Source of the DNA: Planctomycetota bacterium | GTDB taxonomy: Bacteria; Planctomycetota; MHYJ01; WSZJ01 | Direction of reading: 5' to 3' | Assembly (NCBI GenBank): GCA_016190145.1 | Contig: JACPRD010000003.1 | Location: forward strand, 17,617-81,616 | Length of the DNA stretch: 64,000 bases | Part shown: in pieces, positions 1-64,000 of the stretch | How the letters are laid out: each line of letters starts with the position of its first letter | How positions within the stretch are numbered: position 1 is the stretch's first letter | The notes under the pieces: model-generated | Told to the model about the DNA's origin: nothing | Database searches by the model: none | The model's input: only the letters and a program-made list of their open reading frames with translations | Translations under genes and position numbers: made by a program

Positions 1-1
1 C

Positions 2-1486
2 CTCGAGGTTTCGGACGCATACGGCCGGAGGTTGGAAGGGATCGCCGCGGGGGTGCCCGGCGTGAAATCGGTCGGAAGGCGCACGGGGCGGGCGGAGGGG
101 GACGAGCACGTGGACGGCTCCAACGTCACCGAGGCCGTGGTGACGTTCGATCCGGCCTCGGGCCGCAGGCGGGAGGAGATCATCGAGGATCTCCGGAAGC
201 GGCTGGCGGAGGGGCTGCCCGGCCCGGCGGTGTCGGTCGAGCAGCCGCTCGCTCACCTCCTGAGCCACCTGCTTTCGGGCGTGAACGCCCAGGTGGCGAT
301 CAAGATCTACGGGCCGGATCTGGACGTGCTCCGGAGAAGCGCTGCGGAGACCGAGGCGGCGATCCGGAACGTCCCCGGGGTCCGGGACCTGTTCGTGGAG
401 CCGCAGGTGCTGGTGGACCAACCGGAGATCGTGCCGGACCCGGCGCGGTGCGCGGACGCCGGCCTCTTGCCCGAGGACGTCGCGGAAGCTGCCGATGCGG
501 CGCTCGCGGGGGAGGAACTCGGACGTGCCCGGCTGGGCCAGGAAGAATTCCCGGTGGTCGTGCGGCTGCGCGAGGAGGACCGGAGGGACCTGGAGACGAT
601 CCGGAACCTGCCATTGCGCGCCGGTGACGGGGAGTGGCTCCGGATCCGCGACGTGGCGGACGTCCGCATGAAAAAGTCCCCGAACACGATCCTCCACGAG
701 AACGGATCGCGGCGCATCGTCGTGCAGCACAACGTCGCAGGGCGGCCCCTGGGGGATGTCGTCGCCGACGTGGAGAAGGCGCTCGCTCCCGTGCGCGCGA
801 ATCTCGCGAAGACTCCCGGATACGAACTCCGCCTGAGCGGCCAGTTCGAGGCGCAGCAGGCCGCCACGCGACGCATCGGGTTCTTCAGCGTCGCCGCTTT
901 CCTCGCCATGGCCCTCATCCTCTTTGCGCATTTCCGCTCGGCGAACCTCACGTTCCAGGTCCTCCTCAGCGTCCCCGCCGCGTTCGTCGGCGCGGTCGCA
1001 TGGATCGTCGCCAGCGATCAGACGCTCTCGGTCGCCACGCTCGTCGGCCTGATCTCGCTGGGCGGCATCGCCGCGCGGAACGCCATCCTGCTCCTGGATC
1101 ACTACCTCCACCTCCTGCGGCACGAAGGAGCTCCCTTCGGCCCCGAAACCATCATCCGCGCCGGCCAGGAACGCATGGTCCCCGTTCTCATGACGGCCCT
1201 GTGCAGCGGGATTGCGCTCGTACCGCTCGCTCTCGCGCCGGACCAGCCCGGACGCGAGATCCTGTTTCCGGTCGCCACCGTCATCCTCGGCGGACTCGTC
1301 ACCGTCACCCTCGCCGAATTCCTCGTCACGCCCGGCGTCTTCCACGTCTTCGGCCGCGCCGCGGCCCTGCGGGCGGCCGCCCGACACGGGGAACCGGACG
1401 ACGACATCGAGAAGTTCCGCATGAGACTCCTCGGACATCAGCCTCCAGGCGATATGATCCAAGTGAAAGGAACATCCGATGCGTAA
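2..1486 (+). CDS. Heavy-metal efflux RND pump, CusA/CzcA family, C-terminal ~495 aa (5' end outside window)
   Basis: The frame is open from the window edge. A periplasmic porter-like segment is followed by hydrophobic helices (FFSVAAFLAMALILF, VLLSVPAAFVGAVAW, LVGLISLGGIAARNAILLLDHY, VPVLMTALCSGIALVPLAL, FPVATVILGGLVTVTLAEFLVTP) typical of the last TM bundle of HME-RND pumps. Confidence 0.85.
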   Translation, partial: LEVSDAYGRRLEGIAAGVPGVKSVGRRTGRAEGDEHVDGSNVTEAVVTFDPASGRRREEIIEDLRKRLAEGLPGPAVSVEQPLAHLLSHLLSGVNAQVAIKIYGPDLDVLRRSAAETEAAIRNVPGVRDLFVEPQVLVDQPEIVPDPARCADAGLLPEDVAEAADAALAGEELGRARLGQEEFPVVVRLREEDRRDLETIRNLPLRAGDGEWLRIRDVADVRMKKSPNTILHENGSRRIVVQHNVAGRPLGDVVADVEKALAPVRANLAKTPGYELRLSGQFEAQQAATRRIGFFSVAAFLAMALILFAHFRSANLTFQVLLSVPAAFVGAVAWIVASDQTLSVATLVGLISLGGIAARNAILLLDHYLHLLRHEGAPFGPETIIRAGQERMVPVLMTALCSGIALVPLALAPDQPGREILFPVATVILGGLVTVTLAEFLVTPGVFHVFGRAAALRAAARHGEPDDDIEKFRMRLLGHQPPGDMIQVKGTSDA

Positions 1487-2183
1487 GGCCATTCCCCTTG
1501 TTTTCGCATTTGCCCTCTGCGCCGCGACGGAAGACGCTCCCGTCGGGCCGCATGGAGGGAGCTGGCTGGAACTGCCGGGCGCCGCAGCGAAATTCGAGGT
1601 CGTCTACGAGAAGGAGCGGAAGCGCGCCGTCGCGTACGCCTTCGAGCCCGACGGCAAGACGCCGGCGCAGCTGAAGACCGCGCCGGAATTGAAGCTCGAC
1701 GCCCTCGACGACAAAGCGCCGCTTTCCGGGAAAGCGCTGAACGTGAAGGAGGGCGCCGCTCACGAATTCGAATTCGAGCGCGAGCCGGAGGAGAAACCCG
1801 CCGGCGACCCCCCGCCGAACAGCGGGCCGCACGGCGGAATGTGGCTCGACATCGCCTCCCACTCGGCGTTGCTGGAATTGAAGCACGAGCAGGCCCTCGG
1901 GCGAGCCACGATCTGGGTCATGGACAAAGACGGTGAAACACCGTTCGGGCTCAAGGAGTCGCCGGTGTTCAACCTCGACGGCTTCGAGGGACCGGTGCAG
2001 ATCCCGGGGAAAGCGATCGGGCTGAAGGAAGGGTTGGCAAGCCGGTTCGAATACGAGTCGCCCGACCTGAAGGTAGGGCCCCCGGGACTGGCGAGCCGGA
2101 TCGTGCTGCGGATCGACGGAAAGCAGTACAACGCCCCGATGATCAATCGTGAGCACGGCCACTCGCACGGGCCGAAGAAGTAG
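1479..2183 (+). CDS. Exported protein with two tandem ~105-aa repeats (GPHGG..WL ... KEG.A..FE.E) and an HGHSHG tail; possible periplasmic metal-binding partner of the pump
   Basis: The ATG overlaps the pump stop by 8 nt. It has a signal peptide (MRKAIPLVFAFALCAA) and a visible internal duplication. Confidence 0.7.
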   Translation: MRKAIPLVFAFALCAATEDAPVGPHGGSWLELPGAAAKFEVVYEKERKRAVAYAFEPDGKTPAQLKTAPELKLDALDDKAPLSGKALNVKEGAAHEFEFEREPEEKPAGDPPPNSGPHGGMWLDIASHSALLELKHEQALGRATIWVMDKDGETPFGLKESPVFNLDGFEGPVQIPGKAIGLKEGLASRFEYESPDLKVGPPGLASRIVLRIDGKQYNAPMINREHGHSHGPKK

Positions 2184-2328
2184 CGATCCCGGCGGCGCGG
2201 CCGAAGTCCATCGGCGCGGCGCCCCGGGGGTCCGCACGGGGCGGGCCGGCCCTCGAGGAGGCACGCCTGGATGGTCATGCCTCCGTCGGGCTTGACTCGG
2301 CCTCCTCCCAACCGCCAAAGTCCTTCCC

Positions 2329-5300
2329 ATGTCCGATCGGCCCGACGCGGTCCCGCCACGCCCGCCGGCCGGCGGCCCCGCGATCGACGTCACGCGCCGG
2401 GCGCCGGAGAGCGCGCTTCCGCAGGCGTCCGCGGCGCCCTCGCGGTTCGGGAGGTACGAGATCGAATGCGAGATCGCGCGCGGCGGGATGGGCGTGGTGT
2501 ACCGCGCGCGGCAGACGGACATGGGGCGGACGGTCGCGCTCAAGGTGCTGCTCGCGGGGGATCACGCGTCCGCGGAGGACGAGCGGAGGTTCGTGCGTGA
2601 AGCGGAGCTGGCGGCGCAGCTGGCGCACCCGAACATCGTGACGGTGTACGACGTGGGAGTGGAGGGCGGCCGCCGGTATTTCACGATGGAGCTGGTGGAC
2701 GGGGCGGCTCTGGACGTCTGGGCGAGGGGGAAGGGGCTGGAGGAGAAGCTCCGGCTGGCGGCGAAGGTCTGCCGCGCGGTGCATCACGCGAACATGTCGG
2801 GGATCGTGCACCGGGACCTCAAGCCCGCGAACGTCCTCGTGACGGCGGCGGGCGAGCCGAAGATCCTGGATTTCGGGCTGGCGAAGGCCGCACGGCCGGA
2901 TCCGTCGGGCGTCGCGACCGTCTCGGGAGCGGTCTTCGGGACGCCGTTCTACATGTCGCCCGAGCAGGCGGCGGGCAAGGTCCGGGAGGTGGACATCCGG
3001 ACCGACGTCTACGCGCTGGGCGTCATCGTGTACCAGCTCGCCTCGGGGCGGCTGCCGTTCGGGGGATCGGACGTTTTCGAAGTGCTGCAGAAGATCGAGA
3101 GCGAGGACGCGCCGTCGCTCGCGGAGGCGCCGCTCGACGTGCGCCTGATCGTGGCCCGGGCGATGGAGAAGGAGAAGTCGAGGCGGTACGCCTCGGCGGA
3201 AGCGCTGGCCGAGGACCTCGAGCGGTTTCTGCTGCGGGAACCGATCAGCGCGCGGCCGCCGAGCCTGGCGTTTCTGGCGAAGCGGTGGGTGCGGCGGCAT
3301 CGGACGGCGGCGGCGGTCGCGGCGGCGGTGGCGGCGTGCGGCGCGGCGCTCGCGGGATGGGAATGGACGCGGCCGGGGACGCTGGAGGTGCGCGCCGATC
3401 CCCCCGGCGCCTGGCTGGAACTCGACGGCCGCCGGATCGGCCCCGAGGCGCGCGTCGCCGCGGGCTGGCACGGGCTGCGCGCCGGCGCGGACGGATTTGA
3501 AACGGAGGAACGCGCGGTGCGCGTCGCCCGCGGCGAGCGGCAGGTCGTGCCGCTCGCCCTGCGCCGCTCGACGGGCAGGCTCTTTCTCGAGGCGGACGAG
3601 CGCGCGGCGACCGTGACGATCGACGGGAAGCCCGCCGGAGGGACCCCGCTTCAGGCGCACGTTCTTCCCGCCGGCGACCACGAACTCCGCGTCCAGGGGC
3701 GCGGCCTGCGCACGGTGACGCGCCGGATCCGCGTTGAGCGCGGCCGCGACGGCGCGGAATGGGTCTCCCTGCCCCCGTGCGGCTACGCCTTCACCCGCGT
3801 CCCGGACGCCGGCGCCACCCCCTTCGCCCTGCGCGACGCCGACGGCGACGGCATCCTCGACGTCGCAACCGCACTCCTCTACTCGCAGCAGGTCTTCAGC
3901 GGCCGCACCGCGGCGGAACTCCAGCGCACCCCCCTCCACGAGGGCACCTTCCGCGTCTCGCTCGCCACCGCCGACTGCGACGGCGACGGCGTCCCGGACG
4001 ACGTCGTCCTCGCGTACGGCGAGGGGACGGCGAGCCTGCAGGCGCTTTCCGGAAAAGGCCCGCGCGCGGGGGAAGCGGCGCCCGCGCAGGCGCGGCTCTG
4101 GCGGCGCGAATTCGCGCTGGCGTCGGAGGAACTGCGGCGGCCGCCGCTGGTCGTGGTGGGGGCCGAAGCCTGGGCGCCGATCGAGGACCGCGTCGTCCGG
4201 GTCCGCCTCGCCGATGGAACGGAATCGCCCGCCGCGGCCCTCCGCGGCGCGGTGGCGCTTCACGCCGTCGAAGGCGGGACGCTGGCGATCGGCGGCGAGG
4301 AAGCGCTGCTCCTGCGGGCCGATGCTTCCGCCGCCTGGCGCGCTCCCCTGGCCGGGCCGACCTTCGTGGTTTCGGCGGGCGCGCTCGTCCTGCGCGACGA
4401 CCGGGGGCTGTTCGCGCTCGACCGCGCGACCGGCTCGATCCGGTGGCGGACCCCGTTCCCCTCGGGCGCGGGCGCACTCTCCGTCTTCCTGGAAGCGGGC
4501 GGAACGGTCGTGGCGGCGGGCGAGGGGCGGATCGCCGGATTCGACGCTTCCTCCGGCGCCCCCGGGTATTCGATCGTCGAGAGCACGGCGGCGGGCCGGC
4601 CGCTCGTCGCCGCCGCTTCCGATGTTTTCTTTTACGCGCGGGACCGCGAGCTCGTCGCCCGGTCCTCGACGACCGGCGCGCTTCTCTGGACCTTCCCGCT
4701 TGCCACGCGGATCGTCGCGCCTCCCGCGGTCCAGGAGTCCCCCGGCGGCCTCGAGGTCTTTGTCGCGACCGCCGACGGCCTCGTGACGAAGCTCGACGCG
4801 GAGGGCCGCGAGACCGCGCAGACGCAGGTCGAGCAGCCTCCCCTCCTCCTCCATCCTTGCGCGCTCGACCGCGACGGCCGCACCGATCTCGTCCTCCTCG
4901 GTTACGGCGTCCAGGTCCTGCGCGACACGCGCGTCCTCTGGAAGCGCCGCATGGCGAACGCTGTCCGCCCGCTTCCGCTCGTCGTGCGCGTGGAAGGCCG
5001 GCCGCTCGTGATCCTCGCGGGGCGCTGGGAAGACGGCGAGTCCCGCCTGCGCGCGCTCGACGGCGCGACCGGCCGCGTCGCCTGGAGCCTCGACGAGGAC
5101 TTCGACGTCATCCGCGAGCCCGCCCTCGCGGACTGGGACCGGGACGGGGTCCCCGACGTCTGGATACACGTCAAGGCTCGCTTCGCCCGCCTCGCCGTCG
5201 TCTCCGGCCGCACCGGCGCGATCCTCGCCACCGCGCCCTCCACCGGCTCCGCCGTTCCCTACGCCCCCGCCGCCCTCCGCGACCTCGACCGCGACGGCAC

Positions 5301-6033
5301 CCTCGACGCCGTCCTCTTCCCCTGGGCCCAGGGCGCCTGGGCCGTCCGCCCCGGCGACGACCGGCCGCTCTGGAAAGCGGATACGGGCACTCCACTTTCC
5401 GCCCCCCTCGTCGAGGATCTCGACGGCGACGGCGCCCCCGAAATCGTCGCCGCCTGGGACCTCCCGGAAGGCGGCGGCGCGGTCGCCGCCCTCTCCCCCG
5501 CCGGGCGCGTCCTGTGGTCCCTCGACACCGACTGGGTCCCCCGCACCCGCCCCGTCGCCTTCGACACGGACGCCGACGGCCGCCCGGAAATCCTCGTCTC
5601 CGCCGCGGAAGGCCTCCTCGTCCTCGACTCCAAAGGCGCCCTCCGCTCCCGCCACCCCGGCCTCGGCGGCTCCCTCGCCGGCCCCGCCCCCCTCGATGCC
5701 GACGGCGACGGCCGCCCCGAACTCCTCACCGGCACGTCCGCCGGCGCCACCCTGCTCCGCGCCGACCTCTCCCCGATCTGGCTCTGGAAGGGCGCCCGCG
5801 TCTCCGGCGCCCTCGGCGTCGCCGACCTCCCCGGCGCCGGCCGCTGCGTCGTAGGCGCCGACCGCGCCGGCGTCCTCTTCTGCGCCCGCCTCGCCGACGG
5901 CTCCGAACTCTGGCGCATGCACGTCGGCCAGAGCGAATCCGGCGTCACGGTTGAGGACCTGACCGGCGACGGGATCGCGGAAGCCCTCGTCGGATCGGCG
6001 GACTACGCGCTGTACGCGATCGAGCTGTGGTAG
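2329..6033 (+). CDS. Ser/Thr protein kinase with TM helix, two PEGA-like domains and FG-GAP/VCBS beta-propeller repeats
   Basis: Hanks motifs are present: GRGGMGVVY, VALK, HRDLKPANV, DFGLA, GTPFYMSPEQ. The TM is TAAAVAAAVAACGAALAGW. PEGA-like segments are LEVRADPPGAWLELDGRRIG and LFLEADERAATVTIDGKPAGG. About 9 D.DGDG/DRDG..D repeats follow. Confidence 0.9.
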   Translation: MSDRPDAVPPRPPAGGPAIDVTRRAPESALPQASAAPSRFGRYEIECEIARGGMGVVYRARQTDMGRTVALKVLLAGDHASAEDERRFVREAELAAQLAHPNIVTVYDVGVEGGRRYFTMELVDGAALDVWARGKGLEEKLRLAAKVCRAVHHANMSGIVHRDLKPANVLVTAAGEPKILDFGLAKAARPDPSGVATVSGAVFGTPFYMSPEQAAGKVREVDIRTDVYALGVIVYQLASGRLPFGGSDVFEVLQKIESEDAPSLAEAPLDVRLIVARAMEKEKSRRYASAEALAEDLERFLLREPISARPPSLAFLAKRWVRRHRTAAAVAAAVAACGAALAGWEWTRPGTLEVRADPPGAWLELDGRRIGPEARVAAGWHGLRAGADGFETEERAVRVARGERQVVPLALRRSTGRLFLEADERAATVTIDGKPAGGTPLQAHVLPAGDHELRVQGRGLRTVTRRIRVERGRDGAEWVSLPPCGYAFTRVPDAGATPFALRDADGDGILDVATALLYSQQVFSGRTAAELQRTPLHEGTFRVSLATADCDGDGVPDDVVLAYGEGTASLQALSGKGPRAGEAAPAQARLWRREFALASEELRRPPLVVVGAEAWAPIEDRVVRVRLADGTESPAAALRGAVALHAVEGGTLAIGGEEALLLRADASAAWRAPLAGPTFVVSAGALVLRDDRGLFALDRATGSIRWRTPFPSGAGALSVFLEAGGTVVAAGEGRIAGFDASSGAPGYSIVESTAAGRPLVAAASDVFFYARDRELVARSSTTGALLWTFPLATRIVAPPAVQESPGGLEVFVATADGLVTKLDAEGRETAQTQVEQPPLLLHPCALDRDGRTDLVLLGYGVQVLRDTRVLWKRRMANAVRPLPLVVRVEGRPLVILAGRWEDGESRLRALDGATGRVAWSLDEDFDVIREPALADWDRDGVPDVWIHVKARFARLAVVSGRTGAILATAPSTGSAVPYAPAALRDLDRDGTLDAVLFPWAQGAWAVRPGDDRPLWKADTGTPLSAPLVEDLDGDGAPEIVAAWDLPEGGGAVAALSPAGRVLWSLDTDWVPRTRPVAFDTDADGRPEILVSAAEGLLVLDSKGALRSRHPGLGGSLAGPAPLDADGDGRPELLTGTSAGATLLRADLSPIWLWKGARVSGALGVADLPGAGRCVVGADRAGVLFCARLADGSELWRMHVGQSESGVTVEDLTGDGIAEALVGSADYALYAIELW

Positions 6034-7100
6034 CCTGCCCACACCCGCCTCAATCGCTGCCAGAGGAGACGCTTCGCTTGCCAACCATCGATCCGGACTT
6101 CGACCCCCTGGCCGCCCTGCCGGAGGACCTCCACCATCGAGACCAGGCGTTCCGCTACGCCGTGGTCAGCTTCGCGCTGATCGGCGGCGTCGGTATGGCC
6201 GTTGCCGGTCTCATGATCGGACACCATTACCGGGATCTCCTCCCCGGGAGAGAGGAAGCGGACTCGCTCCAGGTCGCTCTCGCGATCCTCTGGGGCGTGT
6301 CCGGCGGGCTTCTCCTCGGATCCCTCCCCGTCATGTTCCGGCGTCGAGCCCCATGGCTCGGCGCGCCCTTCCTCGTCCCGCCGGCGATGCTGGCGCTGCT
6401 GTGGCTCTTCACAGAATGGACCCGTCGCCGAATGAAACCCCCGACCCGGTGGGTGCTGGCCGCGTTTCTCCTCTGCCTGCTCGCCGCCGGCGCCGCGGGC
6501 ACGGTCAGGATCGTCCGCTGGAACCTGTCCCTCGACGAAACTCCGCGGCGGGCGGTGACGCTGGATCGGCCGTACTACGTCAGCGAGACCGCGATCACCG
6601 TGCGCCAGTTCACAGCCGTCATGGGCGCGGAGATCCTCACTTCCCGCAAGGAGTCCTGGCGGAACCGACCCCTCGACCGGTGGGACCGCCTCTCAGAACC
6701 TGCCTCGGCCCCGATGGACATCAATGGCCCTGCGCTCTGGGCCACGTGGGGCGATGCCACCGCTTTCTGCGAGAAGCTGAGCCAGCGGGTTCACAAACCC
6801 GTGCGGCTTCTGACCGAGGCCGAGTGGCAATTCGCCAACTGCGACGCCCCGGGGGCAGGGGCCTGGGGCCTGCGCGGATTCTCCGACGGGCACGGCGAGT
6901 GGTGCCGGGACATCTATGACCCCCGCGCCTACGCCAGAACCGCCGCGATCCGTCCGGAGACGACCGCGAATCCGGACCCGGAGAAGGCTCCCGCCCGGAT
7001 CGTCCGGCGCGAGGAGGGTGCGGCGTCGACCCGAAAGGGCTACTCCGACACGCTCGCCGACGGAAGGGTGTGCTTCCGGATCCTGGTGGAGGTCGAGTGA
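6027..7100 (+). CDS. Membrane protein with C-terminal FGE-sulfatase (SUMF1-like) domain
   Basis: The GTG start overlaps the kinase stop by 7 nt. Four or five hydrophobic helices are followed by YYVSETAITVRQFTAVMG, WGDATAFCEKLS, RLLTEAEWQFA and GHGEWCRDIYDP, which resemble FGE-sulfatase family signatures. The exact start is uncertain. Confidence 0.75.
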   Translation: MVACPHPPQSLPEETLRLPTIDPDFDPLAALPEDLHHRDQAFRYAVVSFALIGGVGMAVAGLMIGHHYRDLLPGREEADSLQVALAILWGVSGGLLLGSLPVMFRRRAPWLGAPFLVPPAMLALLWLFTEWTRRRMKPPTRWVLAAFLLCLLAAGAAGTVRIVRWNLSLDETPRRAVTLDRPYYVSETAITVRQFTAVMGAEILTSRKESWRNRPLDRWDRLSEPASAPMDINGPALWATWGDATAFCEKLSQRVHKPVRLLTEAEWQFANCDAPGAGAWGLRGFSDGHGEWCRDIYDPRAYARTAAIRPETTANPDPEKAPARIVRREEGAASTRKGYSDTLADGRVCFRILVEVE

Positions 7101-7146
7101 GGGAGAAGCACTCTCTGCCGGGAATTCGACCCGAGACTCCTGATCC

Positions 7147-8694
7147 ATGAACGCAGAAGCGGCCTACCTCTTCAGCCATGCCGTCCTCCGCGACGCCGCC
7201 TACCAGCTCCAGCTTCCGAGCGAGCGGGCTCGATTGCACCGGATCGCGATTCTCGCGATAGAAGCTTGCTGCGGAGGTCGTCCGGACACACTGCCGATGG
7301 CGTTCGGGTCCATTGGCCGAACCACCTGCCCCGCTCATCCCACGGATGAACTCGCCCGGGATCTGGCTGACCACGCGAGTCTTGCGGGAAACCGGCGCGG
7401 GGGAATGTCAGGTGTGCGACAGATCTACCTTCGACGCGCCGCAGAGAGCGTGGAGCGACGATACCAGTCTCAAGCCGCGGAGGACCTGTGGGTGTCGCTG
7501 GCGAGCCTCCTTCACGGGAGCGAGAGGTCGTGTGCGCTCTGGAGGGCAGGAATCTGCGCATCCAACGGCGGGAGGAGTCGGCGAGCGGAGGTCCTTTTCA
7601 GAAGATCGCTTGAGCTGGTGGTCAGATCGAACGACAGATTTGGAATAGCCGTCTTGAAGTCCGACCTCGGAACACTGTGCCGCACCATGGGGCGGGTCCG
7701 TGAGTCGGGCCGACTCTTCGAAGACGCGCTCGACATTCGTCGGAAACTCGGTATCCGAAAGCACGAAGGACAGCACCTCGCAAACGTCGCCATGCTCCAC
7801 AAGGATGTTGGGAGGTTCGACGACGCGGAGAGAGAATTCACGTCCGCACTGGAAATCCTGCGCCGGGCCGGCGATGGAAAATTTCTGGGGCTCTGCCTGG
7901 GTCACCTGGCGTCTCTCTACCTCGAAACGGGGCGAAGACTGAAGGCGGAACAGACCTTCGAACGCGCCCTGCAGATTCATCGCAGGGCGGGAAACAGTCG
8001 GCTGGAGGCCGTCTTCCTCTCCTCACGATCCGAGGTCTTTCTGCAATCAGGCAGAGTCGAACGGGCGGAACGCGATCTCAAAAGAGCGCTGGCATTGGAC
8101 CGCGAACTCGGAAACCGCCGATCCGAGGGGATTGCCCTCGGAAATCTCGGAATCGTCTACCGCCGGACGGGGCGAGTCGCTGAAGCGATGCAGGCGTACG
8201 AAAGCGCGCTGTCGATTCACCGCGAAGTGAGCAATCGGGCCTTCGAAGGCCTCGTCCTGGGCAATCTTGGCAACCTGCTGGCAGAGCAGGGCAGGCGGAA
8301 GGAGGCGCTGGACTCGTACGAGCAGGCGCTCCGGATCCACGTCGAAACGCGCAATCGGCGAAACGAAGGACTGACGCTGGGGAACAAGGCCAGTCTCTAT
8401 CTCGAAATGGGCCGTCTCGACCTGGCATCGAGGACTCTCTGCCGAGCCGTGTCGCTTCTGCGCAATGTCGGCGATCCTCGATATCTCGGTCTCGTGCTTT
8501 GCGACGCCGTGCCTCTGAAGCTGGCACAGCATCGTTTCGAGGCCGCGCGCAACGCCTGGACCGAAGGAGCGGCTCTCCTGCGCTCGTGCGGCGACATCCG
8601 GGCGCTCGAGTCCAAACGGGCGGACGTGCGAAGCGCGTTCGAAAAGGCGGGAGTTCCCTTCCGGACACCTCACCGGAACGAGGACAAGGCATGA
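7147..8694 (+). CDS. TPR-repeat protein; looks like the C-terminal part of a STAND/AAA-TPR regulator
   Basis: It carries about 9 tandem ~40-aa TPR_12-like units (.A...E.AL.I.R..G.R..EG..L.NLG.). The N-terminus YLFSHAVLRDAAYQLQLPSERARLHRIAILAIE matches the post-NTPase winged-helix motif of STAND ATPases. The GC is lower here. Confidence 0.8.
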   Translation: MNAEAAYLFSHAVLRDAAYQLQLPSERARLHRIAILAIEACCGGRPDTLPMAFGSIGRTTCPAHPTDELARDLADHASLAGNRRGGMSGVRQIYLRRAAESVERRYQSQAAEDLWVSLASLLHGSERSCALWRAGICASNGGRSRRAEVLFRRSLELVVRSNDRFGIAVLKSDLGTLCRTMGRVRESGRLFEDALDIRRKLGIRKHEGQHLANVAMLHKDVGRFDDAEREFTSALEILRRAGDGKFLGLCLGHLASLYLETGRRLKAEQTFERALQIHRRAGNSRLEAVFLSSRSEVFLQSGRVERAERDLKRALALDRELGNRRSEGIALGNLGIVYRRTGRVAEAMQAYESALSIHREVSNRAFEGLVLGNLGNLLAEQGRRKEALDSYEQALRIHVETRNRRNEGLTLGNKASLYLEMGRLDLASRTLCRAVSLLRNVGDPRYLGLVLCDAVPLKLAQHRFEAARNAWTEGAALLRSCGDIRALESKRADVRSAFEKAGVPFRTPHRNEDKA

Positions 8695-8755
8695 TTGCAG
8701 GGGCCTCGCAAGAATTCCGGTCGCATCGCGCCGCGCGGGCCGTTATCGTCCGGAA

Positions 8756-9472
8756 ATGAGCGACGATCGGCTGGGAGTCCTGAGCGAAGTTGGCGTATCC
8801 GTCCGTGACCTGCCCGCGGAGATCGCCTGGTTCGAACGCCTCGCCTGCCGGGTCGTCGAACGCGGCGGAGACCGCTGGGCCTGCGTGAGCGACGGCCATG
8901 CGCGTTACCTCGTTTCCGAGGGGACGCTCCCGCCCGCCTGCGCCCTCTTCCATGCCCGGGATCCTGAAATCGTCCGGAAGCGTCTCGATGCGATGGGGAT
9001 CGCGGCGACCTCCGCGGACGGCGGCCTGGCGTTCAGCGACCCCGGTGGCTTTCCGGTCCGCGTGCTGCCTCTGGGCTCCCGCGCCGCGGCACCTGCCGCC
9101 GCGCCGCCCTCGCTCCTCGGGACGTTCGGCGAGTGCAGCTGGCCCGTCGCCGACGCCCGCGCCGCCGCCGCCTTCTGGATCCGCTTTGGATTCCGCAAGC
9201 TCGGCGGCAACTGGGAAGACCCGAAACCCGAGCCGTATCCGTACGCCGTCCTCTCCGACGGCCAGCTCAAGATCGGCCTCCACGCCGCCACCGACGGGCG
9301 CCAGGGCGCGCTCATCGCCTACTTCAACCCGGACAACCCGGCGCGCATCGAAAAACTCCGCGCCGCCGGCGTCGAAGTCGCAGGCTTTCCTCCCCGGAAA
9401 CCGGCGCCCGACGCCGCGACCGTGACCTCGCCGGGCGGACTGAAGCTGTACCTCTTCCCGGGGGACATCTGA
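8756..9472 (+). CDS. VOC (glyoxalase/bleomycin-resistance fold) family protein, two-module
   Basis: It has two beta-alpha-beta-beta-beta-like halves (VSVRDLPAEIAWFERL..., WPVADARAAAAFWIRFGF...LKLYLF). Size and pattern are typical of VOC proteins. Confidence 0.7.
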   Translation: MSDDRLGVLSEVGVSVRDLPAEIAWFERLACRVVERGGDRWACVSDGHARYLVSEGTLPPACALFHARDPEIVRKRLDAMGIAATSADGGLAFSDPGGFPVRVLPLGSRAAAPAAAPPSLLGTFGECSWPVADARAAAAFWIRFGFRKLGGNWEDPKPEPYPYAVLSDGQLKIGLHAATDGRQGALIAYFNPDNPARIEKLRAAGVEVAGFPPRKPAPDAATVTSPGGLKLYLFPGDI

Positions 9473-9564
9473 AACGCGGGCGGCCGGCGGCAGCGCCGGT
9501 GGTATCCAGATTCCTGGCGGCAACCGGAGGTACCGTTGACGGAGGTCATTTCGGGTGCGCTGAG

Positions 9565-10080
9565 GTGATCGCGACCGCGCGGCTGCGCCTGCGCGATTTC
9601 CGGCCGGACGAGCTGCCCGCGTTCCTCGCGTGGCACGAGGAACCCGGGTACGCGGACTATTACGGCCCGGGGGAAGCGGAGCCGGCGCACATGCGGGGAG
9701 TCTTCGCGAAGATCCTCGGCTGGGCGGCTGAGTCGCCGCGCCTGAACTGGCAGCTCGCGATCGAGGCCGATGCGGTGATCGGCACGATCGGGATCCGGAC
9801 AAAGGGGCTCGCGCGCGGCCAGGCCGAATTCGGGCTCGGCCTCGCGCCGCGAGCGTGGGGCCTGGGGTACGCCTCCGAGGCGGCGCGAGCGATGATCCAG
9901 TTCGCATGGGACCGGCTGGGCGTGCTCGAAATCCGTGGGCTGGCGGTGACGGAAAACGCGCGAGTCCGACTGTTGATGACCCGTCTCGGATTCCGTTCCT
10001 CCGCCCCGATCCCCGGTCCGGAGTGGATGGAATTGAAAGGCTGGAGCCACACGGAGTGGACTCTCACACGCGGAGTTTGA
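9565..10080 (+). CDS. GNAT family N-acetyltransferase (RimJ/RimL-like)
   Basis: Motifs seen: RLRLRDFRPDELPAFLAW, GTIGIR...GQAEFGLGLAPRAWGLGYASEAARAMIQFAW, VTENARVRLLMTRLGF. I trimmed the start from the 9133 ORF to the in-frame GTG at 9565, and this start is uncertain. Confidence 0.75.
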   Translation: MIATARLRLRDFRPDELPAFLAWHEEPGYADYYGPGEAEPAHMRGVFAKILGWAAESPRLNWQLAIEADAVIGTIGIRTKGLARGQAEFGLGLAPRAWGLGYASEAARAMIQFAWDRLGVLEIRGLAVTENARVRLLMTRLGFRSSAPIPGPEWMELKGWSHTEWTLTRGV

Positions 10081-10158
10081 GATAGAAGGCGCGCCTCCGA
10101 GGTCGACTCTCCGAGTTCCTCCCGGTATGCTGAATGCACTTCCTTCCAGGGAGTTCCC

Positions 10159-10605
10159 ATGCCCACAGGCACGGTCCGGCTGCATCGCGTCCTGCGCACG
10201 ACGCCCGCGAAGCTGTACAAGGCTTTCCTCGACGCCGATGCCCTGGCGAGGTGGATCCCGCCCTACGGCTTCCTCTGCAAAGTTCACCAGTTTGAGCCCA
10301 AGGTCGGCGGCAAGTTCCGCATGTCGTTCACCAATTTCGGTTCGGGCACGGGCAATTCGTTCGGCGGCGAATATCTCGAGCTCGTGCCGAACGAGCGCCT
10401 CCGCTACACCGACCGCTTCGACGACCCGAACCTCCCCGGCACGATGACGGTCACGGTCGCGATGCGCCCGGTGGCATGCGGCACCGAGCTTAACGTCGTG
10501 CAGGAGGGGATCCCGGAAGTGGTCCCGGTCGAGATGTGCTACCTCGGCTGGCAGGAGTCGCTGGCGCAGCTGGCGCGCCTGGTGGAGCCGGAAATTCCCG
10601 GGTAG
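10159..10605 (+). CDS. SRPBCC / AHSA1 (Aha1-like) domain protein
   Basis: Motifs seen: RVLRTTPAKLYKAFLDADALARWIPP, GGKFRMSF, GEYLELVPNERLRYTDRF, GWQESLAQLARLVE. These are typical of the Aha1/BPI-inducible family. Confidence 0.85.
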   Translation: MPTGTVRLHRVLRTTPAKLYKAFLDADALARWIPPYGFLCKVHQFEPKVGGKFRMSFTNFGSGTGNSFGGEYLELVPNERLRYTDRFDDPNLPGTMTVTVAMRPVACGTELNVVQEGIPEVVPVEMCYLGWQESLAQLARLVEPEIPG

Positions 10606-10634
10606 CGCTGCGAAGCCGGCGCACCAGGCGCCCG

Positions 10635-11303
10635 CTATTTCTTCGTCGGACGCTCCCCTGCCACACGCTTCCCGCAGTACGCGCACGCCTGTCGCACATC
10701 CGAGCAGGCCTGGCAGAATTTCATGCTTTGCGACGGCGTTTCCTTGCGGCAGACCGTGCAAGCCCCGATCGCGGTGACGCCCTCGTGAACGCCCTTGGTC
10801 GCGCAGTCACGCTTGTCTCGAACCTCCGCCAGCTTCTCCTTCGTCCATTCCACTCGCACAGGCAGGTCCGATTCAGGCAGCTGCAGAACGAGCGCGACCA
10901 GCCCCTGCCGTCCGCCCCTGACGCCGTCTTCCCTGGCCATCCGGACGACGATCTCCTTGCCATTCGACTCGACGGCAACGACGTCCCAGTCCGAGGAAGG
11001 GCCTCCATCGGCGGTGATGACGACCACCATATGTTTCGCGTAGTCAATGTCCGTCGGCAGCGGTGCCGCCGGCGGCTTGCGCCCGCGACCGTCCAGGCCG
11101 GGATGCCAGGGCGTGAGCGCTGTTTCCGCCGCGTCCGCGTCGCGAATGACGACGGGGTCCTTCGTGGGTTGGGCGGCAAAGAGGTCTCCGTCGAGCTTCA
11201 CCCACCACCAAGGCAGGTTCTGAGCCGGCTTCCCGTCTTCCGCGCCGAGCTGAAGCGCCGCGAGGAGAGCGACGGAGCCGGCGAGCTTCTTCAAAGGGAA
11301 CAT
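10635..11303 (-). CDS. Hypothetical exported/anchored protein with C-terminal triple CxxC tail
   Basis: It has a signal-like N-terminus (MFPLKKLAGSVALLAALQLGA) and balanced composition. The tail reads CTVC...FCQAC...CAYC. An alternative ATG lies at 11342. Confidence 0.6.
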   Translation of the reverse strand: MFPLKKLAGSVALLAALQLGAEDGKPAQNLPWWWVKLDGDLFAAQPTKDPVVIRDADAAETALTPWHPGLDGRGRKPPAAPLPTDIDYAKHMVVVITADGGPSSDWDVVAVESNGKEIVVRMAREDGVRGGRQGLVALVLQLPESDLPVRVEWTKEKLAEVRDKRDCATKGVHEGVTAIGACTVCRKETPSQSMKFCQACSDVRQACAYCGKRVAGERPTKK

Positions 11304-11599
11304 GCGCGTTTGACTCTTCCGAAGGTCCGGGAGTTCCCTCATTCCGTACTTCCTCCGCGTCCACGCCTCCGAGGCCAAACTGGGGGAACCGCGGCGGCGG
11401 CGGCGGGAAAACGACTTGGGAGCTGCTCGACTTCGGCGCGGTGAAGGCCAAGTAGGCCGCCCGAAACATCGCCTCTCCTCCCCGCTCCGCCCACGCGAGG
11501 GAGGAAGTCCGCAGTCACGCCACGTTCGAGGCGGACGTGCTGGACGGTTGCGGTCCGGTGGGAACATGACGCAAACTGCGGTCCGCAAAAGGGGGAACC

Positions 11600-11977
11600 A
11601 TGGCATCCGAAGCGCAGGCGATCCGGGACACGATCAAGGCGTGGCTGAAGGCGTCGAAGGAAGGGGACAACGCGACGCTCGCGGAGTTTCTCGCCGACGA
11701 CATGAAATTCATCGTGGCGGGGCAAAAGGCGTTCGGAAAGAGGGAATTCTTCGGCGGGAGCGGCGGGAAACCATACAGGTTCAAGTCAAAGGTGAAGGTG
11801 CGCGAAGTGAACGTGCACGGCGACTGGGCGCAGACGTGGGTGGAGCTGGAGCTGGCGATCGTGCCGGAGAAGGGGATGCAGGAGATGAAGCTGGCGGGAC
11901 CGACCTTGTCGGTGTGGAAGAAAAAGGGAGGGCAGTGGCAGATCCGGAGGGATGCGAATATGGTTCTGCCGAAGTGA
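11600..11977 (+). CDS. SnoaL-like / DUF4440 (NTF2-fold) protein
   Basis: It is 125 aa with IRDTIKAWLKASKEGDNATLAEFLADDMKFI ... LSVWKKKGGQWQIRRD, a typical NTF2-like cone pattern. Confidence 0.7.
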   Translation: MASEAQAIRDTIKAWLKASKEGDNATLAEFLADDMKFIVAGQKAFGKREFFGGSGGKPYRFKSKVKVREVNVHGDWAQTWVELELAIVPEKGMQEMKLAGPTLSVWKKKGGQWQIRRDANMVLPK

Positions 11978-12072
11978 GGATGAAGCAACGGCGGGCCGCC
12001 TGGCCGGAGGCCGCCACCGCGCTTGCGGGTGGGGGCCCGCGCCGATAGGATCCCTCGCCCAGGAGGAGCTCA

Positions 12073-12630
12073 ATGTTCACGCTCGGAAGCGTCGCTATCC
12101 GTCCCCTCGAGACCGCCGACTTCGAGCTGCTGTTCCGCTGGCACCTCGACAACGAGATCGAGGTGCTGTCCGGCTGGGGACCGCGCCTCTCCCGCGAAAC
12201 GTTCGACCAGAAATGGTCCGCCCGGATCCGCGAGCCGAGGGACGACCTCCTCTTCTTTGGAATCCTGAGCGAGGGCGCGCTCGTCGGGCGGATCGAGCTG
12301 GCGCTCATCGACCGCGCGAACCGAAACGCGGCCGCGGGGCTCTTCGTGGGCGAGCGCACCGCCTGGGGAAAGGGGATCGGGAGCGCGGCCCTCCGCCTCC
12401 TGCTCGACTACGCGTTCAAGGTCGAGAACCTGGAGCGCGTCTGGGCCCACGTGTTCTCCTTCAACCCGCGCGCGATGCGCCTGATGGAGCGGGTGGGATT
12501 CGTGAAGGAAGGCGTGCTGCGGCAGCACGAGGCGCACAACGGCGCGCTCCACGACATGCACGCCTTCGGAATCCTGAAGGCGGAGTTTTATCGGAAGTTC
12601 CCGACCGTCTTCCCGATCCCAGCGCAGTGA
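12073..12630 (+). CDS. GNAT family N-acetyltransferase
   Basis: Motifs seen: IRPLETADFELLFRW, GRIEL, GKGIGSAALRLLLDYAF (acetyl-CoA loop), FSFNPRAMRLMERVGFVKEGVLR. Confidence 0.85.
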   Translation: MFTLGSVAIRPLETADFELLFRWHLDNEIEVLSGWGPRLSRETFDQKWSARIREPRDDLLFFGILSEGALVGRIELALIDRANRNAAAGLFVGERTAWGKGIGSAALRLLLDYAFKVENLERVWAHVFSFNPRAMRLMERVGFVKEGVLRQHEAHNGALHDMHAFGILKAEFYRKFPTVFPIPAQ

Positions 12631-12787
12631 GAGTCTGAGAAAAAAGCGAGCGCAGGAGCGGTGGCCGGGACGGCGCGGGCACGAAAACACCTCGACGAGC
12701 AAATTCACCCAGGTGCCCGCGCCGGCCCGTGCCACCGCGACGGACCGCTCGGGCGACTGATACGGAGCTCGATTTTTCCTCAGACTC
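12631..12787. repeat. Nested long inverted repeats filling a convergent intergenic region (probable bidirectional terminator or structured RNA)
   Basis: The outer arms are gagtctgagaaaaaa (12631-12645) and tttttcctcagactc (12773-12787). The inner arms are ggtggccgggacggcgcgggcac (12660-12682) and gtgcccgcgccggcccgtgccacc (12713-12736), complementary except for 1-2 mismatches/indel. Confidence 0.55.
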
Positions 12788-15700
12788 TCAAACGCGATGC
12801 GGCCGCAGGATCAGGCGCACCCCGTTGCGCACGCGGAGGGCCGTGGGGGGAGAGCCTCGTCGTTGCGCGCTCTGGGCGATTTCGAAGGGGTAGCTCCAGG
12901 CTCCGCCGCGCAGGATGCGCCATTCGCGCCAGGGCAGCTCCGGGGTGGAGGAGCCCCAGGATTCGACGCCGCCCGAGAGGTCACGGATGCCGTAGGGAGA
13001 TTCGTCCATCGGGAACGATCCGACGGGCATCGGAGTGAGTTTCCCGGCGATGGACTCGCTCGTGTGCGCGTAACTTCCGTCGTACTCGTTGCCGAACGAA
13101 AACACGCGGCCGTCCACGCCGCGGCAGGCCTTCTCGTATTCCTCTTCGTGCATCAGTTCCCAGGTCACGCCATCCCGCCGGGATTTCCACATGCAGTAGG
13201 CAACGGAGTCGAACCAGTCGATGGAGAAAACAGGACAACCCGGATTCCACTCAATCCTGGGATCCTCCGCCGGCGACGGAAGCCGGAATCGCGCCCCGTC
13301 CGCGATCCAGTATTTCTTTTCTCCTTCGCGGGGCTGGCGCCTGCGCGCTTCTTCAGCCCGGCCCGTGGACACCAGGTCGTTCAGAAATTCCAGGTACTCG
13401 GCGCAGGTGACCGGGAACTTCGCCATGAAGAAGTCGTCGATGATGCGCACCTGTTCGTCCCGTCTCCCCCCGGCCCAGCGTCCGCCGAACGTAAACGGCC
13501 CGCCGGGTACCAGGCAGGTGCCAGGCGGAATCTCGTCTTCCCGGTACAGGTTCACCTCCTGAATCCAGGACCCTCCTCGTTCAATCCAGACGGGCAGCCG
13601 CACCGGAGGGAAACCGGCGCCACGCAGGACGCAGAGCCACGACCCGCGCGGCAACTCGATCCCCGCGAGCGGCGTGATCCCCAGGACGCGCTCCGGCCCC
13701 AGCGCCAGCCGCTTGTCGACTTCCTCGTATCTGGCGATTGAGACCTCGACCCCCGCGACTTCGCGGCGCAGGCATTCCTCCGAGTGACCGAATCGGACGC
13801 CGTCCGGGAACGTCCGCACCTCCGGCACAGGGTTGTCCATGTCGGTGAGCGGTACACCGGGTCGCGGGCGGCCGCCCCGCCAGGCGACCGTGCAGCTCTC
13901 CGATATCTCCACCCGCCACGCCGGATCCCGAATGGGCCGCAGGCACTCGCAATCCCTCGTAAACGTCCGGATCGCCAGCGTCCCCGGCGCCTCCAGCCGA
14001 CGGCGGTACCGCCCTTCCGTGTCGCTCTGGATCAGCATGTTGCGGTACAGGAGCACGTCTTCGCGGAAGCGCCTCTGCTCGGCTTCGAGCAGGCGGTCGA
14101 GAAACAGGTCGCATCGGGCATCGGCCGCTTCCTTCGATTCCGGATCGACCGCAAGCGCCTGGCCGAATTCGGCGCTCGCCCTGGAGAAGGCGTCGATCCG
14201 CTCCTCTTTCAGGGCGCGGAGGCGCGCCTCCGCGTCCAGCAGGGGCCGTTTCTCCCCGATCGGCTGGCAGGGCTTGATCCGGTCGCTCCATTCCCGGACC
14301 GCCTTCTCCTGGGCCGTAATTTCGCCGCGGAGCTCGCGGAAGCGCAGGACCCAACTCCGCCCTTTCGCGATGCGATCGAGCGCCTCCTTCTGTTTCCTTC
14401 CCCGCTCCTTGACTCCCTCGAGAAAGAGCTGGATGTCGTCGTGAAGCTCCGTCGCGGTCTGGTAGCGGTCTTTCGTGCGGAAGGCCATCGCTTTCATGCA
14501 GATGGCGTCCAGTTCCGGAGGCACGGGTTCGGGAGCGGAGGGGGCGGGGTCTCGATGAGGATTCGCCCTGCGCAGCGAGTGGACACGGATCGAGGGCGGT
14601 TCGATCCGTCCGGACTTCACCTTTTCGATGACGTCGCGCTGCGACGTTCCTTCGAAGGGCGGCCGGTGCGTGAGGATCGCGTAGAGAATCCCTCCCAGGG
14701 AAAAGATGTCGCTTCGATGATCGACCTCCTCCCGCCGCCCTCCGGCCTGTTCGGGGGGCATGAAAGCGGGGGTTCCCACGACTTCTCCCTCGAGCGTCAG
14801 CTCCGGGGAACTCAGCGCGAGGCCCGATTCCGGACTTCCCGTTTCTCGTGCGGTCTCTCCCGCCAGCTTCGCCAGCCCCCAGTCCACGATCAGCGTCTCC
14901 CCGTAGTCGCCGATCATGATGTTCGAAGGCTTCAGGTCCCGGTGCACGACACCCCGGGAGTGCGCGAACGCGATGCCGAGGCAGATGTCCTGGAAAATGG
15001 CGAGGAGTCGCGCGCGGGAGAATCGCCCGGCGGCGTTCCCATCGGCGGCGGACAGGCCCCGGAGCACCGCGCCCAGGTCCTGGCCGCGGATCCTTTTCAT
15101 GCTCATGAAGAGCCGCCGTTCCCCCTCCGGCGTCGACAACTCGTCGAAGTCGTAGACGGGAACGATATTCGGATGGTCAAGGCGGGCCGCCAGGCGCGCT
15201 TCGCGCACGAAGCGCTCCGCGAGATCCCGGGAGACGCCGTCGAGCACCAGCTTGATCGCCACGTTTCGCTCGAGATGCCGGTCTCGTGCTTCCACCACGC
15301 GGCCCAGCCCGCCCCGCGCGATCTCAGCGCCCAGCTCGTAGCGTTCCCCGCGGACCCGTGGCTGGAATTCCAGCGCCGCACCTTTCCGGACGGGAGCCTC
15401 GAAAAGCCACTTTCTGAGCTCGGGGGGCGGATGCAGGTCCAGCAGCGCCTGCCGGACTCCGGAATCCACCGACGGAGGATCCGAAGCCTGGGCCGCCCGC
15501 GCGGCCTCCACGGTTTCGAGGGACTCCGGTGACAGGTGTCCGATCTCGGCAAGGTGTCCCGGAAGGTTGCGCGCGGGGTGACCCGGCACCAGGCACGCCA
15601 CGTTGAGGTCGTTCAACCACGCGGCGACGGCCTCGAGCAGTTGCTCGTTCGAGACGACTTTCAGCTGATGAGCCAGCAGGCCGAACTGGAGCTCGGAGCT

Positions 15701-15949
15701 GTGGTCCATGCGGCATTTCTCCCGGACGGAGCGGATCATCCTAGCAGCCGCCCTCCGGCCCTGTGCCCGGATTCGCGGTACGAAGATGGCGATGCTGCGG
15801 ATGTCCTCGCAAGTCCAGGTGTGCATGCCCGTGTTCGTCTCCGCCGCGCCGTGCTCGTTCATCCAGTCCAGGCCCCTGCGGATCAGCTGGAGCGTCTCCC
15901 TATCCACGTGCAGAGCTTCGTCCTGCCCGGGCGGGCCCGAGGGACTCAT
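12788..15949 (-). CDS. Ser/Thr protein kinase fused to a C-terminal FGE-sulfatase (SUMF1-like) domain
   Basis: Kinase motifs: ARGGLGRVV, VAIKL, HRDLKPSNI, DWGLA, GTPAFMPPEQ. The C-terminus has FFMAKFPVTCAEYLEFL, SIDWFDSVAYCMW, MHEEEYEKACRG, ILRGGAW. The ATG at 15949 is chosen because hand-counted third-position GC between 15710 and 15949 is about 86%. The alternative start at 15709 (MDHSSELQFGLLAHQ) has a better SD. Confidence 0.85.
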   Translation of the reverse strand: MSPSGPPGQDEALHVDRETLQLIRRGLDWMNEHGAAETNTGMHTWTCEDIRSIAIFVPRIRAQGRRAAARMIRSVREKCRMDHSSELQFGLLAHQLKVVSNEQLLEAVAAWLNDLNVACLVPGHPARNLPGHLAEIGHLSPESLETVEAARAAQASDPPSVDSGVRQALLDLHPPPELRKWLFEAPVRKGAALEFQPRVRGERYELGAEIARGGLGRVVEARDRHLERNVAIKLVLDGVSRDLAERFVREARLAARLDHPNIVPVYDFDELSTPEGERRLFMSMKRIRGQDLGAVLRGLSAADGNAAGRFSRARLLAIFQDICLGIAFAHSRGVVHRDLKPSNIMIGDYGETLIVDWGLAKLAGETARETGSPESGLALSSPELTLEGEVVGTPAFMPPEQAGGRREEVDHRSDIFSLGGILYAILTHRPPFEGTSQRDVIEKVKSGRIEPPSIRVHSLRRANPHRDPAPSAPEPVPPELDAICMKAMAFRTKDRYQTATELHDDIQLFLEGVKERGRKQKEALDRIAKGRSWVLRFRELRGEITAQEKAVREWSDRIKPCQPIGEKRPLLDAEARLRALKEERIDAFSRASAEFGQALAVDPESKEAADARCDLFLDRLLEAEQRRFREDVLLYRNMLIQSDTEGRYRRRLEAPGTLAIRTFTRDCECLRPIRDPAWRVEISESCTVAWRGGRPRPGVPLTDMDNPVPEVRTFPDGVRFGHSEECLRREVAGVEVSIARYEEVDKRLALGPERVLGITPLAGIELPRGSWLCVLRGAGFPPVRLPVWIERGGSWIQEVNLYREDEIPPGTCLVPGGPFTFGGRWAGGRRDEQVRIIDDFFMAKFPVTCAEYLEFLNDLVSTGRAEEARRRQPREGEKKYWIADGARFRLPSPAEDPRIEWNPGCPVFSIDWFDSVAYCMWKSRRDGVTWELMHEEEYEKACRGVDGRVFSFGNEYDGSYAHTSESIAGKLTPMPVGSFPMDESPYGIRDLSGGVESWGSSTPELPWREWRILRGGAWSYPFEIAQSAQRRGSPPTALRVRNGVRLILRPHRV

Positions 15950-16023
15950 GATCGAGTTTCCGCGGGTGGCCGCCCGATTGGCAGGGTGATCACGTCGCCG
16001 GGAGGGCGATTTGAGAGTCCGGA

Positions 16024-16052
16024 TTGACAAGGGGCGGGGAGCGGGGTAGAAT
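16024..16052 (+). promoter_or_regulatory. Near-consensus sigma70-type promoter TTGACA-17-TAGAAT
   Basis: ttgaca lies at 16024-16029 and tagaat at 16047-16052, a 17-nt spacer. It sits about 40 nt upstream of the ATG at 16094. Confidence 0.5.
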
Positions 16053-16074
16053 GTGAGTGATCATTCACTCACAT
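16051..16074. promoter_or_regulatory. Perfect 10-bp inverted repeat with 4-nt spacer (ATGTGAGTGA-TCAT-TCACTCACAT), candidate operator
   Basis: The palindrome is read directly from the sequence. It overlaps the -10 element and the predicted transcription start, in a divergent intergenic region. Confidence 0.6.
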
Positions 16075-16093
16075 CTCACCTCGAGGATCAGCC

Positions 16094-16864
16094 ATGACCC
16101 CCACGATCAAGTCAAGGCTCGCATTCGCCCTCGCCCTCGCCCTCCTTCCTGCCATTGCCGGCTCCGAAGACAAGAAGAAGCCCCCCGCCGACAAGGACGT
16201 GGCGGAACTCCTCAGGGACGACGTGGAGGTCTACCTCGCCGCCAGGATCAGAATCCTGGCCCGCAGACCGTCCTGCCGCGAGCTCGTGGCCGAGCAACTC
16301 AGACAGATCGACCCCGCGACCGACGTGCGCCTCCGGCTGCGCCTGGCACCCCTCGTCGAAGAACTGGCCAACATGGAAGCGCTGGAAGCCGAGGCACGGC
16401 GCCTGGAACCCGTGCTCAGGCGGAGGGACGATCTTGAGAAAGACGCCGACCCGAAGGGGACGAAGCACTTCGCCGCGCTGGCCGCACGCAAGAGTCTTCA
16501 TTCCAACGCATACAAATACCTGTGCTACTTCAGTTTTCCCCGCAACATGAATGGCTACGAAACGGCCGTCAGCCTCCAATACGGCAACGGCGGCGACAAC
16601 CTCGACGTCGTCATGTACGGGGGACAGAAAAACACGATTCGGGACCTCGGAACGGTCGATGACGCCGCCGTGAAGTCGGCGCCGAATGCGGCGGAAACTG
16701 AACTCTGGGGAACGAGCCTCGTCGCGGAGAAGGACCACGTGTACATCGAGCATTGTCTCGACGAGCGCGAGAGCGTGAACCAGACGTTCAAGTTCAAGGT
16801 CGTCGACATGAAGCCGGGCGAATGGATCCTCATCGAGTGGGAGTCGATTCCCCAGGACAAGTGA
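16094..16864 (+). CDS. Hypothetical exported protein (lower-GC gene)
   Basis: It has a signal peptide (MTPTIKSRLAFALALALLPAIAGS), balanced amino-acid composition, and no family I recognise. Confidence 0.75.
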   Translation: MTPTIKSRLAFALALALLPAIAGSEDKKKPPADKDVAELLRDDVEVYLAARIRILARRPSCRELVAEQLRQIDPATDVRLRLRLAPLVEELANMEALEAEARRLEPVLRRRDDLEKDADPKGTKHFAALAARKSLHSNAYKYLCYFSFPRNMNGYETAVSLQYGNGGDNLDVVMYGGQKNTIRDLGTVDDAAVKSAPNAAETELWGTSLVAEKDHVYIEHCLDERESVNQTFKFKVVDMKPGEWILIEWESIPQDK

Positions 16865-16959
16865 GAGCGCGTGGAGAATTCGAGCGCCTGCCTCGCTCCA
16901 TTAAAATCAGCCTGACATCAGGATGAGAAACCGGCGCTCCCCGATTACACTGGCCGCGC

Positions 16960-18168
16960 ATGTCCCTTCAGCTCAAACCGCGCAGACTCTATCGCGTCCT
17001 GAAGACGCTGCCCGTCACCGACTCGAGAATTCCGATTCCTGCCGGGACCATCCTGAAGTTCGTGGAACGCCGTCAGGCGCCGCCGCTGGAGGAGTGGGAG
17101 TTCTACGATCGCGCGAAGGACCTCCCTCGGTCCAGTCTCGCGGCTCCTCCGCCCGAAATGCGCCCCCGCTTCGAGATTCTCTCCGGGGGGCACCTCCCCG
17201 CGCATCCCGTGGTGGAGCGGACGGAGGAATTCCTGAAGCGCCTGAGATTCAGGAAAGCGACGTACCGGGTGCTCAGGGATTTCGAAGCGTCGTCGCCGCT
17301 GCAACGGGTGATCCGGAAGGGTACGCGGCTGGAGCTGATCGGAAAGCGCTCGACGGAGCAACCGATCGAATGGAGATTCGAAACGGGCGAATCCTTTCGC
17401 GCGCAGGTCCGCCTGGGCACCCGGTTTCCCGGCGACGGGATCAACGTCATGAAGGATCCTCAGAAGTACCTCGAGTCAGGCGTCGCGCAGGCGTTTCCCT
17501 CCGGCCTGACGCTGGTTCCCGGGGTGGAATACCGAGTGCGCCGGCGCTTTCAAGCCGGGTCTTCCACGGTGCCCGTGCCGGAAGGCACATGGCTCCAATT
17601 CGTGACGGAAAGCGGCGACGCGATCGAATTCCAGTCGATGGAGGAGATTCCCGACCGGGTAGTCCTGCGGCGCTCGGATCCGCTCCTGTCGGACGTCTTC
17701 CCGGCTCTCCACGCGTTCCTCGCTCCTTATGATTCCGAAACGGACTTCCTGCCCCGCGAGAGCGGCAGCCTCAAGTTCGAAGCACACCGGGTGGAATGGG
17801 AAGCGCTTCGTTCTTTCGTCGCCGAAGCCGCCCGCCGCCTCGATCCCGATTTTCAAGTTCCATCCCTGACCGGCTTCGAACCGGGCCATTCGGGAGAGCA
17901 CGGCGAACCGGGCTACGCGAAGAGCCGGCGCTACGGCCCCCCCGCCGGCTCGCAGATCATCGAGATCGACGGCGAAACCGAGGACCGTGAGGGCCTCCTG
18001 CACGACCGCACCCGGATCGAGGCGAACCGCGACGGAAAGTCCGTCGTCGAAGTCGAATGGGCCCATGCGGAAGGCTCGGGGCACCTGCTGAGCCTCTTCA
18101 TTCAGGGACGCGGAACCGAGGTCCGGCCGCTCCTCGAGCAGTTCAGGAAGGAATTCGGGAAATCCTGA
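16960..18168 (+). CDS. Hypothetical cytoplasmic protein with three ~45-aa N-terminal repeats
   Basis: The repeats are LYRVLKTLPV..IPAGTILKFVER..EEWEFYD, TYRVLRDFEA..IRKGTRLELIGKR..IEWRFET and EYRVRRRFQA..VPEGTWLQFVTES..IEFQSME. I recognise no family. Confidence 0.75.
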   Translation: MSLQLKPRRLYRVLKTLPVTDSRIPIPAGTILKFVERRQAPPLEEWEFYDRAKDLPRSSLAAPPPEMRPRFEILSGGHLPAHPVVERTEEFLKRLRFRKATYRVLRDFEASSPLQRVIRKGTRLELIGKRSTEQPIEWRFETGESFRAQVRLGTRFPGDGINVMKDPQKYLESGVAQAFPSGLTLVPGVEYRVRRRFQAGSSTVPVPEGTWLQFVTESGDAIEFQSMEEIPDRVVLRRSDPLLSDVFPALHAFLAPYDSETDFLPRESGSLKFEAHRVEWEALRSFVAEAARRLDPDFQVPSLTGFEPGHSGEHGEPGYAKSRRYGPPAGSQIIEIDGETEDREGLLHDRTRIEANRDGKSVVEVEWAHAEGSGHLLSLFIQGRGTEVRPLLEQFRKEFGKS

Positions 18169-18248
18169 TCAGTAAGTCCCGAACTTCCTGAGTCTATAGT
18201 GGGAGAGTCCGGAGAATCCGGGGAACAGGCCTTCCCGAGTTACGTGCG

Positions 18249-19205
18249 GTGCGGCGTGCGGCCATCTATCATGTCGCCGTGGATGGAAAGGTGCTGCCGG
18301 GGCGTTCGCGCGCGAGTCGGGAGACGCCGATCGCGCTCGTGATCGGGCCGCTCGTCGTTCTGATCGGCCTGATCGCGCTCGCGGGGGCGCTGAGGGGCGT
18401 CCGCCCGCGGCAGGAGCATGAGCTTCCCCAGCACCCCGCGGTCCTTGTCGGAACCGCGCTACTGGCATCGGCGGTCGGCGTCTGGATATTCGCGGAAGGG
18501 TTGCGGGCGTCGCGCGAGGCGCCACGCCGGTGGAGCGTGCTGAGCCGGGTACCGCCGACGGCCTGGCACGCCGACTACTCCTGGGACGCGACCGGGACGC
18601 GGGATGAGACGCTGCGCGACGCCATCGGGCCGCTCGGAGTCGGTATCGCGATGGCGCTGCTGATGGCGCCCTACACTGAAGTCGCCTTCTTCTTCCCCGA
18701 TTCGAACTGGAAGAAGCGGGCGATCATGACCGCGGGCAACCTCGTCGCAGTCGGATTTCTCGCGTACGGCCTGTATCTCGGGGCCCGGCGCGTGCGCTTC
18801 GGCCAATCTTCGCTGGCGTTCGCTTCCTTCCCGTTCTTCCTCGGCGGACCGCTGGACGTGGTCTTCCGGACCTCGGCGAGCGCGCGGGAATTCCACATGC
18901 TCGAGGTCACGCTTCGCTGCATCGAGGAGCGGCGGGAGGACACGTTCGGCAGGAACGAATTCGTCCGCCGGGAAATCTGGATGGCCGGGCAGACGGTGCC
19001 GCGTCCGTCCGATCCGATGCGGCTGTTGTTCGAGCTGCCCGGGGACCCCGCGCTCGCGACGCGCCTCTCGGCGCCCGAGCCGCGTTACTGGGAACTCGAC
19101 GTCGCCGGCCGGCGCCCCGGACTCGACTTCCATGCGACATTCCTCGTCCCCGTGTACGCGCCGCTTTCGGAGGCCGCCGCGCGGCGCGCTCCTGGACCTC
19201 AATGA
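18249..19205 (+). CDS. Hypothetical membrane protein (about 4 TM helices plus a C-terminal soluble domain)
   Basis: Hydrophobic helices include IALVIGPLVVLIGLIALAG, AVLVGTALLASAVGVWIF, IGPLGVGIAMALLMAP and GNLVAVGFLAYGLYL. The GTG start is uncertain. Confidence 0.65.
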   Translation: MRRAAIYHVAVDGKVLPGRSRASRETPIALVIGPLVVLIGLIALAGALRGVRPRQEHELPQHPAVLVGTALLASAVGVWIFAEGLRASREAPRRWSVLSRVPPTAWHADYSWDATGTRDETLRDAIGPLGVGIAMALLMAPYTEVAFFFPDSNWKKRAIMTAGNLVAVGFLAYGLYLGARRVRFGQSSLAFASFPFFLGGPLDVVFRTSASAREFHMLEVTLRCIEERREDTFGRNEFVRREIWMAGQTVPRPSDPMRLLFELPGDPALATRLSAPEPRYWELDVAGRRPGLDFHATFLVPVYAPLSEAAARRAPGPQ

Positions 19206-19307
19206 AGATCCCGCCGCCACACCGCTTTCGAGACTTCTTCGGAATCGCCTTCGGACTTTTCGCCCCGGCGGCATCATAGAATCGACTCTCCGATTGCGGG
19301 TGCCGCG

Positions 19308-22300
19308 ATGATCGACTTCAAAACGCTCGTGCACGACCACCATGCCGTGCTGTACCGGATCGCGCTGGGGATCCTGCGCGATTCCTCCTCGGCCGAGGAC
19401 GCCGTCCAGGAGGTGTACCTGGACCTGCTGCGGCGGCCGGGGGAAGCGGCGGAGTCCCGGCATCTGAGAGCCTGGCTGGCGCGGTGCGTGATTCACCGGG
19501 CGCTGATGCAGCGCCGCGCGGCGGGCCGGCGCGACCGGCGGGAGGCTCTGTGCGTGCGGGAGGTGGCGGTGGATCCGATTCGCGAGGCGGAGCGGCGCGA
19601 GCTGCGGGTGATGGTCGAAGCCCTTCCGGAAGACCAGCGGCTGGCCGTGGACCTCCACTATCTGCGGGGGTTCAGTCTCGAGGAGGCCGCGTCGGCGCTG
19701 GCGGTGTCGGACCGGACGGTGTCGGCGCGGCTCAAGGCGGGGCTGGAGCGGCTGCGGGCGGCGCTGGCGGGCGCGGGGTTCGTGCTGCTGGCGGCCTCGC
19801 TGGAGACGGAGCTGTCGGCGGGCGAGCCGGCGCCGGTGCCGGCGGGAATGGAGGAGCGGCTTCTGGGACTGCCGGCGAGGACGGGGGCCGGGCGGGCGGA
19901 GGGAAGCGGAGGTTCGCGGGTCGTGGCGGTGCCGCTGGCGGCGGCGATCCTGGTGTGTCTGTTCTTCCTGATCGACCGGCGGGGAAGGCCGGCGGACGCG
20001 GGCGGGCCGGCGGCTGCGGCGGCCGGCGGAGGCGAAGCGGCTTCGGCCGGGCCGGACGCGGACCGGGGAAGGGCACGTGCGTCGGGCGAGCTGGACCGGT
20101 CGTCGACGGTCCGCGGCGTCGTCGTGGACGCGCGCGGAGTTCCGGTGGCGGGCGCGGCGGTGAGGCTCGAGGAACAGGAACTGAGCCGGCTCCCGGGCAC
20201 CTGCGTCGCGCGCGTCAACGGCGGCCGGCCGGGCCGCGCGACGACGTCCGGCCCGGACGGAAGGTTCTCGATCCCCGCGGGGCATGGCCGGATCGACGTC
20301 AGCGTGGAAGCCCGAGGGCGCGCGCCGGTGACGCTTCTCGACTGCTCGGCCGACGACGACCTCCGGATCGTGCTGCCGGACGCCCGCGCCCTGCGCGTGA
20401 AGGTGGCGGCCGAGGACGGCGGGCCGATCGGCGGCGCGCGGGTCGTCGTCATGCCGAACGTTCACACGTTCGCGACGCTGGACCTGGACGCGCGGCTCGT
20501 GCCGACGACGTGCGACGCGAACGAGCTGATGTTCCGCGCGGAGGCGTCGACGGACGCCGCGGGCGTGGCGTCCTTCGCGGGCCTCCCCGATCGCGAGTGC
20601 GCACTGGTTTCCGTCCGGCACCCGGAATTCGTCGAGTCGATGGTCCCGGTCGCGCTGCGGGAGCGCGACGTCCTGGAGGTCGTGCTTTCTCCAGGAAGCG
20701 ACATCGCCGGCCGCGTGCTCGACACGACCGGGTCCCCGGTTCCCGGCGCGACCGTCGTCTGCCGCCGCATGGACGGCGACGAGATCGGCATGGTTCTCGG
20801 AGACTCCGTGCGTTCCGGCGAGGACGGCTCGTTCCACTTCCGCAATGCCCCCGAAGGCCGCCGCTACTTCTGGTGCCGCGCCCCCGGCTTCGCGCCGTTC
20901 CGCGGGGTTTCGAACCATTCGCCGGTGGAGATCCGGCTCGAGCGCGGCGTCTCCGTGAGTGGCCGCGTCGTCGACGACTGCGGCGAACCGGTCCCCGGCG
21001 CGCTCGTCGGCGCCGCCGCGCTCACGGCGCAGAGCGTCCAGGGCTTTTCGCCCGTCCAGGCAGGCGCGGACGGGCGTTTCACCATCCCCGACCTCCCCCG
21101 CGGCCTGCCGCTTCGCCTCGAGGCCACGGCCCCCGGCGCGGCGCGCGTCCTCCGCGAGTTCCCGGCGCAGGACGGCGAGGCGCTCGACGCGGGCGACATC
21201 GCGCTCGGCACGGGCGCGATTCTGTCCGGGCGCGTGTCCTTCGAGGACGGCTCGCCCGCCGCGCGCCTGGAGCTCCTGCTCACCGGCCACGCGGACGAAA
21301 TCTGGGGTCTGCCGATGGACGGCCGCCCGTGGGTCCATCGCGACGTCGCGGAGGAAGCCGTCTGCGACGCCGACGGGCGGTATCGGTTCGCCGACCTCGC
21401 CCCCGGCCCCTACGTCCTCTCCTTCCGCCCCGAGGGGTGGCCGAACGGCGAGCGCCCCGTCCGGATCGCTCCCGGCGCGGCGCGCGAGTCGCTCGAGATC
21501 GTGCTCGACGGCGGATGGCCGTTGAACGTCGAGGCCGTGGACGACACGGGCGCGGCGGTCGCGGGGCTCGAGCTGGTCGCGTCCTGCGAGGGCGGCGTTC
21601 TGCGCGGACGGACCGACGAACATGGCCGCCTGCGCCTCCGCCCGACGGGCGAGTCGGCGTGGATCTGGGTTTTTGATCGCGACCTTTACACGGGTCTCGA
21701 GGATCTGAAAGTCCGCGCCGGCTCGGGCACGGCCCGGCTCGTTCTGCCGTCGCCTCGGAAGATCTCCGGCCGGGTGCTCATGGCCGACGGCAGCCCCGCC
21801 GCGGCCGAAGTCAAGTTCGCGCAGGCCGGCTTCCCCCCCCCGTTCCTCAGCAGCGACGCCGTCGAAACCGGGGAGGACGGCGCCTTCGAAATCGAAGTCC
21901 GCTCCGCGGCGCCCGTCGACCTCCACGCGAAAGTCCGCTTCCCCGAATCGAGCCGCGACGGCGGCACCCGATCTCCCTACGCCTGCGTCGTGGTCCGCGC
22001 AGGCGTCGCCCCCGGATCCACCGGAATCGAACTGCGCGCACCCGACATCGCGATCGACGGCAGCGTCACCGTCGTCGTCCAGAATCCGGAGGGCGCCCCG
22101 CTTGCCGGCGCCACCGTGGGCATCGACGATTTCGGCCTCGGCGACGCCGGCCTCCTCGCCGAGGTCGCCACCGACGAGAAAGGCGAAGTCCGCGTGCAGG
22201 GCCTGCCCCGCACACGCCTGCGCGCCTGGGCCCAGCTGCCGGACGGCATCGACGGCGAAATCGGCAGCGCCGAGCTCGTCGTCGTCCCGGATGGACAGAC

Positions 22301-22589
22301 CATCACGCTCCGCCTTCCCCGGCAGCTCCCCGTCACCGGCCGCGTCGTCGATGAGGCCGGAGAGCCCTGCCGCGATCTCCAGGTCGTGGTCTACGCCGGC
22401 GGCGAGTGGATCAACTCCATCCACACCGGCGAGGACGGCCGCTTCGAAATCTGGATCCCCCAGGACCTCCGCGCCGTCCAGCTCCGCGTCGGCGTCGAGT
22501 CGCGGTCGGAAGATCTCGGCGTGTTCGACGACGTCGATCCGCGGGCGTTCCAGAATCTTCGGGTGAAGCGTCCGAAGACGTCGCGCTAA
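19308..22589 (+). CDS. ECF-type sigma factor fused to a TM helix and ~8 CarboxypepD_reg-like repeats (membrane-tethered sigma)
   Basis: Region 2 is AEDAVQEVYLDLL...RAWLARCVIHRAL. Region 4 is LPEDQRLAVDLHYLRGFSLEEAASALAVSDRTVSARLKAGLERLR. The TM is VVAVPLAAAILVCLFFLI. Repeated G(R/V)V.D..G.PV.GA.V units follow. Confidence 0.85.
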   Translation: MIDFKTLVHDHHAVLYRIALGILRDSSSAEDAVQEVYLDLLRRPGEAAESRHLRAWLARCVIHRALMQRRAAGRRDRREALCVREVAVDPIREAERRELRVMVEALPEDQRLAVDLHYLRGFSLEEAASALAVSDRTVSARLKAGLERLRAALAGAGFVLLAASLETELSAGEPAPVPAGMEERLLGLPARTGAGRAEGSGGSRVVAVPLAAAILVCLFFLIDRRGRPADAGGPAAAAAGGGEAASAGPDADRGRARASGELDRSSTVRGVVVDARGVPVAGAAVRLEEQELSRLPGTCVARVNGGRPGRATTSGPDGRFSIPAGHGRIDVSVEARGRAPVTLLDCSADDDLRIVLPDARALRVKVAAEDGGPIGGARVVVMPNVHTFATLDLDARLVPTTCDANELMFRAEASTDAAGVASFAGLPDRECALVSVRHPEFVESMVPVALRERDVLEVVLSPGSDIAGRVLDTTGSPVPGATVVCRRMDGDEIGMVLGDSVRSGEDGSFHFRNAPEGRRYFWCRAPGFAPFRGVSNHSPVEIRLERGVSVSGRVVDDCGEPVPGALVGAAALTAQSVQGFSPVQAGADGRFTIPDLPRGLPLRLEATAPGAARVLREFPAQDGEALDAGDIALGTGAILSGRVSFEDGSPAARLELLLTGHADEIWGLPMDGRPWVHRDVAEEAVCDADGRYRFADLAPGPYVLSFRPEGWPNGERPVRIAPGAARESLEIVLDGGWPLNVEAVDDTGAAVAGLELVASCEGGVLRGRTDEHGRLRLRPTGESAWIWVFDRDLYTGLEDLKVRAGSGTARLVLPSPRKISGRVLMADGSPAAAEVKFAQAGFPPPFLSSDAVETGEDGAFEIEVRSAAPVDLHAKVRFPESSRDGGTRSPYACVVVRAGVAPGSTGIELRAPDIAIDGSVTVVVQNPEGAPLAGATVGIDDFGLGDAGLLAEVATDEKGEVRVQGLPRTRLRAWAQLPDGIDGEIGSAELVVVPDGQTITLRLPRQLPVTGRVVDEAGEPCRDLQVVVYAGGEWINSIHTGEDGRFEIWIPQDLRAVQLRVGVESRSEDLGVFDDVDPRAFQNLRVKRPKTSR

Positions 22590-22806
22590 GCGGACTTGGG
22601 TAATTTCCTTCCGACATGTCTTGACCCGGATTACGGCACCCTTCGACTCGCCCTGCGGGCTCGCTCAGGGTAAGCCGGGCCGGCGGAAAGCTCCCGCCGG
22701 TCCGAACGGACATCATCGGCCCGGCTTAGCAGGTCGGCTGCGGCGGGACGAAGACCGGCGCCGGATTCGGCGCCACCCGTGGTATCGTCCGAACTCACGG
22801 CCTCAC

Positions 22807-23724
22807 ATGAACGACCACGACGACTGGATTCGATACCTGCTCGAGCGCGGCCTGCTGTCGAAGGAGCAGGCGGCGCAGGTCGACTGCCTCCGCGGGCAGC
22901 CCTCCGATTTTTCCGGCCCCGCGGAAGGATCTCCCCCTTCAACGCCGCGGACGCCGGCGCCGCCGGCACTGGTTGCCTGCGCGCCTTGCGGGCAGGTGTT
23001 CACCGTGGCGGGTCTGAACCCGGAACAGCCCCCGGCGTGCCCGAGGTGCGGCGGGACGACCCGGCCGGTGTCCCTGGGCGGCCGGCTGGAACAGGCGTCG
23101 CCGTCCGCCTCTGCCCGCGAGCCGGAAGACCGGCCGTTCGGTCGCTACCGGCTCCGGCGCGAACTGGGCCGCGGGGGCATGGGCGCCGTCGTCGGGACGC
23201 CGCACTACATGTCACCGGAGCAGGCCTCGGGCGGATCGAACCGGATCGGCCCGCCGTCGGACGTCTTCAGCTTCGGCGTCATCCTCTACCGCGCCCTGTC
23301 GGGCCGCCTGCCGTTCCCGGGAGATGTCGTCGACGCGCTTCACGCCACCCTGCACGCGCATCCCCAGCCCCCCGAGCGACCGGGCGCGCGCATCTCGCGC
23401 GCGGCAAAGGCGGTCTGCCTCAAGTGCCTCGAGAAGGACCCCGCGAAGCGCTACCCGGACGGCGGCGCGCTGGTCGCCGAAATGCGCAGCCTGGCGGACG
23501 GCGAGGACGTCAAGGCGAGGATGCCGGAAACGCGACGCCGGCCGCGGGCGACCGTGCAGGCGCGGCAGCCGACGCACGCGCCTCGGCGGATCTGGCGGGG
23601 CCGCAGGATCGCGAACGCCGGGAGGCGGAGGAGTTCCTGGCGTCCCTCGGGCCGTGAACGCGGCGCCGTCCAAGCTCCTCGCGGCGGGCAATATCCCGGA
23701 CGCACGGGCGTTGATCTGACATGA
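22807..23724 (+). CDS. Kinase-derived protein: zinc ribbon plus a Hanks kinase domain lacking subdomains II-VII (in-frame core deletion)
   Basis: The N-terminus is MNDHDDWIRYLLERGLLSKEQ, as in neighbouring kinases. It has CAPCG...CPRCGG. LGRGGMGAV runs directly into VGTPHYMSPEQ, then SDVFSFGVILY and KCLEKDPAKRY. There is no VAIK, HRD or DFG. The stop overlaps the next ATG (ATGA). Confidence 0.6.
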   Translation: MNDHDDWIRYLLERGLLSKEQAAQVDCLRGQPSDFSGPAEGSPPSTPRTPAPPALVACAPCGQVFTVAGLNPEQPPACPRCGGTTRPVSLGGRLEQASPSASAREPEDRPFGRYRLRRELGRGGMGAVVGTPHYMSPEQASGGSNRIGPPSDVFSFGVILYRALSGRLPFPGDVVDALHATLHAHPQPPERPGARISRAAKAVCLKCLEKDPAKRYPDGGALVAEMRSLADGEDVKARMPETRRRPRATVQARQPTHAPRRIWRGRRIANAGRRRSSWRPSGRERGAVQAPRGGQYPGRTGVDLT

Positions 23725-25601
23725 AATTTGCGATCCTGGCCGCGATGCTGCTCGCGGGAATCTGCCGTGCGGAGGAGTGGACGCGGCCGCCGTGGCCGGA
23801 CGTCCTGCGCGACGAAGCCGCGCCGCCGGACTTCGACGCGCAACCCAAGCCGCGGCAGGCGGACGCCGCCGGGAATCCGGAGGGACGCGTGGCGTGGAGG
23901 CCCGGCGACTTCGCCCGCTATGTCGTGATCGAGTCCGTCGCCGTGCCCGGCACAAGACCCTTCCCCGACAAAGAGGGCCGGCCGGTCCTTCAGCTCCTCC
24001 CTCAGCGAGGCGCCGTCACGATGACGGTGCTGGGTCGCGAGGGCGACGGGTGGTGGCTGGAAGCGCGTGTCGAGCGGCCGGGGTTCTGGTTCGCGATGCC
24101 GCCGGTCGACGCCGAGGCCAAGACGCAATGGAGCCGCTGGATCGCGCGGCCGCGCCGGGCGGCGCTAAGGCTGTTCGTGGAAGGTCCGGCCCTGGGCGAG
24201 GTGAGGCGCTACCAGGTCACGATCGACGGCGCGGAGTGGATCGAGTTCCGCCGGCCGGACGGAATGGCCTTGCTCCCGAACAACGACTACTGGGACCTGT
24301 TCGTGAAACCGATCGCGGAAGCGAAGGGAGAATCGCCGGAGGGCTGGGCCCTCCACGCGGGCGTCCCCGTCACCGGCGTTCTCCGCGGCGAGTCGCGCGA
24401 CTCCTTCCGAGAGAGGCGCTTCGTACTCGTCGAGTCGGGCGCGGGACCCGCGGTCGCGGTGGAGCCGCCCGGGCACCTCGTGACGATCGACCCGGGGCTG
24501 ATCGTCGGAACGCTGGTTCCGCGAAAGGTCGAGAAGTGGGACATCGCGAACTTCACGGCCAGGCTCGGGGACGAGGACTTCAAGCGGATTCCCGCGCTCA
24601 TCGAGGCGGGTTTCAACTGGTTCGAGCCCGCCTGGCACGTCCATCACAAGGATCTGGGAAAGCGCAGCGCGCTGGCCGTTGAATTTCGCGCGGCGATGGC
24701 CCGCGCGCCGGCGTTCTGGGCTCAGCCCACGTCGTGCGAGATCGACGAGTTCGACCGCCTGCGCAGCAATTTCCTCGGCGGCTACGGCATTCTCGACGAG
24801 CCCATGGCGTACTTCTCCCCGCGCACGAAAAAGGGCGACGGCACGCCCCTCTCCGCCGCCGACCTGCTCGGCCGCTATCAGGAGTTCGTGCGCGGCTACG
24901 GCCGGAGCGATCCCTGGGGGGCGGATTCCTGGAAGCGCCCCATCATCTCCGCGAACTATCCGGCGGGCGTGGCGGCCTGCGACGCCGAGGCCACGCCCCT
25001 GATCGGCTTCGCCCTCGAGATCTTCGGCAAGTCGCAGCTCCAGCCGCTTCACGAGCTCAACCGCCGCGCCGGCACGTCGATCCCGCTCACCCAGGCGAAC
25101 GCCGTCTCGCTCGACGCCGCGTTCCTGCGCGGCGCGGCGTCGGTCCACGGCATGATCTGGGGCGCCTGCCTGTACCAGGGCACGTGGATGGGCGAGCGTG
25201 CCTCCCTCGTGAACGCGCTGCGCGCCCAGGGCGCCGGCCTCTTCCTCCTCTGGTCCTTCCACGACGACGCCCCGCTCGAGGACGACGAAGCCATGACGCT
25301 GGCGCGGGCGATCCGCGCGCACCGCGGCGCGCCGCCGAAGCCGGAGGTGGCGCTCGTCCTGCCCCGCGGCTTCTACATCCCCGCCGGCCTCTGGGCGCCG
25401 TCGGGCCCGAAACCCGTCGACGAGGAATTCGGGTTCTGGAAGGACCCTGTGAGCCGCGAGGATCTCGACCGCGCGCTCGGGCCGTTCGGGCGGGGAGCGG
25501 AGCGCCTGCTGAAGAACGGCACGGCGTTCGACGTCGTGCCGGATGGACCGGGGACGGAGCGTGCGCTGGGGAAATACAGGGACGTGAAGAAGTTTCGATA
25601 G
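23721..25601 (+). CDS. Hypothetical exported protein, 626 aa
   Basis: It has a signal peptide (MKFAILAAMLLAGICRA) and normal composition. I recognise no family with confidence. Confidence 0.8.
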   Translation: MKFAILAAMLLAGICRAEEWTRPPWPDVLRDEAAPPDFDAQPKPRQADAAGNPEGRVAWRPGDFARYVVIESVAVPGTRPFPDKEGRPVLQLLPQRGAVTMTVLGREGDGWWLEARVERPGFWFAMPPVDAEAKTQWSRWIARPRRAALRLFVEGPALGEVRRYQVTIDGAEWIEFRRPDGMALLPNNDYWDLFVKPIAEAKGESPEGWALHAGVPVTGVLRGESRDSFRERRFVLVESGAGPAVAVEPPGHLVTIDPGLIVGTLVPRKVEKWDIANFTARLGDEDFKRIPALIEAGFNWFEPAWHVHHKDLGKRSALAVEFRAAMARAPAFWAQPTSCEIDEFDRLRSNFLGGYGILDEPMAYFSPRTKKGDGTPLSAADLLGRYQEFVRGYGRSDPWGADSWKRPIISANYPAGVAACDAEATPLIGFALEIFGKSQLQPLHELNRRAGTSIPLTQANAVSLDAAFLRGAASVHGMIWGACLYQGTWMGERASLVNALRAQGAGLFLLWSFHDDAPLEDDEAMTLARAIRAHRGAPPKPEVALVLPRGFYIPAGLWAPSGPKPVDEEFGFWKDPVSREDLDRALGPFGRGAERLLKNGTAFDVVPDGPGTERALGKYRDVKKFR

Positions 25602-25631
25602 CGCCCGCGGCGAAGGTAGACTCGCACTTCG

Positions 25632-27302
25632 ATGATCCGCGTCACCTGCACGTGCGGCAAAAGATTCCGCGGACCCGACGCCGCGCGCGGACGGACGATC
25701 CGCTGCACGGGATGCGGGCGGTCGATCGCGGTGCCTGCGGACACACCGGCGACCGAAGGTGCGCGCGGGCCGGCGAGCGCGGCGCAGGCGATGGCGTCGC
25801 GGGTCGGCGCCGCGGCGGCGGAGCGTACGACGTTTGGGGAGCTCTGGTCGGCGCTGCGCAAACGCGCGCTCCACCTCGACTTCGTCCCGCCGCAGGAACA
25901 TCTGCGGCGGTGCATGCGGTGCTCTCTGACGACTTTCGACGTGCCGAAACCCTGCCCCAAATGCGGCGCCGCGACCATCGGCGTCCGGCTCGCCGACGTC
26001 AACAGCGGGCGTGACCGCTCGTGGCTCGTGGCGGTCGGCGCAATCGCGGCGGCGCGACGGCGGCTGTCGCTGTTCCGGCGGTGCGCGTTGCTCGTCGCCG
26101 TGCTCGCCGCCGCCGGCACGGGCGCGTGGCTCGCGGCGCGCGGCGCGCTCACGGGCAGGATCGTGTTCGGGCTGGGCGTGGCAGCGGCTCTGGCAGGCGC
26201 GCTCGCGTCGTACGCGGCCCTCCTGCTCGCCCGCCGCGCCCTCGAGGTTCTCCACCCCGTCCTGCGTGGAAGCGCCTCTCCCGACACCGCCGACGAGCGC
26301 CTCGTCGCCCAGGTCGAAGAGCGCTACCTCATCCCCTTCATCCAGCGCCACTCCGGATTCAGCCAGACCGCCGACCTCATTCCGGCCGACGAGATCGACC
26401 TTCTCCTCACGCTCGTCGCACGCCAGGGATTCACGCTTCGCCGCGAGCACATCTACGAGTTTCTCGCGGCGTGCGCCCTTCGCGCCGATTACCAGGAGTT
26501 CAAGGCCGAGTTCCTTCGCTTCGAACTCTCCAACCCCGATACTTTCGATGTCTACGCCTCGCTCTTCCCCTCCGCCGACGCCGACGCTTCCCGCCTGCCA
26601 TTCCTCCAGCAGTACCTCGACGAAGGCGCCCGCCGACCCGAAACGCAGGCGCTCTGGGCGCGCATCGAGGGAATCCGAAAAGAAAAACGCCTCGCGACGT
26701 TCGAGGCGGAGCTGGAGAAGAGCGCGCCCGCGTCGAAATCCGTGCGACTTGAGGACGTTGACCGGGTCGCGCCGGCGAACTTTCAGCTCCTGGTGGGTCT
26801 GATGTACCAGGCCGAGGGGCACGTCGTTCACGGGATGACCTCGACGGTCGATCGGCCGGCGGTGAGCGTGGCCGAGAAGACCGGGGAGAAAACGGCGGTG
26901 CTGGCGAAGCTCTCGAAGGAGCCGGTGGGGGAAGGCGTAGTGCGGGATCTCGCGGAGGCGCGGGACTACTACCGCTGCCGGAAGGCGGTGCTGGTGGCCA
27001 ACGCGGAGTTTTCGCAGGCTGCCGCGAAGGCCGCTTCTGAGAAGGATGTCCATCTCGCCGGCCGCGAGGAGCTCCGGAAGATGATCGATGTGTTCAACGC
27101 GGCGCCGCGGGAGTTCGCACGGCTGACGCTGATCCTCCAGCCCTGGGCGCCGGGCGTGGACGAGGAGCTGATGAGCTTCGAATTCAACGAAGCGCTGCAG
27201 CCGCGCTCCGCGTCCGAGAAAATGTCGTTCGATGCGGCGGACGACATGATTGCCCAGCTCAAGAAGAGGGCGAAGGCGCGCGAGGAAGCGGAGGGAGAAT
27301 GA
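25632..27302 (+). CDS. Zinc-ribbon / multi-TM protein with C-terminal restriction-endonuclease-like (Mrr_cat-like) domain
   Basis: Motifs seen: CTCGKRFRG...IRCTGCG and CMRC...CPKCG. The helices are WLVAVGAIAAA, CALLVAVLAAAGTGAWLAA and IVFGLGVAAALAGALASYAALLLA. The C-terminus reads ANFQLLVGLMYQAEGHVV...VDRPAVSV...TAVLAKL...AVLVANAEFSQAA...VHLAGREEL. Confidence 0.8.
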   Translation: MIRVTCTCGKRFRGPDAARGRTIRCTGCGRSIAVPADTPATEGARGPASAAQAMASRVGAAAAERTTFGELWSALRKRALHLDFVPPQEHLRRCMRCSLTTFDVPKPCPKCGAATIGVRLADVNSGRDRSWLVAVGAIAAARRRLSLFRRCALLVAVLAAAGTGAWLAARGALTGRIVFGLGVAAALAGALASYAALLLARRALEVLHPVLRGSASPDTADERLVAQVEERYLIPFIQRHSGFSQTADLIPADEIDLLLTLVARQGFTLRREHIYEFLAACALRADYQEFKAEFLRFELSNPDTFDVYASLFPSADADASRLPFLQQYLDEGARRPETQALWARIEGIRKEKRLATFEAELEKSAPASKSVRLEDVDRVAPANFQLLVGLMYQAEGHVVHGMTSTVDRPAVSVAEKTGEKTAVLAKLSKEPVGEGVVRDLAEARDYYRCRKAVLVANAEFSQAAAKAASEKDVHLAGREELRKMIDVFNAAPREFARLTLILQPWAPGVDEELMSFEFNEALQPRSASEKMSFDAADDMIAQLKKRAKAREEAEGE

Positions 27303-28510
27303 TCCAGCCGGAAGACGTGGTCATCCGGAAGAAGTCGGGTGAGCCGGCGTTCTCGAGCGCCGACGACAGCCGCATCGGGCTCCATCTCCGCCGCATGATC
27401 GGCGACGCGCTCGACATGCGCGCGACGGACCTGCACCTCGAGCCCGACGGCGCGCAGGTGCGCGTCCGGGCGCGCGTGGACGGCTTCCTGCGCGACGTGG
27501 CGCACCTCGACGGGGACACGGGCGGGCGGCTCGTGTCGGCCATCAAAGTGCTTTGCGACCTCGACATCGCCGGGCGCAGCCCGATGCAGGACGGATCGTT
27601 CTCCGCATCGGTGAAGGGCAAGCCGATCGAGATGCGCGTCTCCACTCTAGAGGAAATCGGCGGCGAAAAACTCGCACTGCGCATCCTGGAGGCGGAGTCG
27701 GCCGCGCAGGACATGAGCAAGCTGGGCCTGTCGCATCGCTCGGAGAACGAGCTGAAGGCGTTCCTCGCCCGTTCACAGGGCATGCTCGTCGTCAGCGGCC
27801 CGACCGGCAATGGCAAGTCCACGACCCTTCACTCCATGCTCCGGGCCGTCGACCGCAGGCGCCGCAACGTCATCGCCATCGAGGACCCCGTCGAGTCACG
27901 GATCGAGTACGTCACCCACGTCGCCGTCAACGCCCGCGCCGGCACGACCTTCGCCGGCGCGCTCCGGAACGCCCTTCGACAGGACCCCAACGTGCTCATG
28001 ATCGGCGAGATCCGCGACGCCGAGACGGCGTCGATCGCCATCCAGTCCGGCCTGACCGGCCATCTCGTTCTTTCGACCGTCCACGCGCGCGACGCGCTCG
28101 GCACCGTGACCCGCCTCGCCGACCTCGGCGTCGAGCCGCACCTGATCGCCGACGTCCTGAATTTCGCGCTCGCGCAGCGGCTCGTCCGCGTCCTCTGCCC
28201 GCGCTGCCGAAGGCCCGTCCCCGAGCGCGAGTTGCGCGACCATCCGCTTCGCTCGCTCATCAGCGGCACGATCTTCGACGCCGGCCGCTGCCAGGCGTGC
28301 GGCGGCTCCGGCTATCGCGGGCGCGTCGGCGTGTTCGAGCTCGTGAAGATGACGGACCGGCTGAGGCCGCTCATCGCGGGAAGAGCGCCCGAGAGCGAGT
28401 TGCGCAAAGCCGCCGAGGCGGACGGCGCTGTTCCGGTACTTTTCGCGGCCATGGAGCGAGTGAACGAGGGCGTGACGTCGCTCGAAGAAGTGGAGCGGGT
28501 CATCGGGTAA
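27299..28510 (+). CDS. GspE/PulE/PilB-family secretion ATPase (short form, no N-terminal N1E domain)
   Basis: Walker A is GPTGNGKST, Walker B region is NVLMIGEIRD, His box is GHLVLSTVHA. The tetracysteine motif is CPRC...CQACGGSGYRGRVGVFE. The ATG overlaps the upstream stop (ATGA). Confidence 0.9.
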   Translation: MIQPEDVVIRKKSGEPAFSSADDSRIGLHLRRMIGDALDMRATDLHLEPDGAQVRVRARVDGFLRDVAHLDGDTGGRLVSAIKVLCDLDIAGRSPMQDGSFSASVKGKPIEMRVSTLEEIGGEKLALRILEAESAAQDMSKLGLSHRSENELKAFLARSQGMLVVSGPTGNGKSTTLHSMLRAVDRRRRNVIAIEDPVESRIEYVTHVAVNARAGTTFAGALRNALRQDPNVLMIGEIRDAETASIAIQSGLTGHLVLSTVHARDALGTVTRLADLGVEPHLIADVLNFALAQRLVRVLCPRCRRPVPERELRDHPLRSLISGTIFDAGRCQACGGSGYRGRVGVFELVKMTDRLRPLIAGRAPESELRKAAEADGAVPVLFAAMERVNEGVTSLEEVERVIG

Positions 28511-28558
28511 AATCGCCGGCTTGTTCGCGCTCGACTTCGGGCTCTCAGCAGATTTAGA

Positions 28559-29617
28559 GTGGCGGTCATGGGGCGTCAACCCTGGCCGGGCATGAGACGG
28601 GCGCATCTCGCCGTCGCGTTCCTGCTCGCGGCGACCGCGCGGCTGGCCGCGGAGGAGGCGCCGCCGGTCTTCGAGATCGAGATCCGCGACGGGGCGCCGC
28701 GGGTGGGGTCGACTCCGAAGTCGCTGGAACTGGTGACGGGCTGGAAAGTGCGGTGCGCGGTCGAGGTCGCCAACGCGGACCGGTCCGCGCGCAGCCTGAG
28801 GCTCGGCGCGCGCGGGCGCGTTCGGATCGTCGCCGAGCGCGAGGACTTCGAGGTTGATGCGGGCGGGAAGCGGAGGATCGAGATCCTGCTGCAGACGCTC
28901 GGTCCCGACGATCATCGCCTGGAGATCGCCGTCGCGTGCGGAGATCGCGAGGCGCTCGTGTCCGTCCCGGTCGCGGTGACGCTGCACAAGGAGGGCGTCG
29001 TCTTCGGATTGACCGAGCACTTCGAACTCGAGGGCGCGATTGCCTCGGTCCGCGGCGAGGGCCCTTCCCCCAGGCCAGTCCCCGGAAAGGACAAGGACCT
29101 GAGCCACCTGACGGTGGCGCCGGACCGCGCGGCGGGCGAGCGCGTGCTCGCGGACATGCGGGTGATGCAGGAGCTGGGTTTCCCGAGCGGCAAGCTCCCC
29201 GGGCCGGATCCGGAGGCGTGGCGCGCGTTCGACCGCGCCGCCGACCCTTCGGACCTCGCGCGCCTCCTGCAGAAGCACGGCGGCAAGCCGCTCTACTGCA
29301 CGGAATTCGGCGGGTACCGGCTACCCCGCGAGGCGGACGCCGAACAGCAGCGGCGCGCCGCGCTCGCGCTCCTCCGCAACGGATGCCTCCTCGCCCACCA
29401 GGGATTCCGCGGCGTCCACTACTACGAGCTCTTCGACTGGGGCAACTCGCTGACCTGGCTCGTCCGCTCCGCCGACGGCCACCGCTCGCTGGGCTTCGAG
29501 GCCTTCCGACGGCTCGCCTCCGCACTCGCCGGCGCTACCCCCCGCGAGCCCGACCGGATCTCGCGCTTCGGCGCGCGCGCGGAATTCGGGTGGGCGCGGG
29601 AAGCGACGGTTCGCTGA
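28559..29617 (+). CDS. Hypothetical exported protein, ~350 aa
   Basis: It has a signal-like N-terminus (MRRAHLAVAFLLAATARLAA) and a beta-rich N-terminal half. The C-terminal half contains LYCTEFGGY. The start (28559, 28568 or 28592) is uncertain. Confidence 0.7.
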   Translation: MAVMGRQPWPGMRRAHLAVAFLLAATARLAAEEAPPVFEIEIRDGAPRVGSTPKSLELVTGWKVRCAVEVANADRSARSLRLGARGRVRIVAEREDFEVDAGGKRRIEILLQTLGPDDHRLEIAVACGDREALVSVPVAVTLHKEGVVFGLTEHFELEGAIASVRGEGPSPRPVPGKDKDLSHLTVAPDRAAGERVLADMRVMQELGFPSGKLPGPDPEAWRAFDRAADPSDLARLLQKHGGKPLYCTEFGGYRLPREADAEQQRRAALALLRNGCLLAHQGFRGVHYYELFDWGNSLTWLVRSADGHRSLGFEAFRRLASALAGATPREPDRISRFGARAEFGWAREATVR

Positions 29618-29660
29618 TCGAAGGCGTCCACGGCGACACGAATCTGAAACCCTCGGCGGC

Positions 29661-31784
29661 TCAAAACCTCTTCATCTCCACTTGAATCTCCCCGCTCTCC
29701 AGGATCCTGAGCTCCTGCCGATGGTGTCCTTCGCGCATGACGTCGAGCTGCACGCCGCAGCCGCCGCCGAGGGCGAAGCCATTGAAAGAGAAGCGGCCGT
29801 CTTCGCCGGTCTTGATGATGGGCGACTTCAGGCGGCCGGGCAGGAATGAGCCGGATTCACCGGAGCCGAGGCTGAGACCTGCGGGGGCGTCGGCAAAGCC
29901 CAGCCACGCCGTCGCGCCAGCGGAGGTCATGCCGATGGCGGAGACGGAGACATGCGCGCCGGCGAGGGGGCGGCCGTCCTCGCCGACCACGATCCCGCGG
30001 ACTTCGGCGTCGGCGGCGCGGAGGCGGACGTCCAGGCCGCCGGCGGCGATGGAATCCGAAGGGAACACGGCCATCCCGCATCCTTCCTTCCACACGGCGA
30101 TCGGCCCGTCGGAGAAGACGGCGGGGAAATCAAAGCGTCCCAGGTCGTCGGTCGTGGTGGGAAGCGGGTTGAGGGCGCTGCCGTCGGAAACCAGGACGAG
30201 GGCGCCGGGCAGCGGGCTGCCTTCGCGATCCCGGACGGTGCCCCAGACGCGAAGCGAGGGTCTCGGCGTCAACTCGACGACGATTTCCGGCATCCCGGGG
30301 CCGGCGTCGGCGGTCCGGGTCTCCGGCTTGTAGCCCTGCGCGTCGACGTCGAACTGAAGGTCGCCCTCGCTCAGGACGGCGTCGAGGCTGAAGCGTCCCT
30401 CCATGTCGGTGAGAACCGGGTCGGGGCCGTTGAAGTTGGAGCCGGACAGCCCGACGAAGCCGCGGGGTACCGGCACCTGTTGCGAATACCGGACGCGGGC
30501 GCCGGCGACGGCGAAGCCGGCGGTATTGACGACGCGCCCGCGGATAGGGAGTCCCAGGACGATTTCGAGGTCGCGGATGCACTCGAGTCCGCCGGCGAGC
30601 TCGATGCGGTTCTCCGTGAACTCCACCGAATCCGCATCGGCTTGTGGACCTCTGGCTCTGCGGTTGGCCACCCACCTTTCCGTCGCAAAGGGGACGTAGC
30701 CGGGAGCCATTGTCGTGACGATCCAGGTGCCGGCCGCCGCCGGCACGCTGAAGTTCCCGGCAGCGTCCGTGCGCGTTTCGACAGCGTCGGCCTTTTCCGG
30801 AATGGGCTCGTGGCTGAACGGGGTCAGACGAACGACGGCGTCCGGGACGGCGTGGCGCGAATCGCGGTCGAGCACCCTTCCCTTGAAAGTGGCCTGCATG
30901 GAAATTGGAGCGTGTTCTTCCCGCGCGCCCGATGCGTCGTTTCCCGGAGCCGCCGGCAATGTCGCGGCGTCCTCCGATGCCGCGAGCCGCGACAAGGGGC
31001 CACCCGCGCCGGAGACCTCTTCGCCCCCCGGCTCTCCGCGGCGGACGCGCAGCCTCCACGCCACGAACAACGTCAGCACCAGCGCTGCCATCACGCCCGC
31101 CGCCAGCCTCCGCGCGCGCGGTCCCGCCGCGACCGGGACCGGACCCGCGAGCGGCGTCTCCCTCGCAATCCGCTTCACCTCGCGCATCACCCGGTCGGGC
31201 GCGGGGTCCGCCGCCGCCGCCGAAAGCTCCGTCTCCAGTGCCGCGAGCGCCAGCGCCACGCCGGCTCCCGCGAGCGCCCGCTTCAGCCGCTCGTGAGCCG
31301 CATTCAGCCGCCACGCGACCGTCCCCTCGGGCACCCGCATCGCCGCCGCGATCTCGCCGTACGACAGTGCGTGCTCGTATCTCAGCCGCACCGTCCGCCG
31401 CAGGTCTTCGTCCAGCCCCTCCACGGCGCGCTTCACCCGTACCGTCCTCTCTTCACGCTCCATCATCGCCATCGGCGTCGGGCCTCCCTCGAATTCCATG
31501 GAAGCGGCGGGCGGGAGCGCAACGGCGGCGCGGCGGACATGCCGTGCCTTGTCGAGCGCGATGCGGTAGAGCCAACCTGCGAACGCGGCGGGTTCCCGGA
31601 GGGATCGAATGGAAGAGACCATTTCGCGGAACGTCTCCTGCGTCGCGTCCTCCGCGTCGGCCTCGTGCGCGAGTTCGGACCGGAGCAGGCGCCAGACGTC
31701 GCCATACACCGCGACCGCCAGCGTTTCCAGCGCTTCCCGATCCCCGGCTCGTGCCTTCCCGACCAGATCCTGGCTGACCTGCAT
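29661..31784 (-). CDS. ECF-type sigma factor fused to a TM helix and CarboxypepD_reg-like repeats (paralog of 19308..22589)
   Basis: Region 2 is AEDATQETFREMV...FAGWLYRIALDKA. Region 4 is LDEDLRRTVRLRYEHALSYGEIAAAMRVPEGTVAWRLNAAHERLK. The TM is LAAGVMAALVLTLFVAW. Repeats are GRVLDRDSRHAVPDAVVRL, GRVVNTAGFAVAGARVRY, GTVRDREGSPLPGALVLV and GIVVGEDGRPLAGAHVSV. I trimmed the start to MQVSQ. Confidence 0.85.
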   Translation of the reverse strand: MQVSQDLVGKARAGDREALETLAVAVYGDVWRLLRSELAHEADAEDATQETFREMVSSIRSLREPAAFAGWLYRIALDKARHVRRAAVALPPAASMEFEGGPTPMAMMEREERTVRVKRAVEGLDEDLRRTVRLRYEHALSYGEIAAAMRVPEGTVAWRLNAAHERLKRALAGAGVALALAALETELSAAAADPAPDRVMREVKRIARETPLAGPVPVAAGPRARRLAAGVMAALVLTLFVAWRLRVRRGEPGGEEVSGAGGPLSRLAASEDAATLPAAPGNDASGAREEHAPISMQATFKGRVLDRDSRHAVPDAVVRLTPFSHEPIPEKADAVETRTDAAGNFSVPAAAGTWIVTTMAPGYVPFATERWVANRRARGPQADADSVEFTENRIELAGGLECIRDLEIVLGLPIRGRVVNTAGFAVAGARVRYSQQVPVPRGFVGLSGSNFNGPDPVLTDMEGRFSLDAVLSEGDLQFDVDAQGYKPETRTADAGPGMPEIVVELTPRPSLRVWGTVRDREGSPLPGALVLVSDGSALNPLPTTTDDLGRFDFPAVFSDGPIAVWKEGCGMAVFPSDSIAAGGLDVRLRAADAEVRGIVVGEDGRPLAGAHVSVSAIGMTSAGATAWLGFADAPAGLSLGSGESGSFLPGRLKSPIIKTGEDGRFSFNGFALGGGCGVQLDVMREGHHRQELRILESGEIQVEMKRF

Positions 31785-31976
31785 CGTCCACCTCCCGATG
31801 TCCCGCCACCACAAGAATAGAGAAGGGAGCCCGGGATTCCTTTGCGGAATTTGCCAGGTTCTTCAGATCGTCACAAAACGCAGAGGCAATGCGACTTGCG
31901 TCACGATCAGGACCTCCCGCGGCACGCTTCCATGCGAGGCGGCTTCAGCCGGCTCTCAGGTAGACTGAGCCTTCAG

Positions 31977-34900
31977 ATGAGCTTCGACCCGCAGGCGTTG
32001 TCCCGGCGCGATCGCGCCTTCGTCGAGCTCGCGCGCGCGCGCGGGTGGGTTTCGGACCAGGCGCTGGATGAGATTTCGTCCGAAGTCGCCGGCGACCTGG
32101 CGGAGGCCCTTCAGGCAGCGGGCCTTCTGACCGTGGAGCAGACGGTGTCCCTGTGGGAGGCGGTGGACGGGGTTCCCGGGGGTTCGATGCCGCGCGTGCC
32201 GGCGCCCGGGGTCAGGGAGGGCGAGGGGTTCGGGACGTACCGGCTGGTGAAGGAACTGGGACGCGGGGGAATGGGGGCGGTTTACCGCGCGGTGCACGGG
32301 GAGACGGGGCGGGAGGTGGCGCTCAAGGTGATGCTGCAGCCGGCGGCGGAGAGCGCGCCGGAGGCGGAGCGCTTCCGGCGCGAATCGGAGCTCGTCGCGC
32401 GGCTCGGCGGGCATCCGCACCTCGTCGCGATACACGAAGTCGGTGTGGTCGCGGATCGACTGTACTTCACGATGGACTATGTGGAAGGGCGCTCGGTGAA
32501 GCAGCGGATCGCGGAGGAGGGGCCTCTTCCGGGCCGCGAGGCCGCGCGGATCTGCGCGGAGATTGCGGGGGCGCTGGATTTCGTGCACCGGGCGGGTGTG
32601 GTGCACCGTGACGTGAAGCCGCACAACATGCTGCTGGACGCGGCGGGGAAGGCGTACCTGACGGACTTCGGCCTCGCGAAGGACATCGTGGGGCCGGGGG
32701 GGCTCACGGTGAGCGGGACGGCGCTGGGGACGCCGGCGTACATGAGTCCGGAGGTGGCGGCGCACGGGGGGCGGCGTGCGCAGCCGGCGTCCGACGTGTA
32801 CTCGCTGGGGGCGTCGCTGTACGAGATGCTGACGGGGCGGTTCCCGTTCGCGGGGGCGACGGGGATGGAGCTGGTGAAGCTGGTGGTGGAGGCGGAGCCG
32901 CCGCCACCGCGGGCGATGCGCACGGGGATCCATCCCGATCTCGAGGTGATCTGCCTCCGGGCGATGCACCGGGACCCGGCGCGCCGCTACGGATCGGCGG
33001 GAGGCATGGAAGCGGACCTGCGGCGGTGGCTGGGGGGCGAGTCCATTCACGCGCGGCCGGTGGGTTCGCTCGAGCGGATGGCGACGCGGGCGCGGCGGCA
33101 CCGCGCGGCGGTTGCGGCGGCGGCGGCTTCGGCCCTCGCGCTGCTCGCGATCGCTGCCTGGTCGGGGCGGGAGTGGTGGACCCGCGAGCAGGCGCGGCGC
33201 GCGGCGGACGAGGACCGCGCGGACCGGATCCGGCGCGTGACCCCGCTCGCCCAGGAGGGAGCCCTTCTCATCCGGCAGGCCGACGCCGCGGAGGCGAACG
33301 GGCGGCCGGCGGAGCGGAACGCCCTCGCGGAGCGCGCCGTGGCGGCGCTGCGCGCGGCCGTGGAAGTCCAGCCCGCGAACGCCGACCTGTGGTTCGACCT
33401 CGGCCGGGCGTGCCGCCGGGCCCGGCAGGCGCCGGAAGCGCTGGCGGCGCTCGAGGAGGCCGTCCGCCTCAACCCCGGGCACTCCCTCGCGTGGTTCGAA
33501 CACGGGCTGATCGCGCAGGACGAGTTCCTCCGGCTCCGCGGGACGGTGTTCCGGAACGTGTGGCTGACGCGCCCCAACGTCGTCGGGTATCGCGTCACGA
33601 AGGAACCGACCTTTCACGTGGTCCGCGCCGGCGGGACCGGCGACACCGACACTCAGTGGCGGCAGGTCGCGGCGCGCGACTTCGGTCGCGTCCTCGCGAC
33701 GGGCGCCGTCGCGGAGCGCGCCGCCTACGGGAAGGCAATGGGGCTCTACTTCGAGGAGAAGCACGAGGAGGCGCTGGCCGAGCTGGACCGCGCATTCGCG
33801 CTCAACCCGTATTTCGTCCCGGTTCTCCGCGCGCAGGCCGAGATCCGCGAGTGGCGCTCGAGCGACGCCCGCCAGGGGCTCCCCTGGCGCCGGCGCTACT
33901 ACGAACTGCAGCCCCGGAATCCCGAGGCCGCGCTCGACTATGCCCTGTCGCTCGCCGTCCTCGGGGAGCGCGCCGAAGCCGCCCGAGTCGTCACGGAGAT
34001 CATGGAAGGGCGCGAGGAACTCGAACTCCTCGTGCGCGCCGGCTGGATCCTCCTGTCCGCCAACCAGGTCGCCGCGGCCGGGGACTTCACCCGCCGCGCG
34101 ACGGCCGCCGCACGCTCCGATCCCGAGAAACTCTACGCAGTCAACTTCACGTGGCTCTTCCTCCTCCAGGTCCGCCGACACGACGAAGCGCTCGCCCTCG
34201 TGGACGCCCACGCCGCCCTGCTCGGCCCGGAGAACGCCGCCGCGATGCGCGGGGAGACCTTCTCCGAGGGCGGCCGCCACGCCGACGCCGCGCGCGAGTA
34301 CCGCCGGCTCCCGCCCCGCTCCGCGCTCTGGTCCGCGCACGCTTCCGACATCGCCTGGGCGGAGTGGATGTGCGGCAACACCGCCCGCGCGCTCGAGGCC
34401 GCGGACGCCGCCGTCGCCCACAGCGCCGCCGGGAACGCCCACACCCACCGCGGGATCGCCCGCCTCGAAAGCGGCCTCTACGCCGGAGCCCTGGAGGACT
34501 TCGAGGCCGCCCGCAAGGCCGATCCCTCCAACCCCAATTCCTACAGCAACACCGCCGCGACCCTCTTCATGCTCGACCGCTACGCCGAGGCCATGGAATT
34601 CCTCGAGCTCGGCTTCCTGCGGTCCCCCGTGCCGGAGGGGGTGAAGGAGCAGGTGAAGAAGTCCTTCGTGGGGCTCAAGAAGCGCGCGCGGGAGGCGGGG
34701 TCCGCGCTCGAGGCGGGGGACTGCGCGGAGAGCATCGTGGCGATGCTGCAGCTCGCGATCATGCAGGCCGGCGTGGACGCCGACTCGACAGCGGCGGCGC
34801 GCGAGGGACTGCGCGTGATGCTCTGGGCGCTTCAGGAGTTCTACTTCCGCAAGGACCTGCTCAAGCGCTCCGCAGGGGCGGGAGAGCGGCACCTGCGGAT

Positions 34901-35096
34901 CCGCCGCTGCGGAAACGTGCTGTACAAGCAGGCGAGGGCGCTGGCGGCGCAGGGGAAGAAGGAGGAAGCGCTGGCGGAGCTGGAGGCGGCGCTGGAGGAG
35001 GGATTCGAGGACCGCGGGCGGCTCGACGGGGAGAAAGTGTTTGACGCACTGCGTCAAGAACCGCGGTTCGCCGCCGTGCGCGAGAAGTGCCGGTGA
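31977..35096 (+). CDS. Ser/Thr protein kinase with TM helix and large TPR/helical-repeat C-terminal region
   Basis: Kinase motifs: GRGGMGAVY, VALKV, HRDVKPHNM, DFGLA, GTPAYMSPE. The TM is AAVAAAAASALALLAIAAW. TPR-like repeats follow (ADLWFDLGRACRRARQAPEALAALEEAVRLNPGH...). I trimmed the start to MSFDPQ. Confidence 0.9.
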   Translation: MSFDPQALSRRDRAFVELARARGWVSDQALDEISSEVAGDLAEALQAAGLLTVEQTVSLWEAVDGVPGGSMPRVPAPGVREGEGFGTYRLVKELGRGGMGAVYRAVHGETGREVALKVMLQPAAESAPEAERFRRESELVARLGGHPHLVAIHEVGVVADRLYFTMDYVEGRSVKQRIAEEGPLPGREAARICAEIAGALDFVHRAGVVHRDVKPHNMLLDAAGKAYLTDFGLAKDIVGPGGLTVSGTALGTPAYMSPEVAAHGGRRAQPASDVYSLGASLYEMLTGRFPFAGATGMELVKLVVEAEPPPPRAMRTGIHPDLEVICLRAMHRDPARRYGSAGGMEADLRRWLGGESIHARPVGSLERMATRARRHRAAVAAAAASALALLAIAAWSGREWWTREQARRAADEDRADRIRRVTPLAQEGALLIRQADAAEANGRPAERNALAERAVAALRAAVEVQPANADLWFDLGRACRRARQAPEALAALEEAVRLNPGHSLAWFEHGLIAQDEFLRLRGTVFRNVWLTRPNVVGYRVTKEPTFHVVRAGGTGDTDTQWRQVAARDFGRVLATGAVAERAAYGKAMGLYFEEKHEEALAELDRAFALNPYFVPVLRAQAEIREWRSSDARQGLPWRRRYYELQPRNPEAALDYALSLAVLGERAEAARVVTEIMEGREELELLVRAGWILLSANQVAAAGDFTRRATAAARSDPEKLYAVNFTWLFLLQVRRHDEALALVDAHAALLGPENAAAMRGETFSEGGRHADAAREYRRLPPRSALWSAHASDIAWAEWMCGNTARALEAADAAVAHSAAGNAHTHRGIARLESGLYAGALEDFEAARKADPSNPNSYSNTAATLFMLDRYAEAMEFLELGFLRSPVPEGVKEQVKKSFVGLKKRAREAGSALEAGDCAESIVAMLQLAIMQAGVDADSTAAAREGLRVMLWALQEFYFRKDLLKRSAGAGERHLRIRRCGNVLYKQARALAAQGKKEEALAELEAALEEGFEDRGRLDGEKVFDALRQEPRFAAVREKCR

Positions 35097-35174
35097 ACCT
35101 CGATGACTTCTCCCGGATCGAATGGGAGCCCGGCACGCTATCCTTCCTGTCGGCCGCTTCTTCGGAGAGATCCC

Positions 35175-35819
35175 GTGTTGCGCGCGCTCGCCCTCCTCGC
35201 CCTCGCAGTCCCCGCTTCCGCCGAACCCGCCCAGCGCCTTCTCGAAAAAGTTCCCGACGGCATCGAATTCTCCGCCTTCGAGTGCTTCTTCAGTTCTGAC
35301 GGCGCGCACTACGCCTACCGCGGGAAACAGGGCGGGAAAGCGCAACTGTTCTTCGACGGGAAGAGCACGGGGCAGGAGACCGGCGGCCTTTCAGTGCAGT
35401 TCAGCGACGGCGGGCGGTTCGCGTTCGCCGCCGCGCTGGGCGAGAAGATGTTTACGGTGGTGGACGGGAAGAAAGGCGAGCGATTCGACGCGGTCGGGGC
35501 GGGCGACCTCGTCTTCAGCCCGGACGGAAAGAGGTTCGCGTACCAGGGGATCCGCGGAGAGAAATGCGCGGTCATCGTGGACGGGAAAAAGGACCGGGAT
35601 TTCGAGAGCGTGCAATGCTTCGTCTTCAGTGTGGACGGAAGGCACATCGCCTATGTCGCGCTTGCGGGCGGAAAGTACTGCATCGTGCTCGATGGAAAGA
35701 AAGGGGAGGATTTCGACGTGGTCGGGGTGCCCGTGTTCACGGCGGACGGGAAGGCGGTGATGTTCGGGGCGGTGAAGGGGAAGGAGATCTGGTGGAAAGT
35801 GGTGACCGTGGGGAAGTAG
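35175..35819 (+). CDS. Exported repeat protein (~37-aa units: FS.DG...AY.....GK...V.DGKKG..FD.V)
   Basis: It has a signal peptide (LRALALLALAVPASA) after a GTG at 35175. At least 4 tandem repeats are visible by eye. Confidence 0.7.
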   Translation: MLRALALLALAVPASAEPAQRLLEKVPDGIEFSAFECFFSSDGAHYAYRGKQGGKAQLFFDGKSTGQETGGLSVQFSDGGRFAFAAALGEKMFTVVDGKKGERFDAVGAGDLVFSPDGKRFAYQGIRGEKCAVIVDGKKDRDFESVQCFVFSVDGRHIAYVALAGGKYCIVLDGKKGEDFDVVGVPVFTADGKAVMFGAVKGKEIWWKVVTVGK

Positions 35820-35939
35820 GCGAACGATCGGAGGAACGAGGGGGGGGTCGGGTCTGAAGCCCTTTCCGCAGATTCTCTGAACCTCCGCCTTTCCGGCCCG
35901 TTGGGATTCCCGGGGGACGTGCCCTGCCGGAGATACCTT

Positions 35940-36779
35940 ATGCCTCCTTTCGTGCGAACGGCCGCCGCCTTCCTCTTCGCCGCTTCCGCCATCGCCGACG
36001 ACGGAACCCGGCTGGAGTGGAAACTCAACGCCGGGGACGTCTTCGAAGTCACCTTGAAGACCACCGAGCATACCGGGCGGTCGGTGCGGATGCGGGACGC
36101 CGTGGAGAAGGACCTCGTCATCGAACCGGAGAAGTACGCGACGACGATCGCCCGAATGCGCCTGACGGTCCGCGGGGCGCACTCGGACGCGTCCGGCGAT
36201 GTCAATGCCGACATCCACCTCCTTCACTTCGAAATCCGCCCGCCCGCCGGCTCGGCCGACAAGCCGATCGTCTACGAAGAAGCCGAGATGAAAGACCTCG
36301 ACGACACGGCGGTCTTCATCAAAGGCGGTCCGATCCTCTTCGGGTACGGGGGATACAAGAAGGGTCCGAACGAGGTCTGGGCCTGGGCGTCGCGCCTTCC
36401 TGTCGAACTGGTGCCGGCCCTTCCCGAGGGCCCCGTAAAAGAGGGATCCTCCTGGGTGGCGTCGGCGCGGACAGAGATGGTGTACGGAAAGGAGCGGTTC
36501 GTGCTGGCGAAGCACGGCGCGACCGGGCAGACGTCGGCTTCGGCCATCACGGGCGCGAAACCCTCCCCTTATGATGCCGGCGCGGTCGGGCCGGGAAGGG
36601 AGTTCCTCAACCGGTTCGAGTATCGCCGGACGGCCGAATTCGATCCGGCGGCCGGGCACCTGAGATTCTGCGAAGTCGAGGAGCGCCGCGTGGCCCGGGT
36701 CGAAAAGTCCGACCTCGGGACGTTCGTCCACGCGTATTACTTCAAGAGCCGGCTTGAAGTCTCCCGCGCCGGAAAGTGA
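35940..36779 (+). CDS. Hypothetical exported protein, 279 aa
   Basis: It has a signal peptide (MPPFVRTAAAFLFAASAIA). The N-terminal motif is RLEWKLNAGDVFEVTL. I recognise no family. Confidence 0.7.
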   Translation: MPPFVRTAAAFLFAASAIADDGTRLEWKLNAGDVFEVTLKTTEHTGRSVRMRDAVEKDLVIEPEKYATTIARMRLTVRGAHSDASGDVNADIHLLHFEIRPPAGSADKPIVYEEAEMKDLDDTAVFIKGGPILFGYGGYKKGPNEVWAWASRLPVELVPALPEGPVKEGSSWVASARTEMVYGKERFVLAKHGATGQTSASAITGAKPSPYDAGAVGPGREFLNRFEYRRTAEFDPAAGHLRFCEVEERRVARVEKSDLGTFVHAYYFKSRLEVSRAGK

Positions 36780-36941
36780 CACGGGTCCGCCGCCGCGGTC
36801 GATCTTCAGTTCCTGCCAGACGCCGGTGTCTTAAAACGAGATTGTAGCCGCGAAATCGGGAGATTCTCTCTCTCCCGTACTCCCACCTGTCTGAGGGACG
36901 CAGCGGCAGGTTGAAACCTCGAAGTTCGCTCTCGTCGCCGT

Positions 36942-37169
36942 ATCCGTTTCCATCCCTTCCGATCCGCGACTCCGCCGTTCTTATCCGGCTTTCATCCTGC
37001 TTTTCAACCTCATCACGTCTTTCTCCCCGTGAGCTTCTCCATCGCCTGCTTTTCTTCCGCGCGGATCGGTCCGAAGACCAGCGGGAGCCCGAGTGCGTGA
37101 TCGCCGCTTCGGAGGATTAAAAGAGATAGGAACGGCGGGGTCGCTGATGAAAACGGGTGAAAAGGGATA
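36942..37169. repeat. ~228-bp element bounded by ~43-bp imperfect inverted repeats (MITE-like or structured RNA) in a 575-bp low-GC spacer
   Basis: The left arm (36942-36984) ends in gcgactccgccgttcttat. The right arm (37126-37169) begins ataggaacggcggggtcgc. The 20-nt core matches 18/20 as a reverse complement, and similarity continues outward. Confidence 0.4.
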
Positions 37170-37355
37170 CTGCTGACGCTCGAACAGCAACTTCTCCCAC
37201 TCCAGCAGGGCATCCGTCGACTCTCACTGGACACCTGCCGGGGTTCTCCCGACTTTCTTGCTATAGACTCCTTAAGATCGTTGACAACTTCCGAACGGGG
37301 TGAACTGCCGCAAGGATCCAGCGTTCAATCCGGAACGCCAACCCGGAGAACGCCC

Positions 37356-38195
37356 ATGCGCTTTTCCCTCAGCGTACTTTCGAGCCTGCTGACCACGCTC
37401 CTCGCCCTGCCGGCCCGGGCGGAAGACGCCGCACCTCCCCGCTGGAGTTTCGCGGCCGGGGACGAGTTCGAATTCACGCTGAATTCGAAGCTCCGGTACG
37501 ACTCGACCATAGGCGGTAGAACGGAATCCCGCGTCTCGGAGCTCAAGATGCGCTTCCGGTTCGCAGTAGCCAGAGTCGACGACAAGGGCGTCGCGACTGG
37601 CGGTGTGAAGATCGTCGAATCGGCTGGCACGGAGGAGGAGGCCGGCGATGGGTTCTATGCGGAGGAGCGGAGCTACAAGCGCGGCGGGAAGGCGCTCGCG
37701 GACTTCAAGGCCGAGGGAACGATGGATGCCGCCGGGAACTTCGCGCTTCCGCGGCGCGCCCTGGAGCCGCTGTTCGGGGTCGAGGATCCAGACATCCAGG
37801 TGGCGCGGATGATGCTGGCGTGGCCGGCGTCCAGCAAGGAAGGGAAAGCAGGATGGGTCGTGCCCGGCATTCGGCGCACGCCGATCTTCCCGTTGCTCGA
37901 AATCCCCGGATTCGAGATGAAGCTCGAAGAAACGAAGCCCGGCGTGACGGCAACGGGCAAACCGCAGAAGATCGACTGGGACGGCAAGTCGGAGCGGGGG
38001 GCGCTCCCGCCCGCCGAGTCCAAAGGCGCCGCGGTCCTGGAGGCGGATGCGGCGACCGGCACCACCACCTGCTCCGTCTCGGACGAGTTCTCGTGGTCCT
38101 ACGTGGCGGGCGGCTTCGAAGGACAGGGCGACGAGAAGATCAGCGTGAAGGAAACGTTTGAGTCGACGGTCACGGTGAAACTCCTCCCGAAGTAA
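37356..38195 (+). CDS. Hypothetical exported protein, 279 aa (distant paralog of 35940..36779)
   Basis: It has a signal peptide (MRFSLSVLSSLLTTLLALPARA). The N-terminal motif is PRWSFAAGDEFEFTL. Its length is identical to the gene upstream of the spacer. Confidence 0.7.
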   Translation: MRFSLSVLSSLLTTLLALPARAEDAAPPRWSFAAGDEFEFTLNSKLRYDSTIGGRTESRVSELKMRFRFAVARVDDKGVATGGVKIVESAGTEEEAGDGFYAEERSYKRGGKALADFKAEGTMDAAGNFALPRRALEPLFGVEDPDIQVARMMLAWPASSKEGKAGWVVPGIRRTPIFPLLEIPGFEMKLEETKPGVTATGKPQKIDWDGKSERGALPPAESKGAAVLEADAATGTTTCSVSDEFSWSYVAGGFEGQGDEKISVKETFESTVTVKLLPK

Positions 38196-38219
38196 CCGCT
38201 TCAGGAAACCGGATCGGGC

Positions 38220-40106
38220 TTACTTCAGCTTCTTGTCCGTGATCGGTGGCTTCGGCTCCCTGGTCTCCCGTTCCCGGTTGTAGTCGCGGATCGCCCGGAT
38301 GTCCTCCAGGAGCGCGTCCGCGTCCTTGCCGCGGGCTGCCGGAAGCTGCGGGATCCCCTTGATTGCGGCGCACAGTTCCGCGAAGCCGTCGAGCATGGCA
38401 GGTCGGTCCGTGAACTGCCACACGCGGCGCGGCATCTCGTCGAAGAAATGGTCCAGCGGCCAGAGACGACCCGCGTCGTCCGCCGCCTCCGCCGCCTCCG
38501 CGAGCAGGCTCTTCAGCGTCGCGAGCGCCGTGCCCGACACATTCCCGTTCCCGTCGCGCAGCAGGCGGATGGACTCCGTCAACCGGACCATGCCCGGCGC
38601 GCCGTCCAGCCGCTTGAGCGCCTCCGCCTGGGACTTCGGGTCCGCGATGTGCAGCCCGAACTGCATCCACTCGCCGTCGCTCGCGCACGCAGGGAGTTTC
38701 TCCGCCGGGACGAACGTGAATGCGACGGGCTTCCCGGCCTCCGCGGGAACCGCCGCCGGCCCCTTCACCGCCAGCCCCTTCGCACTCACCTCGACCGTCC
38801 ACGTGTACGCCGCGCTCAACATTCCTTCGTCCATGTGGACGCGCGGCGTGTCGAGCGCCACGGTGACGGTCAACTGGTGCGTCCCCTCGCCGAAGTCCGC
38901 GCCTTTCACCCTGAGCTGATGGCGCACCGGCCCCGGCTCCTTCGGCTTCGGCTCGATCACCTTCAGTTTTTTCGCGTCCACGCGACGCCCGTCGAGGTAC
39001 CACGCCACGCGCGCCGCGGGACCTGTTGCGCCCATGGGAAGCGGAACGACTTCGAAATCGACGGACTCGTTCAGGGCGATTTTCTGAAGTGTCCAGACGG
39101 GCGCGACGGAGAGGATCGGCGGGAAAAACCTGTACAGGCCCAGCTCGCAGATTTCGGTGCAGACGCGGCAGAACTCCTTCCCCTTCCCGCGCTGCATGTG
39201 ACACAGCTCCTCCGCCCGGTAGACGCCGTCGGGGTAGGTCGCCCCGCCTTCGTAGCACCGGACGTTGTCCTCCCACACGAACGGCTTCCCTCGTTTCTCT
39301 CCCCGGTAGACGGCCTCCGGGATGTTCCAGTGGTGCCATTTCGTCCGGTAGACGTTTTTCTGCAGCGTGGCATTCCAGGTCTGCTCGATGCCCTCCGGAG
39401 GCGGTCCCGCGCCGGACTGCTTCTCATCCACGTACTCGTCGACCAGGTTGATGTAGTGGTGACCGAATTCGTGAACGACAAGCGAGCCCTGGTGGACTTT
39501 TGCGGTGCTCAGCAGCACGAACGCGCCGGAATTGGCGCTCGCGACGAATTTCTCGTTCGTGTTGAGGACGACGAGGATGTAGTCCGCCTCCGGTACGGCG
39601 GCGACGACGAGGTCGATGGCCTTCTTCGTGTCGCACTGGAGGAGTTTCCCGCCGGGAAACGCCCGCAGGCTGCCGCCGAGAGCGGTGTCGATCTTCGCTT
39701 CGTCCGACGAATAGCCCGATTCCTTCGAGATCAGGTCGATGCGGTGAATCCGGATGCGCGCCGCGTGCGCGTCGAACGGGCGCGTCGCGAAATTCGCGGC
39801 CATCCGGTCCGCGATCGGTTTCCAGGCGGCCTGCTGGTCCTTCGTGAACCCGTCCGCGACCAGAGCGATATCCACGACGCGCCCCGGATCGGCCTCGCCT
39901 CCGAGCGTCGCCACCTCCACGACGCCGAGGTCCGCGAGCGCTTTGCGCCGCTCGGCGGCCGCCTCCTCCAGCGACGCCTGATGCGCCTTCTCTTCCTCCT
40001 TCGCCTTCAAAGCGCGCGCCTTCAGCGCATCCTGGGCAGGTTCCTCTGCGGCCGCGACGGCCGCGGCGGCCACGAGCAGCAGGCTACCCGGGATTCCTCG
40101 CGCCAC
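38220..40106 (-). CDS. Peptidase M64 (IgA-peptidase-like) family zinc metalloprotease with long C-terminal extension
   Basis: It has a signal peptide (MARGIPGSLLLVAAAAVAAA). The motif SLVVHEFGHHYINLVDEY matches the HEXXH...DEY signature of M64. Confidence 0.8.
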   Translation of the reverse strand: MARGIPGSLLLVAAAAVAAAEEPAQDALKARALKAKEEEKAHQASLEEAAAERRKALADLGVVEVATLGGEADPGRVVDIALVADGFTKDQQAAWKPIADRMAANFATRPFDAHAARIRIHRIDLISKESGYSSDEAKIDTALGGSLRAFPGGKLLQCDTKKAIDLVVAAVPEADYILVVLNTNEKFVASANSGAFVLLSTAKVHQGSLVVHEFGHHYINLVDEYVDEKQSGAGPPPEGIEQTWNATLQKNVYRTKWHHWNIPEAVYRGEKRGKPFVWEDNVRCYEGGATYPDGVYRAEELCHMQRGKGKEFCRVCTEICELGLYRFFPPILSVAPVWTLQKIALNESVDFEVVPLPMGATGPAARVAWYLDGRRVDAKKLKVIEPKPKEPGPVRHQLRVKGADFGEGTHQLTVTVALDTPRVHMDEGMLSAAYTWTVEVSAKGLAVKGPAAVPAEAGKPVAFTFVPAEKLPACASDGEWMQFGLHIADPKSQAEALKRLDGAPGMVRLTESIRLLRDGNGNVSGTALATLKSLLAEAAEAADDAGRLWPLDHFFDEMPRRVWQFTDRPAMLDGFAELCAAIKGIPQLPAARGKDADALLEDIRAIRDYNRERETREPKPPITDKKLK

Positions 40107-40223
40107 GCGGCACCTCGCAATGGAAGTCTGACGGTGCGTCCGGTTCGTCGGGAGGACCTTCGTATGGGCGCCCGGGTCGACCGACGAAACCTCCCGGACC
40201 GGTCTCTCTTCAAACTCCGGAGC

Positions 40224-41132
40224 CTAAGGCTTACCCGCCGGCAGGACGACGATTCCCGCTTCGGTAAGCACGCACACATGGGCACCCGCGGCGCGGACTT
40301 CGAGGGCACCGGGCACCTCCTCGGTCCAGAGGACCTGCATGTCCGAGAGGCGGGTTGCGATGACCTTGTCGCCATCGACGGAATACGCCACGTCCACGGC
40401 GAAGTCGCTCTGGGTGCCGGGGAGTTTGAGCGTGCGGAGATGCGCCTGGCGGCGGAGGTCGTAGACGCAGTAGTCGGGCCCGTTGATGTTGCGGCAGTAA
40501 GCGAGGTCGCCATCGACGACGCGGATGTAGTCGAACCACTCCTTCACGGACTCGATGCGCCAGACCTCCTTGCGCGTCGGCACGTGAATTTCCAGGAGGA
40601 ATCCCGAGTAGCGGCTGACGAAGTACGCGTGCTCGCCCGACACGTCGACGTCCTCCAGGACTCCGCTGACCTCGATGGCCGTGTGTTTCCGGCCGGACGG
40701 GATGTCGAGAATCTCGATCACCCCGGCACGGGTGGCGACGGCAAGAGTGTCCTTCCAGGCGGCCGAGCAGACGGCGGCAGCGCCGGTGGCGACGAAGTGA
40801 GTCCGTTTTTCCGAGGCGAGGTCGTAGACGGCGACGCCCTTGTCGCCGGAGATGAACGCCCGCCCGCCCTGGACGCTCAAGTGCCGACCTTTCTCGGCCA
40901 CGACCGTCCGCAGGACCTTTCCCTGGGCGGGATCCAGGACGGCAATGCCGTCGCCTGCGAGGACATAGACGGTTTCTCCGTCGCGGTGGAAGGACTTGTC
41001 CTTGCCGGGCAGGGCGATCCCGGTGCGAGCGGACGGAGGCGGAGCCTTCGTTTCGGGCTCAGCCCCGGGCTGATCCCTGGGTTCGTCGGATGCGCAGCCG
41101 AGCACGAGGAGCAGGGGGAGGAGTCGTTTCAT
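40224..41132 (-). CDS. Lipoprotein, beta-propeller-like repeats
   Basis: The lipobox is LLLVLGCAS. Repeated strands of the YncE/PQQ-like type follow (GIAVLDPAQGKVLRTV, GVAVYDLASEK, VIEILDIPSGRK...). Confidence 0.75.
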   Translation of the reverse strand: MKRLLPLLLVLGCASDEPRDQPGAEPETKAPPPSARTGIALPGKDKSFHRDGETVYVLAGDGIAVLDPAQGKVLRTVVAEKGRHLSVQGGRAFISGDKGVAVYDLASEKRTHFVATGAAAVCSAAWKDTLAVATRAGVIEILDIPSGRKHTAIEVSGVLEDVDVSGEHAYFVSRYSGFLLEIHVPTRKEVWRIESVKEWFDYIRVVDGDLAYCRNINGPDYCVYDLRRQAHLRTLKLPGTQSDFAVDVAYSVDGDKVIATRLSDMQVLWTEEVPGALEVRAAGAHVCVLTEAGIVVLPAGKP

Positions 41133-41368
41133 GGGCGAAAGTTAGCGAAGGCGGGTCATGGCTGTAAAGCAAATGGAAGCTGAATCGTGGGTCCCGGCGC
41201 TCTACGCACGCATGGCGGCCCGCCTGGGGGAGCACCCGGGACGCTGAGGCGAGGCGCGAACGGCCTGCCCTGCGATGGACCGCAGGGCCGGCGAAATTCG
41301 TTTCCGTCGGAATCGAATCGGTCCGGACTTCGCTTCAGCAACCATGCGGCCCGGCTTAGAATCCGCCC

Positions 41369-42235
41369 ATGACCCGGGACCTCAATCCTCAGGCGCAGCA
41401 GATGGCCGACGAGTCGATGCGGCGCAACCTCGCGGCGCAGATCGAGTGCATCTGGCCGCAGGAGAAACGGCTTTTCGAACGGTACGGGCTGGCGGACGAC
41501 ATCCGGATCCTCGACGCGGGGTGCGGGACGGGCGAAGCGTCGGGGCGGCTGGCGGAGCTGTATCCGCGGGCGTCCGTGGTCGGGGTGGACATCCTGGACG
41601 GCCACCTGGACCTGGCGCGCGCGCGGCTCGCGCGGCTGGGCGGACGCGTCCGCTTCGAGAACCGGTCGGTCTTCCGGCTGGGGCTGCCCGACGCGAGCTT
41701 CGACCTGGTCGCCTGCCGGCACGTGATCCAGGCCATTCCCGACGCGGACCGCGCGCTGGCCGAGCTGGCGCGCGTGACGCGGCCGGGCGGCCGGCTGCAC
41801 GTGATCGCCGAGGACTACGGGATGATCCGCTTCCCCAGGCGGACGCTCGAGCCGGACGAGCTCTGGCGCGCGGTGTGCGGAGAGTTCGGGCCGGCGCTGG
41901 GGATCGATCTGTGCGTCGGGCGGAGCTGTCCGGCCATCCTGCGCCGGCTGGGCCTGCGGGACGTGACCGTAGATTTCGTCGTCGTCGATCCCCTGCGCGT
42001 GCCACGGGAGCTGTTCGCGGAGATCTGGACCGCGTGGCGGGACGGCTACAGCGAAGCGATCGGCAGAAGGACGTCGCTTTCCGAGGCCGAGGTGCGCGCG
42101 CACTTCGACGACCAGATCGCCACGATCCGCGATCCCGGCGGATACGGGGTGTGGCTGGTGCCGGTCGTGTCGGGGGTCGTGGAGGCACGAGAAGGGGAAC
42201 CATCGCGCCCGCTTCGCGTCAAACGCGCACCATGA
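41369..42235 (+). CDS. Class I SAM-dependent methyltransferase
   Basis: Motif I is ILDAGCGTGEASGRLA. The post-I acidic residue is in VVGVDI. It also has FDLVACRHVIQAIPD and PGGRLHVIAED. Confidence 0.9.
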   Translation: MTRDLNPQAQQMADESMRRNLAAQIECIWPQEKRLFERYGLADDIRILDAGCGTGEASGRLAELYPRASVVGVDILDGHLDLARARLARLGGRVRFENRSVFRLGLPDASFDLVACRHVIQAIPDADRALAELARVTRPGGRLHVIAEDYGMIRFPRRTLEPDELWRAVCGEFGPALGIDLCVGRSCPAILRRLGLRDVTVDFVVVDPLRVPRELFAEIWTAWRDGYSEAIGRRTSLSEAEVRAHFDDQIATIRDPGGYGVWLVPVVSGVVEAREGEPSRPLRVKRAP

Positions 42236-43140
42236 AACGCCTCATCCTGCTCCTTGCCCTGGCCGCTCTTCCGATGGTCCCGCTCCGGTCGGATCCCGAG
42301 GGGGCCCCGAGGCGCGACGCGCAGGCGACGAGGTACCTCGCGGATCGAGTGGCCTCGCATCTGCTTTCGGAGGACGGCGAAGTCCGGTCGCGCGCGGGCG
42401 AGGAGCTGGTCCGAGGGATGCCGGCGAACGAGGAGGTTTTCGAAGCGCTGATTCTCTACGCGGATCCGAAAGTCCGGGAATACGCGATTTCCCTGGCCGG
42501 AAATCTCGGGGCCGCGGGGGGAAGGCTGGTGCCGGCGATCCTGAAAGTGCTCTCCGATCCCGACGACGTCTGCCGGTGGCGCGCGGCCTACGAACTCGGG
42601 CGGATCGGGCCCGCCGCGAAGGACGCCGCCCCCGAACTCGTGCGCCAGATGCTCGACCCGTCGTTCCGGAACCAGGTCGCCGCGACGTGGGCGGTGGCGG
42701 CTCTCGGCGAAGGGGCCCGCGACGCGCTCGTCGAGCAGCTCCGCGAGCCGTCGCCCCTCCTCGCGGCGCGCGCGTTCGACAAGCTCTCCGGCCCGGGAGT
42801 TCAGATCAAGGGAGGCGATGCCTGCGCCGTCGGAGCGCTGGTCCACGCCCTGCGCAAGCACCCCGAGCCGGCGATCCGCGGGCAGGCCGCGCGCGTGATC
42901 CGGCGGCTCCACTTGGGCACGCCGGACGAAGAACGCGCGCTCATCGAGGCGGCGCTCGACGACGAATCCCCCGACGTGCGGATCGCCGCGGCGCAGGCGC
43001 TCGCCACGGCCGCCGCCGAACGCCGCCCCGACATCGTCCGCGGCCTCCGCGAGGGCCGGCACGACCCGGATCCGAAGGCGCGCGCGGCGATCCTGGAAGC
43101 GCTGAAGAGTCTCGGCGCGGGCGAGGAGGACCTCAAGTGA
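42232..43140 (+). CDS. HEAT-repeat exported protein
   Basis: The ATG overlaps the methyltransferase stop (ATGA). It has a signal peptide (MKRLILLLALAALPMVPL). HEAT units include DPDDVCRWRAAYELGRIGPAAKDAAPEL, EPAIRGQAARVIRRL and DESPDVRIAAAQALA. Confidence 0.8.
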   Translation: MKRLILLLALAALPMVPLRSDPEGAPRRDAQATRYLADRVASHLLSEDGEVRSRAGEELVRGMPANEEVFEALILYADPKVREYAISLAGNLGAAGGRLVPAILKVLSDPDDVCRWRAAYELGRIGPAAKDAAPELVRQMLDPSFRNQVAATWAVAALGEGARDALVEQLREPSPLLAARAFDKLSGPGVQIKGGDACAVGALVHALRKHPEPAIRGQAARVIRRLHLGTPDEERALIEAALDDESPDVRIAAAQALATAAAERRPDIVRGLREGRHDPDPKARAAILEALKSLGAGEEDLK

Positions 43141-44153
43141 AGCGCCTCGCCGCGATCGCCCTGGTCGTCGCCGTGTCGGCCTGCGATCGCGGGCCCGCAA
43201 AGAAAGCTCCCCCCGCACCGAAGCCGCCGGTGACCCGCACGACGCCGGTCCAGACGCCCCCACAGCCGCGAACCGTCGAGGACTGGCTCCGCGAACTCGA
43301 CTCGCCCGACCCGCTTCGCCGCCGGCAGGCACAGGACGTCCTCCGGCAGCTGAATGAAAACGTGCTCCCGACGCTGATCCCCGCGCTGGCCGATCCGGAC
43401 CATGAAAAACGCCGCGCCGCCATCGAGGCGATCAGCCAGCTCGGCAGCGCCGCCGCCCCCGCTGCTTCCGCCCTCGCCCGCGCCGCGATGGACGGCTCGC
43501 AGGAAACGGCGTGGTCCGTCACCCCGATCCTCGTCCGAAAGCTGGGCGCCGCCGGCGAAACCGCCCTCGTCGAAGCCCTGCGCGAGCCCGACACCGCCAA
43601 AGCGCTTCTCCTCTTCTCCTCGATCGACAACACCGACCGGACCGGCACGCAGGACTTCGCCGTCTGGATCCTGGAGCGCGCACTCCGCACCCACGCCGAA
43701 CCCGCCGTCCGCCGGCAGGCCGTCGCGGTGCTCACCCGGCTCGAATGCGACCGCGCGCTCGCCTGCGCCACCGTTCTCCACGCCCTCCTCGAGGACGCCG
43801 ACCCCGGCGTCCGCGCCGCCTGCGCCAGGTTCCTCGGCCGGCTCTCCAGCGACGACGACGACCTCCGCGAAGCCGCCATGCCCGCCCTCCGCGAAGCCGC
43901 GAACGACTCGGACCCCGCCGTTTCCCGCGCGGTCACGATCGCCATCACGCGCGGCGCCCCCGGCGGGCGTTTCCAGGCCGAAAACGACGCCCGGCGCAGG
44001 GAAGAAGAAGCGGCCATCCTGGAGAAGCAGGGGCGGATCGAGGAAGCGGCCGTCGTGGTGAAAGCGCTTCTCGAGGACTACGACGACGACACTCACGCCG
44101 AAGCCTGGCGGCAGGCGCTGGAGCGGTACCGGAAAGCCCCGGGCGGGAAATAG
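43137..44153 (+). CDS. HEAT-repeat lipoprotein
   Basis: The GTG overlaps the upstream stop (GTGA). The lipobox is VVAVSAC. HEAT units include DPDHEKRRAAIEAISQLG, EPAVRRQAVAVLTRL, DADPGVRAACARFLGRL and DSDPAVSRAVTIA. Confidence 0.8.
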   Translation: MKRLAAIALVVAVSACDRGPAKKAPPAPKPPVTRTTPVQTPPQPRTVEDWLRELDSPDPLRRRQAQDVLRQLNENVLPTLIPALADPDHEKRRAAIEAISQLGSAAAPAASALARAAMDGSQETAWSVTPILVRKLGAAGETALVEALREPDTAKALLLFSSIDNTDRTGTQDFAVWILERALRTHAEPAVRRQAVAVLTRLECDRALACATVLHALLEDADPGVRAACARFLGRLSSDDDDLREAAMPALREAANDSDPAVSRAVTIAITRGAPGGRFQAENDARRREEEAAILEKQGRIEEAAVVVKALLEDYDDDTHAEAWRQALERYRKAPGGK

Positions 44154-44272
44154 GCGGGGACGACCGCGAGAGTCGCGCGGCCACGTTCGGTTTTCGCTCA
44201 AACTCCGGACGGCAAAGCACTTCCTGAGCACGTGAAAAAATCGATCGCAGGAGCGGGCGTGGAAACGAGAGC

Positions 44273-44299
44273 GCCCCGCCCGGTCCACCCGGGCGGGGC
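44273..44299 (-). terminator. GC-rich hairpin (11-bp stem, 5-nt loop) just downstream of the minus-strand gene 44309..45499
   Basis: gccccgcccgg-tccac-ccgggcggggc. On the minus strand it is followed by gctctcgtttcc, which is only a weak U-tract. Confidence 0.45.
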
Positions 44300-44308
44300 C
44301 TCCGCAGA

Positions 44309-45499
44309 CTATTTCGGCTTGAGCAGTGCCGAAGCCCGTTTCAGCGCCTCGTCGAACGCCGCCTTCTGACCACCGGGGAGCCGGGCGGAGATCTTGACCT
44401 TGTCTTTCCCGGTGCCCAGCGTCCCCTCTGAGAGGGCCCGCGCCAGCGGGGTCCAGGCCTCCAGAACCTGCGCCGCCTCCGCGCTCTTCGGGTGAGCCTC
44501 GGCCAGTTCGACGACGGCCGGGTACGTCTCGAGGAGGAACTCGGCCCAGCGCGCGGACGTGGTCGGGTACTTGTCCGAAGGGAATGCCTGCACCTGCACG
44601 CCCTCGGCCGAAATGACGGCCCCGGCGACGGCGGCCTTGAGCGCGCCGCACGCGTGGGCGAGTTCTTCGTCCGTCATCGTCGTGCGTCCGTTGCGCGAGG
44701 CGGCCTCCAGCCGGCGCGCGCACATCCGGAACTTCGCGCCCAGGTACTGCTCCGCCGGGGACACCAGCTCCTCGACTTCCGCTTCCCAGGAATGATCGGA
44801 ATCGTAGCCGATGCGGATGTCGTCCGCGGCGGTCGGCTCGAGGTTCTCGAACGTCCAGGTCCAGACGTCGCCTTCGCGCGACAACCCCCGCGTCGGGGAG
44901 ACGGCGAAGACGTGCGATGCCGGCATGTTCTTCGTGCGCAGCCGGACGACGGCTTTCCCGATCGGATTTTTCCAGGGCGCGCCGGTGTGGAGGACGTAAC
45001 TCGTCTCCACGCCCGTGTACATCCGGTGGTGAAGGTCCACTTCGTAGTGCACGACGTGGCGGCACGGCGACTTAGCCGCGTAGTTCGCCTTCCAGACGTA
45101 CCAGTAGTCGCCGGGTTCGTCGGCGCCGCCGCCGCGCCTCTTCTCCCCGCCGAGTCTCCCGAGATTCACGAGCTCGAAGTCCACCGCCTTCCCGTCTACT
45201 TCCACCCGGAAATCCCGCATGTTCGGCCAGGGACCGACCGGGAACCCTTCCTCGATTTCGACCGCCTCGCCCGCATTCGTCATCTGAAACACCGCGTCCA
45301 CGACGAGCTTCTCGTGCCGCTCCTCCCCCGTCGCCTCGATCGTCACGTCGACTTCCTCCGACGTCATCTCGATCTCCAGCCCCGCCATGTCCCCGCGCGC
45401 GTCCATGCCCCCCGCGTACATCCGCGGTTTCGGGCCGATGTCGGCGCGGGCGGAAAGGACGGACCCCAGCAAAGCCAGCACGACGGCGATCGTCCTCAT
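44309..45499 (-). CDS. Hypothetical exported protein, last gene of the ECF sigma operon
   Basis: It has a signal peptide (MRTIAVVLALLGSVLSARA), a beta-rich N-terminal half and a helical C-terminal half. I cannot assign a family with confidence. Confidence 0.8.
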   Translation of the reverse strand: MRTIAVVLALLGSVLSARADIGPKPRMYAGGMDARGDMAGLEIEMTSEEVDVTIEATGEERHEKLVVDAVFQMTNAGEAVEIEEGFPVGPWPNMRDFRVEVDGKAVDFELVNLGRLGGEKRRGGGADEPGDYWYVWKANYAAKSPCRHVVHYEVDLHHRMYTGVETSYVLHTGAPWKNPIGKAVVRLRTKNMPASHVFAVSPTRGLSREGDVWTWTFENLEPTAADDIRIGYDSDHSWEAEVEELVSPAEQYLGAKFRMCARRLEAASRNGRTTMTDEELAHACGALKAAVAGAVISAEGVQVQAFPSDKYPTTSARWAEFLLETYPAVVELAEAHPKSAEAAQVLEAWTPLARALSEGTLGTGKDKVKISARLPGGQKAAFDEALKRASALLKPK

Positions 45500-45571
45500 T
45501 TCGTTTCTCCTGTGATTCAGGTTTCACGGGCAAGGACAATCGAGAAGGGTCGATCCCGCGGAGATTCCGGA

Positions 45572-46408
45572 TTATTCGGGGAGGAGGACGAGGTTTTCGT
45601 GGACCTTACGAAGTGCCGGCTCGTCGGCGGAGGGTGAGGCGAGGAGGACCGCGAAGCCGTGGCACTCGGCGACCAGGCGGGTCCAGCCGGGCGGGAGCGG
45701 GACGGTTTCGAGCCAGGCGGCGGACTCGCGGGGGGCCTGGAGGAGGATCATCTCCCCGGCGTCGCCGGCGTAGCGCTGCCAGAGGACATCCGCGGGGGGG
45801 CCGCCGGGGGCGGCGCGCAGGACGGCGGCGCGGGCCAGGGAGAGCGGCCCGGGGAGCATCGCGGGGCGGATCCCGCGCAAGCCCGCCTGTCGGGCGACCG
45901 GAGCCAGCCAGGCGCTCTCGGCGGTGCCGCGACCACCGCCGCCCAAGCGGGACGGGCCGGCCGGACGCACGTCGCCGGGACCCAGCGGCGGCCCTGACGG
46001 CTTCTCCGGCCGCAGATCGGCGAGCACGTCCGCAAGGGTGAGGCGGGAGGACCGGGGGCCGGCGAGGGTCTCCCTGTCTCCGGGGCGAACGACCGGTGAA
46101 GTGCGCGACAGGAGGCGCAGTCCGCCGAAGACGGCGACGCCGGCCGTGAGGAGAACGGCGGCCGCGAGGGCCGACCGCCGCACGATCCAGCGGCGCCCGG
46201 AGCCCTGCGCCGCCTGGAAAACCCGCCGGCGGCGTTCCTCCGAGGGAGCCGGAACCGCCGCCCGCAAAACGGCCAGGGCCGCTTCCAGCCCGGCCAGTTC
46301 CGCGCGCGCCTCCTTCGACTCCGACAGCGCACGGTCCAGATCCGCAGCCCCCGGCAGGCCTTCGCCCGCCGCCCGCGCCGCCAGCGCATCCCTGAGCGAG
46401 TCGTTCAT
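45572..46408 (-). CDS. Anti-sigma factor (single-pass membrane protein)
   Basis: It overlaps the sigma gene by 4 nt. A short helical N-terminal region is followed by the TM ALAAAVLLTAGVAVFGGL and then a periplasmic domain. Confidence 0.7.
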   Translation of the reverse strand: MNDSLRDALAARAAGEGLPGAADLDRALSESKEARAELAGLEAALAVLRAAVPAPSEERRRRVFQAAQGSGRRWIVRRSALAAAVLLTAGVAVFGGLRLLSRTSPVVRPGDRETLAGPRSSRLTLADVLADLRPEKPSGPPLGPGDVRPAGPSRLGGGGRGTAESAWLAPVARQAGLRGIRPAMLPGPLSLARAAVLRAAPGGPPADVLWQRYAGDAGEMILLQAPRESAAWLETVPLPPGWTRLVAECHGFAVLLASPSADEPALRKVHENLVLLPE

Positions 46409-46944
46409 CGTCCGTCCTCCGAGAGTTCCCTGAGAAGCGGCGCGACCGACCGCAGCCCGCGCGCGAAGAGCCGCGCCGCGGCGTCCTCGGAGACGTCGAG
46501 GATCCGCGCGATCTCGACCCAGGAGGCGCCGCCCCAGACCTTGAGCGTCACGGCCTCCCGCTCGGCCTCCGCCAGTCCGGCGAGAGCCGCTCGCACCCTC
46601 GCGTGGATCTCCGAACGCTCGAGCGAAGGGTCGGGCCCCGCGGCGTCCGGGGCGCGTTCCCCCGCGGCGCGCAGGGCCCGCCGTTCCACTTCTTTCCGCT
46701 TGAAGAAGTTCGCCGCCATGTTGTGGGCCGTCCGGAAAACCCAGCCTTCGGGCCGATCAAGGAAGCGTACCGACAGCCATTCCCGATGCAGCGCCAGCCC
46801 CACTTCCTGGAAGAGGTCCTCGGCGTCCTCGCGGCGGCCGAGGAGGCTCCACAGGTACGCCATGAGACGCGGCTCCACCCGCGCGAGAAACGCGGCAAAG
46901 TCGGTCCCGGCGAAGGCGGTTCCTGGGGGCTCCATCGTCAGCAC
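46405..46944 (-). CDS. ECF-family RNA polymerase sigma factor
   Basis: Region 2 is DAEDLFQEVGLALH...GWVFRTAHNMAANF. Region 4 is LAEAEREAVTLKVWGGASWVEIARILDVSEDAAARLFARGLRS. An alternative ATG lies at 46935. Confidence 0.85.
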   Translation of the reverse strand: MLTMEPPGTAFAGTDFAAFLARVEPRLMAYLWSLLGRREDAEDLFQEVGLALHREWLSVRFLDRPEGWVFRTAHNMAANFFKRKEVERRALRAAGERAPDAAGPDPSLERSEIHARVRAALAGLAEAEREAVTLKVWGGASWVEIARILDVSEDAAARLFARGLRSVAPLLRELSEDGR

Positions 46945-47028
46945 GCGACATCAAAGACAACTGGGGCCGGGAAATCCCGCGGAAATTCCGGGCCCCCCGG
47001 GTAGAGGGCTCCCTCCGGCTGTTTTTTC

Positions 47029-47052
47029 GAACTCGGGAGCCGTTCTATCGTC
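47029..47052 (+). promoter_or_regulatory. Candidate ECF-type promoter (GAAC-N16-CGTC) upstream of the HEAT-repeat gene
   Basis: gaac lies at 47029-47032 and cgtc at 47049-47052, with a 16-nt spacer. The ATG is at 47087 and ggagag lies 7 nt upstream of it. Confidence 0.4.
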
Positions 47053-47086
47053 TAATCGAGGGGGAAACGCCATCCGGAGAGCCGCC

Positions 47087-47983
47087 ATGGTCCGTACCTT
47101 CGGCCAGATCCTCATTCTCGCCCTGGTCCTTGCAAGCGCCGCGCCCGCCGAGCCGCCCGCCGAGGCGCAGATCGCCGCCGCCGTCGCCGAACTGGGAGAC
47201 GACCTGCCGGACGTGCGCATCGCGGCGCGCCTCCGCCTGACGGCGTGGGGAAAGGCCGATCCGGACCGCGTCCTCGCAAAACTCCCTGAGTCGCATGCAG
47301 ACCCCGAGGTGGATGCCTCGCTGCACACCGTCCGGAACGAGATCTCGATCGCCGTCGAGTCGCGCGACCGCCGCGTCGACTCGCTCGAACACGCGGGAGC
47401 CCTTCACCGCAAGGCGACCCTGACCCTGCTGGACAACCTCGAAGACGCCGCCTTCCTCGCGCCCGCCGAGCGCGACCCTTCCGAGCTCCCCACGACCGAC
47501 GGCGTGCTCACGCCCTTCATCATGGAGTTCGGCGCCGACAAGCCCCGCGCGATGCGCATCATGGAGACCTGCCTCGCCTCGCGCCGCCTCTCCATCCGCC
47601 GCATCGCGATCCGCATCCTCTATTACCACGGCACCCTCGAGAACAGGAAAGACGTCCGCAAGGCCCTCACGGACGACGACGCCTACGTCCGCGGCGCGGC
47701 CGCACAGGCGCTTGCGAAGTTCGGGGACCGCGAAGCGCTCGCGGACATCCGCCCTCTCTGCAAGGACGCGGTCGACTTCGTCCGCTATCACGGCGTCCTC
47801 GCCCTGCGCCAGCTCGGGGACCGCGAGTGCATGTCCGACCTCGTCGCGCTCCTCGAAAACCCCGAGCCTCAGGCGCGCGCGTGGGCGGCCGGTGAACTCG
47901 AGAAGGAGGGGTTCCGCTGGGATCCGGAAGCGGAGAAAGCGAAGGCGGCGAAGCGGTGGTGGGAGGAGAGCAAGAAACGCTGA
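47087..47983 (+). CDS. HEAT-repeat exported protein
   Basis: It has a signal peptide (MVRTFGQILILALVLASAAPA). HEAT units include DDLPDVRIAARLRL, DDDAYVRGAAAQALAKFGDREAL, VDFVRYHGVLALRQLGDRE and PEPQARAWAAGEL. Confidence 0.8.
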   Translation: MVRTFGQILILALVLASAAPAEPPAEAQIAAAVAELGDDLPDVRIAARLRLTAWGKADPDRVLAKLPESHADPEVDASLHTVRNEISIAVESRDRRVDSLEHAGALHRKATLTLLDNLEDAAFLAPAERDPSELPTTDGVLTPFIMEFGADKPRAMRIMETCLASRRLSIRRIAIRILYYHGTLENRKDVRKALTDDDAYVRGAAAQALAKFGDREALADIRPLCKDAVDFVRYHGVLALRQLGDRECMSDLVALLENPEPQARAWAAGELEKEGFRWDPEAEKAKAAKRWWEESKKR

Positions 47984-48045
47984 CTTGGAGGCGGGATCAT
48001 GTAGCCGCAAACGCAGGGCGGCGCGGGCCCATTAATATGTAAGAA

Positions 48046-48064
48046 ACTGGCGATTATTGCCAGT
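48046..48064. promoter_or_regulatory. Inverted repeat ACTGGC-N7-GCCAGT in the AT-rich leader of the AbiE operon (candidate antitoxin operator)
   Basis: The sequence actggcgattattgccagt was read directly. It lies 12 nt upstream of the GTG at 48076. Confidence 0.4.
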
Positions 48065-48075
48065 ATCATACGTCC

Positions 48076-48714
48076 GTGCAACGTCTGACGGAAACTGCAA
48101 TTGGAAAAGCACCCACCGGCATCTTCTCCAGGCCAGAGGTGGCTTGCTGGATGGGGGGCAGCCCTGGCCGGCAATTCAGCCTGCTCAAGCGGGCCATGGC
48201 AAGCGGCGAAGTCGTGCGGATCCACCGCGGACTGTACTGCCTCGCAGCCAAGTACATGCGGCACAAGGTCGATCCCCTCGTCCTGGCCCAGCGGATCTAC
48301 GGCCCGGGCTACATCAGCCTGGAAACAGCCCTGTCCTGGCACGGCTGGATCCCCGAAGCCGTCTATGCGACCACCAGCGTGTCGCTGGACCGCTCTCGCG
48401 AAATCGACACGCCGCTCGGGCATTTCAGTTTCACACGTGTTCCACAGACCACTTTCTACGCCGAGGTGTTCCGCGTGGAGACGAATGGAAGCGGCAGCTT
48501 TCTGTTGGCGTCGCCGCTGAAGGCACTCGTCGACTACGTCTACGTGCACCATTGCGACTGGACCTCGGCCCGACCAGTCGTCGAGAGCCTGCGTGTCGAC
48601 GAAGGTCTGCTCTCCGGCGTGGACGCCACGGCGGTTGATCGACTCCTGGCCAACTACGCTTCCCGGAGAGTGCGGCGGTTCCTCCAGGGTTTGAGAAGGG
48701 ACTTGAGACGATGA
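48076..48714 (+). CDS. abiEi: Type IV toxin-antitoxin system antitoxin, AbiEi family
   Basis: The segment GIFSRPEVACWMGGSPGRQFSLLKRAMASGEVVRIHRGLYCL, GYISLETALSWHGWIPEAV matches the AbiEi_4 winged-helix pattern. It sits upstream of and overlaps an AbiEii gene. Confidence 0.85.
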   Translation: MQRLTETAIGKAPTGIFSRPEVACWMGGSPGRQFSLLKRAMASGEVVRIHRGLYCLAAKYMRHKVDPLVLAQRIYGPGYISLETALSWHGWIPEAVYATTSVSLDRSREIDTPLGHFSFTRVPQTTFYAEVFRVETNGSGSFLLASPLKALVDYVYVHHCDWTSARPVVESLRVDEGLLSGVDATAVDRLLANYASRRVRRFLQGLRRDLRR

Positions 48715-49559
48715 GCGTGAAGATGATCCAGGACCGGCTGGACGATTATGGATGCCGATCGACCCTGGAAGAGGAACAGGCCCTGCGCGAGATCACCCAG
48801 GAGATCGTCCTGGCGGCGTTGGGAAGAACTGACTTCTTCCAGAAGACCGCATTCCAGGGAGGGACCTGCCTTCGCGTCTTTCATGGCGTCAACCGGTTCT
48901 CCGAGGACCTGGACTTTGCCTTGCAGTCGGCGGATGGGTCCTTTGTTCTCAAGTCCTACCTGGTGACCCTCGCCAGGGAGTTGATGGCCTATGGGTATGA
49001 CCTTGAGATAGACGATCGCTCGAAGGTGGACCAGGCCGTCCGCATGGCCTTCGTGAAAGACGACTCGCTGGGAAACCTGCTTCGGCTCAACTACAAGCCC
49101 GCAACGGGACCGTCCCGCAAGCTGCGGATCAAGCTGGAGGTGGATTGCGACCCGCCCGGCGGCGCCTCGTTCGAGATGAAGTACCTGGACTTCCCGTTCC
49201 CGTCAGCCGTCTGCACGTTCGATCTGCCCAGCCTCTTCGCAGGCAAGCTCCACGCCTTGCTGTGCCGCGAATACCTGAAAGGTCGGGATTGGTACGACTT
49301 CATCTGGTACACGGCCCGCAGGATTACGATCAACCACGGCCTCCTTTCGTCGGCGCTGACGCAGATGGGCCCGTGGAAAGGCCGGCAGATCCGGACGGAT
49401 CGCGACTGGTGCGTTGGACAACTGAAGGCGAAGATCGAGGCGGCAGACTGGGCGCAGGCCCGCCAGGACGTCCGGCGTTTTGTGAAGCCCATCGAACTGC
49501 CGTCGCTGGATCTCTGGAGCCGTGACTTCTTCGTGGCCCAGTGCGCGAAGCTGGTTTGA
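48711..49559 (+). CDS. abiEii: Nucleotidyltransferase toxin, AbiEii/AbiGii family
   Basis: The segment FQGGTCLRVFHGVNRFSEDLDF (NTase G...S.D.D motif), KLEVD, LFAGKLHALLCR...GRDWYDF matches the family pattern. It overlaps abiEi by 4 nt. Confidence 0.85.
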   Translation: MSVKMIQDRLDDYGCRSTLEEEQALREITQEIVLAALGRTDFFQKTAFQGGTCLRVFHGVNRFSEDLDFALQSADGSFVLKSYLVTLARELMAYGYDLEIDDRSKVDQAVRMAFVKDDSLGNLLRLNYKPATGPSRKLRIKLEVDCDPPGGASFEMKYLDFPFPSAVCTFDLPSLFAGKLHALLCREYLKGRDWYDFIWYTARRITINHGLLSSALTQMGPWKGRQIRTDRDWCVGQLKAKIEAADWAQARQDVRRFVKPIELPSLDLWSRDFFVAQCAKLV

Positions 49560-49650
49560 GCGGAATCTTCTACGGGACCCCACGGTGACGGCTTTCAGAT
49601 CATGAGCCGGATGCGAAATGACGGATTTCACCGCGAAAGAAGAGGGGACC

Positions 49651-51642
49651 ATGAGATTCCGAACCGTGAAAGGCATGGCCGTTTGCGCGGCCGCGTCGGC
49701 GCTGGCGCTTCTCATCGGCGGCACGTCGCAGTCCGAGGATCCCGGGGAGACCGCGGGCCGGGGCGGCTACGTGATTGTGACGGACATCGCGGAGTCCGAT
49801 GCGTGGTACGAGGCGGTGAGCGTGCTCGCGAAGCACAGGGATGCGACGGTGGTCACCTTCGACCCGGAGCGGCTGGATGACCTGGGGGCGAGTCTCGCGA
49901 AGCTCCAGCCCCGGTTCGTCGCCGTCGTGGTCAAGCCCGAAGTCATCGACACGAACTTCATCAGACGGTTTCTGATGATGAGCACGCGCCTCGATGACGA
50001 CCCCTTCTGCGACTTCGCCTGCGGCTACATCACCGGTGCCACGGCCGGAGACGCCGTGAAGTTCGTCAGGAACATGATGAAGGCGGAGGCGGAGGGATTG
50101 CCGGAGAAGTTCACGTACACCTGCGTGACCAGCGGCAAGAGCGGCGCCGGAAAGGGGTCCGACCCGGCCTGGCTCAACGCGGCGGGGTACGAGACGGCCC
50201 GCGTGGCGATGGGATACAAAGACGACCGGGATGTGCTGAAGGGATTCCTCCGCGAGCACCTACCGGACCTCGAAGGCCAGGGCCTGATCAAGATGACCGG
50301 CTGCGGCGACCCGGAGCGCATCTGGCTTTTCGAGGACAGGAGGAATAGCCAGCGTGAGAAGCACTGGCCCTACGATCCGAAGAAGGTCGGCCAGAATCCG
50401 GGTGACGAGATGTTCTGGATCGACACCGCGACGCTGAAGGGCCTGAATCTGTATCCGGCGGTGCTCACCAGCGGCACATGCCACTGCGGCTCACTCAGAC
50501 GCGTGTACGTGGAGGGCGACATCGTTTCCACGTTCGGCAGATCGGACAAGGTCGAGGTTTACGAGATGCCTGCGGAGAAGAGTCTCGGGTTGGCCTGGCT
50601 CTCGGCAGGGATCACCGCGGCGATTCTGCCGGTCGGACCCAATCACGGCTGGCGGACGGACGTCGAGGTGCTCCGCATGTACTCCACGGGCGCGCCGCTG
50701 GGCGAGGTGATGAGGTCCTGCTACGACGAACTGGTGCTGGCTTACGGCGGGGAGATCAAGCTGGGTCTGTACGACGTCGAGGCCGGGCGCGATGCGGACG
50801 CCGACGTCACGGCGATGATGCGCGGAGGCGCCGCGAACCGCGTTCTCTTCGGCGACCCCGCATTCGCGCCGTTCCGGAAGCTCGATGTCGCTCCGCTGGC
50901 CGTGAGTGAGCTCGCAAAAGCCGGCGACGGTTCGTATTCCGTCGAGTGTGAAGTGCTCAATCCGAACGCGCCGGACTGGGTGGACCAGTTCGACTGCGGG
51001 CAATACCGCTCGCGCGTCTTCTTCACTGTGGACCTTCCGGAGGAACTTGCCGCCTCCGGCCTGCGCAGCGTCGGGCCGGCCGGCGAACCGACGGCCATGG
51101 AAGAGGTGCGCTGGGCGGAAGAACGCGACGGAAAACGCGTGCGGCTGCACATCGGGGCCTTCGCGTCCAAAGACGCGTACAAGGACGGACTCGGCGCGAG
51201 CAAGGGGCAGAAACTGCTCTTCCGGCTCGAACCCGCACAGAACGAAAAAGAACGTCGCCGAATCGGCTCGACCGGCCCCACGCACAAACCCGAAAACGAG
51301 ACAACGCAGCCGGAAGCTCCCGCGCTGGATGCGGGCGCACTCGCCGAAAAGGCCCTCGATTCACCCTGGGGCTACGAATGGACGAAGTGGAAGTTCCAGG
51401 ACGTTCTCGACTTCATCGTGAAAGTCAACGAGTCCTACGGGAAGAACCTCGGCGTCCAGAGGGTGGGCAAGATCGCCTTCGAGCTCGACGAGAGCGCCCG
51501 TCCTGCCGCCGAGAAGATCGTCAGCCTGAAACTCGAATCCGAGTCGCTCCGCGGCGGCCTCGACCGCCTGTGCGAGGAACTCGGCCTGTCCTATGAGCTG
51601 GACAAGAACCGCGGTGTGCTGCGGTTCACAAAGAAGAAATGA
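49651..51642 (+). CDS. Exported protein with peptidase-C25-like segment and STN/secretin-N0-like C-terminal domain
   Basis: An SD (gaggggacc) precedes the ATG at 49651. It has a signal peptide (MRFRTVKGMAVCAAASALALLIG). It contains RFVAVVVKPEVID...LDDDPFCDFACGYITGATAGDAVKFV and TSGTCHCGS. The C-terminus is KIVSLKLESESLRGGLDRLCEELGLSYEL. Confidence 0.7.
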   Translation: MRFRTVKGMAVCAAASALALLIGGTSQSEDPGETAGRGGYVIVTDIAESDAWYEAVSVLAKHRDATVVTFDPERLDDLGASLAKLQPRFVAVVVKPEVIDTNFIRRFLMMSTRLDDDPFCDFACGYITGATAGDAVKFVRNMMKAEAEGLPEKFTYTCVTSGKSGAGKGSDPAWLNAAGYETARVAMGYKDDRDVLKGFLREHLPDLEGQGLIKMTGCGDPERIWLFEDRRNSQREKHWPYDPKKVGQNPGDEMFWIDTATLKGLNLYPAVLTSGTCHCGSLRRVYVEGDIVSTFGRSDKVEVYEMPAEKSLGLAWLSAGITAAILPVGPNHGWRTDVEVLRMYSTGAPLGEVMRSCYDELVLAYGGEIKLGLYDVEAGRDADADVTAMMRGGAANRVLFGDPAFAPFRKLDVAPLAVSELAKAGDGSYSVECEVLNPNAPDWVDQFDCGQYRSRVFFTVDLPEELAASGLRSVGPAGEPTAMEEVRWAEERDGKRVRLHIGAFASKDAYKDGLGASKGQKLLFRLEPAQNEKERRRIGSTGPTHKPENETTQPEAPALDAGALAEKALDSPWGYEWTKWKFQDVLDFIVKVNESYGKNLGVQRVGKIAFELDESARPAAEKIVSLKLESESLRGGLDRLCEELGLSYELDKNRGVLRFTKKK

Positions 51643-54600
51643 AAACAGGAGCTTGCGCGATGAAGCCAGCATGCAGCAGCCGGCCCGGGAGGCGGAGTCT
51701 GGCGGACTTCGGACGTATTCTGGCCGCCCTCGCCGGCGTCCTGCTCCTGGTGTGTTCGGCCACGCGGCCGACGTTTGCCGAGGGGGAGCCGCCGACCCAG
51801 CCGCAATCCGCCGGGACGGCGGTCATGGTCGCCCTCGACAGTGACTGGCCGGCATTTCTCGAGGCCGTGCCCGCCGCGCTGTCCTACAACGCCTGGGACA
51901 GGCTCGACAAGCGACCCTTCATCTCCGTTCCAGACCTCAGCCCGTACAACATCGACATCGAGACCCACATCCGGGATTCGAAACTGGTCCTCAGGGCCGA
52001 AGGCGACTCGAAGGACGCGATCCCCACGGTGCAGGAATCTGTTGAGGAACTGCGCCAGAAAATCCGCCTGCCGAACCTGACGCAGCAGCTGGAGCTCCTG
52101 TCTTCGGAAGGGCTCGACGGTGTGTCCGCCACCCTGCACCACATCGCCAGCGGTGCGGACCACAAGGTGGAGCCGGGTTTCGCGCTTCCCAGGCCGCCCG
52201 GAGGAGAGTGGCTTCTGGTCCTCCGGATGAAGACCACCGAGGCTCCCAAGGGCGTCCTGAGACTGCGGTTCCGGGTCTCCGGCTGGGACCTCGATGTGCT
52301 CGACAGATTCATGAAGGATTACGGCGCGACCAGGATCCTCGCGATGAGCCGCCTGCCGGCTCCCGTGCAGGATTACCTGTCGGGACGCTACGACCTCGTA
52401 CCGGGCGATCCCTTCCTGCTCCGCGGAGAGAAGGCCGCCGCCGTCGTGATCTCGACTTCGTACCCATCGGCCCTGGTCGGCGCGCAGATCGCGGGCCTCG
52501 ACGGCGTTCCGCATGTGGTTCACACGGACTCGATCGAGAGAACGGCCCGGAAAATCGCCGACATCGGACCGAAGAGTGCGACGGTCATCTGCGATGAGGG
52601 AAGCGAAGACGGCAAGCGGCTTGTGACGGCGCTTGCGGCGAACCCCGGGCTGTCGCACGTGGCGTTCACCGTGGTCACGCATCTCGAGGCCGAAAAGAAC
52701 GCCTGCGACCGGCACACCATCAGCAACGCGGTCGTCGTCAATCCGCGGGACCTCGGGTTCCCGTCGCACTACTCCTATCCGCGGTCGTCCCTCGCCGCCC
52801 CGATCTATGCGATCTTCAGAAGGTCCGCGATCGTGTTCGTCACCGGCGGCGACCTGAAAGGATTCGAGGACAGCCGGACGCTGGAGAACATCTACTTCGG
52901 GGTGAACGGATTCCTGTGCGCCTTCCAGTGGGAAGACATCGCCAGGACTCGCAAGGAGATCATCGACGGGCTGAATCACTTCGGCATCGGCGCCCCGAAC
53001 GAGCCCTACCTGACTCTTCTCGGCGGCGACCACAGCATCCCCTGCACCTTTTTTGCCGGAGGGGCGTGGCCGAAGGAGGATTTCCCGCTGATCACCTTCC
53101 AGAAGGACGCGGTCCTTTTCGCCGATGCTTCGGTCTACGCGAACATTGACGAGGACGGCCTGATGGACGCCGCGGTCGGCCGGATCATCGGCAACACGGA
53201 CGAAATCACGTCCTATCTCGGTCGCGTGATGTTCAGGGAGCGGATGGAAGACGCGGAGAGATACAGGGCGAACAAGGCCCTGCTGGTCTTCGGCTCCTGG
53301 GGGAATGAGCGGGGCGAGCCCGGCGAGGAGACGGCCGAGGAGGAGGCCACCCGGCTGCTGAAGGCCGCGGGCGGATATGACTGCGCATCGTTCGTCGGTT
53401 CGACCTGGGGCGGGGATTTTCTGCGGCACATCGGCGGAGCGCGGGTTTTCTTCGCGAACGACTTCGGCTACCACAACGCCGGATGGGGCTGGTCCAGCTA
53501 CGCCCACAAGGGCTACCAGGGGCCCGAGAGCAACTACAACACGCAGAATTTCCCCATGGATTTCGACGCGGGCTACTGCGTCGCCAGCTCGAACGGATGC
53601 GCGACGTGCGACGACAAGAACCGCGACAACCTGCACTACGGGGGCAATTCCATTCCGCTGGGCCTGCTGTTCTTCCGCAACGGGGCGCTCGGATATTTCG
53701 GCATGCCTCATGCCGCCCTGGCCGAGATCACGACGCCTCTTGAAGGGATCTCGAAAGACCTCACTCTGGGCGAGGCGATCCAGAAGCACGTCAATGACAG
53801 ATTGAACAATCCGAAGGGCGGCGGTCTTTTCGGTGGCCGGGACAACTGGATCGGCGAGGTCCCCGGCTACGACACGCTCCAGACGACTCATCCGGTCCTC
53901 TTCCCGCTGACGAAACAGGACGCGCTGGTGCTTTTCGGCGACCCGCAGGAGTTCCTGTTCAGGCCCGCCGCGGGAGAGCCGATCGACGTCGCCCGGAAAG
54001 CGGCCAACTACCTGATCGCCCACGCGGCCAAATCCAGGGACGGCTGGAACCTCACCGGCGAGGAGAAGGAAGCCGAGGCCGCCTACGGGCAGTCCACGGC
54101 GGGCGCGGGGATTTTCATGGTCCATCTCTACAACGCGACGAAGGATCGGCGGTACCTCGAGTGCGCCGTGAAGGCGGCCGAGTGGGTTGCGCACGTGACC
54201 GAGAAGGACGACGACCGCGTTCCCGGGCTTTTCGTGGGCGATTCCGGGAAGGGGCTACTGTATCTCGAGCTCGCCCGTGCCACCGGGGAGAAGAAGTACC
54301 TGGAGATGGCCGACGGGCTCGTCCGGCACTTTGCCGGAGACTGGGTCTACAAGGAGAACAAGCAGCCGTACTGGACGACGGACGTGTACTGCGGCGCGGC
54401 CGGACACATCCTGTTCCTGATCGAGATGAACGCCGCGAAGCCCGACCCGTTCTACGTCCAGGAAGCCCGGCGGGCCGGCGATTTCCTCGTCAAATGGGCC
54501 GAGCCCGCAGGCAAGGACGCGTGGTGGTGGACGATGGAACCATGGGACGCTTCGGCGAAGGAGCTTCACTACACGGGCTTTGCGCACGGCGTCGCGGGAA

Positions 54601-55154
54601 TTGCGTTCTGCCTGGCCGAGCTGTCTCGCGCAACCGGCGATGAGAAGTACCTTGAATACGCCGAAGGCGGCGCGAAATGCGTGATGGACCGGGCGCAGCC
54701 CCTGGGCGCGGGCTGGCAGTGGCACGCGAAGTACACGCCCCAGCCGGAGAAGCTCAAGTTCCAGTGGTGCCACGGGTCTCCGGGAATGCTCCAGATGTTC
54801 CTGAAGTTGTTCGAGGTCACCGGGAAGCCCGTCTATCGTGAATGGGCGGAAAAAGCGGCGCTGACCGCGGCGCGGCCCGGAAAGTACTACAGGGCGGACA
54901 TGAGCCTCTGCCACGGCGCGCCCGGCAACGGCGACGTCTTCATCGAGGCCTACCGGGTCCTGGGCGATCGAAAGTTCCTCGACATGGCGACGGATCATGC
55001 CGGACTGGCGAGAACCTTCGCGGTCGAGAAAGGAGACGAGGTTTACTGGCGCATCGCCGACAAGTCCTACATGAACGGCGTGGCGGGAGTGGGGCATTTC
55101 TTCCTGAGGCTCTCGGACGCCGGCAAAACGCGCGCGGCGCTGATCGCCAGGTAG
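51639..55154 (+). CDS. Exported/anchored fusion protein: peptidase-C25-like region plus a complete C-terminal LanC-like (lanthionine synthetase C-like) domain
   Basis: An ATGA overlap links it to the upstream gene. The RR-containing signal/anchor is GRRSLADFGRILAALAGVLLLV. The C25-like region has YLTLLGGDHSIPC, DEDGLMDAAVGRIIGNT, FGYHNAGWGW and FDAGYCVASSNGC. The LanC signature is FAHGVAGIAF, QWCHGSPGMLQ, LCHGAPGNGD. Confidence 0.85.
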   Translation: MKTGACAMKPACSSRPGRRSLADFGRILAALAGVLLLVCSATRPTFAEGEPPTQPQSAGTAVMVALDSDWPAFLEAVPAALSYNAWDRLDKRPFISVPDLSPYNIDIETHIRDSKLVLRAEGDSKDAIPTVQESVEELRQKIRLPNLTQQLELLSSEGLDGVSATLHHIASGADHKVEPGFALPRPPGGEWLLVLRMKTTEAPKGVLRLRFRVSGWDLDVLDRFMKDYGATRILAMSRLPAPVQDYLSGRYDLVPGDPFLLRGEKAAAVVISTSYPSALVGAQIAGLDGVPHVVHTDSIERTARKIADIGPKSATVICDEGSEDGKRLVTALAANPGLSHVAFTVVTHLEAEKNACDRHTISNAVVVNPRDLGFPSHYSYPRSSLAAPIYAIFRRSAIVFVTGGDLKGFEDSRTLENIYFGVNGFLCAFQWEDIARTRKEIIDGLNHFGIGAPNEPYLTLLGGDHSIPCTFFAGGAWPKEDFPLITFQKDAVLFADASVYANIDEDGLMDAAVGRIIGNTDEITSYLGRVMFRERMEDAERYRANKALLVFGSWGNERGEPGEETAEEEATRLLKAAGGYDCASFVGSTWGGDFLRHIGGARVFFANDFGYHNAGWGWSSYAHKGYQGPESNYNTQNFPMDFDAGYCVASSNGCATCDDKNRDNLHYGGNSIPLGLLFFRNGALGYFGMPHAALAEITTPLEGISKDLTLGEAIQKHVNDRLNNPKGGGLFGGRDNWIGEVPGYDTLQTTHPVLFPLTKQDALVLFGDPQEFLFRPAAGEPIDVARKAANYLIAHAAKSRDGWNLTGEEKEAEAAYGQSTAGAGIFMVHLYNATKDRRYLECAVKAAEWVAHVTEKDDDRVPGLFVGDSGKGLLYLELARATGEKKYLEMADGLVRHFAGDWVYKENKQPYWTTDVYCGAAGHILFLIEMNAAKPDPFYVQEARRAGDFLVKWAEPAGKDAWWWTMEPWDASAKELHYTGFAHGVAGIAFCLAELSRATGDEKYLEYAEGGAKCVMDRAQPLGAGWQWHAKYTPQPEKLKFQWCHGSPGMLQMFLKLFEVTGKPVYREWAEKAALTAARPGKYYRADMSLCHGAPGNGDVFIEAYRVLGDRKFLDMATDHAGLARTFAVEKGDEVYWRIADKSYMNGVAGVGHFFLRLSDAGKTRAALIAR

Positions 55155-55366
55155 GCGGGCGCGCCGGATGGCCGGGACCCAGGTCGCACGTCGCGGCTTC
55201 GCTGATCGAGCTGGGGCCGGCGCCGGCGGATCTCAAGCAGTAATCCGTGCCGGAACGACTCCCTGGGATTCTTCTAAGGAATCGAAGTTGTCGAGCGTCG
55301 TACTCCCGAAGTCTCCGCCTTCTGGCTTCTGGATCGCCGGAATTCGAGGTCTGTGTCGGAGGGAGC

Positions 55367-55678
55367 ATGAACACCGTGAGCCACGCGCAGGAACTCTGCT
55401 CTCCGGGGGAAGACGTCCGGAAGTCCCGGGACCGGGTCCGCCACCGTCTCTACCTCGCCTCCTTCCTCCTCGCCCTCTTCGTCCCGCTGATCCCCCACAT
55501 GTGCCGCAGCCTGCACGCCGAGTTCCTGGTCGCCTCGGCGCCGGCCGCCGCCATTTCGTGGATTCTCTTCGCCGGGCGGAGCGAATCGAAGCTCCTCGAT
55601 CGCATCGTGGTGATCTTCGTAGTCACGTTCACGACGATGATCCTCGTCTGGAATCTTGCGGACGTGCTCCCGTGGTGA
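55367..55678 (+). CDS. Small membrane protein (103 aa, ~3 TM helices)
   Basis: An SD (ggaggga) lies 3 nt upstream of the ATG. The helices are LYLASFLLALFVPLI, FLVASAPAAAISWILFA and IVVIFVVTFTTMILVW. Confidence 0.55.
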   Translation: MNTVSHAQELCSPGEDVRKSRDRVRHRLYLASFLLALFVPLIPHMCRSLHAEFLVASAPAAAISWILFAGRSESKLLDRIVVIFVVTFTTMILVWNLADVLPW

Positions 55679-55795
55679 GTCCGGCGTGCCGGTTCGCGCG
55701 AAACGAGAAACGAAGCACGAGGAACTTGGAACGAAACACCGCTTCGGAGCGCCCTCCTCCCGCACCGCCGCCCGGCCCCCGCGTCCCCCCCCTCC

Positions 55796-56737
55796 CTACG
55801 ACACCGCCACCGCATCCGCCAGCCCGTGGCTCACCGCGAGCTTGGGCGTGAGCGACCGGAGTTTGAGAATCTCCTTCTCGACTTGCGTCGCGGTGCGTCC
55901 CGTCGCGCTCGCGACCGCCTGCACGACGCGCGGCGAAGCGATCGAGGTGGTGCGCCCGTCGCCGGCCATGGGCGAGCCCGGGACGGAAAGGAGCGCGGAG
56001 CGCGCGAGCGTGCGGTAGCCCTTGGTGCCGGCGGCGAGCACGATCGAGGAAATCCCCAGCGCCTGCCGCGGGCAGTGCGTGCGCACGCGGCACGTGGCCT
56101 TGAGCATCACGTCGATGAGCGACAGGCCCGCCGTGATCGAGCCGCCGGGCGAGTCCACCGTCATCACGACGTCGGCGTCGGCCTTCATCGCCTGCACGAA
56201 AATCAGCCACGTCGCGGCCTGCAGCGCGAGGCGCTCGTCCAGCTCGCCCGCGAGGTGGAACAGGCGCATGTCGCCGGATTTGGGAAGTGTGATGCGGACT
56301 TCGGGGGGCGCGGGAGCGGTGAAGTTCTTGAGGAAGCGGCGGGTCGCGCTGACGAAGCTGGCGAGGGTGCCGGTCGCGCGGTCGGCGTAGGAGCGCGTCT
56401 TCTTTTCGACGGGCGCGGGAGGCGGAGGAGGCGGCTCCCTCTTCACCTCGGGTTCCCGCGTCGTCCGCGACGTCACCTGCGGCGCGCGCGACTTCCGCTT
56501 CTTCTCCGTCCGTCGGGTGCCCGTTTCCTCGCGGCGGGTGGGCGCCGTGGGAGGATCCGCGACCGCGGCGCCGGGCGCGTCGGCGGGCTGGAGGTTGGCG
56601 AGGTGCGAAGCGGGGACGGTTCCGTCGTCGGGCGCGGGGGTCTGATCCCCCGCGACAGCTTCGCCCGCGGCGTCCGCGAGGCGCTTTCGCTCGCGGGCGC
56701 GCTCCCTCCTCTCGTGCTTTGCTCCCTTCCCGCTCAT
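55796..56737 (-). CDS. ClpP-family (CLP_protease fold) protein with ~150-aa basic/Pro-rich N-terminal extension; catalytic triad not recognisable
   Basis: VVMTVDSPGGSITAGLSLIDVM...HCPRQALGISSIVLAAGTKGYR aligns by eye with ClpP (INSPGGSVTAG...GQAASMGAFLLAAG). The Ser and His positions read G and V. The ATG overlaps the upstream stop (ATGA). Confidence 0.75.
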   Translation of the reverse strand: MSGKGAKHERRERARERKRLADAAGEAVAGDQTPAPDDGTVPASHLANLQPADAPGAAVADPPTAPTRREETGTRRTEKKRKSRAPQVTSRTTREPEVKREPPPPPPAPVEKKTRSYADRATGTLASFVSATRRFLKNFTAPAPPEVRITLPKSGDMRLFHLAGELDERLALQAATWLIFVQAMKADADVVMTVDSPGGSITAGLSLIDVMLKATCRVRTHCPRQALGISSIVLAAGTKGYRTLARSALLSVPGSPMAGDGRTTSIASPRVVQAVASATGRTATQVEKEILKLRSLTPKLAVSHGLADAVAVS

Positions 56738-57987
56738 TTCCGCGCGGGCGCCGCGCAGATTTTTTCGATCTCGGCGTCCTCGAGCATGCGGTTGGAGGCT
56801 TTGGCGGCCTGGAAGATGCGGTCGACGAGGTCGTCGGTGGCGGGAATGCGGCGTTTTTCGAGCCAGAAGAGGACGTTGGAGCGGCCGGACATGGGGCCGA
56901 CGCGGATGTGCTGTTCGCGGCCGAATTCGGTGGCGGGGACGCCGGAGTAGATGCGGTCGGCGAGCCAGCGGTCTCCTTTTTTCAGCGCCTTGATGACGGC
57001 GGCGGCGTGGACGCCGGTGCCCGTTTCGAACGCGTCCTGGCCCACGAGCGGGTAGTTGTGCGGGATTGGAACGTGGCACGCGTCGCCGACCGCGCGGCAG
57101 TAGTCGCCGACGGCGGTGAGATCGCGGTGGATGTAACCGTAGAGGTAGAGATTGCAGAGGATCAGCTCCATCGGCGTGTTGCCCGCGCGCTCGCCGATGC
57201 CGAGCGCCGCGCCGTGGACCCGGTTCACGCCGGCCTCGACCGCCGCCATGGTGTTGGCGATATCGAGCCCGCGGTCCTTGTGGCCGTGCCAGTCGATCCT
57301 GACCTTCGCGCCCGTCTTCTCGACCACGCCCCTCATGAACTCCACGAGCCGCCGCACCCCGGCGGGCGTCGCGTGCCCCACCGTGTCGCACAGGCAAACG
57401 CGCCGCGCGCCGCAGTCGATCGCCGCCGTGTAGAGCGTCCGAAGCGTCTCGGGATGCGCGCGCGTCGTGTCCTCCGTCACGTACATGACCGGAAGCCCGT
57501 GCTTCACCGCGAACGTCACCGCCTTCTTCGAATGGTCGAGCATCTTTTCGAGCGTCCAGTCCTCCGCGTACTGCCGGATCGGGCTCGACCCGATGAACAG
57601 CGCCGCCTCGATCGGCAGCCCCGCTTTCTGCGAAACCTCCACCATCGGCGTGATGTCGCTCTCGACCGTCCGCCCCGCGCAGTTCGCGCCGATCTTCATC
57701 CTCCGCTGCACGATTTCCTGCGCGAGCGCCAGCGCGTCCTCCGCGTGCTTCGGCCCCGCCCCCGGCAGCCCGATGTCCAGCGCGTCGATCCCCAGCCGCT
57801 CCATCAGGTGGAGAATCGCGAGCTTCTCCTCCTTCGTCGGCGTCACCACGCTCGGGTTCTGCAGGCCGTCGCGCAGCGTTTCGTCGTCCAGCTCGACGTG
57901 GCGGTCCTGCATCGGCCGGCCCGCCGTCGGCTCGTCGAGATTCCAGTCGTAGATCAGGTCCTTCTCTTCCGGGTGCGGTGTCGTCAT
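56734..57987 (-). CDS. HMGL-like aldolase: 2-isopropylmalate synthase / homocitrate synthase family (short form)
   Basis: Motifs seen: DETLRDGLQ, LDIGLPGAGP, CDTVGHATP, IDWHGHKDRGLDIANTMAAVEAG, GIGERAGNTPMEL. Confidence 0.9.
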   Translation of the reverse strand: MTTPHPEEKDLIYDWNLDEPTAGRPMQDRHVELDDETLRDGLQNPSVVTPTKEEKLAILHLMERLGIDALDIGLPGAGPKHAEDALALAQEIVQRRMKIGANCAGRTVESDITPMVEVSQKAGLPIEAALFIGSSPIRQYAEDWTLEKMLDHSKKAVTFAVKHGLPVMYVTEDTTRAHPETLRTLYTAAIDCGARRVCLCDTVGHATPAGVRRLVEFMRGVVEKTGAKVRIDWHGHKDRGLDIANTMAAVEAGVNRVHGAALGIGERAGNTPMELILCNLYLYGYIHRDLTAVGDYCRAVGDACHVPIPHNYPLVGQDAFETGTGVHAAAVIKALKKGDRWLADRIYSGVPATEFGREQHIRVGPMSGRSNVLFWLEKRRIPATDDLVDRIFQAAKASNRMLEDAEIEKICAAPARK

Positions 57988-59291
57988 CGGGGTGGCCTTT
58001 CCTCCTGCACGGCCCGCTCGACGCGCGCCAGTCGCTCCGCGATCTCTCGTTCGCAGGAGTCGATCCAGACGGAGTCGAGGGGAGTGGTGGTCTCTTCAAG
58101 GATACGCGAAGCGTAGGTCGCGAAGAGCGAGCGGCTTCTGCCCGAACCGGGGGGCGAGTCGGCGAGGAGGGCGCGGCCGGCGAGGGCGAGCTCCATGTAG
58201 GCCGTGGCGGGGGCGGCGCGGCCGGCGATGAAGAGGGCGTCGACGAGGTCGGCCTCCTGGCGGTTGGCCCAGGACTCCCAGTCGAGGGAGCCGAAGCCGG
58301 GCTTCTTCCCCAGCCATGCCGAGTGCCAGGCACGGAGCGCGAGCGGCGCGTGGCGGAGGGCGAGGAGGGCGCTGAGGGCTTCGTCCGCGGAGGGAGCGGG
58401 GGTGCCGAGGGCGGATTCGAGATCCCGCAGGGCGAGCGTGGCGCGGCGGGAGAGCGATTCGCGCGCGGGGTCGGGCGTCGGGCGCTCGGCGGGAGGGACG
58501 GCCATGCGGGCGGCGAACTGGTCCGACTGCGCGGAGAGCGTCTCGAGCACGCCGGCGAGCGAACTCCGGAGCGCCGGCATCGTCTCGACGATGGCGTGCG
58601 CGGGACGGCGGGCGTTGCGCGGCTCGAGAAGTGCCAGCCGGGCGCGCCACGCGTCCAGAGATTCCGTCCACCCCGCGTCCCCCTTCGGCGCCCGGCGGTA
58701 GAGGGTCCAGAGGCTCTCGAGGTCTGCGGCGAGGCGGCGCGCGGTCGCGCAGTCTTCCTCGAGTTCGAGCTTCGCGCGCCTGCGCTGAAGCGGAAAATCG
58801 GCGGGGTTGCCCCAGGGGATCTGGGCTTCGGCGCGTGCGACGGGGAGATTCCGGGCCCTCAGCTGGACGGTCTGGCGTGCGGGGTCGAAGGTCACGCGGG
58901 CGCGGTAGACGCCTGCGAACTGACCGGTGACGGTGAAGGGTTCGGTTTCGATGAGGGACGGTGGGACTTTCCCGCCTTCCGGATCCACGGCATCCGGTAT
59001 GGCGCGCGCGCGGCGGAAGCCGAGGGAGACGGGGGTTCCTTCGGTGAGGCCGACGACGGGGAGATCGAAGCCGCCGGGGATGCGCTGGGCGCGGCGTTCG
59101 ACGCGGAGGGGAACGAAGAGAAACTCGACGTGGATGAGGGGGTCGCGGAGGAGGTCGCGGGGGAGGTCGGCGGTGCCCGCGAGGTGCAGCCTGAGGTTGC
59201 CGCCGGCGGGCTCGATCTGAAGCGTGGGGTTGAGCGTCTCGGCGCAGGCAGAGGCGGCGGCGAGGGAAAACAGGAGGGCGGGCAGCCTCAT
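57984..59291 (-). CDS. Hypothetical exported protein, first gene of a 3-gene overlapping operon
   Basis: It has a signal peptide (MRLPALLFSLAAASACA) and a 4-nt overlap with the downstream synthase gene. I recognise no family. Confidence 0.7.
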   Translation of the reverse strand: MRLPALLFSLAAASACAETLNPTLQIEPAGGNLRLHLAGTADLPRDLLRDPLIHVEFLFVPLRVERRAQRIPGGFDLPVVGLTEGTPVSLGFRRARAIPDAVDPEGGKVPPSLIETEPFTVTGQFAGVYRARVTFDPARQTVQLRARNLPVARAEAQIPWGNPADFPLQRRRAKLELEEDCATARRLAADLESLWTLYRRAPKGDAGWTESLDAWRARLALLEPRNARRPAHAIVETMPALRSSLAGVLETLSAQSDQFAARMAVPPAERPTPDPARESLSRRATLALRDLESALGTPAPSADEALSALLALRHAPLALRAWHSAWLGKKPGFGSLDWESWANRQEADLVDALFIAGRAAPATAYMELALAGRALLADSPPGSGRSRSLFATYASRILEETTTPLDSVWIDSCEREIAERLARVERAVQEERPPR

Positions 59292-59394
59292 GGGACCGCT
59301 CAGTGTAGCGCGAGACCGGACGATTGTTGCCGGATTTTGAACGGGTGTTCGCCCGCCGACCCCTCGCTGCTCCTCACAGTGCTAATATGCGTTC

Positions 59395-60492
59395 TTGCCA
59401 CGCGGAATCCTCGTCACCGACGGATACTGGCGCAAGACCCTCGCCGCCGTGCGTGCCCTGGGACGCGCGGGGGAACTCGTCGTGGTCGGCGAAAGGACCC
59501 ACTTCTCCCCCGCCCTCTTCTCCCGCCACGCGCGCGCCGTGGTCTACCCTTCCCCCGAATCCCGCCCGGAGGAGTTCGCGCGCTGGCTGCGCGAGGGACC
59601 GGGGCGGTTCGGGTGCGACGTGGTGATGCCGATGGAGGAGGACACGCTGCTGTTCGCGCTCGACAGGCGCGCGGAGATACCGGCGGCGCTGCCGTTCGCG
59701 TCGGCCGGGCTCGTGAGGCGCGCGGGGGACAAGGCCTGGACGCTCGCGCGCGCGGCGGAGTGCGGCGTGCCGGTGCCGCGCACGTGGACGGAGCCGGCGG
59801 CGGCGGAGGGAAACGGGCCGTTCGTGGTGAAGCCGGGGCGCGGAAGCGGCTCCCGGGGGCTGCGGCACACGGACCGGGCGGGGCTGGCGGCGGCGTGGCG
59901 GCCGGGGTGCCTCGTGCAGGAGAAAGTGGAGGGCGAAGGCTGGGGTGTTTCGGTCCTGATGGGGGCGGGCGGCGCGGTGCTCGGAATGTTCACGCACCGG
60001 CGGCTGCGCGAGTATCCGACGACCGGCGGGCCGTCGACGCTGCGCGAGTCGGCGCGCGACCGGGCCCTCGAGGAAGCCGCGGTGCGGCTGCTCCGGCACA
60101 TCGGCTGGACGGGAGTCGCGATGGTCGAATTCAAGAAGCGCCCGGACGGCTTCCACCTGATGGAGATCAACCCGCGGTTCTGGGGCTCGCTCGCGCTCGC
60201 GGTCGAGGCCGGCGTGAATTTCCCCGTGCTGCTCGCGCGGTGGGCGCGCGGGGAGGAATTCGCGCCGGTGACCGACTGGCGGACCGGCGTGCGCGCCCGC
60301 GTCTTCTTCCCCGGCGAGGTCATGCACTTTCTCAGAAACCCCGACCGCGGAAAAATGGATCCGCCGCTCCTCGACTTCGCGCCACGCGACGATTACTTCC
60401 GCCGCGACGACCCCGCGCCCGGAGCGGGCCTCGTGCTGAGCGTGCTCACCGGACTGTTCCACCGGGAGTGGCGCAAGTTCCTGAGAAGTTGA
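59395..60492 (+). CDS. ATP-grasp domain protein
   Basis: Motifs seen: PFVVKPGRGSGSRGL, CLVQEKVEGEGWGV, GWTGVAMVEFKKRPDGFHLMEINPRFWGSLALA. The TTG start comes from the ORF track. Confidence 0.85.
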   Translation: MPRGILVTDGYWRKTLAAVRALGRAGELVVVGERTHFSPALFSRHARAVVYPSPESRPEEFARWLREGPGRFGCDVVMPMEEDTLLFALDRRAEIPAALPFASAGLVRRAGDKAWTLARAAECGVPVPRTWTEPAAAEGNGPFVVKPGRGSGSRGLRHTDRAGLAAAWRPGCLVQEKVEGEGWGVSVLMGAGGAVLGMFTHRRLREYPTTGGPSTLRESARDRALEEAAVRLLRHIGWTGVAMVEFKKRPDGFHLMEINPRFWGSLALAVEAGVNFPVLLARWARGEEFAPVTDWRTGVRARVFFPGEVMHFLRNPDRGKMDPPLLDFAPRDDYFRRDDPAPGAGLVLSVLTGLFHREWRKFLRS

Positions 60493-60553
60493 AGCGGGCT
60501 TCTGGCGGGCGGACCGCGCGGTTAACCTATGGGAACAGCTTCCGAGGAACCCG

Positions 60554-62857
60554 ATGACCGAAGACCTCCCCGCCGATCCCGAGGACGCGCGCGACGAAGG
60601 ACGCGAGGCGCTTCTCAAGGAAGTCGCCGTTCCCGCTCCGAAAAGGAAGCGGAGGTGGATCCTGCGCCTCGCCCTGGCGCTGCCGCCGCTGCTCGCGCTG
60701 CTCGTGTTCCTGCTGCCCACGATCCTGTCGATGGGCTGGGTGACGCGGAAGATCGAGGCGGCCGCGGGGGAGAAGCTCGCGCGCCGGGTGACGCTGGAGA
60801 GCCATTCGGTCGGCTGGTGGGCGCCGGTCACGTGCGAGAAACTCGTCGTCTACGAGAAGGACGGCACGACGCCGTTCCTCAGGATCGACAAGGTGGTGGC
60901 GAAGCTCCCGTTGAAGCCCCTGCTGGACCGGAATGTCGAGCTGGAGTCGCTGGAGATCACGGGGGTCGAAGCGCGGATCGTGCGGCGCCGGGACGGAAGC
61001 CTGAGCACGGACGACCTGGGCGAGCAGCCCGCGCCGCCGCCGTCGACCGAGCCGGCGCCCGCACCCGCCCCACAGCCCGCCCCGGCTCCGGAAGGCGGGA
61101 GATTCCGGATGGGCCGTGTCGCCATGCGCGAGGTGAGCGTGCGATTCGTCGACGAGACGACCGGCCGGACCGCGACGGCGACGGGCCTTACGCTCGACGC
61201 GAAGCCGGGCGCGACGCCGGACGAGATCGTCGCCGAGGTGAAATCGAAGATCGACGTCTCCGGCGCGGCGACCGGCACGCTCGAAGCGCAGGCGACGCTG
61301 CTCGCGCTCGACGCGGGACGGCCGCGCGCGGAGATCACGGGAAACGGCTCGCTGAAATTCGGCGGCCTGGACCTCGCGGCGGTCGCGAACGCGCTTCAGC
61401 CGGAGCCCGGAAGGGAGTTTCGCACGGGGGCGTGCGAGGGGACGGTGGCGTTCCGGCTGGACAAAGGCGGCGATCGGACGATCACCGTCGACGCGCGCCT
61501 GCCCGGAGTGGTGTGGGGCGACGCGGGTCAGCCGGCGACGCTTCAGTCGCCCGTCACGGTCCACCAGGCGCTCGCGCTCCGGAACGCCGGCCGCCGGATC
61601 GACATCAGGGAAATGAAGATCACGCTCGCGGGCGCCGACCTGCAGGTGCAGGGATCGATCGACTTGCCCGCCGACGACGGCGACACCGACAATCCCGTGG
61701 ATCTCGTCGCGCGCTTCGACGGGGAGACGTCGCATTTCGACGAGCTGTTCCCCGCTTCCGTGGGGGGCCAGATCCACAAAGGCCCGCTCCGCTCGACCTG
61801 GAACATCCGCGGGAAGAACACGGACCGGCTCGCGATCGACGGCGTGGCGGAGGTGACGAGCTACGTGTTCACGACGGTAGACGAGGCGGGGAAGGAATCG
61901 CACTACAAGGTGCCGCACCCGGGGTTCCTGAAGTTCGAGGCGCACGGGGAGGTTGACCTGAAGCGCCGGGAGCTGCGCGCGGCCGAGACGGGGCGGGCGT
62001 GGGCGTCGCTGGACGGGATTTCGCTCGATCTCGAGATGCGGGCGCCCTGGATCCAGTCGGCGGAGGTCGACCTGAAGCAGATCTGGATGCAGCTGTCGGT
62101 GCGCGAGCAGGTGACAGACATCCGGACGCTGGAGTTCATCCTGAACGACGGCGAGGTGCGGACGAGCGGGCGGGTGCTGTTCGACGCGGAGGATCCCGCG
62201 TGGACGATCGCGAACCGGGGGACGCACGTCGCGTACTCGTACGTGTTCTCGAAGATCCTCGGCCTCCTGAACCCGGCGCTCTACGCCACCGAGCGCGGGC
62301 AGATCGAGGCGGATCTGGGCTGGGAGATCGACCTCGCGGGACGGGGATTCGATATGGAGAGAGCGAAGAAAACGCTGACCGGGCGGGGCAAGCTCGCGCT
62401 CGAGCGCGGGACGATCTCGGGAAGCCCGATGCTGGGCGAGCTGTTCAAACAGCTCCGCATCGGCGAGGCCGCGAAATACGAATTCGACGGGATGGCGCAG
62501 GAGTTCAGGATCGCCGAGCAGAAGGTGCACAACGAGTGGTCGAAATGGCAGGGGGCGGGCAAGGAAGCGGACCTCACGATCGCGGGATGGACCGACTTCG
62601 AAGGAAACATGCAGCAGCGGATCACGGTCGAAGGCGATCCGACGACGCGCTGGGGAAAGACGACGGGAACGGTCGTCGACGTTCTGAACAAGGCGGGGGG
62701 ACTTCCGCTCGGCGGAACCGTGGACTCGCCGAAGATCGACATCGATTACGAAAAGGCCCTCAAGGGCGCGATCGGCGGCATCATCGAGGACCCGAAGCTG
62801 CAGGAGAAGGGCAGGAGCCTGCTGGAGGATCTCTTCGGGAAGAAAAAGAAGAAGTAG
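60554..62857 (+). CDS. AsmA-like / DUF748-like envelope protein (N-terminal TM anchor, long beta-rich region)
   Basis: The TM is WILRLALALPPLLALLVFLLPTIL. It is followed by VTLESHSVGWW...LESLEITGVEARIVRRRDGS, typical of AsmA-family N-termini. The tail is Lys-rich. Confidence 0.7.
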   Translation: MTEDLPADPEDARDEGREALLKEVAVPAPKRKRRWILRLALALPPLLALLVFLLPTILSMGWVTRKIEAAAGEKLARRVTLESHSVGWWAPVTCEKLVVYEKDGTTPFLRIDKVVAKLPLKPLLDRNVELESLEITGVEARIVRRRDGSLSTDDLGEQPAPPPSTEPAPAPAPQPAPAPEGGRFRMGRVAMREVSVRFVDETTGRTATATGLTLDAKPGATPDEIVAEVKSKIDVSGAATGTLEAQATLLALDAGRPRAEITGNGSLKFGGLDLAAVANALQPEPGREFRTGACEGTVAFRLDKGGDRTITVDARLPGVVWGDAGQPATLQSPVTVHQALALRNAGRRIDIREMKITLAGADLQVQGSIDLPADDGDTDNPVDLVARFDGETSHFDELFPASVGGQIHKGPLRSTWNIRGKNTDRLAIDGVAEVTSYVFTTVDEAGKESHYKVPHPGFLKFEAHGEVDLKRRELRAAETGRAWASLDGISLDLEMRAPWIQSAEVDLKQIWMQLSVREQVTDIRTLEFILNDGEVRTSGRVLFDAEDPAWTIANRGTHVAYSYVFSKILGLLNPALYATERGQIEADLGWEIDLAGRGFDMERAKKTLTGRGKLALERGTISGSPMLGELFKQLRIGEAAKYEFDGMAQEFRIAEQKVHNEWSKWQGAGKEADLTIAGWTDFEGNMQQRITVEGDPTTRWGKTTGTVVDVLNKAGGLPLGGTVDSPKIDIDYEKALKGAIGGIIEDPKLQEKGRSLLEDLFGKKKKK

Positions 62858-62863
62858 AGGGCC

Positions 62864-63520
62864 TTACCTGTCCGTTTCGCCCTCTTCGCTCTCTTCCCCT
62901 TCTTTCTCCCCGACCCCGTCGACCTGCGCCGGAGGTTTCGGCGGCGCGATCATGCGGCTCTCGTGCGGCGGGACGATCGTGGGACCACCGCAGCGCGAGG
63001 TCGGGCACTTGCCGGACTTCACGCACATCGTCGCGATTCCGGCCCAGAGCAGGACGGCGAGCAGCGCCTGTCCGACGCCGATCGCCACGCCGGCGCGGGC
63101 GAGCCCGGCGCCCGCCGCGGGCGCCTGTCCGGTGCGGATGCGGCGGAGCGCGCCGCAGGAAACCGCGGCGCCGATCAGGCCGAACGGAATCCACGTGATG
63201 GGCCCGAGAACCGTGACGACGCCGAACACGAGCGAGGACAGCGAGATCACGAACCCGCCCACCGCGCCCCCCGAACATGGATTGCAGGCGCGGGCCGGCG
63301 ACGCCGGCGTGACCGCGACGGGAACCGGCTCCGGCCCCTTCCCCTGCGCGCGCGCCTCCACCACCGGCACGGCCGGCGCGTCCACGAGCGTCGCCTGCGG
63401 CACCGGACCGGCGGGAGCGAACACGACCCGCTGACACGATGGGCAGCGGACTCGCTTTCCGGCGAGGTCTTCGGAAACCTGAAGTTGACGGCCGCACGGG
63501 CAGGGGAACTGGAGAGCCAT
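62864..63520 (-). CDS. Zinc-ribbon membrane protein (DUF4190-like TM hairpins)
   Basis: The N-terminus is MALQFPCPCGRQLQV...VRCPSCQRVVFAP. Four hydrophobic helices follow (VGGFVISLSSLVFGVVTVLG, IPFGLIGAAVSCGAL, AGVAIGVGQALLAVLLWAGIA). The tail is acidic. Confidence 0.75.
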   Translation of the reverse strand: MALQFPCPCGRQLQVSEDLAGKRVRCPSCQRVVFAPAGPVPQATLVDAPAVPVVEARAQGKGPEPVPVAVTPASPARACNPCSGGAVGGFVISLSSLVFGVVTVLGPITWIPFGLIGAAVSCGALRRIRTGQAPAAGAGLARAGVAIGVGQALLAVLLWAGIATMCVKSGKCPTSRCGGPTIVPPHESRMIAPPKPPAQVDGVGEKEGEESEEGETDR

Positions 63521-63567
63521 GGCGTGTACTCCTCGTTCGGGGGTCGACGGATTATATCAGGCCGAGC

Positions 63568-63951
63568 CTACCTCGGATCATCCGGCGTGATGCGCCAGAA
63601 CGTCTCGTGATGATGCGGACAGCGGATCGTCGACGAGTTGCCTTCGCATCGGTAGACGTACGCCAGTCCGGACGGACAGGTGAACGCACCGTCGGCGGCG
63701 GAAACCGCGGCCACCGCGGGCGGCATGGCCCCGTCGTGCGCCCGCTGCCACTCGTCAATGGACTCCGCGGCGGCGCGCAGACGCCCTTCGCAGGTGAACG
63801 CCGCGTACCGCACCCCGTTCTGCCGCGCGGGGTCGCGCCACCCCCTCCGCGGAGACGAAGGCGCGTTGCTCACGACCATGAGGGCCCCGAGCCCCGCCAG
63901 GCCCGCGAGAATCGCGAAGAGCACGAGGATGCTCCCGCCCGAAGAGCGCAC
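63568..63951 (-). CDS. Hypothetical membrane-anchored Cys/His-containing protein (N-terminus may extend beyond window)
   Basis: The TM is ILVLFAILAGLAGLGALMVV. The soluble part has FTCEG, FTCPSG, YRCEG and RCPHHH. The reading frame stays open toward the window end. Confidence 0.5.
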   Translation of the reverse strand: MRSSGGSILVLFAILAGLAGLGALMVVSNAPSSPRRGWRDPARQNGVRYAAFTCEGRLRAAAESIDEWQRAHDGAMPPAVAAVSAADGAFTCPSGLAYVYRCEGNSSTIRCPHHHETFWRITPDDPR

Positions 63952-64000
63952 CGCGGCGGGAGCGGACGCGGAGGCGGGCGGCGAAGACGCGCGGGCGCCG

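Follow-up and report, generated by a model that had tools for sequence, protein, structure and literature searches.

The window analysed here, a 64-kb stretch of DNA from an uncultured groundwater planctomycete, carries two adjoining genes, called A and B below, which form a small and rare two-gene operon (Table 1). The reading frames meet in the sequence ATGA, in which the stop codon of A (TGA, 27300–27302) overlaps the start codon of B (ATG, 27299–27301), and a Shine-Dalgarno sequence lies inside the end of A, so that the overlap at 27299–27302 and the translational coupling put forward in the original prediction are both borne out. In a search of sequencing runs, the A–B sequence was present in four DNA runs, all from groundwater metagenomes; the runs carrying it were DNA runs only, and RNA evidence for the pair was absent among them. 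A scan of the locus for promoters and terminators gave nothing exceeding shuffled controls.

Table 1. Features of the A–B locus (positions in the window; residue numbers refer to protein A).
Feature	Positions	Strand	Details
Gene A	25632–27302	+	556-aa inner-membrane protein; ORF, profile search, alignment, AlphaFold model
Zinc ribbon 1, aa 1–35	25632–25736	+	C6, C8, C25, C28; model: beta strands 2–33, pLDDT ~85
Zinc ribbon 2, aa 89–118	25896–25985	+	C94, C97, C108, C111; model pLDDT ~94
Two TM helices, aa 151–169 and 177–200	26082–26231	+	Hydropathy; model helices 127–169, 174–207
All-alpha cytoplasmic domain, aa 208–370	26253–26741	+	Common to the whole family; PF.xR 235–239, E254, D286
Mrr_cat-type restriction-endonuclease fold, degenerate active site	26760–27086	+	Q385, V411, L424, K426
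C-terminal amphipathic helix MSFDAADDMIAQLKKRAKAREE	27222–27296	+	Clade-specific; model helix 533–555, pLDDT 80–94
GGAGG Shine-Dalgarno (27290–27294) inside the end of A, then ATGA overlap	27290–27302	+	Translational coupling
Gene B	27299–28510	+	403-aa N1-less GspE/PilB-family ATPase, presumably hexameric; N2 and C-terminal domain

From its N-terminus, protein A consists of two zinc ribbons, a hairpin of two transmembrane (TM) helices, an all-alpha domain, an Mrr-type restriction endonuclease (REase) domain and a C-terminal helix, and its AlphaFold model has a mean pLDDT of 83.9. Both Cys4 ribbons recognized in the original prediction were recovered. The first knuckle of ribbon 1 reads CxC in the ATPase-paired clade versus CxxC in the wider family, and this ribbon weakly resembles the N-terminal zinc ribbon of AglX (7zok, E=0.039). 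Ribbon 2 is the best-conserved N-terminal element of the family, with C108 and C111 invariant and C94 nearly so in the alignment. The earlier count of about three TM helices has to be revised to two, as given by hydropathy and the model; a candidate third helix at aa 131–141 spans only 11 residues and is hydrophilic in homologues. Arg-rich stretches flank the helical hairpin on both sides, so, by the positive-inside rule, both termini should be cytoplasmic; the topology prediction likewise places both large domains on the cytoplasmic side, and the periplasmic loop joining the helices has ~7 residues. The all-alpha domain gave no match in Pfam and PDB searches. At the C-terminus, the motif S[FY]D.ADD[LM][IM]..[LM]K[KQ]RAK was present in paired A proteins only; it was missing from unpaired relatives, and searches near the paralogous ATPase described below and elsewhere found none. 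This tail helix is a candidate ATPase-docking element. Its final codons overlap the ribosome-binding site of B, which could account for part of its conservation, though not for the entire 20-residue motif.

The similarity of A to Mrr_cat, originally read by eye, proved significant in a profile search (PF04471; E=4.9e-13, 49.6 bits against a cut-off of 21, aa 377–485), and structure matches agreed with it. The REase domain is modelled with pLDDT above 90 and has the alpha/beta PD-(D/E)xK core fold; its best Foldseek matches were AF1548 (1y88), MspJI, EcoT38I and AspBHI, and EndoMS was also returned. A therefore shares by profile and predicted structure the fold of Mrr/AF1548/MspJI-type PD-(D/E)xK endonucleases, and its close relatives keep the E...D...QxK residues of these enzymes. 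It differs from them in being membrane-anchored, with zinc ribbons and a novel alpha domain but no SRA or Mrr N-terminal domain, and above all in its active site. Aligned with 22 relatives, A has Q385 in place of the helix-1 Glu, V411 in place of the catalytic Asp and L424 in place of the Gln of QxK. The original prediction had read the last of these positions as L-A-K and suspected a degenerate nuclease site; that reading was correct, even understated, given the additional changes of Asp to Val and of the helix Glu to Gln. Lys426 is kept in the window protein and lost (Leu or Arg) in the paired proteins P0002, P0003 and that of locus L047, while Val and Leu stand in place of the D...(E/Q)xK residues in every paired A protein. 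Judged by these residues, A is predicted to be a catalytically dead nuclease fold, two key residues having been lost. In comparisons among the paired clade, this domain is 61% conserved against 60–64% for the remainder of A; being as conserved as the other parts, it appears still to be under constraint. A weak match to NA-iREase1 from Pfam (28.3 bits against a cut-off of 27) is no sign of inactivity, as the same model matches intact-motif family members more strongly.

We consider it very unlikely that A has kept nuclease activity by relocating its catalytic residues and is regulated by B in an ATP-dependent manner, loosely like NTPase-plus-nuclease restriction systems. Such a site would be in line with the conservation, in the window protein as well as in P0002 and P0003, of D407, E415, E419 and K420, which lie close to the former active site, and with the K426 remaining in the window protein. 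However, of the three positions homologous to the catalytic residues, two carry hydrophobic residues in all paired proteins, and outside the window protein the Lys itself is Leu or Arg. Moreover, D407, E415 and E419 are conserved in the wider family beside the canonical triad, and are therefore not new acquisitions. To our knowledge, no ATPase of the GspE type is known to partner a nuclease.

The wider family of A is small, comprising about 25 clusters in Planctomycetota (P0124–P0147) annotated merely as 'restriction endonuclease'. Full-length homologues have the same zinc-ribbon/2-TM/Mrr_cat architecture as A at 27–34% identity (E down to 1e-53), and some have an N-terminal GYF_2 domain. At E<1e-10 the family numbers roughly 90 proteins. 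The canonical Mrr motif (D-D-Q-K; D...QxK) is kept in 20 of the 22 aligned members, whereas the paired A proteins all read D-V-L-(K/L/R) at the same positions, and Mrr_cat scores are 83–100 bits in the wider family versus 46–50 bits in the paired proteins. Independent motif degeneration is seen in P0148 and P0155. A T2SSE gene was absent from all four wider-family loci covering the downstream side (L008, L009, L010 and L012; 3–6 kb flanks), in a set of unpaired loci that came from a genome scan with peptide patterns of 16 intact-motif sequences and is therefore biased to intact members, since degenerate but unpaired ones could not be found with such patterns. The scan had been rerun with these sequences because a first alignment of 25 gave no usable conserved stretch. 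Likewise, 34 loci matching the Mrr_cat domain alone had no T2SSE gene within the available flanks, and the available wider-family loci shared no conserved neighbour gene. A family-profile homologue search with a word pre-filter returned three close proteins only, and a metagenome scan with the close-clade alignment gave N-terminal zinc-ribbon look-alikes only (34–58 residues covered) and no new members. With an intact motif and no adjoining ATPase in the loci that could be checked, the wider family speaks against a system of broad occurrence that joins membrane nucleases to secretion ATPases. A probably descends from a family of stand-alone, membrane-anchored Mrr-type nucleases, the catalytic Asp and Gln having been lost in the ATPase-paired clade.

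Protein B matches T2SSE (PF00437) with E=3e-105. Walker A (GPTGNGKST, 167–175), the Asp box (195–199), Walker B (229–240) and the His box (253–262) are all present, and the tetracysteine site C300, C303, C331 and C334 aligns with CPDC...CPKC of EpsE. Residues 15–401 align with N1-less Vibrio EpsE (the delta-90 construct) at E ~1e-87, confirming the description of B as a complete short-form GspE/PilB ATPase with Walker A/B, His box and tetracysteine motif. B is presumably hexameric, like its homologues. Motors of the GspE/PilB type are understood almost solely within pilus and secretion machines, N1-docked to GspL/PilM and GspF/PilC. B has the same N2 and C-terminal ATPase domains, nucleotide-binding boxes and zinc site as GspE/EpsE and PilB, but it lacks the N1E/T2SSE_N domain: PF05157 (N1E/T2SSE_N/MshEN) gave no match, and B starts at about EpsE residue 100. 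It also falls far under the NCBIfam equivalog cut-offs (389 versus 630 for GspE, TIGR02533; 380 versus 676 for PilB, TIGR02538), while being 40–47% identical to true PilB/GspE proteins, and it is coupled to a 2-TM dead-nuclease protein, with no GspF/PilC or GspL/PilM nearby.

The clade of the paired ATPases has as its sister group a 403-aa orphan T2SSE paralogue (P0007–P0015), which has the same length and N-terminus (MI.PED...KKSGE) as B and is 55–60% identical to it. The context of this paralogue is conserved, with an STK-TPR gene, the T2SSE gene and usually an amidohydrolase gene; in loci long enough to show it, dnaA is close by. The paralogue gene lies in divergent orientation to a large STK-TPR/Prok-RING gene, the amidohydrolase gene following wherever the downstream side is readable, and in the loci examined it never adjoins an A-type protein. 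Both ATPase copies occur in one contig, ~17 kb apart. On its position in the clade, B is a sister-clade duplicate, and so of paralogous origin, of this dnaA-proximal 403-aa orphan ATPase. An STK-TPR gene in the window (31842–35096) was considered as an orthologue of the paralogue's neighbour and rejected, the kinase domain alone matching, at 38%.

The prediction that the 64-kb window holds no platform, pilin, secretin or peptidase gene was upheld by Pfam scans and a six-frame motif search. T2SSF, secretin, prepilin peptidase and pilin models had no match among the 36 larger coding-frame ORFs of the window (~170 aa up), the prepilin G[FM]TLIE-type motif was absent from all six frames, and no second T2SSE gene was found in the window. 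The 20-kb L001 locus, which carries another copy of the pair, also had no pilin, platform, secretin or peptidase gene. These absences, together with the placement of B in a distinct 403-aa clade without N1, and the fact that neither its sister paralogue nor its nearest outgroup, orphans as well, has pilus genes within 7–8 kb, make it rather unlikely that B supplies an additional motor, for extension or regulation, to a type IV pilus or type II secretion machine encoded elsewhere. In such an arrangement A would serve as a localiser, brake or activator, much as accessory factors control PilB-type motors in other bacteria. In its favour, the catalytic core of B is fully canonical and retains the above identity to true PilB/GspE, and A is without a periplasmic domain; furthermore, Planctomycetota abound in canonical PilB-like proteins that carry T2SSE_N or FHA domains, which shows that this phylum has pilus machines.

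The same gene order was found in L001 and L002 (both with P0002), in a JGI contig (P0003) and in L047, so that the pair recurs in 3–4 lineages, all related uncultured Planctomycetota, a thin basis for statistics, the more so as P0002 and P0003 are closely similar. In each case an A-type gene is followed on the same strand by a T2SSE gene of 401–403 aa, overlapping it or separated by at most 9 nt: the ATGA overlap is kept in L001, L002 and the JGI contig, and L047 has a 9-nt spacer instead. Across the paired loci A is 58–61% identical and B 72–83% identical, while the flanking genes are unrelated. The pairing noted in the original prediction is thus conserved elsewhere with differing flanks, but it is confined to one tiny clade. 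A four-gene cluster with the upstream 626-aa and downstream 352-aa ORFs as further partners was rejected; these ORFs, which have no Pfam match, are unrelated to the flanks of the pair in L001. As in the original prediction, which knew of no described system of this kind, our search of the literature on Mrr with GspE/T2SSE or on orphan PilB in Planctomycetes found no such pair described, and the pairing is apparently undescribed. It seems to us extremely doubtful that the two genes are neighbours by history alone, an ATPase duplicate having landed downstream of a nuclease gene in decay to which it bears no functional relation. The few lineages with the pair, all of them related, would fit it; however, the pair has stayed intact while its flanks changed completely, the 4-nt overlap is retained in three lineages, and A remains full length, has a dead domain no less conserved than its other parts, and has gained a conserved motif.

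A role in anti-phage or anti-plasmid defence, or in abortive infection, in which the zinc ribbons and inactive nuclease fold of A would sense foreign DNA at the membrane and B would be an NTP-consuming effector or switch, appears improbable. The domain of A does resemble the Mrr-like nuclease end of ZorD in PADLOC (E=8e-12), the match being limited to positions 930–1063 of 1071, and its Foldseek matches include REase domains from the immunity proteins Avs4, Cdn1 and Can2. Inactive REase (iREase) domains are known as components of NTPase-based conflict systems (PMC10853773), and the A–B pair is patchily distributed at variable genomic positions. With NA-iREase1 proteins and the Orc/CDC6-iREase-HerA/FtsK neighbourhoods the pair has in common a dead REase fold coupled to an NTPase, but B is of the T2SSE type rather than STAND, AAA+ or HerA, and the defence context is lacking. 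The Zorya set in PADLOC was incomplete, with no helicase domain in A and no ZorABC; the pair as such is not modelled in PADLOC, B matches only generic P-loop fragments, and a PHROGs search with A gave no match. As these searches gave generic domain matches at most, a defence or phage origin was set aside. Among the roles suggested in the original prediction (nucleic-acid uptake or export, defence, signalling), defence thus found no backing in PADLOC, PHROGs or the gene context. Around the pair lie housekeeping or signalling genes rather than defence islands: in L001, gyrB is ~3 kb away, and dnaN and dnaA are no more than ~10 kb away. Mobile-element genes do not flank the pair, and AbiEii, the sole defence-like gene in the window, is 20 kb from it.

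We therefore favour, with a probability of about 0.5, the reading that A serves B specifically, as a catalytically dead adaptor or sensor in the membrane, the two forming a membrane-tethered motor module encoded by a lineage-specific two-gene operon. B would be a duplicated GspE/PilB-type ATPase without N1, the domain that canonical enzymes use for docking on GspL or PilM, and A would be its dedicated inner-membrane partner. The A lineage may first have gained the ATPase, then lost the catalytic Asp and Gln and gained the conserved C-terminal helix. The dead nuclease fold and the zinc ribbons would most likely form a scaffold that binds or senses a ligand, possibly nucleic acid, and the C-terminal region of A would recruit or regulate the ATPase at the membrane through direct contact. 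With a periplasmic loop of this size, A alone cannot build a pilus or pseudopilus, which implies work on the cytoplasmic face or via unlinked partners. More tentatively, and as something we think unlikely, the pair could be a minimal pilus-independent machine, in which a hexamer of the GspE type, seated on the helix at the C-terminus of A, moves, holds or hands over nucleic acid at the expense of ATP. It is similarly unlikely, though conceivable, that the nucleic acid would in such a machine be bound on the cytoplasmic face by the zinc ribbons and the inactive REase fold. A motor of the secretion superfamily would thereby have been put to a new use, and a nuclease domesticated as its substrate receptor.

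In the A–B pair, an N1-less motor copy appears to have acquired a quite different, dedicated membrane partner, and A records what may be an evolutionary sequence from stand-alone membrane nuclease, through the gain of an ATPase neighbour, to catalytic loss and a new C-terminal motif. If A and B interact, they would offer a compact system in which to study the recruitment and filament-free action of a hexameric motor; as the pair is rare and known from uncultured organisms only, its practical weight is limited. The analysis also draws attention to the 403-aa orphan ATPase that many Planctomycetota conserve close to the replication origin.

The genes for A, a 556-aa zinc-ribbon/Mrr_cat membrane protein, and B, a 403-aa GspE/PilB-type ATPase, lie on the same strand and overlap as originally predicted: the TGA stop of A shares bases with the ATG of B in an ATGA junction, and a GGAGG lies inside A, 4 nt upstream of the overlap. 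In a window of ~69% G+C, both show the third-position bias of real genes (GC3 of 0.85 for A and 0.81 for B, GC2 ~0.5). The A-B sequence was present in four groundwater-metagenome DNA runs, and the sequencing-run search returned no RNA runs containing it. The prediction that the pairing is conserved elsewhere was borne out. A search of 5.8 billion clusters found just two close homologues of A over its full length, P0002 from a Planctomycetota MAG and P0003 from JGI, each ~61% identical to A, and each gene is directly followed by an overlapping gene for a 403-aa T2SSE ATPase (83% identical to B at the P0002 locus and 82% in JGI). A third ATPase, P0006 (72% identical to B), is encoded on a 2-kb contig, 9 nt downstream of a 250-aa fragment that clearly derives from an A-type protein, of which it covers the C-terminal half (61% identity). 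Between the window and L001, a P0002 locus, the flanking genes of the pair showed no relatedness. The rival explanation, that A and B are merely adjacent, has to be set against this retention of the pair between unrelated flanks, which indicates that the two genes travel as a unit.

Coordinates of the genes and modelled protein segments discussed
Feature	Sequence	Position	Strand	Remark
Gene A	window	25632-27302	+	556-aa ORF
Gene B	window	27299-28510	+	403-aa ORF
Two zinc ribbons, small, beta	protein A	aa 2-33 and 90-117		AlphaFold2 model; disordered linker between
Long helical hairpin	protein A	aa 127-169 and 174-207		AlphaFold2 model
All-alpha domain	protein A	aa 219-364		AlphaFold2 model
Alpha/beta domain	protein A	aa 381-490		AlphaFold2 model; then disordered stretch
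C-terminal helix	protein A	aa 533-555		AlphaFold2 model; protein end
Locus of B's sister paralogue	L003	8001-10474
Locus of B's sister paralogue	L004	8001-10453
Locus of B's sister paralogue	L006	7782-10259
Locus of B's sister paralogue	L056	7001-8212
SocA/Panacea-domain gene	L010	7522-8079
Sigma-factor/repeat fusion	window	19308-22589	+
Sigma-factor/repeat fusion	window	29661-31814	-
Kinase-like ORF	window	22621-23724	+
AbiEii-type gene	window	48711-49559	+
674-aa protein gene	window	49618-51642	+
LanC-like protein gene	window	51639-55154	+	1,171 aa
Kinase/FGE-sulfatase genes	window	2329-6033	+
Kinase/FGE-sulfatase genes	window	6027-7100	+
Kinase/FGE-sulfatase genes	window	12788-16030	-
Kinase/FGE-sulfatase genes	L001	1-5637
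Kinase/FGE-sulfatase genes	L009	2469-5948

B matches T2SSE (Pfam, E=3e-105), carries the Walker A (GPTGNGKST), Asp box, Walker B, His box and tetracysteine site, and aligns over aa 15-401 with N1-less constructs of Vibrio EpsE (E ~1e-87), in agreement with its description as a complete short-form ATPase. Unlike GspE and PilB, it has no detectable T2SSE_N domain and scores well under the equivalog cut-offs for both; it is a complete GspE/PilB-family motor core orthologous to neither. As anticipated, Pfam searches of 36 of the larger coding-frame ORFs of the window gave no match to T2SSF, secretin, prepilin peptidase or pilin models. Prepilin cleavage motifs are absent from every frame, and there is no second T2SSE in the 64 kb. 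One rival explanation is that B supplies an additional motor to a pilus machine at an unlinked locus. Its homologues show a sharp break between a 401-405-aa set (481-864 bits, 55-100% identity) and ordinary PilB/GspE (at most 369 bits). Neighbour-joining placed the A-paired ATPases in a single clade, with the 55-60% identity group (P0007-P0015) as its sister clade. This sister paralogue has a conserved context unlike that of B: it is divergent from a ~1,230-aa Ser/Thr-kinase-TPR/Prok-RING gene, which is preceded by genes for a 375-aa unknown protein, an FHA protein and an aminotransferase, the last adjoining dnaA in loci extending far enough. Downstream of the paralogue lies an amidohydrolase gene, at no gap to 3 nt where readable (L056 excluded). 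Conserved in this fixed arrangement across Planctomycetota, MAGs of Brocadiae and Planctomycetia among them, the 403-aa, N1-less ATPase is itself an orphan motor, and an uncharacterised one. The nearest outgroup, P0017, is likewise divergent from a large TPR/Prok-RING gene, and one contig carries both paralogues ~17 kb apart, with dnaA, dnaN and gyrB between them. The sister-clade position and the conserved orphan context indicate that B arose by duplication of a planctomycetal ATPase that was itself already an orphan, and that it is no pilB or gspE gene moved away from a pilus locus.

The Mrr_cat similarity of A proved significant (Pfam, aa 377-485, E=4.9e-13), with a borderline NA-iREase1 match. 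A confident AlphaFold2 model (mean pLDDT 83.9, 25-sequence family alignment) contains both of the Cys4 ribbons proposed from the sequence. Foldseek matches in the PDB were confined to the C-terminal domain, the best (AF1548 (1y88), MspJI, EcoT38I, AspBHI, EndoMS and Cdn1) all having the restriction-endonuclease fold. The original prediction of about three TM helices has to be revised: the supposed third (131-141) has just 11 residues and is hydrophilic in homologues, and hydropathy gives only two segments (~151-169 and 177-200). Arg clusters flank these on both outer sides. A therefore forms a hairpin of two TM helices whose periplasmic loop has ~7 residues, its two large portions lying in the cytoplasm.

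HMMER, run exhaustively over 1.84 billion representatives, yielded ~25 full-length relatives of A at E<1e-30 (27-34% identity); later matches covered mostly the C-terminal part and eventually the Mrr_cat domain alone. The canonical signature NFE...GDQGADV...QAKLY is present in 20 of 22 aligned proteins of this wider family, whereas all ATPase-paired proteins have NFQ...DRP(A/P)V...L(A/G)(K/L/R). The L-A-K noted at the usual (E/Q)xK position of A is therefore accompanied by replacement of the catalytic Asp and helix Glu; in the paired clade these and the Gln are substituted, the Lys being kept in the window protein only. Mrr_cat scores fall from 83-100 bits in the wider family to 46-50 bits in the paired proteins. 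Even so, the dead domain has stayed as conserved between the window protein and P0002 (61%) as the remainder of A (60-64%). A rival explanation for A is a nuclease whose catalytic residues have relocated. Exclusive to the paired clade is a tail of 53-67 residues ending in S[FY]D.ADD[LM][IM]..[LM]K[KQ]RAK, a motif that turned up at no other place in the window or 13 related loci. A genome scan, built on intact-motif peptides and hence blind to degenerate unpaired members, located five wider-family loci, all in Planctomycetota, with variable neighbours (kinases, TPR proteins, YceI and a Panacea-domain protein). No T2SSE ATPase lay downstream in the four loci covering that side (3-6 kb), nor near Mrr_cat-only matches in 34 loci. 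Two proteins whose loci fall outside this context survey, P0148 and P0155, have degenerated independently of the paired clade. At L010, a SocA/Panacea-domain antitoxin-like gene comes after that of an intact-motif membrane nuclease, which may hint at an ability of the ancestral stand-alone nucleases to act as toxins.

On the most economical reading, A and B form a dedicated module of two proteins. The gene for an ATPase without the usual membrane-docking domain is translationally coupled to that for a cytoplasm-facing membrane protein which, in the sole clade with the ATPase, underwent decay of its nuclease site and gained a new conserved C-terminal helix. A may tether or regulate B at the inner membrane, through a putative contact and with a putative output, and its dead fold and zinc ribbons could offer a surface that binds or senses a ligand, possibly nucleic acid. 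Having essentially no periplasmic part, A cannot by itself stand in for a pilus platform. GYF_2 occurs at the N-terminus of the A-family proteins P0132, P0139, P0142 and P0147 and of the planctomycetal T2SSE ATPase P0097, and P0099, a short T2SSE ATPase, has a C-terminal double zinc ribbon. These common accessory modules link both families circumstantially and hint at a common regulatory input. A defence module would be another reading; PADLOC matched A only to the Mrr-like end of ZorD, NCBIfam and PHROGs gave nothing useful for A, and neither PADLOC, PHROGs nor gene context supports it. Inactive restriction-endonuclease domains coupled to NTPases are already described in conflict systems, but with other NTPases (PMC10853773). 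Full-text searches found no description of a Mrr_cat-T2SSE pair or of B's ATPase clade, in keeping with the expectation that the pair was undescribed. Both proteins belong to known superfamilies; the new part is their partnership and its evolutionary signature. The pair is rare and confined to uncultured Planctomycetota, and its function is putative.

Several other genes in the window deserve mention. Large proteins with an N-terminal ECF-type sigma factor (Sigma70_r2, r4) fused to long CarboxypepD_reg/Ig-like repeat arrays, an unusual sigma-factor architecture, are encoded on each side of the A-B region. Another ORF, its translation read by eye, has a zinc ribbon (CAPCG...CPRCGG) and a kinase glycine loop (GRGGMGAV) joined straight onto the activation-segment motif GTPHYMSPEQ; from its sequence it could be a pseudokinase or a pseudogene, a Ser/Thr kinase whose catalytic core has apparently been deleted. 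An AbiEii-type nucleotidyltransferase toxin (Pfam, E=1e-30) is of the type IV toxin-antitoxin/abortive-infection pair type. Two genes overlapping by 4 nt, the first for a 674-aa protein that matched nothing in Pfam and the second for one ending in a LanC-like cyclase domain (E=8e-41), may make up a lanthipeptide-synthetase-like pair. Ser/Thr kinases fused to or preceding FGE-sulfatase (formylglycine-generating-enzyme-like) domains turn up repeatedly, both in the window and close to A-family genes of other Planctomycetota, which probably reflects mere abundance in the phylum.
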